NCBI GenBank assembly: GCA_022605425.2
Contig: JAKIMF020000004.1
Span: forward strand, 1,483,982-1,547,981
Length of the DNA stretch: 64,000 nucleotides
Reading direction: 5' to 3'
Source: Hamiltosporidium tvaerminnensis FI-OER-3-3
Taxonomy: Eukaryota > Fungi > Microsporidia
The position numbers were made by a program, and so were the translations under genes. Below the pieces are notes generated by a model that searched no databases, was not told the DNA's origin, and saw nothing but the letters and a program-made list of their open reading frames with translations. The first letter of the stretch is position 1. The number at the start of each line of letters is the position of its first letter. Positions 1 through 64,000 of this stretch are shown in pieces.

Positions 1-2925
1 ATATAAAAAAAAATATTAATATATTGTTAAATTGCTTTATAGGTTATACGAAAATATATAGTCAATTTAAGATTTTCTATTATTCGGATATACCCTAAAA
101 ACATCAATTATGTATAATATTATAACCGAATGATCTTCCTTCGAATGTTTAATAATTTATAAAATCCAAGTGATCAATATTTTCTCAAAAAAATAGTCCA
201 AACAGTTCAATGTTTGAATTTATTAGAAAATTTAGTTAGGAATATAACTTTTTGAAATTGTAAAATATAATCATGCACATCTTTGATTCACTTGGACTAT
301 ATTTTTTGAAAAATAAGATTGTTTTGGAAATTTCAAAAAAATCTAAAATGAATTGAAATTATATTACGCGCATAAATAACTTAAATTAAAATTTTTAAAA
401 AATGAATACTTAAACAATAACTTCTAAAGAACGTTGCATTAAAATATAAGTATATGGGTTTACCCAAAGAAGAATTTTTATGTCTGTGCCATATGCATTC
501 TAGTTTATACAACTTAGCACAATATATTTATTTTTTTATTTGTCGCTGGTAAAATAAATCAACAAATAACTTTGAATAAAACCTCGAAACGGTATGTAAA
601 TCTTAGCCTATTCGGATCAAAAATAAATTTTTAGACGTCTGAAAATCGGTTAAGGTTTATTAATTGTACAAAAAAAAATTTTTAGAGTAATTGAACCTAA
701 AGAAATAAAATGTAAAGATTCAAGCGATGTATTCTTTGTTGTAATATAAGTTCTTTATATGAAGATAAAATATGGTTATATCTATGATGTAAACCGCTTG
801 ATACCTCAAAATAAATATTATGTGTGTTTTAGAGAACATACTTAATTGATTCTTTTATATTAAGATATAGTTCCTCTATACATTTTTTTGGGCTTAACTA
901 TATTTAATTTAGATAGTCAAGATATTTTAAATATGATTTTAACATATATTTCCATACCCGGTGTGAAGTTTGGATTTTTTAGGGTTTGGTGACTTTCTTT
1001 CTGAACAAGAATAAAAGGTACAAGTAAAAGAGAATTTTTTCTAAATAAATAAATTAAATAATAAAATACATATAAATTTAACATGGTTTCTCTTGCACCA
1101 AAATGAAGCATATAAAAATAAATAAGTATTTTTTATCCTAAAAAAAGAATCGATACCACAACTGATTTTGAAAATTAGCAAATATTTTTACATTAAAATT
1201 TATATGCAATAAATTATGTTTATAATCCGATAGCACATCATTACGATCAGATTTATATAAATTGAGTAAGAATTCTAGAACACAGTATTTTTTTTATCCT
1301 TACTAATTATATGTTTTGCAGATAAAAGGTTATTGATTGCGAGTTTGATATAATAATACAGTCAAAAAATATTATCCCTACCTGTAAAAATGAATAGTAG
1401 TAGATATTATAGGAAACTATATATAAACTTGCTCAATTAATTGCCAATACTGATATATAGATTATATAATAAAAGATTTAGTTATCAGAAAATACGTAAA
1501 TAGATACGAAATTTAGAATACCTTAAGAGATAGAAGTCTAAAAAATAAACCAAATAAACGCCTTATGTACTGAAAACAAATAAAAACAATTAAAGCCTTT
1601 TCGATTGAAAAGTACGATTTAGCTACATTCCAAAGATATAAATTAAAATTTAAAAAAATTACTGAAACAAAAGTTTCTTAAAGAAAAAAATCTCTAGTAG
1701 AGGTATAAATTCGAAATCATTTTAACTATAAAAATTAATTGCTTAAAAATAGAAAAAAATATTTCTCAAAAACTGATTAAACTTGTTGATAACATATAAA
1801 TTACAAAAATTCAAATAATGTTCAAAATTGTACTTATACTACTACCTATTGTTAATCTATTAAATAATTATAATATTAAAAATTATATATTGAAAAATTT
1901 CTTAGTGAAAATCATCGAACTGTATTCATAAATACAACTGTTTTTTAATTGATTGTGATTTATTTATAAACAATCAATTTGGTTATCAACATATATATTT
2001 CATTATTCAATTAAGAAAAAAGAGGCAGAGTTTTATTATACAGTGTTGGTTTTGTATCTAATAATTTGCTGTGATTAATTTTTTCAAAACATATTGAGCA
2101 GCGAAGAACTATAATGAAAATATGAAAAAATGTAAAAACTTGCATTCTGAGAATATTTGAACTTAAATTTTCATTAAGATACGTATGTTAATCTGAAGAA
2201 AAGGCGTTAATTTTGCCATATTTTTCTTTTATATAATGATTTTTTAATTATAATTCATCAAAAAAAATGTTCGTGCCGATAGTCCAGTAGCCATAAAAAT
2301 CCGAATTTACTTCCGAAGAAAAAGTATAATGTATTAGGTGTAGCCCAAAAAAAACATGACGGCAAAATTGAACAAATATGAAACCGCAAAAATGCGATTT
2401 ATAAGGTACCGGATAGCTTTGAAAGTTTGAAATCAAATCGCTGGAAATATTTTTAAATTTTATGATATTTGAATTTTCTAGAACATTTCTTTGGTCAACT
2501 AAACAAAAATTTAAGAGTTATAAAAAATTATCACTAAAACTAAAATGTATCTTGATATTATAATAAATGGTTGTATTTTTTATTAAATTCAAATATAATG
2601 GTTCTAATTCAATAATACAAAAGATCGGAAATTAATATTCTTAGATGATAAAAAGTACGAACCGTAAATAACCAGAAATATAAAACTTTCATCTTGTAAA
2701 GTAATTTTCTAAAACTGTCATTTTTTAATCTGTATGTCTTAAAGCTTTCGGGTTGCTTGAATCAAATTTCTTTTAGTAAAAATATTCTACCAGAAAATGC
2801 AAATTTCTAAAATTTTTATGATTCTTGTATTACATGACCCAGAATCTAAAAAAATGAAAATTTTTAAATTCTAAAAGAATCGATAGAACAATAAAAAAAT
2901 TATATACGTACAAAAAAAGTTAACC

Positions 2926-4908
2926 ATGAAAATTTTATTTAGTTTTCCCGCAACTTTTACTTTCTTATTAAAAGTTTTTGCTACAACTAACCAAAGAAAC
3001 AACAAAAGAGTTTGGGAACCAAATTCTATAGCTGAAAATAGCGATTATTATCCCGGAATTGATGGTTTTGACTATTTAAGTTTTGCAAAGGTTTTTATGA
3101 TACAAAGTGATCCAATTCAACCTCAAGAAATAGAAACATCAACGACCGAATTTCTTCTAAATAAACAAGAATCTTTCCAAGCAAATCCTCAGACATCTTA
3201 TTTACATGAAGATTACATACCAGAAGAAAACATAGAAATAAGTTCTTTTGACAATGCATCACTACATATAACATGCAGCGATGATAATAAAACTGTAAGT
3301 TCAATCTATTCAACTACTCCATTACCAGCATTCCATATTGCATTTCCCGAAAAGGCAAGAAAAGAACAAATTTCGGAACATTTTGAAGAGGAATCTATGA
3401 AAAGAGACGTAGTAAATAAACAATTTAACACAGAAAATACATGCTCACAACCAATAATAAACGATCTATCTACATTATGGTCTGAAGAGGTAAGTATTTT
3501 AAATCAGGAATTTCAGCCTGCGAATAAACCCGTAGAAATTCAAATAAATAGATCAATACCATATAATGTGAAAGAAAGCGAAACTATTAACAAAACGACA
3601 TTTTTAGCTACAAATAATGAAATTTTGGTTTATGAAGGAATCAAGAATAGGATTTCAGATGAGCCATCGTTCAATTGTTTTATGAACCAAATAATTTCCG
3701 AGAGAAATCTAGATAAAGCAAACCAGGAATCTGTTCAAGTGATAAAACAAGAATTACATAGAATTATATTTAGTTCTGATTCTGTGGATAATTGCACCGA
3801 GAATCAATATACTGATGATGGTTTAGACGAGGAAAATATCCTATTCAAGCTTAGAGATAAAAATTCGGAATTTTATCGTAACGAATATGAGACATACGAG
3901 GATTTTAAAACAATCTTGAAGTTTAGAAGAAAGCTTGTAAAATTCGAAAATACATTTTTTTCCGAGCTAACCACATCTGAATGGGCGAAAACAATCGAAC
4001 AAAATATGTGTGTCAATCCTCTTGAGAATATTAAAAAATCAAAAATTAATCTAATATTTCCGGAGTTGAATCTGTTTTTTGAATCGTTTAAAGCAAACCA
4101 GTTTGCCTATATTTCGAAAGGACATATATTATATGTGCATTATCTCTATGAAATTATGAGTCTTTTAACATATTCTATTTTTCAAAATAATGAAAATTTT
4201 CTTAAAAATAAATCAGAGGATGAAATTAGTCGTTCAAAAATCTTAATGAACAGAAGAATTTTCTTTATGAGAATTTTGATTTCAGAATTGTTTATTTCTT
4301 TCGAACAAGATATTTTGAAGGTACAGATTTACCTACTTTTAAATTTATTACATTATTTCTCTACTCTTACCCTCAATAGAGCGGTTTACTTTCATACTCT
4401 TCTTTTTAGAATAAAAATCCGATATATTTTTAGATTCATATTTGATACAAATATAAAAACAGGAGAAGAGTTTAAAAATAGCTTGCTTTTAGGCCTTATA
4501 TATCAACTGAAAATGCCCAATGCTTCAAAGTTATTACAAAAAGGATTGTTTGATTTATTTCTTAATAATTTTTGTGTACCTATTTACATAGATTCAATTC
4601 AAGCTCTTATAAACATATATAGAGATAAATTTGGTAAGGTTTCAAAAAATATTTTTAGCTTAGAAGACAGCGAAATAAAGAATTTACACCAAAAAATAAT
4701 TTTGTTAAATTTTTCGCAGAATACACAAACGCACGATATAAGAATGATAGAAATATTCTTAGAATTGGAATGCAGAATCAGTAATTTAGAGAGAAGAATT
4801 TTGAGAGGTTCTATTCATTTTATGTCTTTTTACCCAAAAAGAGGCTATGCTAGTGTTTATAAAAGCATACTCAAACAGGCGGAATTATATTATCGAGTAT
4901 CTAATTAA
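2926..4908 (+). CDS. Hypothetical secreted protein (660 aa): signal peptide, acidic/disordered N-terminal half, helical hydrophobic C-terminal domain
   Basis: 1983-bp intact ORF in DNA where chance ORFs are <100 aa. Hydrophobic N-terminus MKILFSFPATFTFLLKVFA. A-rich context before the ATG and ATTAAA overlapping the stop. The C-terminal domain aligns by eye with 23146-24297. Confidence 0.88.
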   Translation: MKILFSFPATFTFLLKVFATTNQRNNKRVWEPNSIAENSDYYPGIDGFDYLSFAKVFMIQSDPIQPQEIETSTTEFLLNKQESFQANPQTSYLHEDYIPEENIEISSFDNASLHITCSDDNKTVSSIYSTTPLPAFHIAFPEKARKEQISEHFEEESMKRDVVNKQFNTENTCSQPIINDLSTLWSEEVSILNQEFQPANKPVEIQINRSIPYNVKESETINKTTFLATNNEILVYEGIKNRISDEPSFNCFMNQIISERNLDKANQESVQVIKQELHRIIFSSDSVDNCTENQYTDDGLDEENILFKLRDKNSEFYRNEYETYEDFKTILKFRRKLVKFENTFFSELTTSEWAKTIEQNMCVNPLENIKKSKINLIFPELNLFFESFKANQFAYISKGHILYVHYLYEIMSLLTYSIFQNNENFLKNKSEDEISRSKILMNRRIFFMRILISELFISFEQDILKVQIYLLLNLLHYFSTLTLNRAVYFHTLLFRIKIRYIFRFIFDTNIKTGEEFKNSLLLGLIYQLKMPNASKLLQKGLFDLFLNNFCVPIYIDSIQALINIYRDKFGKVSKNIFSLEDSEIKNLHQKIILLNFSQNTQTHDIRMIEIFLELECRISNLERRILRGSIHFMSFYPKRGYASVYKSILKQAELYYRVSN

Positions 4909-4909
4909 A
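4904..4909 (+). promoter_or_regulatory. Putative polyadenylation signal (ATTAAA) overlapping the stop codon
   Basis: ctaATTAAAg, with TAA at 4906-4908. Poly(A) signals at or near stop codons are typical of microsporidia, but the hexamer is common in AT-rich DNA. Confidence 0.35.
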
Positions 4910-5649
4910 GTATGTTTTTAAACAAGTGATTCATTTCTTTTATGGTTTTTTATTCGAATTAGACTCCATGTTTGTTTAGATATAGTATATATTGGCTATG
5001 TACCTAATTTTATATTTTTTACAACTTATAAATCAAGTATTTTCCCATAAAATTATATAAATGATTAATCATTAAAATCCGGAGTATTTTTTTTATTTTC
5101 GTTTCATTTTAATATTTTTTTATAACTGTAAATTTGATTCAAGATGATTCAGTTTCGCATTATTAAATTTAAACATCTGTCATTTCCGAGTTTGAAATTG
5201 TGGTTGAATAATTTCATTTTGAAAATATGATGATTATAATCGTAATTTTGCTAAAATAGTAAATACACTAGAGATGAAAGCCATAAAAGTCATATTAATC
5301 AGATCATACAATAGCAACGAGAAAATATATAATCTAAATGATTTTAATTTTTCGAGTCCATTCATAAATTAACGAAGTTTAAAACTTTGAAGTAACTTAC
5401 AAAATCAAAAAGACTTTTTATAGATAAAAGCTTTACATTTGCTTGCTTCTCATAAGATAATTTCCTTTTTTTAATTTGTATAAATGCTTTTGTTTTTATT
5501 CCTTAGATTTAAATTGAACAAAATAAAAACTTGTATGAGTATATTGTGTATCCAAAATTTTATTGTTACCTCAATTGTAAAAAATTTCAAGGTAAAATTT
5601 TTACTTAATAGCTAGATTAGACTTTTAATAAAGTATAATTTATTTTGCA

Positions 5650-7200
5650 ACAGTTATGAATGCAGAAATAAGTGGCTAGGGGTTAAAAAATAGATTTCTA
5701 CAGCAATTCAAAGAAATTGTAATCGCAAATAAAATCGTTTTATAAAAAATTTAACATATAAAAATAGGAATACATTAATTTCGAACTTCATAGATTTGCA
5801 AGATACATGAAAGATTTCGTTTATTCTGTTTTACAGAAATACGAAAAAAGAACCTTTATGTTTTGCAAGAAAAAATGAAAGTTCATTTTCACGATTTATG
5901 GAAACTTGCATCGTGATAGCAAAATTATAGGGGTATTCTAGCAAAAATTCAAATGTTCTATAGCAAATATTAAATTAACACAAGATCTAAAACTATAGCG
6001 TTTTAAGGGATATATAAAGTTTCATTGATTCAAAACGACCAAATGTAGCATGTAAAAATCAACAGTGCTATTCCAAATAACATTATAGAATACAAACATA
6101 TGTAATTTTCATTAACCATTCAAAAATTCTCTGTAATGATAAAAAAATTATAAATGTTTTAAAAAATTATTATTTTTGCACCAACAATTTTCTGATATTA
6201 ATATAATATAAAACAGTTTCATTAGTAAATTTTGAATTTGAAGCTGCTATTTTCAGATATATTAAGATGTTGCAAGATCAAATGGTACTTCTAAATCAAA
6301 CTTTACGAAAAACTAATTTTAGTAAAAAACACAAATAAAATTCCAAACATACCTAAAGCTCTCTTAAATACTATGACGCTAAAAATTTATTTTCAAATAC
6401 CACAGATCATTGACTCTTGGTCTATTTTTCGAGGCATTTTTAGTATTAACTCAATTTCCAAAGAGGTTGTTATATGTGTTTATGTCTCTTTTCAAAATTA
6501 TATTTTTGAAATACTCTGTATTACATACTGCATATACATGAAAAATAATGATTAATCCATGCCAAATAGCTATAGAATACGTCTAACGAAATTCTTGTAT
6601 TTTTAAAAATAAATTTATTTTAATGTTTCAATCCTGAAAGCGAGATGTTTTATTAAATTTAATTCAAAAAAAGCTAATTTTATTAACCTATAATATAGTA
6701 TATACTATACAAGGCGACTTTATGTAATTTTTAGACCGGAATTAAGGGACTTATAAATATCTGGATGATAACTGCAAAAATAACTGTATATATCGTTTTA
6801 TTGGTTGATGCAGTATAGTTTTAAATGGAAAAATAATTTAGTTTGTGCATTTAAATTTATAATTTTTTTTAATTGCCTATGAACACTAGTAATTTATTTG
6901 GTGAAAACCTCTTAACGAATAGTTTCTCTAATATTTATATTGAATACAAAAAAACAAATGGCTTTTATATTTAGGACATATTTACAAAACAACCACTCTT
7001 TAATCACAAAATGGTATCATCTAATATGTATATTCAATAAAGCTTTACATTTTAACGCAGTGAATATAAATTTACAGACTTTTCGAATTTATCTTGAAAT
7101 AGTTGAGATTTGTGTGAAAACAACAAAAATGACTGGTATAATTCAAGAGACAAATATTCTGTTTAAGTTGAAGTTTTATACTTAAACATTGTAAAATACT
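5650..7200 (+). pseudogene. Decayed paralog of the secreted hypothetical family
   Basis: Fragmented frames, including ORF 6373-6555. YFQIPQIIDSWSIF...ISKEVVICVY(fs)LFKIIF resembles ISKGHILYVHYLYEIM (ORF 2926) and IEEGCFLMVHFLLEILF (ORF 23146). Boundaries approximate. Confidence 0.35.
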
Positions 7201-10200
7201 TTAATAACTCGCTCCTTTTTTTGATTCCAACTTAACTTTTTTTGCAACCTTTGTAAGGTTAACGCGTTTAACTGTTATGTTTCATAAAAATTAGAGAAAA
7301 TTTCGACTTACAGTTAACCTACAATATGTTGATATTTGCTGCATTTCGAACAGTTTTGATTAGAAGTGTATTTAACAAGAGTTTCGATTTTAAATATTTT
7401 AAAGAGACATGCAAGGTATTTTAATCCTTTGTTAATGAAAAAACTATTTAAAGCACAATTTATTATTTTTAATATATCTGGTTTTTACTCTCATCGCATC
7501 CAAAACTCCAATGATTTGGATTTTTAATAAAACATAATTTTTCGGTAAAAAGTATTTTTTTTATTATATTTAACATGAATCCTTTTATGAATACTATATA
7601 AAACAATATTAAAAACCGTAATTATTCTTTTAGTAAATGATTTAGTTTATATATTGTAAATTTTAAAAAACATATATGTCTTTATCAAGCAAATCCAGTG
7701 CTTTCTAATAGGGAAGTATTCGTTTCGATTCCATGTAATTGAAAGTCAATATTTTAAAAAATAACACAATGTGCTATATCAAAATATTTAGCTTCGATAA
7801 ATCAAAATTAATGATTAAAGAAACGCGTCTATCGCTTTTTAGCTAAAACACGACAATACTTTGTCATGTGGGCGATAAATACACATTAAAGACATTTTCT
7901 TTTAATTAGAATTATTGTATAAGTTTCATTTTGGTAATAAGATGAAGCACGTAAAAAATTACTATTGGATATTTGCTGCTTTGAGAACTAATTTTAAATA
8001 TTTTGAGTAAAATTCTAGTTTTATATTGTATTAAAATGAATTTAACATGCTCGTACTCTTTCCTCATATGATTCGAAGAGGTATTATTAAATATTTGACC
8101 CATTTTCTTTTTAAATAATTATCTAGAGTTTTAATTCTATTATTTTGCCATGAGGTCAAATTTTCAAAAAAATTATAGTATAATTTAGTATACAACTGAT
8201 TCGTTTTTCTATTTTTTTAGCCCGAGCTACAATTTATTATATATTTTAGCTTAGCAACTATATATGATGTGTTGCTTCTAAGAATTGTATTTTTAACAAA
8301 TATCGATTAGATTTCCGCATAATTCTGCTTAGATAATTTTTCGATATTTTTACTATGTTCTTCAAAAATTTAAACAAGTTGAATGATCAAATACGCTTTG
8401 GACTTAGCAAAGCACCCATAAACTCGAAAAATATAATTCAAATATAATTAAAAATTCGAATTTACTTTCCAGATAAAACCGTCTCATCAGTTTTGCTTCA
8501 CACGAAAGAATGTCATGGTATGCTTTATCAATATTATGTAAAAGATAAAATTTGTTCTATCAGACAAAATTAATATTTGTATAGATTGGGTTATATAATT
8601 ACATTTGTTTGAATTATATTGTTTTTGATAATGACTCATTTGGAAATTATAAAATTCGTAAGTTTTAATAATAATAAAGTTAAAATTACTCGAAATAATT
8701 CCACCTACAAAGTTTTTTTTGCTTTCTTTTAAGCTTGCAAAGTTTTCTGCAAACAAAGTTCAAAAATAATTAATTTTGTATGTTATTAGAATTTTTAAAA
8801 AACATAAATGTTTTAAATAACTTTAAAAATGAAACCATCTAACATATTAAATCGAATGCTTTTAAACATCTTGATAAGTTTTGGAATCTTACCAGGAAGT
8901 TCTTATAACAAGAGTTTGAATATTTTGCTTAACTATTTGTGTGCAAATAATCGAGCGCTTGGACCCGAAGACTTTCAATCATTAAACGTTTTTTTTCCGC
9001 TGTATTTATCCTGAAAAAGCAAATATTGTTTCTGTTTTTTACAATTTTTATATTTGATTATTTGAAAAATATTTGATCACATAAATGATAATATGAGTAA
9101 CATAAACTTACATCTATTGATATAATTATCAAAAAAGTGTCAAATGACTTAAAATTTGTTGTAAAACCTAAATATTATTACAAATAAGATTAAAAATAAT
9201 TTATAACTATGATAAGATTAGATTTATTGATTAAGAATTTATCAAAATAATATTAGGCTTATTGCTATTTTGATATCTTAAAGTTTCTCGGATTTTTTTA
9301 TCCATAAAATTCGGTTTATATTCTACGAGAAAATATGCACCAATATTTTTACAACTCAAAAGACATTCAAAAATATAAATGAAACACTTACTATAATATT
9401 ATGACGATAATTATGAGTTTATTAATAATTAAAAGAGCCAAATTATCAATATATACTTTTTTAATATCAAATTACAAAATTGAAAGAATAGATATTCAGC
9501 TGTAAAAAACAGAAATAAGACATTAAATATATAAATTGAAAGTAAAGAATGGACAAACCTTTATCATATTTTATTTATACACCGATAAATAACTCTAATT
9601 TTCTGTGTCTTTACAAACAATATGCGTTTGTCATAAAATATTAAAATAAAATTTTCAAAATTGCCTAGGTTTTTCATTGCTAGTGAAATTATAAGCTAAT
9701 AAGTCGATAAATAAAACTATATATTTGCTCATTAAGATTTGTATTTATTAATATTAATTGAAAAGGCCTTATTTTTCAAAAGAAAAAAATAATATAAACT
9801 TTCGATAATCTCTTATGTTTATAGAGAGGAATAAATATATTCACATGCTTAGTATTGAAAGTGCTAGTTTTATTGTAATAAATATGTTATTTAAACCATA
9901 TTGTTTCATTTTAATCTTTCTTATAATTTGTCTCAAATATATAGAGAAAAAAGCAAAGATATACTTATTGCCATTGAAAAAAACTAAATATGTGGCTTCG
10001 AACAAAAAATGAAATGTAAGTTTCCGGACCTAATGATCTCTTTTAAAAACAAATTGTTTATTGGTTTGTTGGTGATAGTCATACAAATCGAATATAATAG
10101 GATCTTTAATAGTATTTTTGTGCCTATTTAAGAAAAATACTTTTAGTACCAAGCGATGCTTTTAATTTTGTTTAAAATTTTTGAACAGTCGAAAAAAAAG

Positions 10201-12849
10201 ATTAAAAAATTTTTTTTTTTCACCAAAATTAAACTTTTCAATCCATTTCGTGCGAATTAATTCTTTCCGAGGAGAAAACCTGTATAGTTCTTATCTTTTC
10301 CTTAAATTTAAATGCCATTTTTTTTCATTCTTAGAATCTATTTTTAAATCATACAATTTCTACTATGTACTTTTCGGTAGTTTTGCATTTAAAACTAAAA
10401 TAAAATAGCAAAGACTCAAAATACGAATTATCATGATTATCTTATATTTACTATCCTAAATTTTTGAACATTTCTTATTCCACAACATAATAAGATATAT
10501 TGACCATGACCAATAAAAACGATGAACTCTTTTTTTATGTTCTGGTATGTGTAAATTATATTATTTAAAGAATATTTTTTATTTTTCTAGCTACCATCAA
10601 ATGTAATATGATTGATGCCAATATATTATTTTATATTTAAACATTTTTATAAAAATTTTATTGCACGAATATAAAAAGATTTATTCACAAAAAAATACTG
10701 GTTTAAATTTTAAGCACTGAAATTTTAGTTATAAGTTAAGAAAATAATATGTGGAAATGAAATATTTATATCTTAGATATAAACTTGGCAATACAATGTT
10801 TTTTCAGCTTATTTATTAAAAAAATTCCGATTTATCTTTTGTTTGTATATAGGAAAGCCTGAATATTTTATCAAGTTTTTCTAACATTTTTTAATTCGTA
10901 GATCGTTTAGTCTCCTTCACCATGTAGTATCTTCCAACCCAATAATTGACTTTTAATTAGTTTTAAATACTTGATGTTTTATTAAAAAATGCGTTATTTC
11001 GAGATGCCGTTACAATTTATATTTTATGAAGACAATAAAATAAAACGGATGTCTTTTATTTCCGCCATATTTAAAATAAATTCATACTGAATTAAATATG
11101 TTATTAACTATTTTGAAACGTGTCTATTAAAAATAACAATAAAATGGATATACCAATGCGGATATTTTAAAAATCAATACTTAATGAATATAATGCACAA
11201 TATAATAAAATATTAAGATAAATTTCGTTTTTAACAGAATTCCTAAAATAGGAATACTTCGATAAAATATTTATCAATAGAATATTTCATTTTATATTTT
11301 TATTTCAAATTTGTTTGTTTTAATCAACGGTTTTCCCATTATAATAAAATTTAATCAGTAACTCATAAATCAAATTAAAATAACAGTACAAACAAGATAA
11401 AACATTAAAATATTTTCTTTAAAACCGAAATAGACTATTTTGTACATCTTATCATAACATTTTATTTTTTAAAAACTGTATTTTAAATATTTTTATGCAG
11501 TAAAAAATATTATAAACCACAAATTTAAATTTAATATATTTTTAATATAATCGATCCCAAAAATATAAATAAATATCATAAAAGTATTACATATACTATT
11601 CATTAAATAAAACCCTTTGCGATATAATATTCTTGCTTATTTTATTCATAGAACAGATAAATTAAAATCATTATTATAGAGTTATACAAAATATAATATT
11701 TAACGATAAGATTGATTTCATGAAAAATTAAAATAATATTGGAATTCAGAGAAAGTGTTTTAAAATAGATTTATTGTCATATTTACCAGTTTTTGAATTA
11801 TTTTTAATTTTCAGATTATTTTAAACATTAATGCCATTTTATAATTGTGTAATTCTGGATTTTTTAGCTTAAATGGTATGACCGTTGTGACCCTTATTTT
11901 CGCTATTTTCTAAAATAAACTATTTGATTGTATCAGAACCCTTTAACAGAATATTTTCAACGTTTGTAGTATAACTAGACGCATTACTATTAAAAACATA
12001 AAAGTATATATTTGAAATTTTAAACCAGCCTGTTGTAAAAGCAAATTATTTCTTACTATAGTGGGTAGAAATGATGGTTTTTAAATTCAAACAAAAAACA
12101 AAATTTTCCAGTGGTTCTATGGAGAAATGGTTAAGGCATATAATAACATGTTAAATTACCTTTCCCCCCTTTTTATTGTTACAGAAACATCCTAATATGA
12201 ACAATAAAATTTACATTTAAAATTTGAACATAAAATAGTGATTTAAAACTGCCAGAATAAATGAATTAAGAAAATAAAAATTAATATAACAACATATCTA
12301 GATTCATAATTTTCTGAAAAAGTCACCATTTAATATTTTGAAATAATTTTGTCCTTATCTTCATTGGAAATAGATGTTCTATTATACTTTTCTTTCTCTA
12401 AAACTAGTTAGGAAATACTTGTCTGGATTTTTAGTCAGTACTTTTTAAGTCTTAGATACACTATTTTATTATATATATCACACCAGGATCTATCTAACAA
12501 CCATAAAAAAATAATCGATATAAAAGAAATTCTTAGTCTGTAAAAACACACTACAAATAGAATTTCCATTAAAAAAAGTATTTTCATTTCTCCTAACAAA
12601 ATGATAAATTATATGTGATGCGAGAATATCAAAACCGTCTTTGTTATTACCCTTTAAAATATTTTCTATTACAATTTATAAATAGCGAATTATTCTATAA
12701 ATTGATCATTAAAATTTATTGCAAATATTACTCTCGTTTGTTTCAAACACGAAAAACACTAAAAAATAAAATATGCGCTACTTTTAATTCAATATTAATA
12801 CATAAATATAAAAGTATTTTACCATTTAAAAATAAACAAGTGTTATAAC

Positions 12850-13800
12850 TTTAAAAGGTTTTCCTTTGAAAAATCGTCTAATTTTTGAATAAATATTAAG
12901 ATTTTGATTATTTAGTTCTTGGCATTTGGAAAATGAATTTGAAATAAATTGAATCGAGATTTGAATTTTTTAAAAAACTATTTGAATATTCCTGAGAAAA
13001 TATAAATTATCAACAAATAACGGTAGATTGCAAGAGTTGAATTAAAACAATTAAAAACGTTGTGAAATAAACAAAGAAAAGGATATATTGAAAAAAGACT
13101 TCGCTACCGATTTTCTTCTACCGGTATTAATCTATAGGCAATCATGTAAAATACTTAGATTAGATTCTTTAAATAAACTTATATAATACAAATTTTGGTT
13201 TTCCAGGCTCCTCTCAATAAATCAATATTTTTTTAACATTTGATTAAATGTTTTTTGACATTATACGTTTAAACTCTTGGAAATAGTTTTCTTCCTTTGG
13301 TTTTTATAGGGAAGTAAAAAGATTTCTTTATTATTAATATTTGTTGTTTTCTTTGAGAAGACTATTGGTTCTTATGAATCTTTTTAAGAATAATATGTGT
13401 TTTCAGACACTAAGAATTTGATTTTTTTTGCAAGTAAATATTCGTTAAGAAATCAAAAAAATAAGATTTCGAACGTTAGCAAAAGCAAAAATAAATCTCG
13501 GAAAAACTTTCCAGGATTTTTAACCCTACCAAAGCAAGCTTAGCACATAGTATTTGAATTTTAACTAAATATCATAATATTTTTGTCTGAATCTTAATAA
13601 ACGTTTAGCCACGATATAAATACCAAAGAATGTTTATAGAAACCCGAAAGATATATAAATAGAATCCAATTTCTAATCCGGTCAAGAGGTAAATAATTTA
13701 GACTTTATGTATTTATGTTTTAGATCTTATTCCGGCGAATGATGTTAAAGCTTTGTTGTTAGTACTTTGAAAGCAAAATAAGTGCATGGTAATCATTAAC
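12850..13800 (-). pseudogene. Gene remnant, unknown product
   Basis: Long minus-strand frame with sparse stops (EPIVFSKKTTNINNKEIFLLPYK...FIERSLENQNLYYISLFKESNLSILHDCL). Boundaries approximate. Confidence 0.3.
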
Positions 13801-14439
13801 AATTAAAACTGAAAAAAACAATTAACAGTTTACAAAACATAATTTTGTTTTGGTTTCCTTTATGAGTAATTTTAAACTTATACAACTTGTCAGAATTTTT
13901 TTTTCGCTTTTTAGTGTTCATGATTTTTGTGCTAATTATGATGTTTGGATACACCATAATAACAATGATTTTAATAATTTTAAGCTTTATATTTGGTCTT
14001 TATAAAATGACTCGTATAGTCTGAATAATTAATATAATACTTTGTTTGAATAATTGCAATTAGCATTAAGCTTTAAATTTATTATTTTTATTTAGAAAAC
14101 AATTTAAAAGTATTTTTTTAAATATAAAGCACAATTATAACAACCAAACTTAAATTTGAAAACAAAACTTTGTAGAATTCTAGTATTTGTTTTTTTTTAA
14201 AAATTTAGTCAGATTTGAGAATTGTTATTTTCGGAGATTGAGGTATAGTTAAAATATAAATAGAGATTTTTTTTAAAATATTATTTGCACATATACAGAT
14301 ATACATAAAAACCTGGTTTTTTCTAGTAAAGAATATATAAATTGTTGTAGTTTCGTTACTAGAAGAGCATTTTCCAAATACAAATTTTACTATTATATTT
14401 TTTTTAACGTATTAAACTAATATTTAAATGTAGTTTTAC

Positions 14440-15420
14440 AAAAGAAGGAAATGTGTAACTCTTCGATCTAAACATGAGATAATCTGATAATACTACTGCG
14501 TGACTAATAATAATCATTCTGATATTAAAAATTTAAAAAAACCTAAAATTGACGAAAACATCCAGTATAACTATAAAAATTCAACTATGATAAAAGAAAG
14601 TATAAAGAAGTCTAAGAACTAAGTAGGATTTTATAGCTATCCCGTGCTTTTTCAAGAATTTCCTTCAATTGACGAAAACATACTTTTTTATGACGCCTGG
14701 TCAAATTTCATGATTTAATTTTTTTAACCATGAATTAATTGGTTTTTTTACAGAAATAAAATCAATAAAATCAAGTAAACTCCTCACAAAAAGCTTTTAC
14801 AGGACATCTTGTGATTTTAAAGATGTGTTTTATTGAACAATTTTAGGATTATAAATAGCCTTAAAAATTTTCTTCAATATAAGTTGCGCAAAATACAATT
14901 TTAAATGAAAGATATCTCCGAATTATTAATATAGCTAGATAAGAAAAATCTTATCAAATCATTCAATATTCTCATACATTTAATATTTTGTTTAACCGTC
15001 TTATTTTCAAATATTTACCTTAAATATTTACTATAGAAATAATATTATTCACCGAAACTATTTTTCGAACCCTGATAAAAAAATTTATTAACGAAAAATA
15101 TGCAAAAATGCTAACCAAAATCAATAATTTACACAATTTCAACATATTTCTATGGGTTTCTAAATATAAATGCTTTTATAAAAACGGTTGATACTATATT
15201 TTCTAATTAAACAGAAGCAGATAATACCATATAATATATGAAATTTTTATAAGAGCCGATAGAATAAAGTTTTTTTTTCGCAAATGGCATCCTACAGGCG
15301 ATTATAAATATCACTATATATTCCTAGTTAAAAATTTTCCCATAAAATTCAAGCTACTTTATTTCGTTTAGAATATCATATTATTACGTTTATATGCCAT
15401 GATCTATAGTTTTTAATATT
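14440..15420 (+). pseudogene. Gene remnant, possibly of the secreted family
   Basis: Fragments YPVLFQEFPSIDENILF and LLNNFRIINSLKNFLQYKLRKIQF*MKDISELLI, with stops and frameshifts. Confidence 0.3.
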
Positions 15421-15479
15421 ATACGTAATTTTAGCTTTATACAGAAACTTTTTCTCAATACTCTAAAGTCATACCTTAG

Positions 15480-16610
15480 AGAAATACTAAGGTTTTTAAT
15501 CCATAATGTACATAAAGAAAGTTAAATATGCGCGGCCTTGTTTTGCGTTTGTAAGAGCTCTTTAACTAGCATACTTTAGAAAACAAAAATTTTCTATTAG
15601 ACTTTGTAAAATGTGTATTATAGAAAAGGATAACACTAGGAACAAAATAGCTTACAGCGAATAAATCTTTGCGACTTAGATTAAGTCTTCTTTTTTTAGC
15701 CTAGACATACAAACAGGTATAACCTGCTACTTAACATTCTGTTGGCGTAAGAATGTTATATTTTTGTATCATCCAGAGACCAATTCTTCCGTTTCGGGTG
15801 ACCGAACCTAGGCAAGGAATGTTTTTGGATACCGATAACTATGATTCAGAAAAGGTATAGAATCTAGTTATATAGAAACCCACAAATTCTTTGTAGAAAA
15901 ATCTTTAGGGTTTAAAAATCTTTTCATTTATTAAAAAGTCGTTTAATACAAACAAAAACACTATTTTTTGATTAAACCAAGGATTAGAAATATAATCATC
16001 CCAGAAATTCAACTTTATATTGCTCTTAAGATAGCTTTCCTCGTCGTAGGACCAATTTTAGCCGATATTAATCCAAAAAAATTTTATATATAGGACTAGA
16101 ATGTTTATAACAATTAGAAAGAGAAATATTTTCTCGGTAAAGTATATTTCTAACACAGAAGAGTAAAATTTCTTTTGAAGTAACTTGTGAGGTTTTCTAT
16201 TATTAAAAGGGGTAACTTAACCAAACCTGTCTAAAGAATAACTATTAGGTCTTATATTTTTCTCTTCAGAGTTAATAAAACAAAAATTAATAAATTTTTA
16301 TGTTCTAAATTATTTTCCAAAAAACAGGCTCTTCTTTTTTTGTAGTATGAACGAATAGGTCTTAATATTCCCTTTAAACCGTTCCATTTAATAAATATAC
16401 AAGGATACAAAGTTCTCAAACAATCTTAGATTTTTTTTATCTTTTATTCACATACACTGTTAATAATCAAAAATAGTCTTCTTTACCGATTTAAACAAAT
16501 AACTTTTCTCTCGGATTTTTTTTAACTTGCATAGCCATCATATATGTTTCAATCTAATATTCAAGACAATATTCGGATCACGCTTCATTATATTTAATTT
16601 CAAGGGTGCA
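15480..16610 (-). pseudogene. GC-enriched gene remnant, unknown product
   Basis: Minus-strand fragments LYPCIFIKWNGLKGILRPIRSYY and WSYDEESYLKSNIKLNFWDDYISNPWFNQKIVF. GC is higher than in the flanks. Confidence 0.3.
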
Positions 16611-18299
16611 TATAGATTCCTCATTTGCATATTATTATTAAAATTTTGCAAAATATTAGATAATTTAAATTGCTATCACAATATAATTTTCATGTATTAA
16701 TCATGAGATTTTAGTTTTTAAATACTTATATAACTTTATTAAAAATTGGTGGCATTAATCCGATTTTCTCTAAGAATATTAAAAAACTTAACACAATTTA
16801 ATTAATATAAACGTCGTTTTGCTTAGTATGTGAAATATACTCAATAACCTATTATAAAAACCTTTCATACATATATTATGTTTTGTTTTGACAGAGAAAA
16901 ACATATCGGTAGGAAATCTCGTATATCTATTCATTTTAAAAAACATTTTTAGGATTTTAAAAAAATGTTTGTAAAAACTTCAAAACTTTACAGTTATCAA
17001 TGAAGCATGATTTTAAATCTAAATTTTAAAATCATCGAAAAACTTTAAAAAAGGAAGATTTTACAACATAAAGAAAATAGATTAATAATCACAGAACTAA
17101 GTTATTTAAACATTTAAAAATAAATTCAGATAGACTGTTAAGTCAAGTGTTAACTTTTACAATTATATACTTATACTTTTTAAATACAACAAAAATTAAA
17201 TTCAAATGTACATTAGTTGATTTCTTTACCCTGAATTATACCAATAAATATATTTAAAAAAGAAAACTATAAACACATTAATTTTTAGGTTTTAAATTAA
17301 ATCAATGTACCATTTACCGTCATTTCAAAAATCCATATTGTACAATTTTTATTTAGTTCAGATGTTAGATTTATACATAATTAATAGTAAGTTTAATGTA
17401 TATACTTAAATTCGCTGGTGGGTCAATTTTTTACTTTATAAAGGGTATTTTAAATACAAAATGGCCAAAAATACTTCTTTGGTTCAAAATGAAGAATTTC
17501 CAATATATTTATATAAACGTTATAAATAAATTGGATTTAATAAACCTTTTTCTGCAAACAAAAATTTTTAATCTAGTTTTGCCAGAATTGATTTAAAATT
17601 TCTTTCTTCTAAAAATTTTATGTTTAATACACCGTGGCATAATTCATATCAACGAATATAGTCGATTCATTACTTAAAACAATATATTTTTCCAAACATC
17701 TTTTACTTCTATGCTGCCTCTGTATTTAATATGTTTAAGTTGTAATCAGAGTCATTTATTAAAATTATAAATTATTAGAAACATTGGCATATTTAAGATA
17801 CTTTTGATTTAATTTTATTGTAAAAAAAATATTTGAATTTCTCTAAATTATTTTGCTACATTTTCTACAGTTTTTCCTGATAAAAAATTTTGTTTTCTAT
17901 TTCATGATTTTAAATCATTTAAGAAGAATAAAATCAAAAAAATAAACTGACAATAAAGTAATTAAATATAAATTTTGATTCTTTCGCTTTTAAATCTTAG
18001 CTTAAGAATAAAATACTAAAACAATTAAAATATATTTGCAAGAAGAAAGAATTATAAAAATAATAAAAACAGGGCTTTAAAAAATATTTAGCTTGTTTTT
18101 ATTTAAAGCGTTAATAAAAAAATTAACTGCTATGAATATTTTATAAAAAAGGGTCTCATTAAATATTTTTTTGTGTAAATTCCTTTCACCTAGAAAATGT
18201 AAAACGATTTTTAAACTGCAAAAAGGAGTAACTTCTAAACTTTATGAACAAGTTTACAAACAAATAAAATTATCAGTAAAAACTAATTTAAATAATTAG

Positions 18300-19480
18300 G
18301 AAAGTAAAATACAGAAGAGTTAGAATGTAATAGTTGAATATAGATTCTAAGGAATGAAATAAATAAGGATTTGCTGAATTCTATTGATGAAATGAGATGC
18401 GAAAATATAAACCGAATCTAATTTCCATCAAAGTATTCTGTTTTAAAACGAGATGATATATTGGTACAGAATAAAAGATAAACATATAAAACAACCTCCA
18501 TAGCTTGTCTTCTTTATAAATAACTGTTCTAATGATAAATTACAGGTGGGGTTTTAACAACAAAAAGAGTTTAATCAAAAGGTTTCTGATGTGATCGCTA
18601 AACTTTGAGAGCCGAACAATATGAAAGTTTATACCGTAAAACCTGATGTAGAATAAGAGAATCAATAAATTATTGTTGAAAATCCGGATGATATCGATAA
18701 GTTATTTAAAATGCATAAGGAAAAGGCCATTTCAGCAAAGAATAGATATTGATGATGCAGATGTATTTTTGAATTTAAATATTAAGCGTTCTTATGTATT
18801 GGATTTTAAAAATTTTTATAAAATTTCCAAATATCTGATTCTATGCCATTTTCTATCAACAAATTCAAAAGAGTTTTTAAATTTCACAGAAAGCATTTTG
18901 TAAGTATAAAAAAGAAAATCTGGAGCCCGAAGAAATAAAACTATATTATTTAAAAATCGAAAGAAAAGATATAATGAAAATATTAAAATTGATTTGTTAA
19001 TACTTAACGGGTGGGGTATTTATAATATTTGTCGAAACTAAACATATGATTGAGATGCTACGATACTAATTAGAGACAGATCTTCTATAAATAACATGTC
19101 TACATGATGATGTTGAAATGGTAGTCAAAGAAAAACTTGTAGATAAATTTAGGACCGAAAGGGCTCGCGTTTCGATTTGAACCATTATATTTTAGGATAG
19201 AATGTATATTTACACATTAAACTTATTATAATTTTTGATCTTCCAATAGTTAAAGGAATACCAAATGGGGAAACATATATTCATCGTGTAATTCATCCAG
19301 AAGATTTTGAAGGTCTGAGTTTGTGGTAGACCTAATAAGTGATTCAAAGTATTCCAATGTTATATTAAGACTTCAAAATTCTTTAAAGTGTTGCCAAGGT
19401 TTTTAGATTCAAGCTGTCATGAAGGCCGGGAAGAAAAAACTTTAACTGACAATAAAATTATTAGATCTTTAAAATTTTGT
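18300..19480 (+). pseudogene. Decayed gene, unknown product
   Basis: Protein-like fragments across frames (KVSDVIAKL*EPNNMKVYTVKPDVE; IDIDDADVFLNLNIKRSYVLDF; LHDDVEMVVKEKLVDKFRTERARVS; IFDLPIVKGIPNGETYIHRVIHPEDFEG) with purine-rich, codon-like composition. Confidence 0.5.
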
Positions 19481-19649
19481 GATTCTGATGATTTCATGAT
19501 TTAAAAAAACATTCATTTTATTTGTTTTTACGTAAGATAGTATTATATATTTAATAAAGTATTTTGTTTTAAATTCTATTCTATATAATCCTCTTGATAT
19601 GTTCTTTGTAAATTTTTGGTAACATGAACATATATTACAATTTAAAACC

Positions 19650-21260
19650 TAAATATAAATTTATCATAATTTTTGTTTGATTTCGAGGTGCTAAGCAAAA
19701 ATTATCTGAGTGTTTAAAATTTTTCACCTTTCGGTCCGATATTTTTGTTTAGATTCGGCTAATTTTTTATATTTTTGATTGATATTTTGTTCTTAGTCAT
19801 TCAATTTTTATTTAAAATTTATTACATTGTTTGTGAGGTAATTTACAATTTATCTATGACATAATATGATATAAATACATGCCTTTCTCTGCAAATATCA
19901 ATATCAATACGCTCTAGTAAAGCCATATTTAACATTTTTTAGCACAGTTTCGTTGATATAAATTACAGCAAGAATATTACGCTGTGTTTTAGAGTGAGAT
20001 CGACTTGATATATGCCGCTATTTATTCGAGATTTCAACCATCTAGATTATATATTATAAGATCTACTTTTAATAACATCCTGTGCTATTACAAGGAATGA
20101 TTTCAACCATAGATTTTCAGAAATATTAAGTCCATCTACCAAAATGTTTCATTCATTTTAGTTTTTTTTTGTTGCATCAAGTTTAGTCAAACCCTATAAA
20201 TCGATTCGGAAATTAACTGAGAATTCATCAAATTATGACCAAAAAGAAATAATTCTGGGTCAGTGTTGTGAATTTAAACTAATTTTTTTTTGTTCATATA
20301 TATAATTCTATTTATTCATTATTTTTTTTGAGAACTTCCCGAACAAAATAATTTCTTGTTTGTTGTAAATGCGGTAAAAATCTTTATAGAAATGAAGTAG
20401 TTATTATATAAGCAAATAATTTTTATTGTCTGGCATAAAATTTCCAAGCCTTTTTATGATTATTTGCCATTTTATGCATTTATTTTTTTCGGATTCACTA
20501 ATTTTACTACATAAAATTTTATAGAATGTATTTTCCTATTAATATAGCAGAATAATGATTTTTGTTTGGCTCGGTATATAAATATATCTTAAAATTTTAT
20601 GTTAGATGTAAAAAAGTATCCATATCTTAAATTAATTTTACTATAATCTCTTCTTTTTCTTACTTGATAACTAGTTTTCGTATTGCCTCGACGAAGACTT
20701 TTTATCAAGAAATACGGAATTTGTTTTCCGATTTGATATTATGGCTTTATGAAGCTCTAGATATTATCTATTTGTGTTTCACTATATTCGAAGGGTTTGT
20801 TAATCAATAAGTATTTTCAAACAGGATAAGAAACAACTGCCTTTACATATTCTAAGGTTAAGTATACATAAAATTTTCATCCATCTTATTGATAGAATCT
20901 CCATTTTTCTACAAATACTATATGCAGTATACCCCTATTCTTAAAAACATGCAGTATCTAGACTTAGTATTCTAAAATATAACTTATAATATATCAGAAG
21001 TTAATCAATTATATAATTTCAATCTTTTTGTATATTGAAGCCCAAAAAAACTTAAATACTATTTTGGGTTCTTTTATCATTTTACCAGATATAAAAGTTT
21101 TGGTTCCATATACACCTTTCTTGTTTTTAAGGATTCCCAAACACTCAATCTGTCTTAAAAAGTCTGAAATTTTACAAACCGTGACATATATGGCACAATT
21201 ATCGCTTATGACTTTCAAACTTATAACAATCAAAAAAACATTGAGAAATACTTTTTGATT
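19650..21260 (-). pseudogene. Decayed gene, unknown product
   Basis: Minus-strand fragments including ORF 21009-21233, KVFVEAIRKLVIK, DGLNISENLWLKSFLVIAQDVIK and LLERIDIDICRERHVFISYY. Confidence 0.35.
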
Positions 21261-22497
21261 TCTATAAATTCAATTGAATTTTCTGTATCTTTTATATAAA
21301 AAAATCTCTTTTATATTGTAAAAAGTTTAATTCCAAAAGATGATTATAATTAAAGATTTCGACATATTAAAATTTATTAAAAAAAATAGCAGTTTAGTTT
21401 TTTTAAACATAGTTAATCTTGACATTTTATACTTAAATTTGAAGGTTAAAACATTAAAAATCAAAAGAAAATTTAAAACTTTAATTTAACAGTTTATAAA
21501 AACTATGTTTTTTAAGTTGCGATGGGTTTATAAAAAATAAGTTAAGGTAGAGTACCAACATAAACAGATAGCACATTGATTTCATAAATAATTTAAATAT
21601 TTACTCTCTTAATTTCAGAATAACGGATCAATGCTTTGTTAATGTATTGTGTGTCCAAAAATTATGTAAAATAAAAGAATAATGATATGAAACTGGTATA
21701 AAAAGTATTATGAAAATTTTAAATACATAAATAATTTCTGTAAAATAGTTTTTTTTTATAGGAAATTTTAAATGTATTTCAAAGTGATTTTCAGAAAAAA
21801 AATTTAAGTTATTTGCTTCAATCATATACGTTTTAAGTTTATTTTATATTAAGGTCACCAAAACGCTAATAACCCTAAAATATAGTAGAAACGGAAACAT
21901 TTTAATTAAACATTGGAATATATATTGTTCACTAATAATCAGTTTATAGCTTAAAAAATTGCATGTAAATTAATGCTGTTAAATGGATTCTTTTTTTATA
22001 TGTAAAATATAATTTTTAGGTTATAATAATTCATTAGATAAAAATTAAGATTGACCCAAATTTATTTTTTTAAACATAGGTTTTTGGAATGGACATACAC
22101 TAAATAAATCTGATGCTATAAATATTTAATTAAAATGCTCTTATAAATTAAAAAAAAATTCATTCCAAAAAATTAGAATTCGAGAACATTTTTTTTAAAA
22201 TTACAAAACAGATTTAGTCTAGAACTGAAGAAAAAACATTATATATGAATATAACTTAGAAGAAGGCAGGCTTTACTATCTTTATTTATATAGAATTATA
22301 TTTACATGCAATACTTTGAGAAAGCAAATTTTAAATATTGAACAAATTTTTCAGTTAAATAAAGTTAATAAATTAAAAAAATTTTAAACATATAAAAAGA
22401 TATAATATAAAAATTTGCTGACCTATTATTTAAGATACAAAATATTAGCCGGAATTAACGCCTAATCCTATTTGATTATATTAAAATCACTTTCCAA

Positions 22498-22510
22498 CCC
22501 TAATTTAAAT
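22498..22510 (+). promoter_or_regulatory. CCC motif plus AT-rich spacer immediately upstream of ATG 22511
   Basis: aaCCCtaatttaaatATG matches the CCC-like motif described just upstream of microsporidian start codons. It supports ATG 22511 over the TTG at 22472. Confidence 0.45.
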
Positions 22511-24297
22511 ATGCAAAAGTTGATAATATTTTTAGAGATGATAATTTCTACTGTTTTTTGTACATTAGAAAGCACGGTAGAGGATGATATTCAACACGCA
22601 CAAAACCAATCAAGAAGATGTAATTTTGAAGTAAACCGAGAATCACAGGACATGAAAGTCAAAATTGGGGATCAGCATGCAAGTAATTCAGGTCATGGTC
22701 CTAAAAAAGCCCAATATTTTGGAGACCAAGATGGTTGTGATCTTTTCACATCAGAACCAAGCACTTCGCAATTCGAACCTTCACCGAGAAAACAAAAAAG
22801 AAGATTGACTAATGAAAAAAATAGTCTAAGATTGTTAGAAAATCCACAAAGAAATATTACCTTAAAAATGAAACTTGAGAATATAGAGGCTGTTAAAAAC
22901 AATTTTTTAAAGCAACTGTTAGATTCAAAAATATTAAAATTTACAAGCGAAAATATGAATCTACCAGAGAACAGACGTTATAACCCCACAGTAGGATATC
23001 CAATAGCCACAGAAACACAGTATTTTAATAACATTGCAAATATAATTGATAGGTATATTAATAGAATTTTAAATGATCGAAATTTATCTTTTGCAAACCT
23101 TAAGGGTAAATATAATTCTAAGGTAATTTACAAAGAAATTTAAAAGTGCTACAACTGTCGATTCGAAGAATAAATATTGTTAAAAATACGAACAAAGAGG
23201 ATTATAGCAGTTCATTTTTAAAATCTTCTCATTTCGAAGTTATAGAAAACGTTAAAAAAGAATTAGTAAATATTAAAAAGGTAAATAATATTTATTATTT
23301 AGAGGATATTATTGCATATTCAGAAAAAATCCGAATATTCGGAATAAAAAGTAAAAAAACATTTACAAAATTACAGTTACAAGAAATGTTAACAAGTTTA
23401 GAAATCCGAAATGTCAAGGAAGAACTTCAAAAATATAGAAATATTCCATCTTTTTACGAATTTATGCTATTCAAATATAGATATGCAGATAATATAATTG
23501 ATCATATTGAAGAAGGATGTTTTTTAATGGTTCATTTTCTTCTTGAAATATTATTTACTAAACTAGAAAATATATTCAAAAAAATAGAAATATACAAAAA
23601 GCTAACTGAAAATGATTTATCAAATGCATATAAAAATCTTTCCTATAAAAATAAAATAGATTTAGAAATACAACCACTTAAAATAATACTTATGCACATT
23701 TATTTGGGTCTAAAAAATGGTCTTTGTTTGTTTAAAAAATACATCATAGTGTATTTATTAGAATTTACACATTTATTTATGACCGAAAAAATACTTAATC
23801 TGTGTATAAATGACGATTTTGGTCGTAATATTTTTTCGCTTTACCATTATATATATGATGATTCAATGTCTTTACAGGCTGATTTGTTTCTTAGAATAGG
23901 AAATGCACTAGCATTTCTTTCTCTCCACAATTATCACACTTCTCAAGATATAAATCTTAGCTTTAGTAAAATAATGAATCATATTTCACAAAAAAGTTAT
24001 ATAATTACTTTACAGGCAATTTTAAGAGATATTTTCCCCAATTGCATTCATTTTTCTGCTTTTTATCCCGAATTATTTACGAATGTTGGCAATTTTATCG
24101 AAAATATCACTCTCACCGAAAAATGGGAGGATTTAGATTCTCGCATCAAAATTTTGTTTTTTAAGTTTTGCATAAAATATGCATATATGTTAAGGCATCT
24201 TTTATCCAGCGATTACCATTATGAAAAAATGGTTTTAGATTCTTCCATGACGCAACTTTATAATGATATTTCTAGTTCTTTTAATGAGCCCGTATGA
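22511..24297 (+). CDS. Secreted hypothetical protein (~595 aa), paralog of 2926-4908, split by a single 1-nt frameshift at ~23122-23140 (sequencing error or young pseudogene)
   Basis: ORFs 22472-23143 and 23146-24297 abut in different frames. Adding one T in GAAATTTAAAAGTG gives E-I-L-K-V-L-Q and one continuous ORF. Signal peptide MQKLIIFLEMIISTVFC; AATAAA at 24304-24309. Confidence 0.78.
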
Positions 24298-24749
24298 ATA
24301 CAAAATAAACTCTAAGTACATTTTTAATTTTTTAAGATCATCTTATACAGTATTTAATTTAAATTCATATTACAAAATATTTTTTCGACTTTTTCAGGAT
24401 TTAGTATTAATATAAAGGTGTATATAAACCAATTCTTTTTTAAAAATCCAACAAGAGGCACAATTGATTTTTTGCTTGCAATTATTATAATAAAAAATTC
24501 TAAAATATATATGCTTATATTCCGTGTTTCAACCAAAGAAAGTTTATGAGTTTAAAATATCAGTTTCTTTTCTTTTAAATTGTTCATAAAATACAATTTT
24601 GTCAAATAAAGATTTGATATTTCGCAAGCTTTATAGATTATAGCTTGGTTGTTCGTAAATGTTTTTTTTATCATAAATCATTGTGTATGCACGATTTTGA
24701 CATTCAATTTAAACATATATAGTTCAGTAAAAACACATTTATTGAAAAA

Positions 24750-27180
24750 TAAAGCAACTCAATCATAAACCCTACACCTCACTCATATATCATAAGCAAA
24801 AATAGTTTTTTTTAGTACGTTTAAAAAAAAATTTTCAAGCAAATTAATAAGAATAACGTGTTTTGATAAAAGAAAATAAAAGTTATACATCTTTACAAAG
24901 TTTAACCTTAATCACAGACAATATTTTTATTTTTCTTTGTGATATATATCTTTACACCGAGTCTTTTCAAATAGTCTATTAGGTTATTTTTAGGCTCTTT
25001 GCCTTGGTGTTTATTGTATTTAAGTTATGATTTTGATTTGACTTCTCTGCCAATATATTATAAGTGAATGAATTCACTTATTTAGTCAAGTCCGATTTTA
25101 AACAAGAATAGAAGTATTATTACACTATCTTTTAGAGCATAGTTGTAGAATATGTAAATAAACTTACATGTACAATTTTATAAACACTCAGCTTAGGTAG
25201 TTCAAGATATAAATCAATTCCGCTGCAATCATTCTAATAAAAATATTGTAGTGATTGTGACATAAGTTCTATGGCTTCTACAGTAGGTATAATCTTTATA
25301 CAAATAAGGAAGGATTAGTAGTTCTTGATAAGATAGTCTTAGCTTACTTGTAGAAGATGCCACAACATTAAAAATATAACACTATCTATAGTTTTTGAAA
25401 TTTTAAATATTTAAATGTCTTTCCTTTTTATATTTTAAGTAGAAAAATCGTAATTTTGATAGTATAAACTCTAACCTACAAACACAATCATAGAAATTTT
25501 ATTTTTTGAATTACAAATAATTGTTTCATTTAATTATAAGACTAAGTTTTAATCCTTTGACTTTTATATCCACCTTTAAATATATTTAGATATTAAAATG
25601 ATATTAATATCTTGTAATTCCCACGCGTATAGGTATCCCTTCATTATTTAAAGAATTGTTCATAGCTATATATCTAATTAGCACAGTAAATATTAAAAAT
25701 GATTCAAATTAACTTAGCTTTTAGTGAAATATATTTACTTAAGATTCATTCAATCTTTATACCAAATTAAAATATTATCTATATGTTTTTTTATTTGAAT
25801 TGTTTTTCGCGTGAATCTGAATTGCTTCATAAGAAAGTTAAAGATCAAAAAAACCAAAAAACATAAAACTCAAACATTTATAAAATAGTTGTAGAAATTG
25901 TATTTAAACTAGGTAAATAAATTAAAAACAGTAAAATTAACAAACAACAATATACAAACAGTATAATGAAATGCAGTTTTAATGTTGAAGTAGTATAATA
26001 AGAACAAGATTATCAGTTCGAGACATATAAATGTACTATACAATTTATTTGATTTTAATTTTTTAGATAATTAGAGTAAAATATTATATAAGTCTAATAA
26101 CAAATAAAATAATGGAAAACTAAGGAATATCTTTACAAATATAAAAATTTATGTTTTAAATTGGTCGAATATGAGTTAATAGTTTAAAACAAAATTTTTA
26201 TATGAATATATTGCGATGAATCAAATATCAAAATTCTCTAATATAATTGTATGATTTAGTAAAAATAACTTAATTCTGTATAAATCTAAATAAAAGCATT
26301 TTATTTCAACGGAGTCAATAGTATTACATTTTTAATAAATTTTCTTGAAAGTATTATACATGCAATTTAAATAACTTTTCGCAGGTATAATTTTCTTTTA
26401 ATTAGCTCTATATTTTTTTTAACCAAAGAGCAATACATATATAATACAAAGCCGTTTGCTCAAATTTAGGAAAAGTAACTAATATGCGATTATATGAAAT
26501 TCAAAGTTATGTATGTTTACCCTATATGATCAAAGTATCAATCCATATATTAGAGGCTTTTAAAAACAATTTCACAAAATTTAATGCGGCCCTAGTTAGG
26601 TCAAACACAACGTATTATGACCAAAATTAAAAAATATTATTTTTAGATAATGAGTTGAGGTTTAGATAGTCCAAACATATAAAATAACAGTAAAAAACAG
26701 CCAAAACCTTGCACTCAAAAACTTTCAATTATGGTAAATTTTATAAGCTTATTAGACTTAACACTCAAAAATCATATAAGAAGTAATGCTACTAATTAAT
26801 ATGTTCCAAGAAAACCATTTACAATAAAACACAGAATTTTAAGATTAATGAATATAAAATTGTTATAAAATTAACGAAATTTAATTAAAATATGATAAAA
26901 GCATACCTTATTCTAGAAAATTACAGATTAAAAGCTTCAGAATTGTTCTATATTAAGAAAACTGCTTGAATAAGGGACTACTTAACTTAGCAAATGAATA
27001 ATAAATGAATTATCTGAGAAAAATGTAAACAAATTAGAAAAAAGTAAATAAAAATACAACTAACATAAATTAAGTAAAATAAACTTGATATAATTTAAAT
27101 TCTGAACTTAAAAAACATAACAAAAATATTTAAAAAACTAAAATTTTGAACATAAAAAAACTTAACGAACAAAAAAACGA
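24750..27180 (-). pseudogene. LRR-like protein pseudogene, copy A
   Basis: Minus-strand fragments L*NLP*LKVFECKVLAVF, LDYLNLNSLSKNNIF and LEFILSKLRFFYLKY, with many stops and frameshifts. Colinear with 46675-49115. Confidence 0.6.
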
Positions 27181-28199
27181 CAACTACAATTAAGAATGTC
27201 TAATTTTTTATTTTAAAGATCAATATTGGATATCAACATCAAATACTACTTACTAATTTCATATTAGGCATAAATAATGAACTATAAATGTTTTGTATCG
27301 ATATAGAGCCTAAAGTTTTGTAGATTATAATATAAATAACAAAATATAACTAAAAAACCTACACTAGTGATCTAAAAAACCTATTTAGAGGTTATAAAAA
27401 TATATGTATTATATTATAAGCACCATTAAAAATATTCAAACTTTAAAAGTATATAATAAGAATAAATACATTATCTTAACTGTGTAAGAAATATTAAAAT
27501 TCTACTACTAATATGCGATAAAATTATATTTAGAACAATATATATGACTTAAAACAAAATAATAGACAAATAAATCGAAAAAGTAGGAATATATATACCT
27601 AGCAAAGTACTATATTTGTAAAATAAGTATTTAGCCAAAGTACGAAGTATTCTACGTACTATTAATTAATTGAAAATCTTAATTTTATATTTTACAAATA
27701 ATTATTGTGCACTGAACAAAATTAAAATGCAATTTTCATTTTTAAAGATTTGCATAACTTTTCAAGGTCATTTAAAATTGTAGATTTATTTAATAAGTAA
27801 AAAAATTAAATGTGATATAAATATGAAGTTAAAAGAATATCTTGGTATAGGCTGACTATTATTTGAATAAAAGGGAGATATGAAGAGTCGAACAGAAATG
27901 AATTTTGATCACAAATTTAAAGAAAGCTTTTACATTCAAATTCCGAAAAAAGTGTATTGCGAAAAGCTTTGAATGAAATAACGACCTAATAAATCCATTA
28001 ATAAATAAAACAATAAAAACTTCTAAATTAGAATAAATTTTTAAAACTAAACTAATTTAATAATAAATATAACCATCGCTTAATTAATTTTAATAGATAC
28101 AATATAAAATTAAAAAAAAATAAACTAAATTTATAAAAGGGAACAGCTCGATTAAAAAAGAATATATAATAACTGTATCAAATGATAAATGACTTAAAA

Positions 28200-28990
28200 T
28201 ATAGAACAACGTCACCCGTTAAAATTAAAACACATGTGTTACAGTGGTTTCATGACATTCATGGAGTTTAAAGTTTTACATATGTGACCGACCCTCCTTA
28301 CACTATCAATACACTTATGATAACTGCATTCAGAACCCTTTCTACAAACGCGTAGAACGAAATTATATGGGAAGGCAATTTAATAGAGTTCCTTAATATT
28401 CGTTGCAGGATTTAATCGAACGATCGAACCCCATACTAAGTTTCCCCAGCAGTTTCTCTATTCAAAATTACTCTACAATTTCCGTATCACAGCGTTACAG
28501 GCAAGATATATTACAGAAAAGTAGCTGAAGTCAACATATATAGGCAATGTCATACCACAGTAAATCTTATGTATCGTTTTACTAACTCAAAAATTGTTTA
28601 CCTTTATATTTCCCTTGCGTCAAGTCTTCTACCCTAATGTGACAAGCTAGAATTCCATTTTTTTGCTTAGAAATTACCTACAAGTTTAACAGCGGTCTAC
28701 AATCTGGTTCTATATAAAACAACTTAATAGATTTGTACAAAATCTATTTCGAAGACCGACTCTCCCTCTTAAAATCTCAAAAGAAACCGCATAAAATGTA
28801 GTGATGTTCTTTTCCAATAAAAAATAAGACTATAAGTTCACAAATCACATCATAAATCATTGTCAAATATTAGGTTTATATTGTGGTTATCCCCTTGCAC
28901 TATTGAATTAGCGAGTAGAAAATAGTTAACTTTACCACTATACAATTACCCACAAATCCAATCAAATTTATTAATCTCTGATTTATAAAT
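28200..28990. pseudogene. GC-enriched coding-like remnant, identity and strand uncertain
   Basis: One + frame at 28203-28637 runs ~145 codons with four internal stops (HVLQWFHDIHG...KITLQFPYHSVTGKIYYRKVAEVNIY). GC is clearly above the flanks. Confidence 0.35.
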
Positions 28991-31900
28991 AACCTTAAAT
29001 ATATTCGTTTTTTAAAATAACCCTCTTTATCAACATTGTTCAAATCATCTCTTCAGAATAATTTTTTTTTTAGTTGGAAAAATTAAACCTGTCAAATAGT
29101 TTATGATACAGAATGCTAACCAAATAAAAAAGAGTAGTAGGTTATATTCTAGGCAAACTATGATAAAGTTAATTCATGGGTATTTCTACATCATAACACG
29201 GTTTCCATCCATTACAAAATATCATTTTCATACAACAACTGAGAGCTTTTTTTAGTACATAATTGGCGCTTTATCTTAAAATATTTTTTATACTTTGCTT
29301 TCTTTCGCTATATAGCACTTAGCAATTCATAAGTTAATCGACGAATTTTCCGATTTTTTATTTTGCGATCAAATTTAAAAATTAAAAATCAAAAAATTAG
29401 GACAAAATTTAAAATAATGGAAAAATTCGTTTCAAAACTTAAGAGATTAAAAAATGATATGTTGCACAAAATAAAGAATGCGAGATTTTAATATTATTAA
29501 TATATTTTTAGAGCAAAAATATAAACTATAAAGCTAATAGTGTGAAATTACTAAGTTTTCTCGTATTAATTTCGACATTAAAGATATAAAAATAAAAAAA
29601 CAAAAGTAACTCTTTAAAACTGTATAATAAAAGACATAATATAGTTTGATTTTAAAAAATTGTAATATAGTGAAGAGATAATCCCTAAAATAAAGTATAT
29701 TGATCTTTTTGTTACTAGAAATGTAATGATGAGAAATAAGATGTAAGATATTTGTTTTCAAATTTTTTATTTTTTTTTATCTACATATAACTTCAAATTA
29801 AATATTTTAAAATTTTATAATTGTTAATCTCAAGTTTAACCTATTTCAAGGGTTTAATCTTACAAAAATCGTCTTTTTTTTAAAGTAATTTAATTCACAA
29901 TAATAAAATTGAAATTTAAAATTCTGGTCATAAATATGTTAAAATTTATCTAGATCCGTAGTAATAATTTGACTTGCCTAAATCTTCGATGTTCATATTA
30001 TATACAAATTGTGTAATATATTTGCAAAAAATCATATTTTAAGAGTTACGTGTTTTGCAAATTAATTTTATAGCATCATGCTAGATTTCTATTACTTTTA
30101 AAATAATATTTAACTCCATTATATGTTTTTTCTTTGAAAAATATATATTATATAATAATCAAACATTGATTTTATATTAATTTCAAGGTTTTAGAATTAA
30201 ATGTCGAAATAATTAACTATTCAATTTATATAATAAATATTTAACTTCTTTTTTGTGCGTTACAACCACAAAACATTATCAGTGTATAAATATTAAATTT
30301 TTAAGAGAAGGTCTTCTACTTTTAGAAATAGTATACAAGTTGGAGTGGTTTATCAACAAATATTATTAAGAGGCGTGTATATTTTTTAAAAATTTACCTT
30401 AAAAAACGATATTATATGTTTCGAAGAAAAAGACAATTATAGAAAAATTTTGAGCAAGAATTTTATATCTTTAAATAGGTTTTTTATTGTTTAAATCTAT
30501 ACATATAATTTTTATTTATGTACTTTACATTAAAATATGCTAATTTTTATACTTCGATATTTTTCTAAAAACACTCAAAACAAAACCTTTTTTTAATTAA
30601 AAGTATAAACAATAAAAATCGACTTTAAACCAAAATGTGAGAATTTCAATTTCTTGTCACATTTGCTGTTATAAAACCCTCAAAATGCTTCTAAGGGCAA
30701 AGTAATTATTACATAATCAATTCTGCGAGGAAAGTAAATTAAAAATTGAATTTCGACGTAAAATACTAAGAAATAAATCTTTCAAAATTTTAAATAAACT
30801 AATTAAGAAAAACAGAAGATTTATGTGCTTCTAAAAAATGAACAAGCAAATGTACGATTATTTGAGTTTTAATGTAATTCTATAGTATATTTTTCTTTAA
30901 GCAGATAATAAGATTTTAAAAAAATAAAAACTAAATATAAATCTAAAAAAAAATCTACAATTAGTCAAAACATAATTCCTAATTTTCGATTAATATATTA
31001 GATATGATATATATTTCTCAATGGTTTTTTGAATTTCTTTTACAGAGGTTATTCCCTATGGTTAATTCAAAAATTATGTTTACAAAAGATGTAGATTAAA
31101 AGATACAGTGAAAAAATTTGGTTTATTGGGTACTAATATAATAATTGGAATCACTTGCTTATTTTTATTTTTTCATCTTAAGATAATTTTTTATAAGCAG
31201 ATACAATGTTAAATTATTTTGTAATTTTGAAATGATATGAAAATGAATCACAAATGTGATATTTGTGCAAGGAATACTATACTCTTAATTAAAAAAGAAC
31301 AATTTGAATTTATTTAATTTCAAAATACGATATTTTTTGTTACAAACTAGATTTAAGAGAAAAAAAAAATTTAAAATCTTTTTGTTTTTTGCGCAAAATA
31401 ACGAGAAAGACAGATACAGCGATTTACGAACAAAAATGCGTTGAATCATACTTTATGATATATCATCTCTTTCTATTTGTGTTTAAGTTATTAAATCTAA
31501 TTTGTATTTGTGAAAGAAGATCTATTTTTTTAAAGTTTATGGTTAAAAAGAATACAACAAGTACATATCATATGTTTCCTATTAAAAGCCAAACTAATGG
31601 TTTGTTTGATAGATTATTACAGGTTATGCACTTGAATATAAATATATCTTAGTAATTCTTGAATACTGTACATACAAAAAAAATATCATTAAATTTTGAT
31701 TTGTTAATGTATAATTTTCAGAGTCTTTTAAAATCAAAATATTTGCAAATTATTTCATATATTTATACTAAAATAAAAATTTGTTATTAAATCAATAGAA
31801 GATCTTAAGATCTTTTTAACAAAAATGATTTTTAAGTATCATAAAGAAAAAACTTTCAAACATGTAGATTGTCTTTAGACGTAGTAGTTATTGGATTAAA

Positions 31901-33799
31901 CATAGTAAAAAAACTAATCTAGAAACCCTTGATTCGACTATTAAAAAATATATTAAAATATTTTTGAACAGTTTTTTTGTTATATTCTTTCTTTTAAAAA
32001 ATAAATTTTTATTAAAGTAGGTTTTCTCTATTGCTTTTTTAATTGCCCAAATCTTTCGCTTTATTAATCCATCGTTCATACAAATCAGAAATCTATTTAT
32101 CATTTGTATTTATAGCTCTAATTTTTAAAGACTATATAAATTAATGGTAAAAAATTTCTTATAATATATTTCTAGTTATAGTATATATAAGTCTAAAGTG
32201 ATCTTGAAATTGCAGGATTAAAAATGATTCTTAAGCTCTATTGTATTATGTCCATTTGTTTTTAAAATTAGTCTTAAGTTCTTCGAAATAAATATAAAGA
32301 ATTCAAAATTATAATTATCTAAATTCAGAGTATATTTATGTAGTAGCTGGATCTCAACAAAGTATATCTTATTGTAATTTATTTAATCCATCCTAAAATG
32401 AAAAATATAAAGTACAATCGTGAAAAACAAGAAAAAGATAAATTTAAAATCAAAGCAACAAATTATTTTTTTTATTTCGCTTAATATGCAGTATTGGATA
32501 TTAGCGAATGAGATTTGCGGCTTATTTTTTTAAGTAAATATCGAAAAAAATAATATATACTGTCAAACTGTATAAAATCTTTAAAAAAGCATAAGGTAGT
32601 ATTTAAAAAAGTTAAAATAGATGCTAAATTAGACAAAGATTTTTTATAATATTTTACAAATTTACATATTATATAGGTCCTTAGTAAATCAAGTCAGTAA
32701 TTAGATTAAGTTCTAAAATTAAAGATAAATTAATTCCTATATAATATAAGATATTTCGAAATGCCATCAAATGCAAAATTTACAAAACTAAGAATAATAA
32801 TATAATTTATGCGCTATTGGTTTTAATTTTTGATATATATACTTTTTTTTTCTGATATTTTTTCAGTTTAAAATTTAAATTACGTTAATTCAAAAATTTT
32901 TTTATACGATAAAAGGCTTTCGAGAGCATCTATTCATATTAAGATTTTGTTCGAATATTTTCAGAGTATATATATTAGTTTGTAGCATACATAGTAATTT
33001 AAAGAATAATTAAATATTAGGATTTTAGATATATTTTGCGATACACATAAAAGGTTCAGTAGTATGAAATGCCAACGTTAAATCGTTTAATATCTCCTAA
33101 AATTTTTATAAATGATAAAATCAAAATAAGGAAATAGTTTTAAAGTATAAATTGAAAGACAGTGGCTACCAGAGAGTTGCACAAATACAATCCAGAACTT
33201 TGTAAAAATCGGCATAGAAAATGGCTCAGTATCTATAATAGCTCATGTATTTGCTTTACTATTAAAATATACTATTTATAAACCATGCTATATTAGGATT
33301 TGCCTAAAAATTATCGAATTTTGGAGACTTTAAAGCCATACAATATTGCAAAAAAAATAGTCTAGAATTGAAGTTATACAAATTTTTATCTTAAGTTATC
33401 AAATAGGAAAAAATAAAATATTTGATCTCTATATACATAAATTTCCGGCTTTTTTTTAAAAAAAAAAATATAGTGGAATTGTAAATAAATTGTTTCAAGC
33501 AACTCTAAAAATGCACATGAAGAAAAGTAGTTTTAAGTTGTTCCCTATTTTTGTACAAATTAGCACAATTTTTTTTTTAAGAATTTAAAACAAATTTTTT
33601 TTACAATCATATAGATTACAAGAAACCCAAAATTTTGTACTATTTCGGATAATTTAAAAATGAAACTCAAATTTTACATATAAAAAGTTTTTCAAATTTT
33701 CAAAAAATGAAGATAAGATAGCTACAGTTAAAACAATTAGCTAGCAAATTATCAATTTATCCTTTGTATGAAATCAATATTTAGATTTTGACTGAAAAA

Positions 33800-34400
33800 T
33801 ACCTTTACTTTTTCGGGTGATTCATTAAGTTTGTAGAAAGAATGTTGGCCAACAGTTTGCTCGTGTTTATTAACTAAGTCTATAATTTTTTATACAATAA
33901 ATTGTTACTGCTGTAAAGTATATAGGTCTTTTTAAGTTTAATTACAAAACCTAGCTTTGCTTATCTTGATTAAAAACTTGCTGATATGAGATAGATTAAC
34001 GCAAACATTTGAACTAGGAAATCGATCTGACTGTTAACCGTAAAAAAAGATTTTAGTGTTCTATATGGTTCTCCTTTAAGCTTAAGTTATATTTTAGCGA
34101 AAGCCTTTCGAGCCCTATAATTGTAGAATAAGCAGGAATAGAGCGTAAATATTGACTGAAAAAGCGGGATTTGACCTTACTCATACTCGATGCAATAGAT
34201 TCAAACTATATAGAAAGCTTTACAAGCTTATTGAATTTTTTCGTATTCACTTTGTATAAGTGTCTAGGATAATTAAGTTCGAAAGAGGTACATAAGAACT
34301 GATAAGTAAAATTCTATGTAAAAACTAGACGTTTTTTGATGCTTGAAATAATATATAACATTTGAGTTTGTTTTAAAAGGATTAATATTTTTTTTAATGA
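33800..34400 (+). pseudogene. Gene remnant, unknown product
   Basis: Fragments such as LKKRDLTLLILDAIDSNYIESFTSLLNFF; raised GC. Confidence 0.25.
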
Positions 34401-35229
34401 AAATACTGCAAATGAACTCGATAAATTTTTATAATGCTTTATTCGCAGATGTTAAATCATTGAATATATAATTCAAGATTTTTACTAATTAAATTCTATA
34501 GAAAAGATTATTTACATAATTTAAAGAAAATAATTAGAAAGATAATATAAAGAATATGGGTAAAAAATGTTTTTATTTGATGAAACTTAAATAGTTTTAA
34601 AGATCAAAATCATAATCAAATATCTGCGAATAAACAATTTTTTCTAATCAAATTTCTATTTAATATATAAAAAATGTCATAATAATTTTTCTTTGCCTTG
34701 AATTATTCTAAAATATGTTTTTATTTATATTCCGAAATATTTATTAGAACGTTATAAATTTAAAACTTATTACAAATACAATTTAAATTCCTCATCAGAC
34801 TAAAATTACATAATTTAAAATATGTATGATTTAAGTCTTAGTAAAAGTTATTTTAAATATATTATACATTTCGTTGGAAGTTTTTCGTGTGTTTTAGAAA
34901 TAAATTGATGTATTAAAAGATAGAAATCTTGTAATATAAAGAATAAATTGATTTAACATACAAATCTTTATTGAAGAAGCTTAATTTTTAAATTGAAGAA
35001 TTCTATATCTATTTAAAGCAAACCTACTAAAATGATGTTTCAATAATACTACAGTGTTTAATTCTAAAAACAAAAAAATATGTACAAGAAATTTAAACAA
35101 TCCGTACTACTTATAAAATATAAATAGATTAGCAGTAGCATTAAATTTAATAAAGTTTTACGTCTTAACAATTTTCTTTGTTATAAATTTTTTTTAATTT
35201 CTACCCTTATGTTCTGAAATCAAAATATT

Positions 35230-36200
35230 TTTTCCTCCAGAAAAATTGAGATGAGGAAAGATTCAAAAAATATGAATATGAATAAAAAAAAAGAGTGAAA
35301 TGGCGCCAACGCTGAGTATATTTAATGTGCACAACTTTTCTTTTCATCCCAAGGAATTGCAGAAAAAATGAATTTGTTTTTGAAATTGCTTTCGGTTATA
35401 GATATGATATATGACAGGGTAACATTATGACGCTTTTGGATATTTGGCACAACGCCCTGAAAGTTTATGAATCAGATGATTGGTTGCTATAAATTGATTC
35501 CAGATTTTCGTATTTTTGAAATAATTTTTAAAAAGAAAAGGTTTTAAATTTAATTGTATCCTTTCCTTGTGCTTTAAACAAAAATTCTAGTATTTTGAGG
35601 CGGGGAGAAGTGAAAAAGAAGCACAAGAGGCAGTAAGGGATTTAATGTCTATTGTTTATTTAATCTGCTATATTTAAGATCTGTGAAGAATATTCTGATG
35701 TTCATGAACAATTTTGAGTGTATATGAACCGTAGACATTAAAAGTTTCTATCTTGGCTAAAATCCAGAACAATTTGAAAATTTATATTTTTGTTTAAATT
35801 AGAACAAATGAAAAGCTCTTGTGTTGTTTTTTTGAAAGTTTATATGTTCAACTACAATATCTTTGAAAAAATATTTTTTGTGTCAGATGAAGTAGAAATA
35901 TATATAACTTTTGATATATTTTGCTACATTTATAGTGTTTGTTGCAACAAAGTGCGAAAATCAAATGTTTCAAATTGGAATCGTAGATGCTTTGATGATA
36001 TATTTAAAATATCATAGCTATGTAATCTCAGAATTTTTTTAGATTCTAAGAATTATTTGCAGAAGAAGAAGAAATGTAGGTTAAGTTTTTAAGTAGGAGA
36101 TATTTGAATAGGGTTAATGATATGCAAGAAAACTTTAATAGAAAAAAATTTTAAATTAGTGTATTACCTAGTGAATGCTTTTTATAGAAAATGTTTGTAT
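35230..36200 (+). pseudogene. Decayed gene, possibly of the secreted family
   Basis: Fragments CYKLIPDFRIFEIIFK (compare LIFPELNLFFESFK and NIPSFYEFMLFK), EAGRSEKEAQEAVRDLMSIVYLI, and ORF 35790-36017. Confidence 0.4.
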
Positions 36201-37879
36201 TTTTTTAAAATAAATTTCCACTCTTCCTAGTTGTATTAAGTATATCTTTTGTTATTCAGGCACTTCTAATTAAAAATAATATCTTCTTTTAAATTTGCTT
36301 CACCCATATTTTTTGGTTCAAACTCTAGGACTTTATATGTTAGTATATTTTGTAAATTATAACAAAATTTAATTGAAACCTATGTATATCCTAAGTCTTA
36401 AATTGGATTCCGCTCTTTTTTAAAATATTATTTCATTTGTTATAAACATAGGCTAAAATTTCGACGAAAAAAAATATAATTAATCTTTATAGTACAAGTA
36501 AGTATTTTTTAATTTATATATATATGTAATACGTTTCTAGTAGAGTATATATTAAGAAAGTAAATTATAAATTATTTTATGATTAATATATAAAAGATTT
36601 TCAAAAATTAGATAGAAAATAGTACAAAATTAATATTCTACGAAGTCTTACTTTATTGCAAGGAAGTGTAATATATATTTCAGTCGTAAATAAAACGAAA
36701 GTATTTTTGCTATTAATCCAGTAAATAAATTATCATAGCATAATATATTGTATTGTGTTTTAAAATAGCAAGCCAGAAAAAATCAAACTAAATTAGTTCC
36801 TAAGAAAAAAACGATAATTGATACGAAACAAATGTTTTATTACTTTTAAATAAATTAAAGAACTTACTCCCATAAAAAGAGATTTTATTTTTAAATTTTT
36901 AAAATTTCAAGTACAGCTTTTTATATTCTTTTAGAATTTATCTAACTAAATTTAATTAATTTAAAAATAATGAGGAAAAAAATGTTTAAATGTAAGGAAT
37001 AAATTAAAATCAAAAGCCAATGAGGTTAATATTTTAAAACGAATGAAAAACCTAAGTCAGTAAATATTATTATAACTTTTTCTAGGTAATTTTACAAGTT
37101 TGTTAAATTTCAGCGTTTGTATATTTTTTGCTTTAATTTTTTAAAATTTTTAAAAGTCTTTAAACCGAGAAATAATTTAATCTAGATTTATTTTGCAAAT
37201 CTTTTATTAAATTGTTGTAAATTCGTTTGATACATCGCAACAAAAGAATACTTTTATTTTTGAAAGTAAAATTTGTTGTAAATAACAAGGTAATATGTAG
37301 AAACTTGACATAGGAAGTTTGTTATATACATATAAAATATTCAAGAAGTAAAAAAATTAATAAATGTTTCTTATTTTAGATACATAAGAGTAGTAAGATT
37401 ATATAATCATAGAGAAAATGTTTAATGGCTGTGAAAAAAATGCTTAAAAATGTATTTGACTGTTTAATGTAGAATAAATATTTTTAGGTTCAAAAAAAAA
37501 AAACTTTAATTTTCCGAAATTAATAAGAAATTATAATCACATAATTAATTAAATTGCATTGTAATTAAGTCTTCCTACATATATTAGTACTTAGAAAATG
37601 AAAGATATAGGCCATATTTAAAGTATATGTTGATATAAATCGTAAATTGCCCTAGACAATTTTTTTTAAGTTTATAAAGCGACATTATCTAAAATACAAG
37701 AGGTCTTAATGCATTTATCTCCAAAATCAAATATTGCTCGATAATAAATTTTTTTTTGTAAGTGTTCTTTCATAGCTTTTGCATATACGTGAGCATGTAA
37801 AAAGTATTGTAAGTAACTATCCAAACAGGTTACTATGCCTCATTTATAACAGACTCTTTAACTTCAGCTAGTGAAATGT

Positions 37880-38650
37880 TAGGGCGAAACATTCATTCTA
37901 AAAGTAAAAAAAACATTTCAAAAGATATGTACAAAATGCGTGATAAGTACAGCGTGGAGGAGAGTATAGAGACCACATAGCAAGCTTTAAATTTTAGAAA
38001 AAAGAGGTAATGATATGTACATAAAATTTCTATTAAGTTTCTCAATACGAGATGACATACTGTGTTTGAAGTCTTTTTATGTAAAAATGCTTTGATTTTA
38101 TACTTTCCTTAAAAACATTCTATCATTAGCCAATATTGTTTCGTCATCGAGCTTATTGCATTAGTGTTACTGTAAAACAGGTATATAGGATGATATGATT
38201 ATATATAACCATTTTAAAAAGTAAATTATTTACTCATTTTAGTAAATTCGACTTTTTTACGAGATCGAACGAGTTATTTGTTTACCACACTTTTAATTTA
38301 TGTCTTAACTTATGCAAATAATTTTAATAGTCCTTTAACAAACCATATCAGCTTAGATAGTATAACAAAAAGTATACTAAGCAGCAAATATCAAAGTAAT
38401 GAAATCGATCAGTATTTGTGGCATGTGTTTTAGGGGTTCTACATTAGTATGGCAAAAATTGTTATATACAAGCATCCGGATTATAAGTTAACTAAGAATA
38501 GTCACTCTCTATCTCATAGATAGTAAGAGTATAACTGTAGAAGAGGCCACGGTTCAAAAACTGCAGCTATTTTTCTAGGTTTCCATTTTTTTAACCAATT
38601 GCATATATTAACACAATACAATGATGAATCTTTACATCTTTATGATATAT
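37880..38650 (-). pseudogene. More diverged third copy (C) of the LRR-like pseudogene
   Basis: gatagtaagagtataactgtagaagaggccac (~38519) matches gatagtcttagcttacttgtagaagatgccac (~25332) and gatagtcctaagtcacttttaaaagatgccac (~47262) without indels. Weaker matches lie upstream. Confidence 0.4.
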
Positions 38651-38911
38651 ATTAACTTTCTAAACTTTAAGAAAGAAGCTAAAATATATTGTAAAAAAAT
38701 AGAAAACCTTAAAAATCATTTTTTGTCTCTTTGAAAAAAACCTCGCCTATAAGAACAACATGAACATCTCCATGACTTTGAGTTCATGATATTTCTATAA
38801 TCAAATACTTTTTTTTTATATATCCCGAAATTTCATTTACATATGTCATAGCTTAATAAAAAAAATATAAAATCATTTTAAATACTAAAAATCATAAAAT
38901 TTTTGTTTAAA

Positions 38912-39162
38912 GATATTCTCTCTTGTAATATCTATTATAGATACATTAAAAATAATACACTTCTGATATTATTTTCGAGAATTGCCCTCTGCGACATTTA
39001 AGTAACGATGATGCTACTATTCTCTTCGAGAATATCTATTATATTTACACTTTTTTTAGAGACACTTTTCATATTTTTTGAGAATATCTATTGTAGAAAC
39101 ATTAGAAAAACTACACTTTTGATATTATTTTCTAGAATATTTATTCTATACACGTTAAAAAA
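38912..39162. repeat. Minisatellite, ~5 copies of a ~51-54 bp unit (GATATTATTTTCGAGAATATCTATTATAGATACATTA...ACACTTTT)
   Basis: Units start near 38912, 38965, 39016, 39070 and 39121. Confidence 0.8.
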
Positions 39163-41159
39163 TTAAAAAGATTTTAGAAAAATTTAGTATATGGTTTTCA
39201 AAAAGTATCAAGTCAAGAAATCATATTTTATTGAAAAAGAAACATCCTCGGGCATAAAGAAATGCTTTAAGTTAGCAAATACCCATACTCCGCTTATAAT
39301 TGGTATCTAAAAAGTAAAATCAATTATTTATTCATTTTTTGTATGTATAACTTATTCTCTTTCGATTAAAGGATAAATAATAATATTAACTCACTAAATG
39401 TAGAAATATTATACACTTTTTATATATTACTTGTTTCTCTTTCTTTTATTCGAACCGAAACCTAAGGAAACTAAAGTTCTCTTGATATTTTTTTAAATCG
39501 TACTATATTAATAGTTGATCATCAAAACAATATAGTACAAAAAAATTTCGTACATTTTCTTACAGAAAAAGGTAAAAATTTAAAGCAAATGAAACTTTTT
39601 AAATCAAAACATGCAAAACTAAATTAAATTTTTTATAAAAGAAAACTACTTATTTGTGTAATCTAAAGTCCAATTGTAACAATATTTTTCAAGTAAAAGA
39701 AATTTCGGGATTTGTATACATATATTAAGTTGTTAAAACTAGATCTAAGTAAAATTTATAAAATATTAAAGATTTAAAAAGTCATGCCATTTTTAGGTAA
39801 ATTTATCCTACTTATAAAATTATAAGTTTTCAAATTTTACTAAAGTCAAAAAATGATTTTTGTTAATTTTCTTACTTTACGAATTATAACTTACTTAATT
39901 TCCTTAAGCTGAAAGCTTTCAGTTATTTTAATATATATCTAAAAGAATAATAAACAAATAAAGTAATTTTATTTAAACAACAAACAACTTTATATCAGTT
40001 AAAACTTAATACCATTACTCTCAGCTAAGATTATAAAATTAAGATATCTTAAGTTTAAAGGAAGATAACTTTAGGCACAAATATTTGTTTTGACTTTTCT
40101 ATTTCTATGTTAAGAATTTATAATTCAACTTATATTAACAGGAAAAATCAATCTTAATAAAAAGTATACAATAAGTATTGTTCCAAATTTGAATAAGTTA
40201 AAATATATTAAACCAATATTTAATCATCCTAATCTGCATTTTAAAAATAATTCAAAAATTTTTACTACTGAAAAAAGAATGTAATATCTAAGAATGTTAA
40301 AAAAAATTAGTGTGCAAAAATATTTTGTCTAGGTTTTTCTTAGAATTTACTTGCTAAAATATAATTCTAGCCTGGAAAAGATAAAATAATACATAACATA
40401 TACTAAAATAATACATAAAATAAAAAATTTATTATAAATTAAACAAGATTTAAGGTTTAATACTTTTACTAGGGCAAGTATTTAAATTACGAAATAATTC
40501 GTAAAATTAATAATTTGTTTAAAAATCTTCATATTTTTGTGAAAACTAAAAATTGTACATTTGTTATAGAGTTCAAAACAAAAATTTCTTATTAATATAT
40601 TAAAAAAAACTTTGACCTATGCCGATCAGTAAAAAAGTTGTTAAAATTAAAATCAAATCTTAAATTGTAAAGATTTTACAAATAAAAAATTTGAAAAAAA
40701 TTAAAAAATTAAAAAAATAAAAATTTAAAAAGGTGTAAAAAAACGTGAAAAAACAGCTAAATTTAAGAGAAAACTTAAAAAACAGAAAAGGAAACGGTAA
40801 AAACATATAAAAAACTTAAAAAAATTGTAAGTATATGTAAAAAGATATAACAAACTTTAGAAAATAAAAAATTCTTGTAAATTAGTACAAATCTTTCCAA
40901 AAAATTTTAAAAAAGTTAAAAAACAAAATAAAAAATTCATAAACAATAAAATCTTATGTTAAAAAGTACAAATTAAAAAGACATTAATTGTATTAAGCAT
41001 TCTAAAAACTTATATAAGATTAAACTTCGCAAACACACTACATCAGTCCTATAAAATCTAAAATTGATATCAAAAAACAAAAAAAAAAACCGCCTAAAGT
41101 ATAAAAAATAAAGAAGTATTGAAAAGTACCACCTAAATTAAAATACTAAAAAATTCTAA

Positions 41160-42650
41160 GAAAGCAATTGAACGCTTGAAAGAAATAGAAAAAAACTGCA
41201 AAAAGTGAGATATTGCACAATGACTCCAAGTGAATTTGAAGAGATAATATAAGCTATACTAACTTTTAAAAAGAGTTTAAAACCTTCGGTTTGAGATATA
41301 AATCTAGAACGTTTTTTAAATAAAGTATATTTATATAGAAAATCTTATAAGAATGAAAAATCAATTGCTTTTTTAGAATATAATAACGCATAAAAAAAAT
41401 ATATAAGTATAAAATTAGGCTAAGTGTATCTTCTTTTACTTAAATATTGTAAAGTCTATAAAACAAGATATATAGGATTTCAGAAAGTCAAAGTGAGCCA
41501 TTGACCCAAATTAAAAAGAAGCTTTAAATGTAGATTCAAATTAGGAAAACTGGGTAACCTAATACCGAGGAAAAATAACAATTAAATAAATAAATATATT
41601 TTTTGCATTAACTGTTCAATACTTATAAGTTTTAGATGCAATATTAAAAAAAACAATTACATTGTAAAAGCGTAAAGTCTATTAAAATATTTTATTTTGC
41701 CGATTTCAGGAAAAAAATTTTATTTTACAACCCATTAGGCTTAAGCGAAGAATGTCAAGAATGCTCTCAAAAATGAAAAAAAAAACCATAGTTTTGAATA
41801 TAAGAATTATTTAACAACAAAAATTGTTTTCTACCTTTAAAAAAAATATTGATATACCTAAATATTTAAATCGAGGTTTTTGAAACGAGAAAATCGAATA
41901 ATTTTAGAACAATATTTGTAGTCATTTAGAAACAAAGCTTAAGTGTCCCATATGTACTTGATATGGTTCAAAGTTTCTATAGCGACTAAATAGATAATAT
42001 TAAAATCGAGTAAAAACTGTTAATAACACCAGAAAGGGTTCAAACCAAAATAGATTAAACTTACCTTAAAAGCAATAAAAACCATATACAAAAAAATGTA
42101 ACATAAAGTAAAAGAAATATAAAAGTATTTAAAAGCAGGAATTAAGCTACTTAAACAATGAGGTATAAAAAATTTCAAGGTAAAAAATAATCATAATATT
42201 GGCTCAGCTTTAAAGGTAAGTATAAAGTAAAAAACCTACTCGAAAAGTAAATATAAAAGATAGTAGAAAGGAAATAAAATAATTAAAACTTGGCTTATTT
42301 AAATGTAATTTGAGTTCTCACATGGTTTTGCTAAAGCAATTATGTCAGTATGGCAAAGTACTAACACTACAAAAAGGGGATTTCGGATTTGATCACTGCC
42401 AAAATTTAAGCTTCCTTTTGATATATAAAGATATTTTAGCAAACAAATAGAAATGAACATGAGGACAGAATTTCTTTAAAAAAATAAATTAACAGGATTA
42501 AGTAGTAAAAAAAATGTTTCTTCTGGAAAAAATAACCTGTCTGGTCTTAATCTTCAAACACAATGAAAATCTCATTCTCAGACTTTGAATAACCCTCACT
42601 CCTATTTAAAGAAATCAATATGTACATCAAAACACATGATCTTATATTTT
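41160..42650 (+). pseudogene. Decayed gene preceded by an A-rich tract
   Basis: Frame KVRYCTMTPSEFEEII*AILTFKKSLKPSV*DINLERFLNKVYLY. CxxC fragments EECQECSQK and KLKCPICT lie downstream. Confidence 0.3.
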
Positions 42651-44259
42651 CTAAAATTTCTATCAGGTATCAAGAATGCATTTCATAGAATTTGCTATTT
42701 TTATTTTATATGTAAATTGTTACACGAAAACTTTAGTCAGAAAATTATTTAAATTTTCTTTTATAAAATTAACTCTTCAATTTTCAATAGGATTTGACCT
42801 ATATAGCATATACCTCAAAAAAACGATTATAATTTTTTATAATTTATAACATTTGATAAAAATAAGAAAACCCCTCATTCAGCTCATCTTTTGATTTTAG
42901 AACTCAAAAGAAATAATATTCATTTCATAAGATTCAAATGATTTTCATTTAGCTTTATTCGATATAAATTACTTTCCTTAAGTAATCAGCATTAAAAATA
43001 TTATTTATTAAATTTACGAGAAAACTATTTTTTTCTTATGTAAAAATCTCATAATATTTATTTAAAAAATAACAAACTTTTTTGCGGTTCTAATTTTAGG
43101 AAACCTTTAGTTGTTAAATTAAATCTGAACTTAACGAAGAAAAAAACCATATTTCTAAGTTTTTAGAAGAATGAAACTATTATGAACTATTAAAAGACCC
43201 CTAATTGTGTTTTTGACTGAAAGACTTATCCCTTTTGATATCTATAGATAAAATGTAAAATGAATATGAGAAATATGCTTAATTCATATTTTTATAATTC
43301 AGACTGATCATTTTTATACACTTCTATATTAAAATTTGTGCTCAAAAATATTATCTGAAATCACAAACGAGACAGATAAGTAATTTAAAGCTATATAATA
43401 ATCAAACAAATTTTTCTTTATTTAAAAATTTGTATATTCCTTTTTCAAGAAAAATTATTTTCTTTAAAACTTCTTGATTTTCTCTAATGTCAAGTCAATT
43501 ATTGCAAATAAAAAATTTCTGTCATTTAACCATGCTAAGATCTTTTGTATATGAAATTATTTTAAGAATAAAAATCGAAAATATAAATTGCTTTTTGTAA
43601 GGTTTTTTGATATTTAAAGTCGCATTTAGAAAGAATCGTATCTAAGCATAAAAAAAATAGGAAGTAAACCAAAATACCAGAGAAAAGGTATCTTAAATCT
43701 CAGGTGTCTTTAAGATACCATAAAGACCGATTATATATGATTTCTTAAATGTGATCAGATCCTAACAATAAAATTTCTATTTTTGAATTATTATTATTTA
43801 ATAAAAATCTCCAAAAGAATTATAAGTATTTAAACCTGAATTATATAGGTTTTGTTGTTTATGTACAGTTCCCGTATAAGTAAAAGATTGTTCAACATGT
43901 AAAGTTATTATTTGTCACAATTTTTTTAAATATATCGATAAATTCGATTATATTTCTATTAATAATTCGTAAAAATTGTTTTTACTCTTTCAATTGTTGA
44001 AATTTTAAGCTTTTGTTAAATAGATCAAAGTTCACAAAATTGTTTTGTTTGTTATATATGGAAAGGTAGTATAACAAAACGATATTCTAATAAAAGTAAT
44101 GATTCGTGTTGAAATTTTACGAAAATATTCCTTAGTAATTAAAATATTTATTTTCTTTCGTATTGACATTCTATATACATTAAATATATTTCAAAAATTT
44201 TCTTTATTTTTATTTTACAAAGTATATCCCTACCAATATATTATGAAAATATTCTACTC

Positions 44260-45180
44260 CATAGAGAAATGAATTTAAATGGTAAAAGAAGAAGTATGAA
44301 CAGAAAAAAAGAAATATTCTAAAGTAGAAGAAAACACCAATAGAAATAAAAACTATATTATTGCTGTTTCTTATCCAACCAGAGTATTTTCTTATCTGGT
44401 AAGTGTAAAGTTGAGTGTTTCCTCTGTATGCAATGCTACATATGATATTAGAAAAATAAATTTAGGGTTTTTTTCATAGATCACGATACTCCTTAATAAC
44501 TCTAGCTGTGTAAGGAGTTCAAAAGGTTCAAAAATTTTTTTCTATAAGAAGATTTCAGAAATAAGGTTATAACATTAAAAGATGCTAAGGGCTTTTGTAC
44601 AGAAACAGAGCAGAGCAGATATAAATGGAGAATATTAGTAGGTTTCGCAGAAGAGGTTATTGATTCTTTCTATTCAGAGATGTGTTAAGATTACTATATG
44701 TTGATGTATATTTATTACGAGTGTCTAGAGTCAATTTTATCTTGCTAAAAAGAATTACTATTTTCGGTTTCCAGGTTCATTTAGAAATATGAGCAGATTA
44801 TATTACCTGTTTAATGTGTGAAGTGTTTTTAGAATAAAGTTATATTGAGAATAGCTTTTTAAAATGTTCATATTAAGATATAAATTTTTCTATTTTTATA
44901 CAAGGAACAAATAGATGGTATGAATTATGAAATATTTACTTTTTTAAAAACTGGAAAAGAAAAAAATTTATGGAAAAAACAAAACTGGTTTGAGAATAGG
45001 GCTTTGCATGATAGAATATATAGTTCTAGGAATACATTGCAGAATCATTAGAATTTTGTATATGCTTCACAATAAATCGTAGTGAGTATTAGATAATCCT
45101 TAGATCTGATCAAGAAGGCTTTGAGTGCGAAATATAATAAATGTATAAAAATATTTTTGTGTTTTTCCGCCAATTCGATT
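44260..45180 (+). pseudogene. Decayed gene, possibly related to 35230-36200
   Basis: Purine-rich, codon-like fragments. NWFENRALHDRIYSS resembles NWNRRCFDDIFKIS at ~35975. Confidence 0.3.
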
Positions 45181-46674
45181 TGAATAACCTACATACATCT
45201 CACTTTTTCTATTTTTTTTTCCTAATTATATTTTACTCACCCTTTCAGATTTGATTAAATTTTATATTTTGTATTTTTGTGTAGTTTGTGATTTTGCTTT
45301 AAAATTCATTGCTTGTTAATTTAAGGGTATATTTGATTGCATCCCTGTTCCTGGTTTGTAATTATTTTGCACAGGCGCTTATGTTTCCTCTATATTTTTA
45401 CTTTATAAATTAATTCGCTAATATTCTTTTTGCGGACAAAAAATTAATTCAGTTACAAATCCAGATTTTGCGTTACTCAAAAAAATAACTAGTCTATTAA
45501 ATTACATTGGTTGTGCATGGGTATCTACTGATACTGATCCTTAAGCTTGCGATAGAAGCTTACTTTCTATTTATAAACAAGTTCTAATTAGAAATTAATA
45601 ATTTATTTCGCTCAATGCAGAAACAAAGAGAAATAATAGCAAAAGCCAACATCAATTACTTAATTGAATTTATAGAAAATTATTAATATAAATATTTTTA
45701 AACAATATATTATGAGACGAGTAAATCTATAAAGAGTATCGCATGGAGAGAATAGCTTTAATTAAATTTAGTAATTTTATAAAAGCATAGAATGAAACTA
45801 TACATATAAAGCTAGAAAAACATGCAAAAAACTTTAAATGTAGTTAGAAACTGAAATATTCTTTTACCAATAATACCAAAATGGTCTAATTTACAACAAA
45901 ATCGATTTTATCAGGATGTGTAATTCTTCTATAAAATTTGATGATGAAAATTCACATTTATAGCTACAAGTTAGTAATAAACACAACGAAACTGTTACAT
46001 GCAACAATTAATAGCTTAGAAAAAAACAAATTAAAATTTCAGGTTCTTAGATAAGTCATAGTTTAGGCACTTTTTATTTGCATATTTTTGTTTTGCGTTT
46101 TATCGTGTATAACTTTTCTAAATTTAAAATAATTTATAGAACTACGTAATAAATTAAAAATTGGTAGATATGAGAAATATTTAAAAACTAAAATTTTTTG
46201 GTCAAATTGTCTAATTTAATAGTAAGCAGTAAAGCAAAGAATGTTTTACTATTATTGTATGAAATATATGTTTTAAAGCCGATACTATGTTTGATATGAA
46301 ATTTGCGGTGTATAATTCCAAGGCATATAACACTTTTCCCAAAACACAAGTCGAAATTTTACATTAAATTTTTGGTTTGATAAATAAAAAGAAAACTTCC
46401 AGAGTTTTTTCAAAATAGATAAGTTAATACTAAATTTTTGTTTGCAAAATAGTTTTTATAGGTTAATAAAGTATAAATAAAGTTTTCTTGGGATTTAAAA
46501 ATAAAATATTAATACTTTTGCAATTTTTTTAAAATTTTATAATCATACAAGTATTTCAATTTTTTTTACCTGGATTGTAATAGACATAACAAAAGAAATC
46601 TAGATTCTTTTATAAAGATTATTTTCGAACAATTTATTTCTATGTAAATAGGAAAAGCATATATATTTAAAACG

Positions 46675-49115
46675 AAAACAACTCAATCATAGACTCAATA
46701 TCTCATTCATATATCATAAAGAGTAGATAGGTTCTTTACAAGTTTACAAGAAATAGATAAGATAATGTACAAGAGATAACGTGTTGCGATACAAAGTAAA
46801 TAAAAGTTATTTTTTTAAAAAGTTTAGGTTAGAACCCACAACTCATTATTATATCCTTTTTTATTTATGATATATATCTTAGCCTCGGGTTTTTCAAATA
46901 GGCAACTGCGTCCCATAATTAAGCTCTTTGCCTTAGATTTTGTGTAATTTTATTTAATGTTATTGATATGACTATCTACCAATATATTATAATTGCAATG
47001 AACCCGCTGTTTAGTTAAATCCGACTTTAACCAAGACCGGATGAGTTTTTTGGCACTACTTTTGAATCATAATAGGAATACATATAAATAACCTTACATA
47101 TTCCCGTTCTATAATCCAAATCAGTTTAGATTGTGTAAGAATAATAATTCATTGCAAATGTATTGGTAAAAATAGTAGTTGATTGTGGTACAAGTTTCTT
47201 TTGCTTCTACACTGGGTTTAATGTTTATATATATGAAGACGTGTCAGAAGTTTTATAAGAAGATAGTCCTAAGTCACTTTTAAAAGATGCCACAAATTAG
47301 AAACTTCCTAAATTTTACTTTGTTCTTACTTTTAATATTCAATTATCTTTTTTTTATATTTTAAGTAGACAAATCGTAATTTTGATAGTATAATCTCTAA
47401 ACCAACAAACACAATCATAGAAATTTTATTTGTTGAATTACAATAAACGACCGATTTCATAGAAATAATATGTTTTTTAATCTTCTCATTACATATCATC
47501 CCATAAATATATTCAGATATCAAAATTGTATAAATCTTGTAAGTCACAGTGTAAAGTTATTACTTCGTTTTTGAAGATTTTTTCATCGCTGTAAAGCTCT
47601 TTAAAAAATATATATATTAAAATATGTGGTATAAAATTAAGTTTATACGGAACTATGTATTGATGATTCCTTCTATCTTTATAAAATTAAAATATTGTCT
47701 AAATTATTTTTTAGTTGAATTGTTTTTTTATGCGAATCCGGTTTGTTACAGTGAAAGTTAGGGATCAAAAAAACCAAAAAACAGATATCAAAACCATTTA
47801 AGTAATAGTTGTAGAAATTGTATTTAAATTAGGTAGATAATTCAAAAGCATTCAAATGTACGAATAATTAATGTAAAATCATTCAGACAAATGAAGTTTT
47901 AAAATAAAAGTAATATAAATAAAATAAAGTTATTAGTTCAAGACATTTTAGTATACTATCCTATTTATTTAAAGTTAATTCTTTAGCACTTTGCAGTAAG
48001 ATAGTATTAATTCTAATAAAAAAAGTTTACAAATTATAAAAAAATTTAATACATTTATGAATATAACAATTTAAGTTGGTTCACTCTGGCTATATATTAT
48101 AAAACAAAATATTTATTTATGATATATTGAGATGAATGAAATATTAAGATATACTGCCTATAAATTGTATTACACATAATAAATTAATTTCTTTATAAAT
48201 CTACAAAAATTTAATCCATTTCACAAAAGAAATAGTATTAATTTTCTCATTAATTCGATTAAAAGTTTTATACATGATATTAAAATATCTTTCACATATA
48301 CATCTCTCTTTCAAATAGATTTATATTTTTTTTAAGTAACATAAACAATACATTTATAATAGATACCTGGCATTTCAATCAATTTTATAAAAGGTAAATA
48401 ATATGAGGTTATATAGAAATCGAAAGTTATCTATAAATCCCATATATGATTAATGTTTCTAACAATATACTGAGAGCTTTTCCAAACGATTTCATAAAAT
48501 TTAAAATGGCCATATTAAAGTTAAACACAGCGTATTATGACCAAGTAAAAAAATCTTATTTTTAGATATTGATTTAAGGTTTTAAAAGTCCAAATATTCT
48601 AAATAACGAGTAAAAAACATCCAATACCGTACACTTAAAAACTTCCAATTATGGTAAATTTTATAATCTTATTAGACTTAAACCCTTAATATCATATAAG
48701 AAGAGATAACACCTAAGTATATATTCAAATGTAACATATTGATGTGATTAAACGAATTTTTAGATAAATGAATATAAATTGACATAAAATTAACAAAAAT
48801 TCCATAAAAATATAATAACATAATACTTTTTTAAGGAAAAAATAGTACTTTATTTAAAAACTTCACCATTATAAGAGCTAGAACAGTTTTATTTGTAGAA
48901 AAACTGCTTACATAAGTGACCATTTAACTTAGAAAAAAATAACAAAAGAATGATCAAAAAAATGTAACCACATTTAAAAAGTAGATTAAGGTTAAGCAAA
49001 ATGAATTTAAGTAAAACAAGTATATACAACAAGAAATTTTAAATGTAGTAAAAGCAGAAAAATAATTACATAAACATAAAGTATTCCAGTTAAAAAAACT
49101 TAAAAATGAAACGAG
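46675..49115 (-). pseudogene. LRR-like protein pseudogene, copy B (direct duplicate of 24750-27180)
   Basis: Long near-identical blocks with copy A, e.g. caattatggtaaattttataa and taatagttgtagaaattgtatttaaa, at an offset of ~21.9 kb. Fragments L*NLP*LEVFKCTVLDVF and YLEYLDF*NLKSISKNKIFLLGHNTLCL. Confidence 0.65.
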
Positions 49116-49199
49116 TCTAAATAAAATTTAAAAAATAAACAAGTATAAAAATTTAAAGCAAAAATGGCTGATTTAATTAAAGAAACCATATTTGATAAT

Positions 49200-52100
49200 T
49201 ATAAAGATTTCTGGTCCTTTTTCCGGATTTTTCATGTATATAATTTTATTTGTTTTTAGGTTTTTTTTTTAAATTTTAGAATCTTCAAAACGACTATAAG
49301 TACCTATATCGACTAAATTCGATAATTTTGGAGTACAGAAATTTACAAAAAGCACCTAGAAATTTTATTATGCATACAATATCTAATTATTAAACAATTA
49401 TTCATTATATTCAAAGTAATTTTCGGTATTAAAACATATATCTTGTAAAATATTTTCAAAAATTTTGGAATAGCCTACACACTATATACGAAATAGGTTG
49501 ATCGAAATGAAAAAAAAAATATTTATTAAATAATGTTCTTAAAAACGGGAAAATTTTATTAACAACCCCAATATTGTTTCTTTATTAGATAATTTCTTGT
49601 ATTTTTGCTGTTTTTTGACTATTTAAAAATTTTATTTTGTCATCGATATTTTTCGATAATTCTCGATTTGTTTCATATACTGTATAAAAATATATCACTA
49701 AAAAAATCAAAAAAAATTGTAATGAAGATTGCATATACAATACCAAATTTTATACATAATAAACAGTCATATTTTTAATAGCATATTGGTAAAATTTGTA
49801 TCAATTTCTGAGCATGAAATAGTATTTCTTTTTTACACGTATTTTAAAAATTTTAAAATCTTCAATACTAATACATGTAACTCTACTAAACAAACTAAAA
49901 AAAAACAAGCAATAAAAAAAGTTAAGAAAAAAGACTAAATTTATTCTTAACTATAAATAAAATTTTTATCTAAACATCTGATTATCTATACCAATTTTTA
50001 TTCAACGAAACATCTATTTTTTTAATTATATTTTTTTCCATTTTTCATATCATTCTAACGACTATACATAAAACAAATCGAAAAAATCAATTCATTCGAA
50101 TTTAATAGAAAGATATACTATAAATTTAAATTAAAGAAAAATATTCTGTTACACTATACATAATTTGATAGTTGCGATATTTTCGTAATATAATTCTTAA
50201 ATTTTTTTAACGAAGATTTTCACCTTTTTTTAAATTACTTCATACAAAATATAATATGTAGTTTGACAAATTCGAAAAAATTAATTTAGAAATTTACTTT
50301 CAGAACATCAGAGCTTATTCAGAAGCAACCTTTTAGAGTACTGTAAGACTCCTCTATAAATTAATTAAAATTTGTGCATTGAATATGTATTTTTTCGTTG
50401 ATGTTTTTTCAATTTTCAAACGCGACATATTTATAGGTATATATGCCTAAAAAATTCAAAAAAATTGAAAATTGAAACAAACACACAAAATGACTTAATA
50501 TTATCATAAAGCATAATCTAAGTATATAGACGTATTTTTTAAAATATTTAGAGCGTTATAATTATTTTATGGTTTATTTGGGCAACTTGAATTTTTCATA
50601 ATTGTTAAATTTCTTCATACACATATAAAAGATATACTAAGCAAGATTGCAAAAATAAGTAATAAAAATTTATAAGAAAAACTGCTATATTTTATAGTAA
50701 ACATAAAAATAAAATTATTAAAATCACACTTGATGTATTTTTATAGATTCCTATGCATTGAAGTGTTTATTTTTTAAGAACAGCTTTTTATATTTTTAAA
50801 ATCGTATATACGACTGTACAAAGACTGATTAAGTAAATCAAAAAAATTGATAAAAATTGACCAAATTTTTTATTATCTCATTCGGAACTTTATAAATCTA
50901 TATGGAATGTTTTTACATTCTTTGGAAATAAATCATATATTTTTTTGGTTTATTTTTAGAATCTTGCGATGGTTATACAAGTATATTTAAACTAATCTAA
51001 CAACATTAAAAAATATAGGTAAATAAAATACAAATTTAAGAATAAATATATTAGGTTAAGAATCTACCTGGTAGTATTTCGAATATTTCTTATTTAAATA
51101 AACATAATTTTTTTTATATTTTGAATTTGTGATAACTTTCGAATAATTGAATATAGTATATATAAATATAATAAATGACTTTGAAAAATTCAGTAAAAAA
51201 AAATTGCTTAGAATCTCAGAAAATTTAACATAAACATAACATTAATGATATCCTAAGAACATTTATTATATGTGTTCTTTGAGATATTAACTAATGTTTT
51301 TTTTTCTGAATTTTCTTTTCTAATTTAAAATCGTTTCCTACAGTATATAGAAAATATTATCGAAAAAAAATATGAAAATTTGGAAAATGGAATTACTCAG
51401 AAACATTCTTAAACCTTCAAAAAATATAATTATATTAGATTATTAAAAGAAGTTCTGTATAATTTTCAGAGAATTTTAATCATTCAAGATTTTCTTTTTT
51501 TTCCTGATATTTTCATCATCTCGAATCGTCAATACGACTATATACAAATTATATTGAAAAAAATTACTAAAAATTAGTTAAAAAAACTTACATTAAAAAC
51601 AAATAATTTCATATTAAACGATCTTTTTAAGTTATTTTGAGAACTATTAAGCCATTTTAGGTGATTATTAACCATTTAATATTATATATTTCATTTATTT
51701 TTTTATTAATTTTCCGAGTGTTTAATACTGCTATAGAAAAATATTTGAACCACTTATAAAAAAAATTAGGTAATAAAAATCCGCATAATCATGAATAAAT
51801 TCCATTTTAAACAATCTTATTTCATTATTAATAACAGATTCGAAGTATTTTAATAAATTCTTAAGTAATTAATCGAATGTATTTTTTAAAATTTTTTTAT
51901 TGCTTCATAACTGTATACTGCAAATATATCGAATAAAATCGTAAAAAATTAGGTAATAAAACCTTGATAAAACATAGCTAGATTTAATTATAAAAAAGGC
52001 ATGAAATATTGTTAAAAACCCATCTGATGTATTTACAACAATTTTAAAGTATTAGATCTTATATCTTTCGAGTCCAAGTTCTTTAAGATTTCTAAAGCGT

Positions 52101-53560
52101 TTCATATGCTATATATAAAATATAGTAAACAAAATTCAAAAAATTAGGTAGGAAAAAATGACATCGAAGATAATCAAAATTTTATTTAAAACTACAAAAT
52201 TAAATTATTTACCTAATATCCGAAGTGCTTTATGCAATTTTTATTCAATAAAACATATATTTTTCTAAATTTATTTTTTTCAAAATTTTTGTATTGTCAA
52301 TTCGACTCAAGGCGGACACTAGCTTTGAATAAAATCGAAAAAAAATGTACATAAATAACACCGAACATTAAGAAATTTATTTAAGTAAATTAATTTTCAC
52401 ATTTAGATAATTTAAAGCGTTTAGATATGGGATTTTCAATTATTAAATTGTATATTTTTGAACCAATTTGTTTCCGATTTCCAGTCGTTTCATACACTAT
52501 GAACAAAAGATTTCAAAAAAATACAGTGAAAAAATTAAATGACAAAATTTATAAAAATGACCAAATTAAATAGTAAACATCATTATTTAATTATTATAAG
52601 ACCATTCACTCAATTTACAATAATTTCTAAATATGTAATCTTATATTTTTATAGCTCGATTTTTTAATAATTTTATAACTTCTATTCGACTATACATAGA
52701 TGATCGACCAAATCTAAAAAAGTTAAATAGAAAAAAATTTCTTAAAATATAAAGATATACTATATAAAAAAATATTATATTTATTTTCACATATCTATTC
52801 TATTATAATGTATTTACAACCTTAAGATCTAACTATGTTTGAATTATTTTTTACATTTTTCCAAATTGTTTCATACACTATATACATAATATATAAAACA
52901 AAATTTAAAAAAATAGGTTAAAAAAAATCCAAAACATATTAAACTTTTAATATAGACTATAAAAAGAAATTATATTCTCCGTCCAAGAGATTTTTATTGA
53001 TTTTTATCTACTAAAACTTATATATTTTAAAATCGTTATAAAATAATTTTAGAATGTCTATACCTATATACCAAACTATATAAAAAAACCGAAAACATAA
53101 AATAAAAAAAATATGCCGGAAACATGGCTAAATGGAATATTAAACATCACCAATTATATTATTATAAACATTTATGTACTATTCTCGTGATTTTTTAAAT
53201 ATTAAATTCTATTTCTTATAAGCTTAACTTTTTCTTAGTTTTAAAGCCTTCAATACAAATATACATAAACAAATCGAAAAAAATAGGTAACAAAAATTAG
53301 CACAAAACGGCGATAAATTTTAATATTTACAAAATCGAACAAACTAATACAAGATCTTTTATATCCATTCTATATATTTCAAATAATAATTCATATATTT
53401 TTTCGAATTCGATTTTCAAAATTTTAAATTTCTAAATACACTATATAAAAATATTATTGTATGAAAGAAAAAAAAATTAGCTAAAAAATTTACATAAAAT
53501 ATAAATGATTTTAATTCCTAACTTTGGAATAAGATAATATAAAGAACATTTAGAATGCTT
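49200..53560 (+). repeat. Diverged ~190-bp satellite array 1 (~23 monomers)
   Basis: Core TCGTTTCATACACTATA or TCGTCAATACGACTATA, followed by GAAAATATATTGAACAAAATCGAAAAAATTAGGTAATAAAA, recurs near 49288, 49478, 49674, 49864, 50057, 50241, 50426, 50616, 50808, 50975, 51151, 51338, 51531, 51724, 51906, 52103, 52299, 52491, 52684, 52872, 53059, 53252 and 53436. Mean period ~189 bp. Confidence 0.85.
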
Positions 53561-53949
53561 TTATGCACTTCTAATATTACTTGATTATTTTATTGACTCT
53601 TCTTAATAAACTTTAAAATATTTCTTAAAGAATAAGGAAAAAGAATAAATGATTAGAAAATATACTGCAAAAATATCTAAATTATAACGATTCTAGTTAA
53701 TTAGAAATAATATGAAACAATAAAATATATGAATAGAAAACTATCTATCCAAGGATAAAAGTCTCTTTGTACTGAATTAAAGAGCTATTTAAAATGTAAC
53801 AAAATAAAACAACGCAAATAGAAAAAAACACATAGGAAAAGTCAATATTTAAAACAAAGAATAATAATGTATGAAATGTAGACGAAATTAAAAATAATTA
53901 TATAAAATAAAGCAACGTGAAATGACTTAATTTATTTATTTCAAATATA

Positions 53950-55450
53950 ATCCATGCCAATTAATGTAAATTTTATTGTTTTCTTCATATTACTATCTGT
54001 TTCCTTAAATCGGTATTTCAAATTCTATTTCCCTGCTTATTTAAAATCGAAGTATACTTTCATGTTTGTTGTATTTAAATTAAGGAGGTTAAATATTATT
54101 ACCATTGATTAGTTTAAATTTTCCGGATCATTAAGTATATATGTAATGTGGATATCATTTATTTTGTATTATCTCTTTTAAAAACATCTATAGGTCATTT
54201 AGATTAAAAAAAGTATAAATAATAAAAGTAAAAGAAATAAGCCCCAATGGTTAAACTCAATATTCTTTACAAGACAACAGTTTAGTGTTGCATTTACCTC
54301 GCAGACCCTTAAAATAAAAAATGCTCAAAACGTCTATATATAAATAACGAAGCTCCAATTTACTCGTGAATTTAATACCTATATTCAATATTGATTTCAT
54401 AAAAACCAGGAGTGAATTAACACTTAATATCAATGTATTATACAAAAATCTATATAACCAGAACATAGAATGTAGCACACATTTTCTAAAGTAAAAAAAT
54501 GATAGAAAGCCAATTTTATATATTATTTCTAACACGATAATAAATTACTATGTTGATCTAAAATGAAATATGCTAAAAACATATCAAGAAAATTTATAAT
54601 ATGGTTCTCAGTCATATTTTTAATAATATTTTTCATTTCGACCTGATCAAATAATAGCAGGTTAAAATGTAAAACAAATTCGATCTATTGCGTATAATAA
54701 TTTTCGAATGCTAAATTTAATTTTTTCTAACTATTATACTTGAGATCTTATAAAAATGACGGCGTAAAAGGTTTAGACTGTAAATAAAATTATATAAATT
54801 AATTTAAATATTTTACTTTAGTAGAGACAATAAAATCAAAAATATTTCGAATAATATAATAAGATTAAATTAAAAGCAACCAAAATATGTAACTATAGTA
54901 GATGTTCTCCTTAAATTGATTTAAGAATATTAAACTATTTTGAAAAAGATTTTAAACATATTTTAGTCTTCTGATACAGTATCAGAACAATGATGTTTAT
55001 TTTAAATACAGGAATCCTATTTTGCCATTTAAAAAGAAATATTTTATTTTTTTTCGTATTGTAAGTTTTCGAATTCCACTTTAAATGGAAATCTAAGCAT
55101 AAAACCAAAAATATTTTAGCTTCTGACTTACTATTTCAAGGACCCAATGCGATTCACCTTTTTCTCAATATAACAGTATTTAAAACGAATATTAACACAG
55201 TATTTAATATATAGGCTTAATTCAGCATTGTTTTTAATTCTAAAAAATATTTATTTTATTATAGTTTACAAATAGTATTTTCAGACACAATAAAATCCGA
55301 GTTATTTTGCAATAATTTCCATAAATTTAAATTTCCTGTAAAAATAATTTTATCTCGATTAACATAGTTTTATATTTTTCTGAGATAACTATTAGTCAGC
55401 AAAATTAGGATTTAATTATTTTTAAATTTTTATCAGGGGATTTGGCCATA
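53950..55450 (-). pseudogene. LRR-like gene remnant
   Basis: Includes ORF 54257-54535 (KLELRYLYIDVLSIFYFKGL) and other leucine-rich fragments. Confidence 0.3.
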
Positions 55451-56599
55451 AAAAAAATTACTTTTTTTTAGTAGAATTTAGAGTTATACGCATCTAAAAC
55501 ATAAATTATAGTTTAAATGAATAAATTTACGTTTAAAGCTTATTAGAACAAACATTTACATATAAATATCAAAAAATTGCATCAAGGTTCTGAAAAAAAA
55601 TATTCGTTGTAACATCAGTAAAAATATCCCAAAAAAGAAATTGCTAAACAAAAATAGTAAATTAACTTATTAATCTAGATTGTATGTAAGAATCAAGATT
55701 TTATAGTAGTAAAGAATATAAATTTGAAATAACTTTATTATACTTGAAAACAGGTTTAAAAATCTCATTATATTAAGAATTCATTTAAAAAAGCTTTTTT
55801 ATAGAATATAAGAACTGAATGCACATTTTCTTTAGTAAAAACAAATTCTAAATTAAAAATTTGATATATCAAGATAATAACGTTTCCTTAATGATAATTA
55901 ATTTACTGTAAATAAATTTACGCAACTAATTAAATATTAAGAAACAATCTATTCTTTACTAAAAAAATTAAGTTGAACAAATTTTTCAACAATATATATT
56001 TAGAATATTTTTTTGTGCAAAATAAAAAGATTTATTGCCTCATAATTCTAAGTTTTGAATAAACGGATAAATTATATCTTTAAATTCAAGAATTATTATA
56101 AAGATTTCAGTGATACAATAAATCATTCAGTTATCCAATAATCTATTATTATATGAATTAATTTACAAAAATTAAAAAATCTTACATTTATTTCTTATAT
56201 AGCTCGGATATCGTTCTGAGATACATAAATTTATAATAAAAAGCAGTTCTTACACTTATAAATTGTGGGAAATTCTAGTTTATAAAATTTAACTAAAATG
56301 ATTTGAAATAAAAATTTTGTGGATCAAACTAGATTAGATACAAGAAATATTGTTAATTTAATTATTTTTTTCAGTTACTATTGATTTTTATGGTAGGTTT
56401 ACTAATTTTCATAACTTCTAAAAGCATAGCTTTTTAGTCTACAATTAAAAAAAATAGTTTCAGTTTATTTTTTATATTATTGAATTTTGCTAGTATAACC
56501 AAATTATGAAAAACATATAGTTCATTTCAAATAAATTAAAAATAATGCTTTAAACTATGTTATACAAATTTTAGTATCGTAAAATATTTATTTGATAGT

Positions 56600-58200
56600 T
56601 AACAAATATAAGTTTATCCATTTAAAGAAAAAGGGAAGATATATATTAGATAAATTATTGGGAAGAGAATTAACGAATAATAAAGCTTTAAAAAATTAAA
56701 TCAGTTTCTTAACTAAAGAATTTACTATTCAATATTAAAAAAGCTCGTAAATATAGAGGTATTTATCACGAATCTTATAGAAAAATTTTAAATTATTAAA
56801 TCAACCGAAGAAAAAGATAAATTCTAATAAACTTCTTTTATTTCATAAAATTTTATATTTATATTAGTTTTTTATTTATGATTTGAATTCAAGAATAAAT
56901 ATCACAATTAATTCTATTTTTAAACCAAACAAGGTAATATATAACGATCTATATGAAGAAGAATGTATTATTATAACTTTTTACAGGAATTTCAACCTAG
57001 TAATGGATATATAAATATAAATAGAATGTAAAACATCTAAAAGTATAAAAAAGTATTTTGAAATATATAAAACTACCTTTCTTTCTTGTGAAATGTCAAA
57101 AAAAATATTTAGAAATTATATTTAAGAATAAAAATTGCTCATAAAATATTCAAATAATTCAAATAATTTTAGGATAATTAAGCAGCATTTTCATACTAAA
57201 AGAAAAAAATTATTGAGTGAAAATACTTAAAAGTTTTTTTAAAATATATTAATTTATTAATCAATTTGGTTTTATTTATGCCTCAACCTTGATATTTCTT
57301 ATATATTTTTAAATTCGTTATTTTTTTTTAAATTATTCAACTGACATTTTATTTTTTTAGATTAACAATGAGTTGCTTTTTAATGAATTTAAATATTTGA
57401 TTGTTAATGAAAGCCTTATCACTAATATATACTAAAGAAAATTGAAGAAATAATTTTTTGTATGTCATTCAGCCTTTAACAAATTTCATTTTAAAAATTA
57501 TTATTGATCGTTAGATTGGACTTAATCTCTTTATTTGATTTAGAGATCTGATTTATATAATTTTTTAATATACACTATCCTGAATAATCTCTCAATTTGT
57601 TAAAATGCTTAATATTTAGACAAATCTTACTTATATGAACTTAAACAATTATTACAACTTATTAAATAAAGAATAACGTCATATTACAATAAAAAAGCTT
57701 TTAATTTATTTTTTTCTGTTTTACAAAAAAAAAATCAAATTTAAGAACTTGAAATATAAAATATTCACTTTTCTTTTTATATATTGTTGACTGAGATTAA
57801 CAACTCTTTAAATGATTGTTTATAATAAATTCTTAGCTTTAAAAACCGAATAAAATTAAAATTACATATAAGTGATTTAAAATAAAATGAAAATGTAATA
57901 GAAAAAATAAAATAAAGAATTAGATATAATTAACGTAATTGAATTTATTTAAATAATTATAATGTGCAAAACAGCAGTACTGAGAATTCCACTTCTCTTA
58001 CAAACTATTTATTATTTTTAGAAAAATAGTTTTCCTAAAATCAATAAATATTAGCAAATCTATAAATAATATGCTAGAATTTATTATTTTAAAATGAAGA
58101 TATATGTAATTACTATTCAATAAAGCATATATATGAACAATGCTACCATATATATTTTAAATATCAAAAATGAATTGTATTTAAAATTAATTGTAACAAA
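56600..58200 (+). pseudogene. Decayed gene, unknown product
   Basis: Fragments such as NSRINITINSIFKPNKVIYNDLYEEECIIITFYRNF and RIYYSILKKLVNIEVFITNLIEKF. Confidence 0.25.
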
Positions 58201-58299
58201 GTATTTCAAATGAAGACTTAATGTTTTTAAGCAATCATACTTTCTAATCTATTTATATAAAAAAAGTATCTGCTTATCATTGATTTTAGAGATAATAAG

Positions 58300-59890
58300 A
58301 CAAGAAGGGATTTAAAGGAAATAAATTTAGGAAAACAATTAAAGGGTGTAAGTTATAAGGGTAGTATTGATTGGGTGTGTAAACAACAAGGTGTTAGTGA
58401 TAAAGCAAGAAATTATAAGGGTTTTAATTTAATATGGGTGTATAAAATGGTGTTAATCACAATTGTAATAAAGAAAGGGTGATAATCACAATTGTAACTA
58501 ATAAAGGGTGTTATTTTATAGACATATGTATAAAAGGGTGTTAATCACAATTGTGATAAAGAAAGGGTGATAATCACAATTGTATTTAATAAAGGGTGTT
58601 TTTTTCAAGACATATGTATAAAAGGGTGTTAATCACGAAGTAACTAAAAAAGTTTATTATTGAAAAACATAACAAACAGGGTTTTAATACTATTTATATT
58701 AGATAAAGGGTAGTATTTCTATGACAGATGTATAAAAGGGTGTTAATATACATGGTAGTAGATAAAGGGTGTTAGACATATGGTAGTGGATAAAGGGTGT
58801 TAATATATGCTGTATCAATAACGGGGTGTTAATGTTATAAAAGTGTTATTACGGTGTTAGTGATTAAGATAGTAATTATAAGGGTGTTATTTATATTAAG
58901 GTTATACTTTAAAGAGTCTTAGTAGTATAGCTATTTATATACATAAATAAAGGGTTAGGGTTATTATAAAGATAGATATAAGGTTAGCGTGTTAATAATA
59001 AAGCATTTTATATAGATAAACAAAGGGTTGTTATTATAAAGATAGATATATAATTAGGGTGTTAATATAAAGCTATTTATATACATAAATAAAGGGGTGT
59101 TAATTTATATAATATTCCTATTAAAATATAACAGGGTGTTAGTAAATGTGCTTCAGAAAATAGATAACGGGGTGTTAATTTATTACATATCTTCAGATAT
59201 ATAAGAGGGTGTTAATAATTATAAAATTTATAGGAAAGGATAATAGGGATTTAAGAAAATAAAAAACGAAATGAAAAATAAAAGGGTGTTAGTAAAAAAT
59301 AAATAAATTAGGAGTTATTTATAGTGATGCTCAAAATAGAGAATAGTAGGGTGTTAATAATACATATTTAAAACAGTATGTAAAAGGGTGTTAATAATAA
59401 AGGCATTAATACAATAAATAACAGGGTGTTAATATTAATATTTAAAGCAGTATATAAAAGGGTGTTACAAATCTAGGCATTTATAAAATAAATAACAGGG
59501 TGTTAATAAGGAGACTTATAATTTGCGCTAGAAGGGTGTTTTACTGGATCTTAGAATTTATAGGAATAAATAACAAAATGTTAGTAAACAAGAAATATTT
59601 CAATATAAATAACAGGCTGTTTGTAAATAAAGTGATTGGTTGATGAGATAGCAGGGTTTTATTGAAAATAGAATTTCAAAGGATATATATAGAAAGGCCT
59701 TACCATATAAATAGGGTTAAATCTATACAAAAGGGTCTAAGTATAATAGATATTTATACGAATAAATAACAGGGTGTTATTGATAAGAATAAATATCTAA
59801 AATTTAAAAGGGTGTTAGTAATAAGACAATAATAAACAAAATAAGGGTGTTAATTATACGGATATATTTTACTAAATAAAGGGTGTTCAT
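58300..59890 (+). repeat. Array of AAGGGTGTTA motifs with variable AT-rich spacers
   Basis: About 25 GGGTGTT copies plus degenerate ones, all on the + strand. Spacing is ~29-30 bp in the first part and ~36-38 bp in the second. Confidence 0.92.
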
Positions 59891-59929
59891 TATATGGATA
59901 CTTAAAAAGATTGGATTGTTACTGATATA

Positions 59930-62900
59930 TATAATGAAGCTATACCAAACAAAATCTAGGAAAAATTTAAAAAGAAATATAAGTAATTTTTATTTCTGAA
60001 ACATTATTAACTATTGTTAAATTACTCTTAGTATTCAAGAAGTTTTTTTATATAAAATCTTATATATTTTAAAAGAATTTTTTCATTACTTTCTTATCGT
60101 TTCATACAGTATATACAAAATATATTAAACAAATTTAAAAAAAATAGGTATTAAATTACAATAAAAATAATTAAATTCAAAGGCAAATCAAATAAAAAAA
60201 ATATAAACTAGATATTTTTATTATATCATTCCTTAATATCAAACTTAATGTATTTTTTCAGATTAAATTTTTTTCATTTTTTTTGGATCTTTCATTGCAG
60301 TATAGTAATCCAGATTGAACAAATCTAAAAAAATAAAGAAACAGAATTTTATGATAAAAATAGCTTAATTAAATATTAAACAATCTTATAGATTCATTAT
60401 AAACCAATTCAAATATTTATAATATTTTTAATAAGTTAATCTTATTTCTTATGAATTTCATTTTTTTTGAATCTCTTATACTGATATAATAGAAAATATA
60501 TCTAACAAAATCGAAAAAATTAGGTAATAAGATTGCCGAAAACATCACCTAGTTGTAAAAAAAAGAAACGCATTGGTTTTATTATGAAACATTCTGTTAG
60601 TATCTTAAGAATTTTTTAAGTAAAATTCGAATATTTTTTTAGATCATCTTGCTAAAGTTTTTTGATTGCTTAATACAATATATAGAAAATATATTGAAGA
60701 AAATAGAATAAAGTGGTAATGATACTTTTCCAAAATATAAACAGATACAATTATAAACAGAATATGTTATATTATCATAAACTAATCTGAAGCACTACAG
60801 AAATTTTGAAACATTAGATTATATATCTTTTGAGTTGAATTTTTTAATCATTTTCAAAGTGTTTCATGTATTATATGCAAAATATATTGAACAAAGTAAA
60901 AATAAAATAAAATTAATACAAAATATGAACAGATTTTATTGTCAAGCATAAAATAAAATTAGTTGCCTCAAATCCAATATGCTTTTAGCATTTCTTATTT
61001 AATAAAACATATATTTTTCTAAATCTATTTTCTCAAAATTTTATAAACGTCTATACGACTATATAGACCAAATCAAATAAAAGTAAAAAAAAATAGATTT
61101 AGAAAAACCACAAGCGAATCAAGAAAGATTGTTGTAAACATTTTAATAGATTCTATTATGAAGATTTGATATATTTTCATTGCTTTTAATCTTTTAAAAA
61201 CATATATATATTTAATCCATTTTCGTACAATTTTCAATTCGTTCAAACTACTATGGTAAACTGTATTGAATAAAATTTAAAAAAATAGATTTAGAAAAAT
61301 TTACTTTTACTAGCCTAAATTTTATATTAGATAATCCATTTAAATTTATAAACTCATTTGTACTATAAAATAAATTTTAAACATTTAATCATATTTCTTT
61401 TTGACTTTTTTTTTACAGATTTCAGGATCTTTCATACCACTATAGTAAACTATATTGAATAAATTTGAAAAAAAATATGTATGAAAAATTTATAAGAAAC
61501 AATAAACGAATTTTATATTGAACAATGTTAATGTTTTATTTTAAAGTCATATTTAGTATTTGTAAGTAGTTTAAAATTAAAAACTATTTTTTTAAATTTA
61601 TTTTCTTACGTATTTTGGAATTATTTTATAAAGTATACAAGAAAAGATTTCGAGCAAGATAGGAAAATAAAAGTAATAAAGTTCACATTAAACATCATAA
61701 AATTATAGTATTTATGAACTATTTAATATATTTTAATGTTTTTCAAGCAAAGAAACAAATTTTTTGTAAAAATTAAATTTCCGTTTATTTTTAAATTGTC
61801 TATACTATATACGGAAACTATTTTAAAAAAAAGAAAAAAAATTGGTAGTATAAATTCACACAAAAAATAAGCCAATTTTATTATAAATCAAAACATAAAA
61901 TTATATAATAAATATCTGAAACTTTTCCTGCTTTTTTTAGTATTTTAATCAAATATTTTTTCAGTATAATTTTTTTGTAGTACTTTAAAATCTTACATCG
62001 ATTATATGGAAACTAGATCAACTAAAATCTAAAAAAGTAGGTATTTAAAAATAAACTAAAACATAGACAAATTTAAATAAAATAAACCTCTTGACTCATT
62101 AAAATATAATTGCTAGTGCTAAAAGTATCTTTAAGGATTAAAACCAACATTTCTTTTGATTTCTTTTAATTTTTTTTTGTTCTAATTTTCGATCGTTTCA
62201 TATACTATATAGAAAATATATCGAGCTCAATCGAAAAAAATAAAGTTCCAATATTCGAAAGAAAACCGGATAAAATTTTATTTCAAATACATTTATATAG
62301 TTATTATAAGATAAATTGTTATATCTTTAGTGGGTTTAAAGTATTAGAACATAATATTTTCTTGTCTTAGTTTTCATAGATTTGGAATTGTCAATACTAC
62401 TATAGTAAAATGAATTGCACGAATTTAAAAACATAGGTATTTAAAGATTACAAAAAACATAATCAAATTTTATACAAATAGAACTATCGACTCAACAAAA
62501 TATCATTCGTAATATTAAAATTATTTTTAAAGTACTGAGCCAATATTTTTTTTAACCACAGTTTTACAAATTTTTAGATCGTTTCATATATTATATAGAA
62601 AATATACCGAACAAAATCAGACTAAATTAGGTAACAAAAATTAATAGAAAAAAGGATCAAATTTTATTACAAAATATAAAATAATATTAAAAACCAAGCA
62701 TTTGATATATTTTAAGAAAATTTCCTTCGAATTAAACAAATATTTTTTAAAATCGTTTTTTTCAACATTTTTAAATCGTTAATTTACTATAGAAAAATAT
62801 AATGAAAATATTGAAAAATTTAGGTAATAAAAAATATTGAAAAAAATTCCAAATATAAAACTAAAGGAGACAAAAAATATTATTGCACACCTATAAGTAG

Positions 62901-63720
62901 TGTTTGCAGAAATTTTTTAAAAAAATAAAATATATTTCGGTTGCAATATTTTTCATATTTTTTGATCGTCAATACCACTATAGTAAAATGAATTAAATAA
63001 ATTTGAAAAAAAATAATAAAAAAATTTAATAGAAAACATGACTTAATTTAAAAATATATAGACTCATTATGTTTTTATCCGAGAATTTGTTGCAATTTAG
63101 TAACTTTATATATCTAATCTTTTATTTATAAAACTTGATTGCTTCAATTTTTTAAGTTGCTTCATGCATTATAGACAGAAAAACTTGAAACTAATGAAAA
63201 AAGATTATTAATAAATCTTAGTAAGAATAAATATTATAGTTTAGGCCTAAGTAACTTAATAGGTTATTATAAATTCGGCTTTGTAGTTGCAGACATTTTA
63301 AGACATTAGATCTTATTTATTTTAGAATTTATTTTTTTTACAATTTTTGAAATGTTAATACGAAGACTAGTCAGAGAATATACTTAAAAAAATCAAAAAA
63401 AATACACACAAAAATTTACAATAAATACTGCAAGTTTTAATTTTAAAACTCTAATTAGTATGTATGTTTTTTAACTCAATATTTAGTAATTTTAGAAGCG
63501 TTCCCATACATCTAAGCAATATTGTCAAACAGACATAAAAAATAAAAAATAAATATCACATTAAAATAGAATAATTTTTGTTGTAAACAAAGATTTTTTA
63601 ACTATATAAAATACTTATGAATATACAGTATTCTTAGCATAAAAATATGTTCTTTTAACTCGTTTTTTTTTTTTCAATTAAGGTCATAAAAGATTATAAA
63701 ACTTAGTAAATCTTCATAGA
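59930..63720 (+). repeat. Diverged ~190-bp satellite array 2 (~20 monomers), same family and orientation as array 1
   Basis: Cores near 60103, 60293, 60477, 60672, 60865, 61052, 61244, 61433, 61627, 61801, 61996, 62199, 62393, 62585, 62781, 62971, 63163, 63357, 63505 and 63685. Period ~191 bp. Confidence 0.88.
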
Positions 63721-64000
63721 CATAATATTTTTCCTATAAAGAGACATTCTCGCTACCTTTCTGCTTATATTAAAATGTAATATTCTTAAAAAAACTTATT
63801 TTATTTTTTAAATGGTAATTTTCAAAGATATAATCAATCAAAAAATAAGAATATAGAAAGACATACATACTTCACACTAGAAACAACTTACTTTCTAGTG
63901 TAAATTCTCTGAACTTAATTAAATATTTATAAGATAACCTACCTTATTTGTAGATTTTCTAGTAAAGTATGAAATTTTATACAAATCTTATTTAAGTCTT

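Follow-up and report, generated by a model that had tools for sequence, protein, structure and literature searches.

Nucleosome-length tandem arrays of Hamiltosporidium tvaerminnensis belong to a gene-free subtelomeric segmental duplication

In the microsporidian Hamiltosporidium tvaerminnensis, two arrays of head-to-tail repeats with units of about 190 bp lie close together near a contig end. Do they mark a centromere, or are they a component of the chromosome end? Microsporidian centromeres have so far escaped detection, and they have been suggested to lie at or near the telomeres (PMC10158259; PMC12449221). An earlier note on this DNA, made from the sequence alone, considered a centromeric, heterochromatic or subtelomeric role and ranked the centromere first. 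The stretch analysed here (the window, 64,000 nucleotides) corresponds to the last 64 kb of contig C13, so that the window end is the contig end. The analysis presented below retains the subtelomeric part of that proposal and abandons the centromeric one: the ~190-bp arrays are a subtelomere feature of a known kind.

Detection of the repeat units is not trivial and required an iterated nhmmer profile. With this profile, 41 clear monomers are found in the window (E values from 1e-5 to 1e-22), all of them on the + strand. A relaxed search adds two weak monomers which lie in register in the gap at 50058-50427, and the total is 24 + 19 = 43. Start-to-start spacing ranges from 174 to 203 bp, and monomer length averages 190.0 bp with a standard deviation of 6.2. 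The earlier count of about 43 co-oriented monomers is thus confirmed. No match is obtained in the remaining 49 kb of the window, in the reversed window or in a shuffled copy. The strong sequence divergence already noticed is also borne out, since pairwise identity averages 54% and does not exceed 73%. The monomers are too diverged for Tandem Repeats Finder, which for this reason reports no 190-bp array in the window. This low resemblance further indicates that the arrays are old and that homogenisation has ceased.

The monomers are composed of 81% A+T with long runs of A and T, and each of them is A-rich in the first half and T-rich in the second. Dyad symmetry is not significant when compared with column shuffles (P about 0.18), and 10-11 bp helical phasing of the A/T tracts does not rise above that of control regions. 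A search for higher-order repeats in the arrays revealed no lag with raised monomer identity; only isolated resemblances involving two monomers are seen, among them one internal dimer in array 2. Comparing the two arrays, just two adjacent monomers match (67-73% identity, offset 8.76 kb), and array 2 is consequently rejected as a colinear duplicate of array 1.

The features of the terminal 17 kb are compiled in Table 1. The claim that about 15 kb are devoid of an intact gene holds: between 46 and 64 kb of the window the longest open reading frame encodes 92 aa, and none of at least 120 aa was found in the block. Neither this frame nor the three long ones of the window match Pfam. There are no Rfam matches at E values up to 1 between positions 40000 and 64000 and no tRNA genes in the window, and known structured RNA genes (5S, tRNA, snRNA) are therefore discarded as the identity of the arrays. 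Insertion of a mobile element between the two arrays was also considered and rejected, the interval 53629-58329 showing no convincing terminal inverted repeats. Lastly, C13 is a contig that lacks telomeres, and no telomere repeat is present at its right end (positions 63555-64000 were read), which places the repeat locus at a contig break.

Table 1. Features mapped in the terminal part of the window (coordinates are window positions)
Feature	Position	Strand	Basis and remarks
Inner part of a multi-copy subtelomeric block	46647..64000	+	Common to all other full copies; contig breaks inside the block at 64000
Dispersed 2-3 kb repeat, copy bounding the shared block on its inner side	46636..48842	.	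65-71% identity to window 24726-27720 and to several sites within 40 kb of the start of C13
Array 1, 24 head-to-tail ~190 bp monomers (22 clear, 2 decayed at 50058-50427)	49099..53628	+	nhmmer; alignment; 94-97% identical copies at eight other chromosome/contig ends
AT-rich non-repetitive spacer, gene-free	53629..58329	.	No monomer matches; single 92-aa ORF; kept with the block in all copies read
GGGTGTTA-core minisatellite, periods ~29 and ~38 bp	58330..59890	+	TRF; 22 exact motifs; sequence read
Array 2, 19 head-to-tail ~190 bp monomers, same family as array 1	59927..63554	+	nhmmer; copies with 93-97% identity at eight further ends
Part of the block beyond array 2, cut by the contig end	63555..64000	+	Sequence read; continues in other copies; 99% identical to C4:40677-41933

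A G-strand motif array had been described as abutting array 2, and this is correct. The GGGTGTTA motif occurs 22 times on the + strand and never on the - strand, always within 58506-59852, where 0.5 occurrences are expected by chance; the last one lies ~75 bp upstream of the start of array 2. One GGGTTAGGGTTA is located inside this minisatellite at about 58953. Among the copies of the block the number of GGGTGTTA motifs varies from 22 to 36, with large indels. Genome-wide, the core is found 1659 times as opposed to 67 for a control, and the array is a member of a minisatellite family dispersed over the whole genome. Since it belongs to such a family, the idea of a composite satellite domain is weakened. 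The GGGTGTTA array is probably a separate, still-unstable minisatellite which sits in the block by happenstance.

The distribution of the ~190-bp family in the genome is decisive for its interpretation. A whole-genome BLAST with the whole arrays and the tail of the window, reaching down to 66-70% identity, yields matches at about 22 places. The distance to a contig end does not exceed ~170 kb for any of these, or 60 kb for most, and they lie between the telomere and the unique core of the chromosome; the usual distance from the chromosome end is 20-70 kb. No chromosome-internal place was found at this depth of search. Matches at low coordinates lie on the - strand and those at high coordinates on the + strand. 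Every copy therefore points to the nearest end, a polarity which would arise randomly with a chance of about 2^-22. The earlier note had looked for about one cluster per chromosome as support for a centromere, and this expectation fails. Contigs carry 0, 1, 2 or 3 places: seven (C13, C14, C2, C3, C5, C7 and C15) have arrays at both ends, C16 has three, all on one end, and BLAST detects none on C8-C12 and C17. Overall the family is present on roughly half of the contig ends. Copies of ~70% identity at other ends are colinear with specific monomers, from which it follows that the monomers diverged before these older duplications.

The arrays are not shared in isolation. The whole block exists at nine places with 91-97% identity. 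Six of them are contig ends that lack a telomere, and three are on complete chromosomes (C2, C4 and C7), where the block lies 2-73 kb from the telomere. Each of the six ends that were read contains 22 + 19 clear monomers, and homology extends over at least 55 kb. The window from 46647 to its end aligns with the opposite end of C13 in inverted orientation (92% identity over 17.35 kb). Identity to C14L, C14R, C15R and C16L amounts to 91-95%, and homology runs 20-36 kb past the window end; for C16L and C14R it begins already by position 40659. A further segment, 27001-33654, shares 94% identity with the end of C12 that lacks a telomere. The copies have variable proximal boundaries and nested truncations. 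Moreover, the closest copy changes along the 17 kb, from C16L (99.7%) to C13L/C14L (97.8%), then C15R (98.2%) and finally C4L (99%). This mosaic pattern, which involves non-homologous ends, is a sign that chromosome ends exchange sequence. Of the eight contig ends without a telomere, seven stop within the same repeat domain.

On two complete chromosomes the coordinates indicate arrays truncated close to the telomere. A boundary pattern (H + 4 x TTAGGG) located just 9 boundaries, and telomere unit counts were taken from Table S1 of PMC10542269. On C2, homology stops inside the last monomer of array 2, 1063 bp before an end with 166 TTAGGG units; from the coordinates and the published repeat count, no more than about 67 bp would separate the telomere from the point where homology ends. 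On C7, by the same reckoning, some 79 CCCTAA units are followed by array 1 from base 481 onwards. In both cases the telomere would thus directly cap a truncated array.

Taken together, the locus very probably represents the inner portion of a subtelomeric segmental duplication which is gene-free, spans at least 55 kb and carries old and decayed arrays passively. We propose the following sequence of events. The block contains two old tandem arrays, both of one ~190-bp family, and their monomers have drifted to about 54% identity. Because monomers this far apart are too unlike to misalign, the arrays no longer expand, contract or homogenise. They would travel with the entire block as chromosome ends copy and patch it from one another, presumably by ectopic recombination, gene conversion or break-induced replication. 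If such copying runs towards the telomere, the single polarity would be kept. A chromosome end broken inside the block could then be capped by telomerase, leaving truncated arrays directly under the telomere. The arrays would have no sequence-specific function and would serve, if at all, in a generic way as heterochromatin or buffer.

Which other explanations deserve consideration? One candidate is the centromere: the arrays would be (sub)telocentric centromeres on which CenH3 nucleosomes assemble, as speculated for the ends of Encephalitozoon. An AT-rich, gene-free region with head-to-tail monomers of roughly nucleosome length suits this reading, as does the proposed (sub)telomeric site. It fails, however, because the arrays lie near contig ends at many places, with 0-3 per contig and both ends of seven contigs occupied, and because the monomers lack the homogenisation and higher-order structure of active satellite centromeres. 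In addition, arrays appear to have been lost through terminal truncation on C2 and C7. We consider a centromere highly improbable. Transposition fares no better. The arrays could be tandem repeats inside a mobile element of very large size which spread the block, and indeed the block is multi-copy, is bordered by a dispersed 2-3 kb repeat and resides in a genome of which 40% is repeats (PMC10542269). Yet transposition leaves the end location and outward polarity of all ~22 places unexplained, copies with shifting proximal boundaries and nested truncations do not have fixed termini, and neither a transposase or reverse-transcriptase frame nor terminal repeats were seen in the block; this explanation is highly improbable. 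The probability that the arrays derive from a decayed gene, one encoding a protein with 63-64-residue repeats, is practically negligible. While 189 and 192 bp are divisible by three and fall inside the length range, lengths between 174 and 203 bp show no preference for multiples of three, the longest open frame encodes 92 aa, and the A+T content and long A and T runs speak against coding sequence as well.

The most serious rival concerns monomer length, which the earlier note took to be under constraint. Arrays of this type might be a heterochromatin or boundary element that phases nucleosomes, selection keeping the unit at about one nucleosome repeat so that nucleosomes are positioned or silent chromatin is nucleated at the ends. 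Such a role would fit the subtelomeric location, and the A-rich and T-rich halves of each monomer speak for it. A star-tree simulation with the indel spectrum of the arrays themselves forecasts a neutral standard deviation of 10-14 bp, about twice the observed 6.2, so that a role which depends on length keeps some plausibility. If the spectrum is taken from the adjoining non-repeat DNA instead, the forecast is 3-6.5 bp, and selection need not be invoked. Depending on the local indel spectrum, neutral forecasts hence range from 3 to 14 bp, and since the observed value falls within them, constraint on length is not needed. Nor are indels rarer in the arrays: recent copies show 0.16-0.17 indels per substitution there, compared with 0.12 in the spacer and flank. 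The lack of helical phasing and of a significant dyad, together with the restriction to about half of the contig ends, also weighs against phasing, and we regard it as unlikely. A broader version treats the polar, length-conserved arrays as functional chromatin platforms at the ends, serving either as phased-nucleosome silencers or boundaries, or, with one per chromosome chosen epigenetically, as the (sub)telocentric kinetochore site. This is very unlikely, though a kinetochore site would provide the first sequence landmark for microsporidian centromeres.

Interpreting the locus as a subtelomeric duplication has several consequences. It explains where the published assembly breaks. It provides a concrete map of subtelomere structure and inter-end exchange in a large-genome microsporidian, whereas previously only ends of the Encephalitozoon type had been described. 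The arrays are frozen at the monomer level yet in concerted evolution at the block level, and offer a clean example of divergence shutting down unequal exchange. Finally, a tempting false lead is removed: a nucleosome-length satellite in a phylum without known centromeres turns out to be chromosome-end furniture.

How does this locus relate to known systems? Regional-centromere satellites such as the human alpha satellite (171 bp) and Arabidopsis CEN180 are AT-rich, gene-free and arranged head-to-tail, with monomers of similar length. In contrast, the arrays described here do not form one locus per chromosome, lack higher-order repeats and homogenisation, and are terminal at both ends. Plant subtelomeric satellites, for example HRS60 of Nicotiana (about 180 bp) and TGR1 of tomato (162 bp), consist of head-to-tail monomers of approximately nucleosome length beside telomeres on many arms. 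They share the monomer arrangement and size with our arrays but are homogenised and variable in copy number, whereas here the monomers are 54% alike and their count is fixed among copies. The telomere-associated repeat elements (TAREs) of Plasmodium falciparum are species-specific tandem repeats between telomere and core with fixed order and polarity. Those of Encephalitozoon share these properties with the present arrays, but have units of 33-70 bp, are found immediately next to each telomere, and flank rRNA genes (PMC10158259); the rRNA operons of H. tvaerminnensis are not subtelomeric (PMC12449221). With units of 190 bp that usually lie 20-70 kb from the telomere, on a subset of ends (none detected on C8-C12/C17) and away from rRNA genes, the arrays are not assigned to the Encephalitozoon type. 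A further resemblance is offered by the X/Y' elements of yeast and the human subtelomeric duplicons. In these, as in H. tvaerminnensis, large blocks are shared by non-homologous ends in a fixed, telomere-ward orientation, and identity is a patchwork created by inter-end exchange. The yeast and human blocks also show terminal truncation with telomere healing, which, judging by coordinates, would have taken place here as well. The H. tvaerminnensis block differs from Y' in being a gene desert, without a gene such as the Y' helicase, and from the yeast and human duplicons in containing long, decayed 190-bp arrays and in that just about half of the contig ends carry any part of it.

The two ~190-bp arrays lie within a block, a large subtelomeric segmental duplication which also holds their spacer and the GGGTGTTA minisatellite and is common to many chromosome ends. 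Three BLAST queries were run against the genome: a 941-bp piece of array 2, a 3.2-kb piece of array 1 and the terminal 1.25 kb of the window. Nine full copies (91–97% identity) were obtained, at C13L, C13R, C14L, C14R, C15R, C16L, C2R, C4L and C7R (C1–C17, contigs of the assembly; L and R, left and right ends). Partial or older copies with ~70–94% identity occur at C1L, C2L, a second C2R place at 1790 kb, C3L, C3R, a second C4L place, C5L, C5R, C6R, C7L, C15L, and at 92 kb and 166 kb on C16. The BLAST matches, which reached down to 66% identity, included no chromosome-internal array copies and none on C8–C12 or C17. Furthermore, polarity is uniform: matches at low coordinates all lie on the − strand and those at high coordinates all on the + strand. 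Were orientation random, such uniformity across the roughly 22 independent places would have a probability of ~2^-22.

Tandem Repeats Finder listed only the GGGTGTTA repeats (58.4–59.5 kb) and not the ~190-bp array, which became apparent by seed-based repeat finding as spacings in multiples of ~190 bp. An iterated nhmmer profile delineates 41 monomers in the window, all on the + strand, and two more weak in-register matches in the gap 50058–50427 bring the total to 43. The profile has no match in the rest of the window (49 kb), and a reversed and a shuffled version of the window are likewise free of matches. Monomers measure 190.0 ± 6.2 bp (range 174–203), have an A+T content of 81% and are A-rich in their first half and T-rich in the second. 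Their pairwise identity averages 54% (maximum 73%), while unrelated sequence of the same composition aligns at 42%. The earlier note had described ~43 co-oriented monomers in two arrays, of near-constant size despite heavy divergence, without an intact gene (the longest ORF in the repeat region has 92 aa) and beside a G-strand motif array; all of this was confirmed. No Rfam or tRNA matches were found in the repeat region, and our literature search retrieved no paper describing the 190-bp family.

Features of the window and closest copies to the right end of C13
Feature	Window position	Strand	Details
Array 1 monomers	49108-53574	+	n=22, iterated nhmmer profile
Array 2 monomers	59930-63518	+	n=19, iterated nhmmer profile
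Closest copy C16L	52.1-53.6 kb		99.7% identity
Closest copies C13L / C14L	54.1-55.6 kb		97.8% identity
Closest copy C15R	60.3-61.8 kb		98.2% identity
Closest copy C4L	62.7-64.0 kb		99% identity
ORF	2926-4908	+	660 aa
ORF	22511-23143	+	210 aa
ORF	23386-24297	+	303 aa
Dispersed 2-3 kb repeat	24726-27720
Dispersed 2-3 kb repeat	46636-48842

Six ends were read for monomer counts and homology. All six carry exactly 22 + 19 clear monomers, with the GGGTGTTA array immediately before array 2, and the homology among them extends over at least 55 kb at 91–95% identity. The C16 copy alone harbors a ~12-kb insertion distal to array 2, located 20.3–32.2 kb from the C16 contig start (27766–39696 in flipped orientation). 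Where homology begins in the window depends on the copy compared: at 46647 in some cases, by 40659 in others. The block is devoid of ORFs of at least 120 aa. Only three ORFs of this size are present in the window, none with a Pfam match, and those at 22.5–24.3 kb may constitute a single broken gene. The window also contains two copies of a dispersed 2–3 kb repeat, which resemble several loci within the initial 40 kb of C13 at 65–71% identity; one of the two window copies sits at the inner edge of the block common to all copies.

Since C13 stops at 1,547,981, the window (C13:1483982–1547981) is the terminal part of this contig. Its end bears no telomere repeat, which in H. tvaerminnensis is (TTAGGG)n (PMC10542269). 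C13 (scaffold_4) and C14 are entered as ‘no chromosome end attached’, a single telomere is given for each of C12 and C15–C17, and C1–C11 are complete (PMC10542269, Table S1). According to the assembly authors, contig ends without telomeres adjoin large multicopy repeats (PMC10542269). Window 27001–33654 shares 94% identity with the final 6.6 kb of C12, a right end without telomere, which places the inner limit of the multi-copy subtelomeric domain at a depth of 37 kb or more in the window. On the basis of the block homologies, C12 match included, seven of the eight contig ends without telomere terminate within the repeat domain. Window 27001–28103 is also 91% identical to C7:856254–857349. At C15:1158412–1158592, beyond the window, the + strand contains perfect tracts of four or more TTAGGG units. 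They lie ~280 kb from the right end of C15, which lacks a telomere, and reflect either telomere repeats at an interstitial site or a wrong join in the merged assembly.

On two complete chromosomes, the coordinates place the telomere on a shortened array. Window homology on C2 ends at C2:1838546, equivalent to window 63458 within the last monomer of array 2, and the 1063 bp up to the contig end carry 166 TTAGGG units (PMC10542269). On C7, array 1 starts at base 481 (window-equivalent 51661) and is preceded by about 79 CCCTAA units, as derived from published counts and coordinates. Both cases fit a chromosome break within the block that was then healed by a new telomere, with junctions placed by coordinates.

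The closest copy to the right end of C13 was scored in 1-kb windows along the block. It changes from one stretch to the next (see table), over a background identity of ~94–95%. Such a patchwork is what gene conversion or ectopic recombination between ends leaves behind. Window 62749–64000 is 99% identical to C4:40677–41933 and only 92–95% to other copies, which suggests a very recent conversion; by the same comparison, C13 would continue like C4 for ~40 kb further to the telomere. Within the arrays, no lag shows the raised identity of concerted evolution. The likeness between arrays 1 and 2 is limited to two adjacent monomers each (67–73%, offset 8.76 kb). At other ends, the ~70%-identity copies keep colinearity with particular array 1 monomers, and monomer divergence therefore predates these older duplications. 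Ancient, frozen arrays sit within a young block that moves between ends.

Unlike the 190-bp arrays, the GGGTGTTA array is unstable among block copies (22–36 exact motifs, mean indel 25 bp). The window contains 22 GGGTGTTA on the + strand only, where 0.5 are expected by chance, and one true GGGTTAGGGTTA lies within the array. The core occurs in ~29-bp and ~38-bp units with variable AT-rich spacers, and the G-rich strand is directed to the chromosome end, like the telomere G-strand. A telomere-specific feature is ruled out by at least 30 chromosome-internal matching places on both strands. Genome-wide, AAGGGTGTTA is found 1659 times (reversed control, 67). Its clusters, with ~30-bp spacing, extend over the length of C1 and, on both strands, along whole chromosomes; the core is a dispersed minisatellite family. 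Some C1 clusters are in opposed orientation a few kb apart. Given this dispersal and the copy-number variation, the ‘composite’ domain consists of unrelated repeats side by side.

A centromere-like role had been proposed for this locus. However, contigs carry 0, 1, 2 or 3 array loci, always close to an end, a scatter which the earlier note itself regarded as contrary evidence. Microsporidia have yielded no centromere signal so far (PMC12449221, PMC10158259), and (sub)telomeric centromeres have been put forward as a speculation (PMC10158259). It is unlikely that the arrays are such centromeres, as they occur at both ends of chromosomes while some chromosomes carry none. The proposed constraint on monomer length was examined by a neutral star-tree simulation whose calibration used the substitutions and indels that separate the block copies. 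With the indel spectrum of the arrays themselves (0.16–0.17 events per substitution, with a tail of 10–37 bp events), the simulated length SD at the observed divergence is 10–14 bp, above the observed 6.2 bp; with the spacer/flank spectrum (0.12 events per substitution, short indels) it is 3–6.5 bp. Because the latter covers the observed value and indels per substitution are not lower in arrays than in the spacer, constraint is neither needed nor shown. In addition, neither a significant sequence dyad nor helically phased A/T tracts were detected in the monomers.

Recombination between ends would spread and patch the block, and break-induced replication, copying toward the telomere, would preserve its polarity. 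The 190-bp arrays may persist because monomers of 54% identity are too dissimilar for misaligned exchange. Any role would not go beyond a generic one, that of a probably silent buffer without genes. Compared with the Encephalitozoon TAREs, the block has a different unit length and distance from the telomere, is distributed incompletely and lacks rRNA genes; the rRNA operons of H. tvaerminnensis are not subtelomeric (PMC12449221). Its behavior nevertheless matches that of the TAREs of Encephalitozoon (PMC10158259) and Plasmodium, which are ordered and polar, and of the subtelomeric duplicons of yeast and human.
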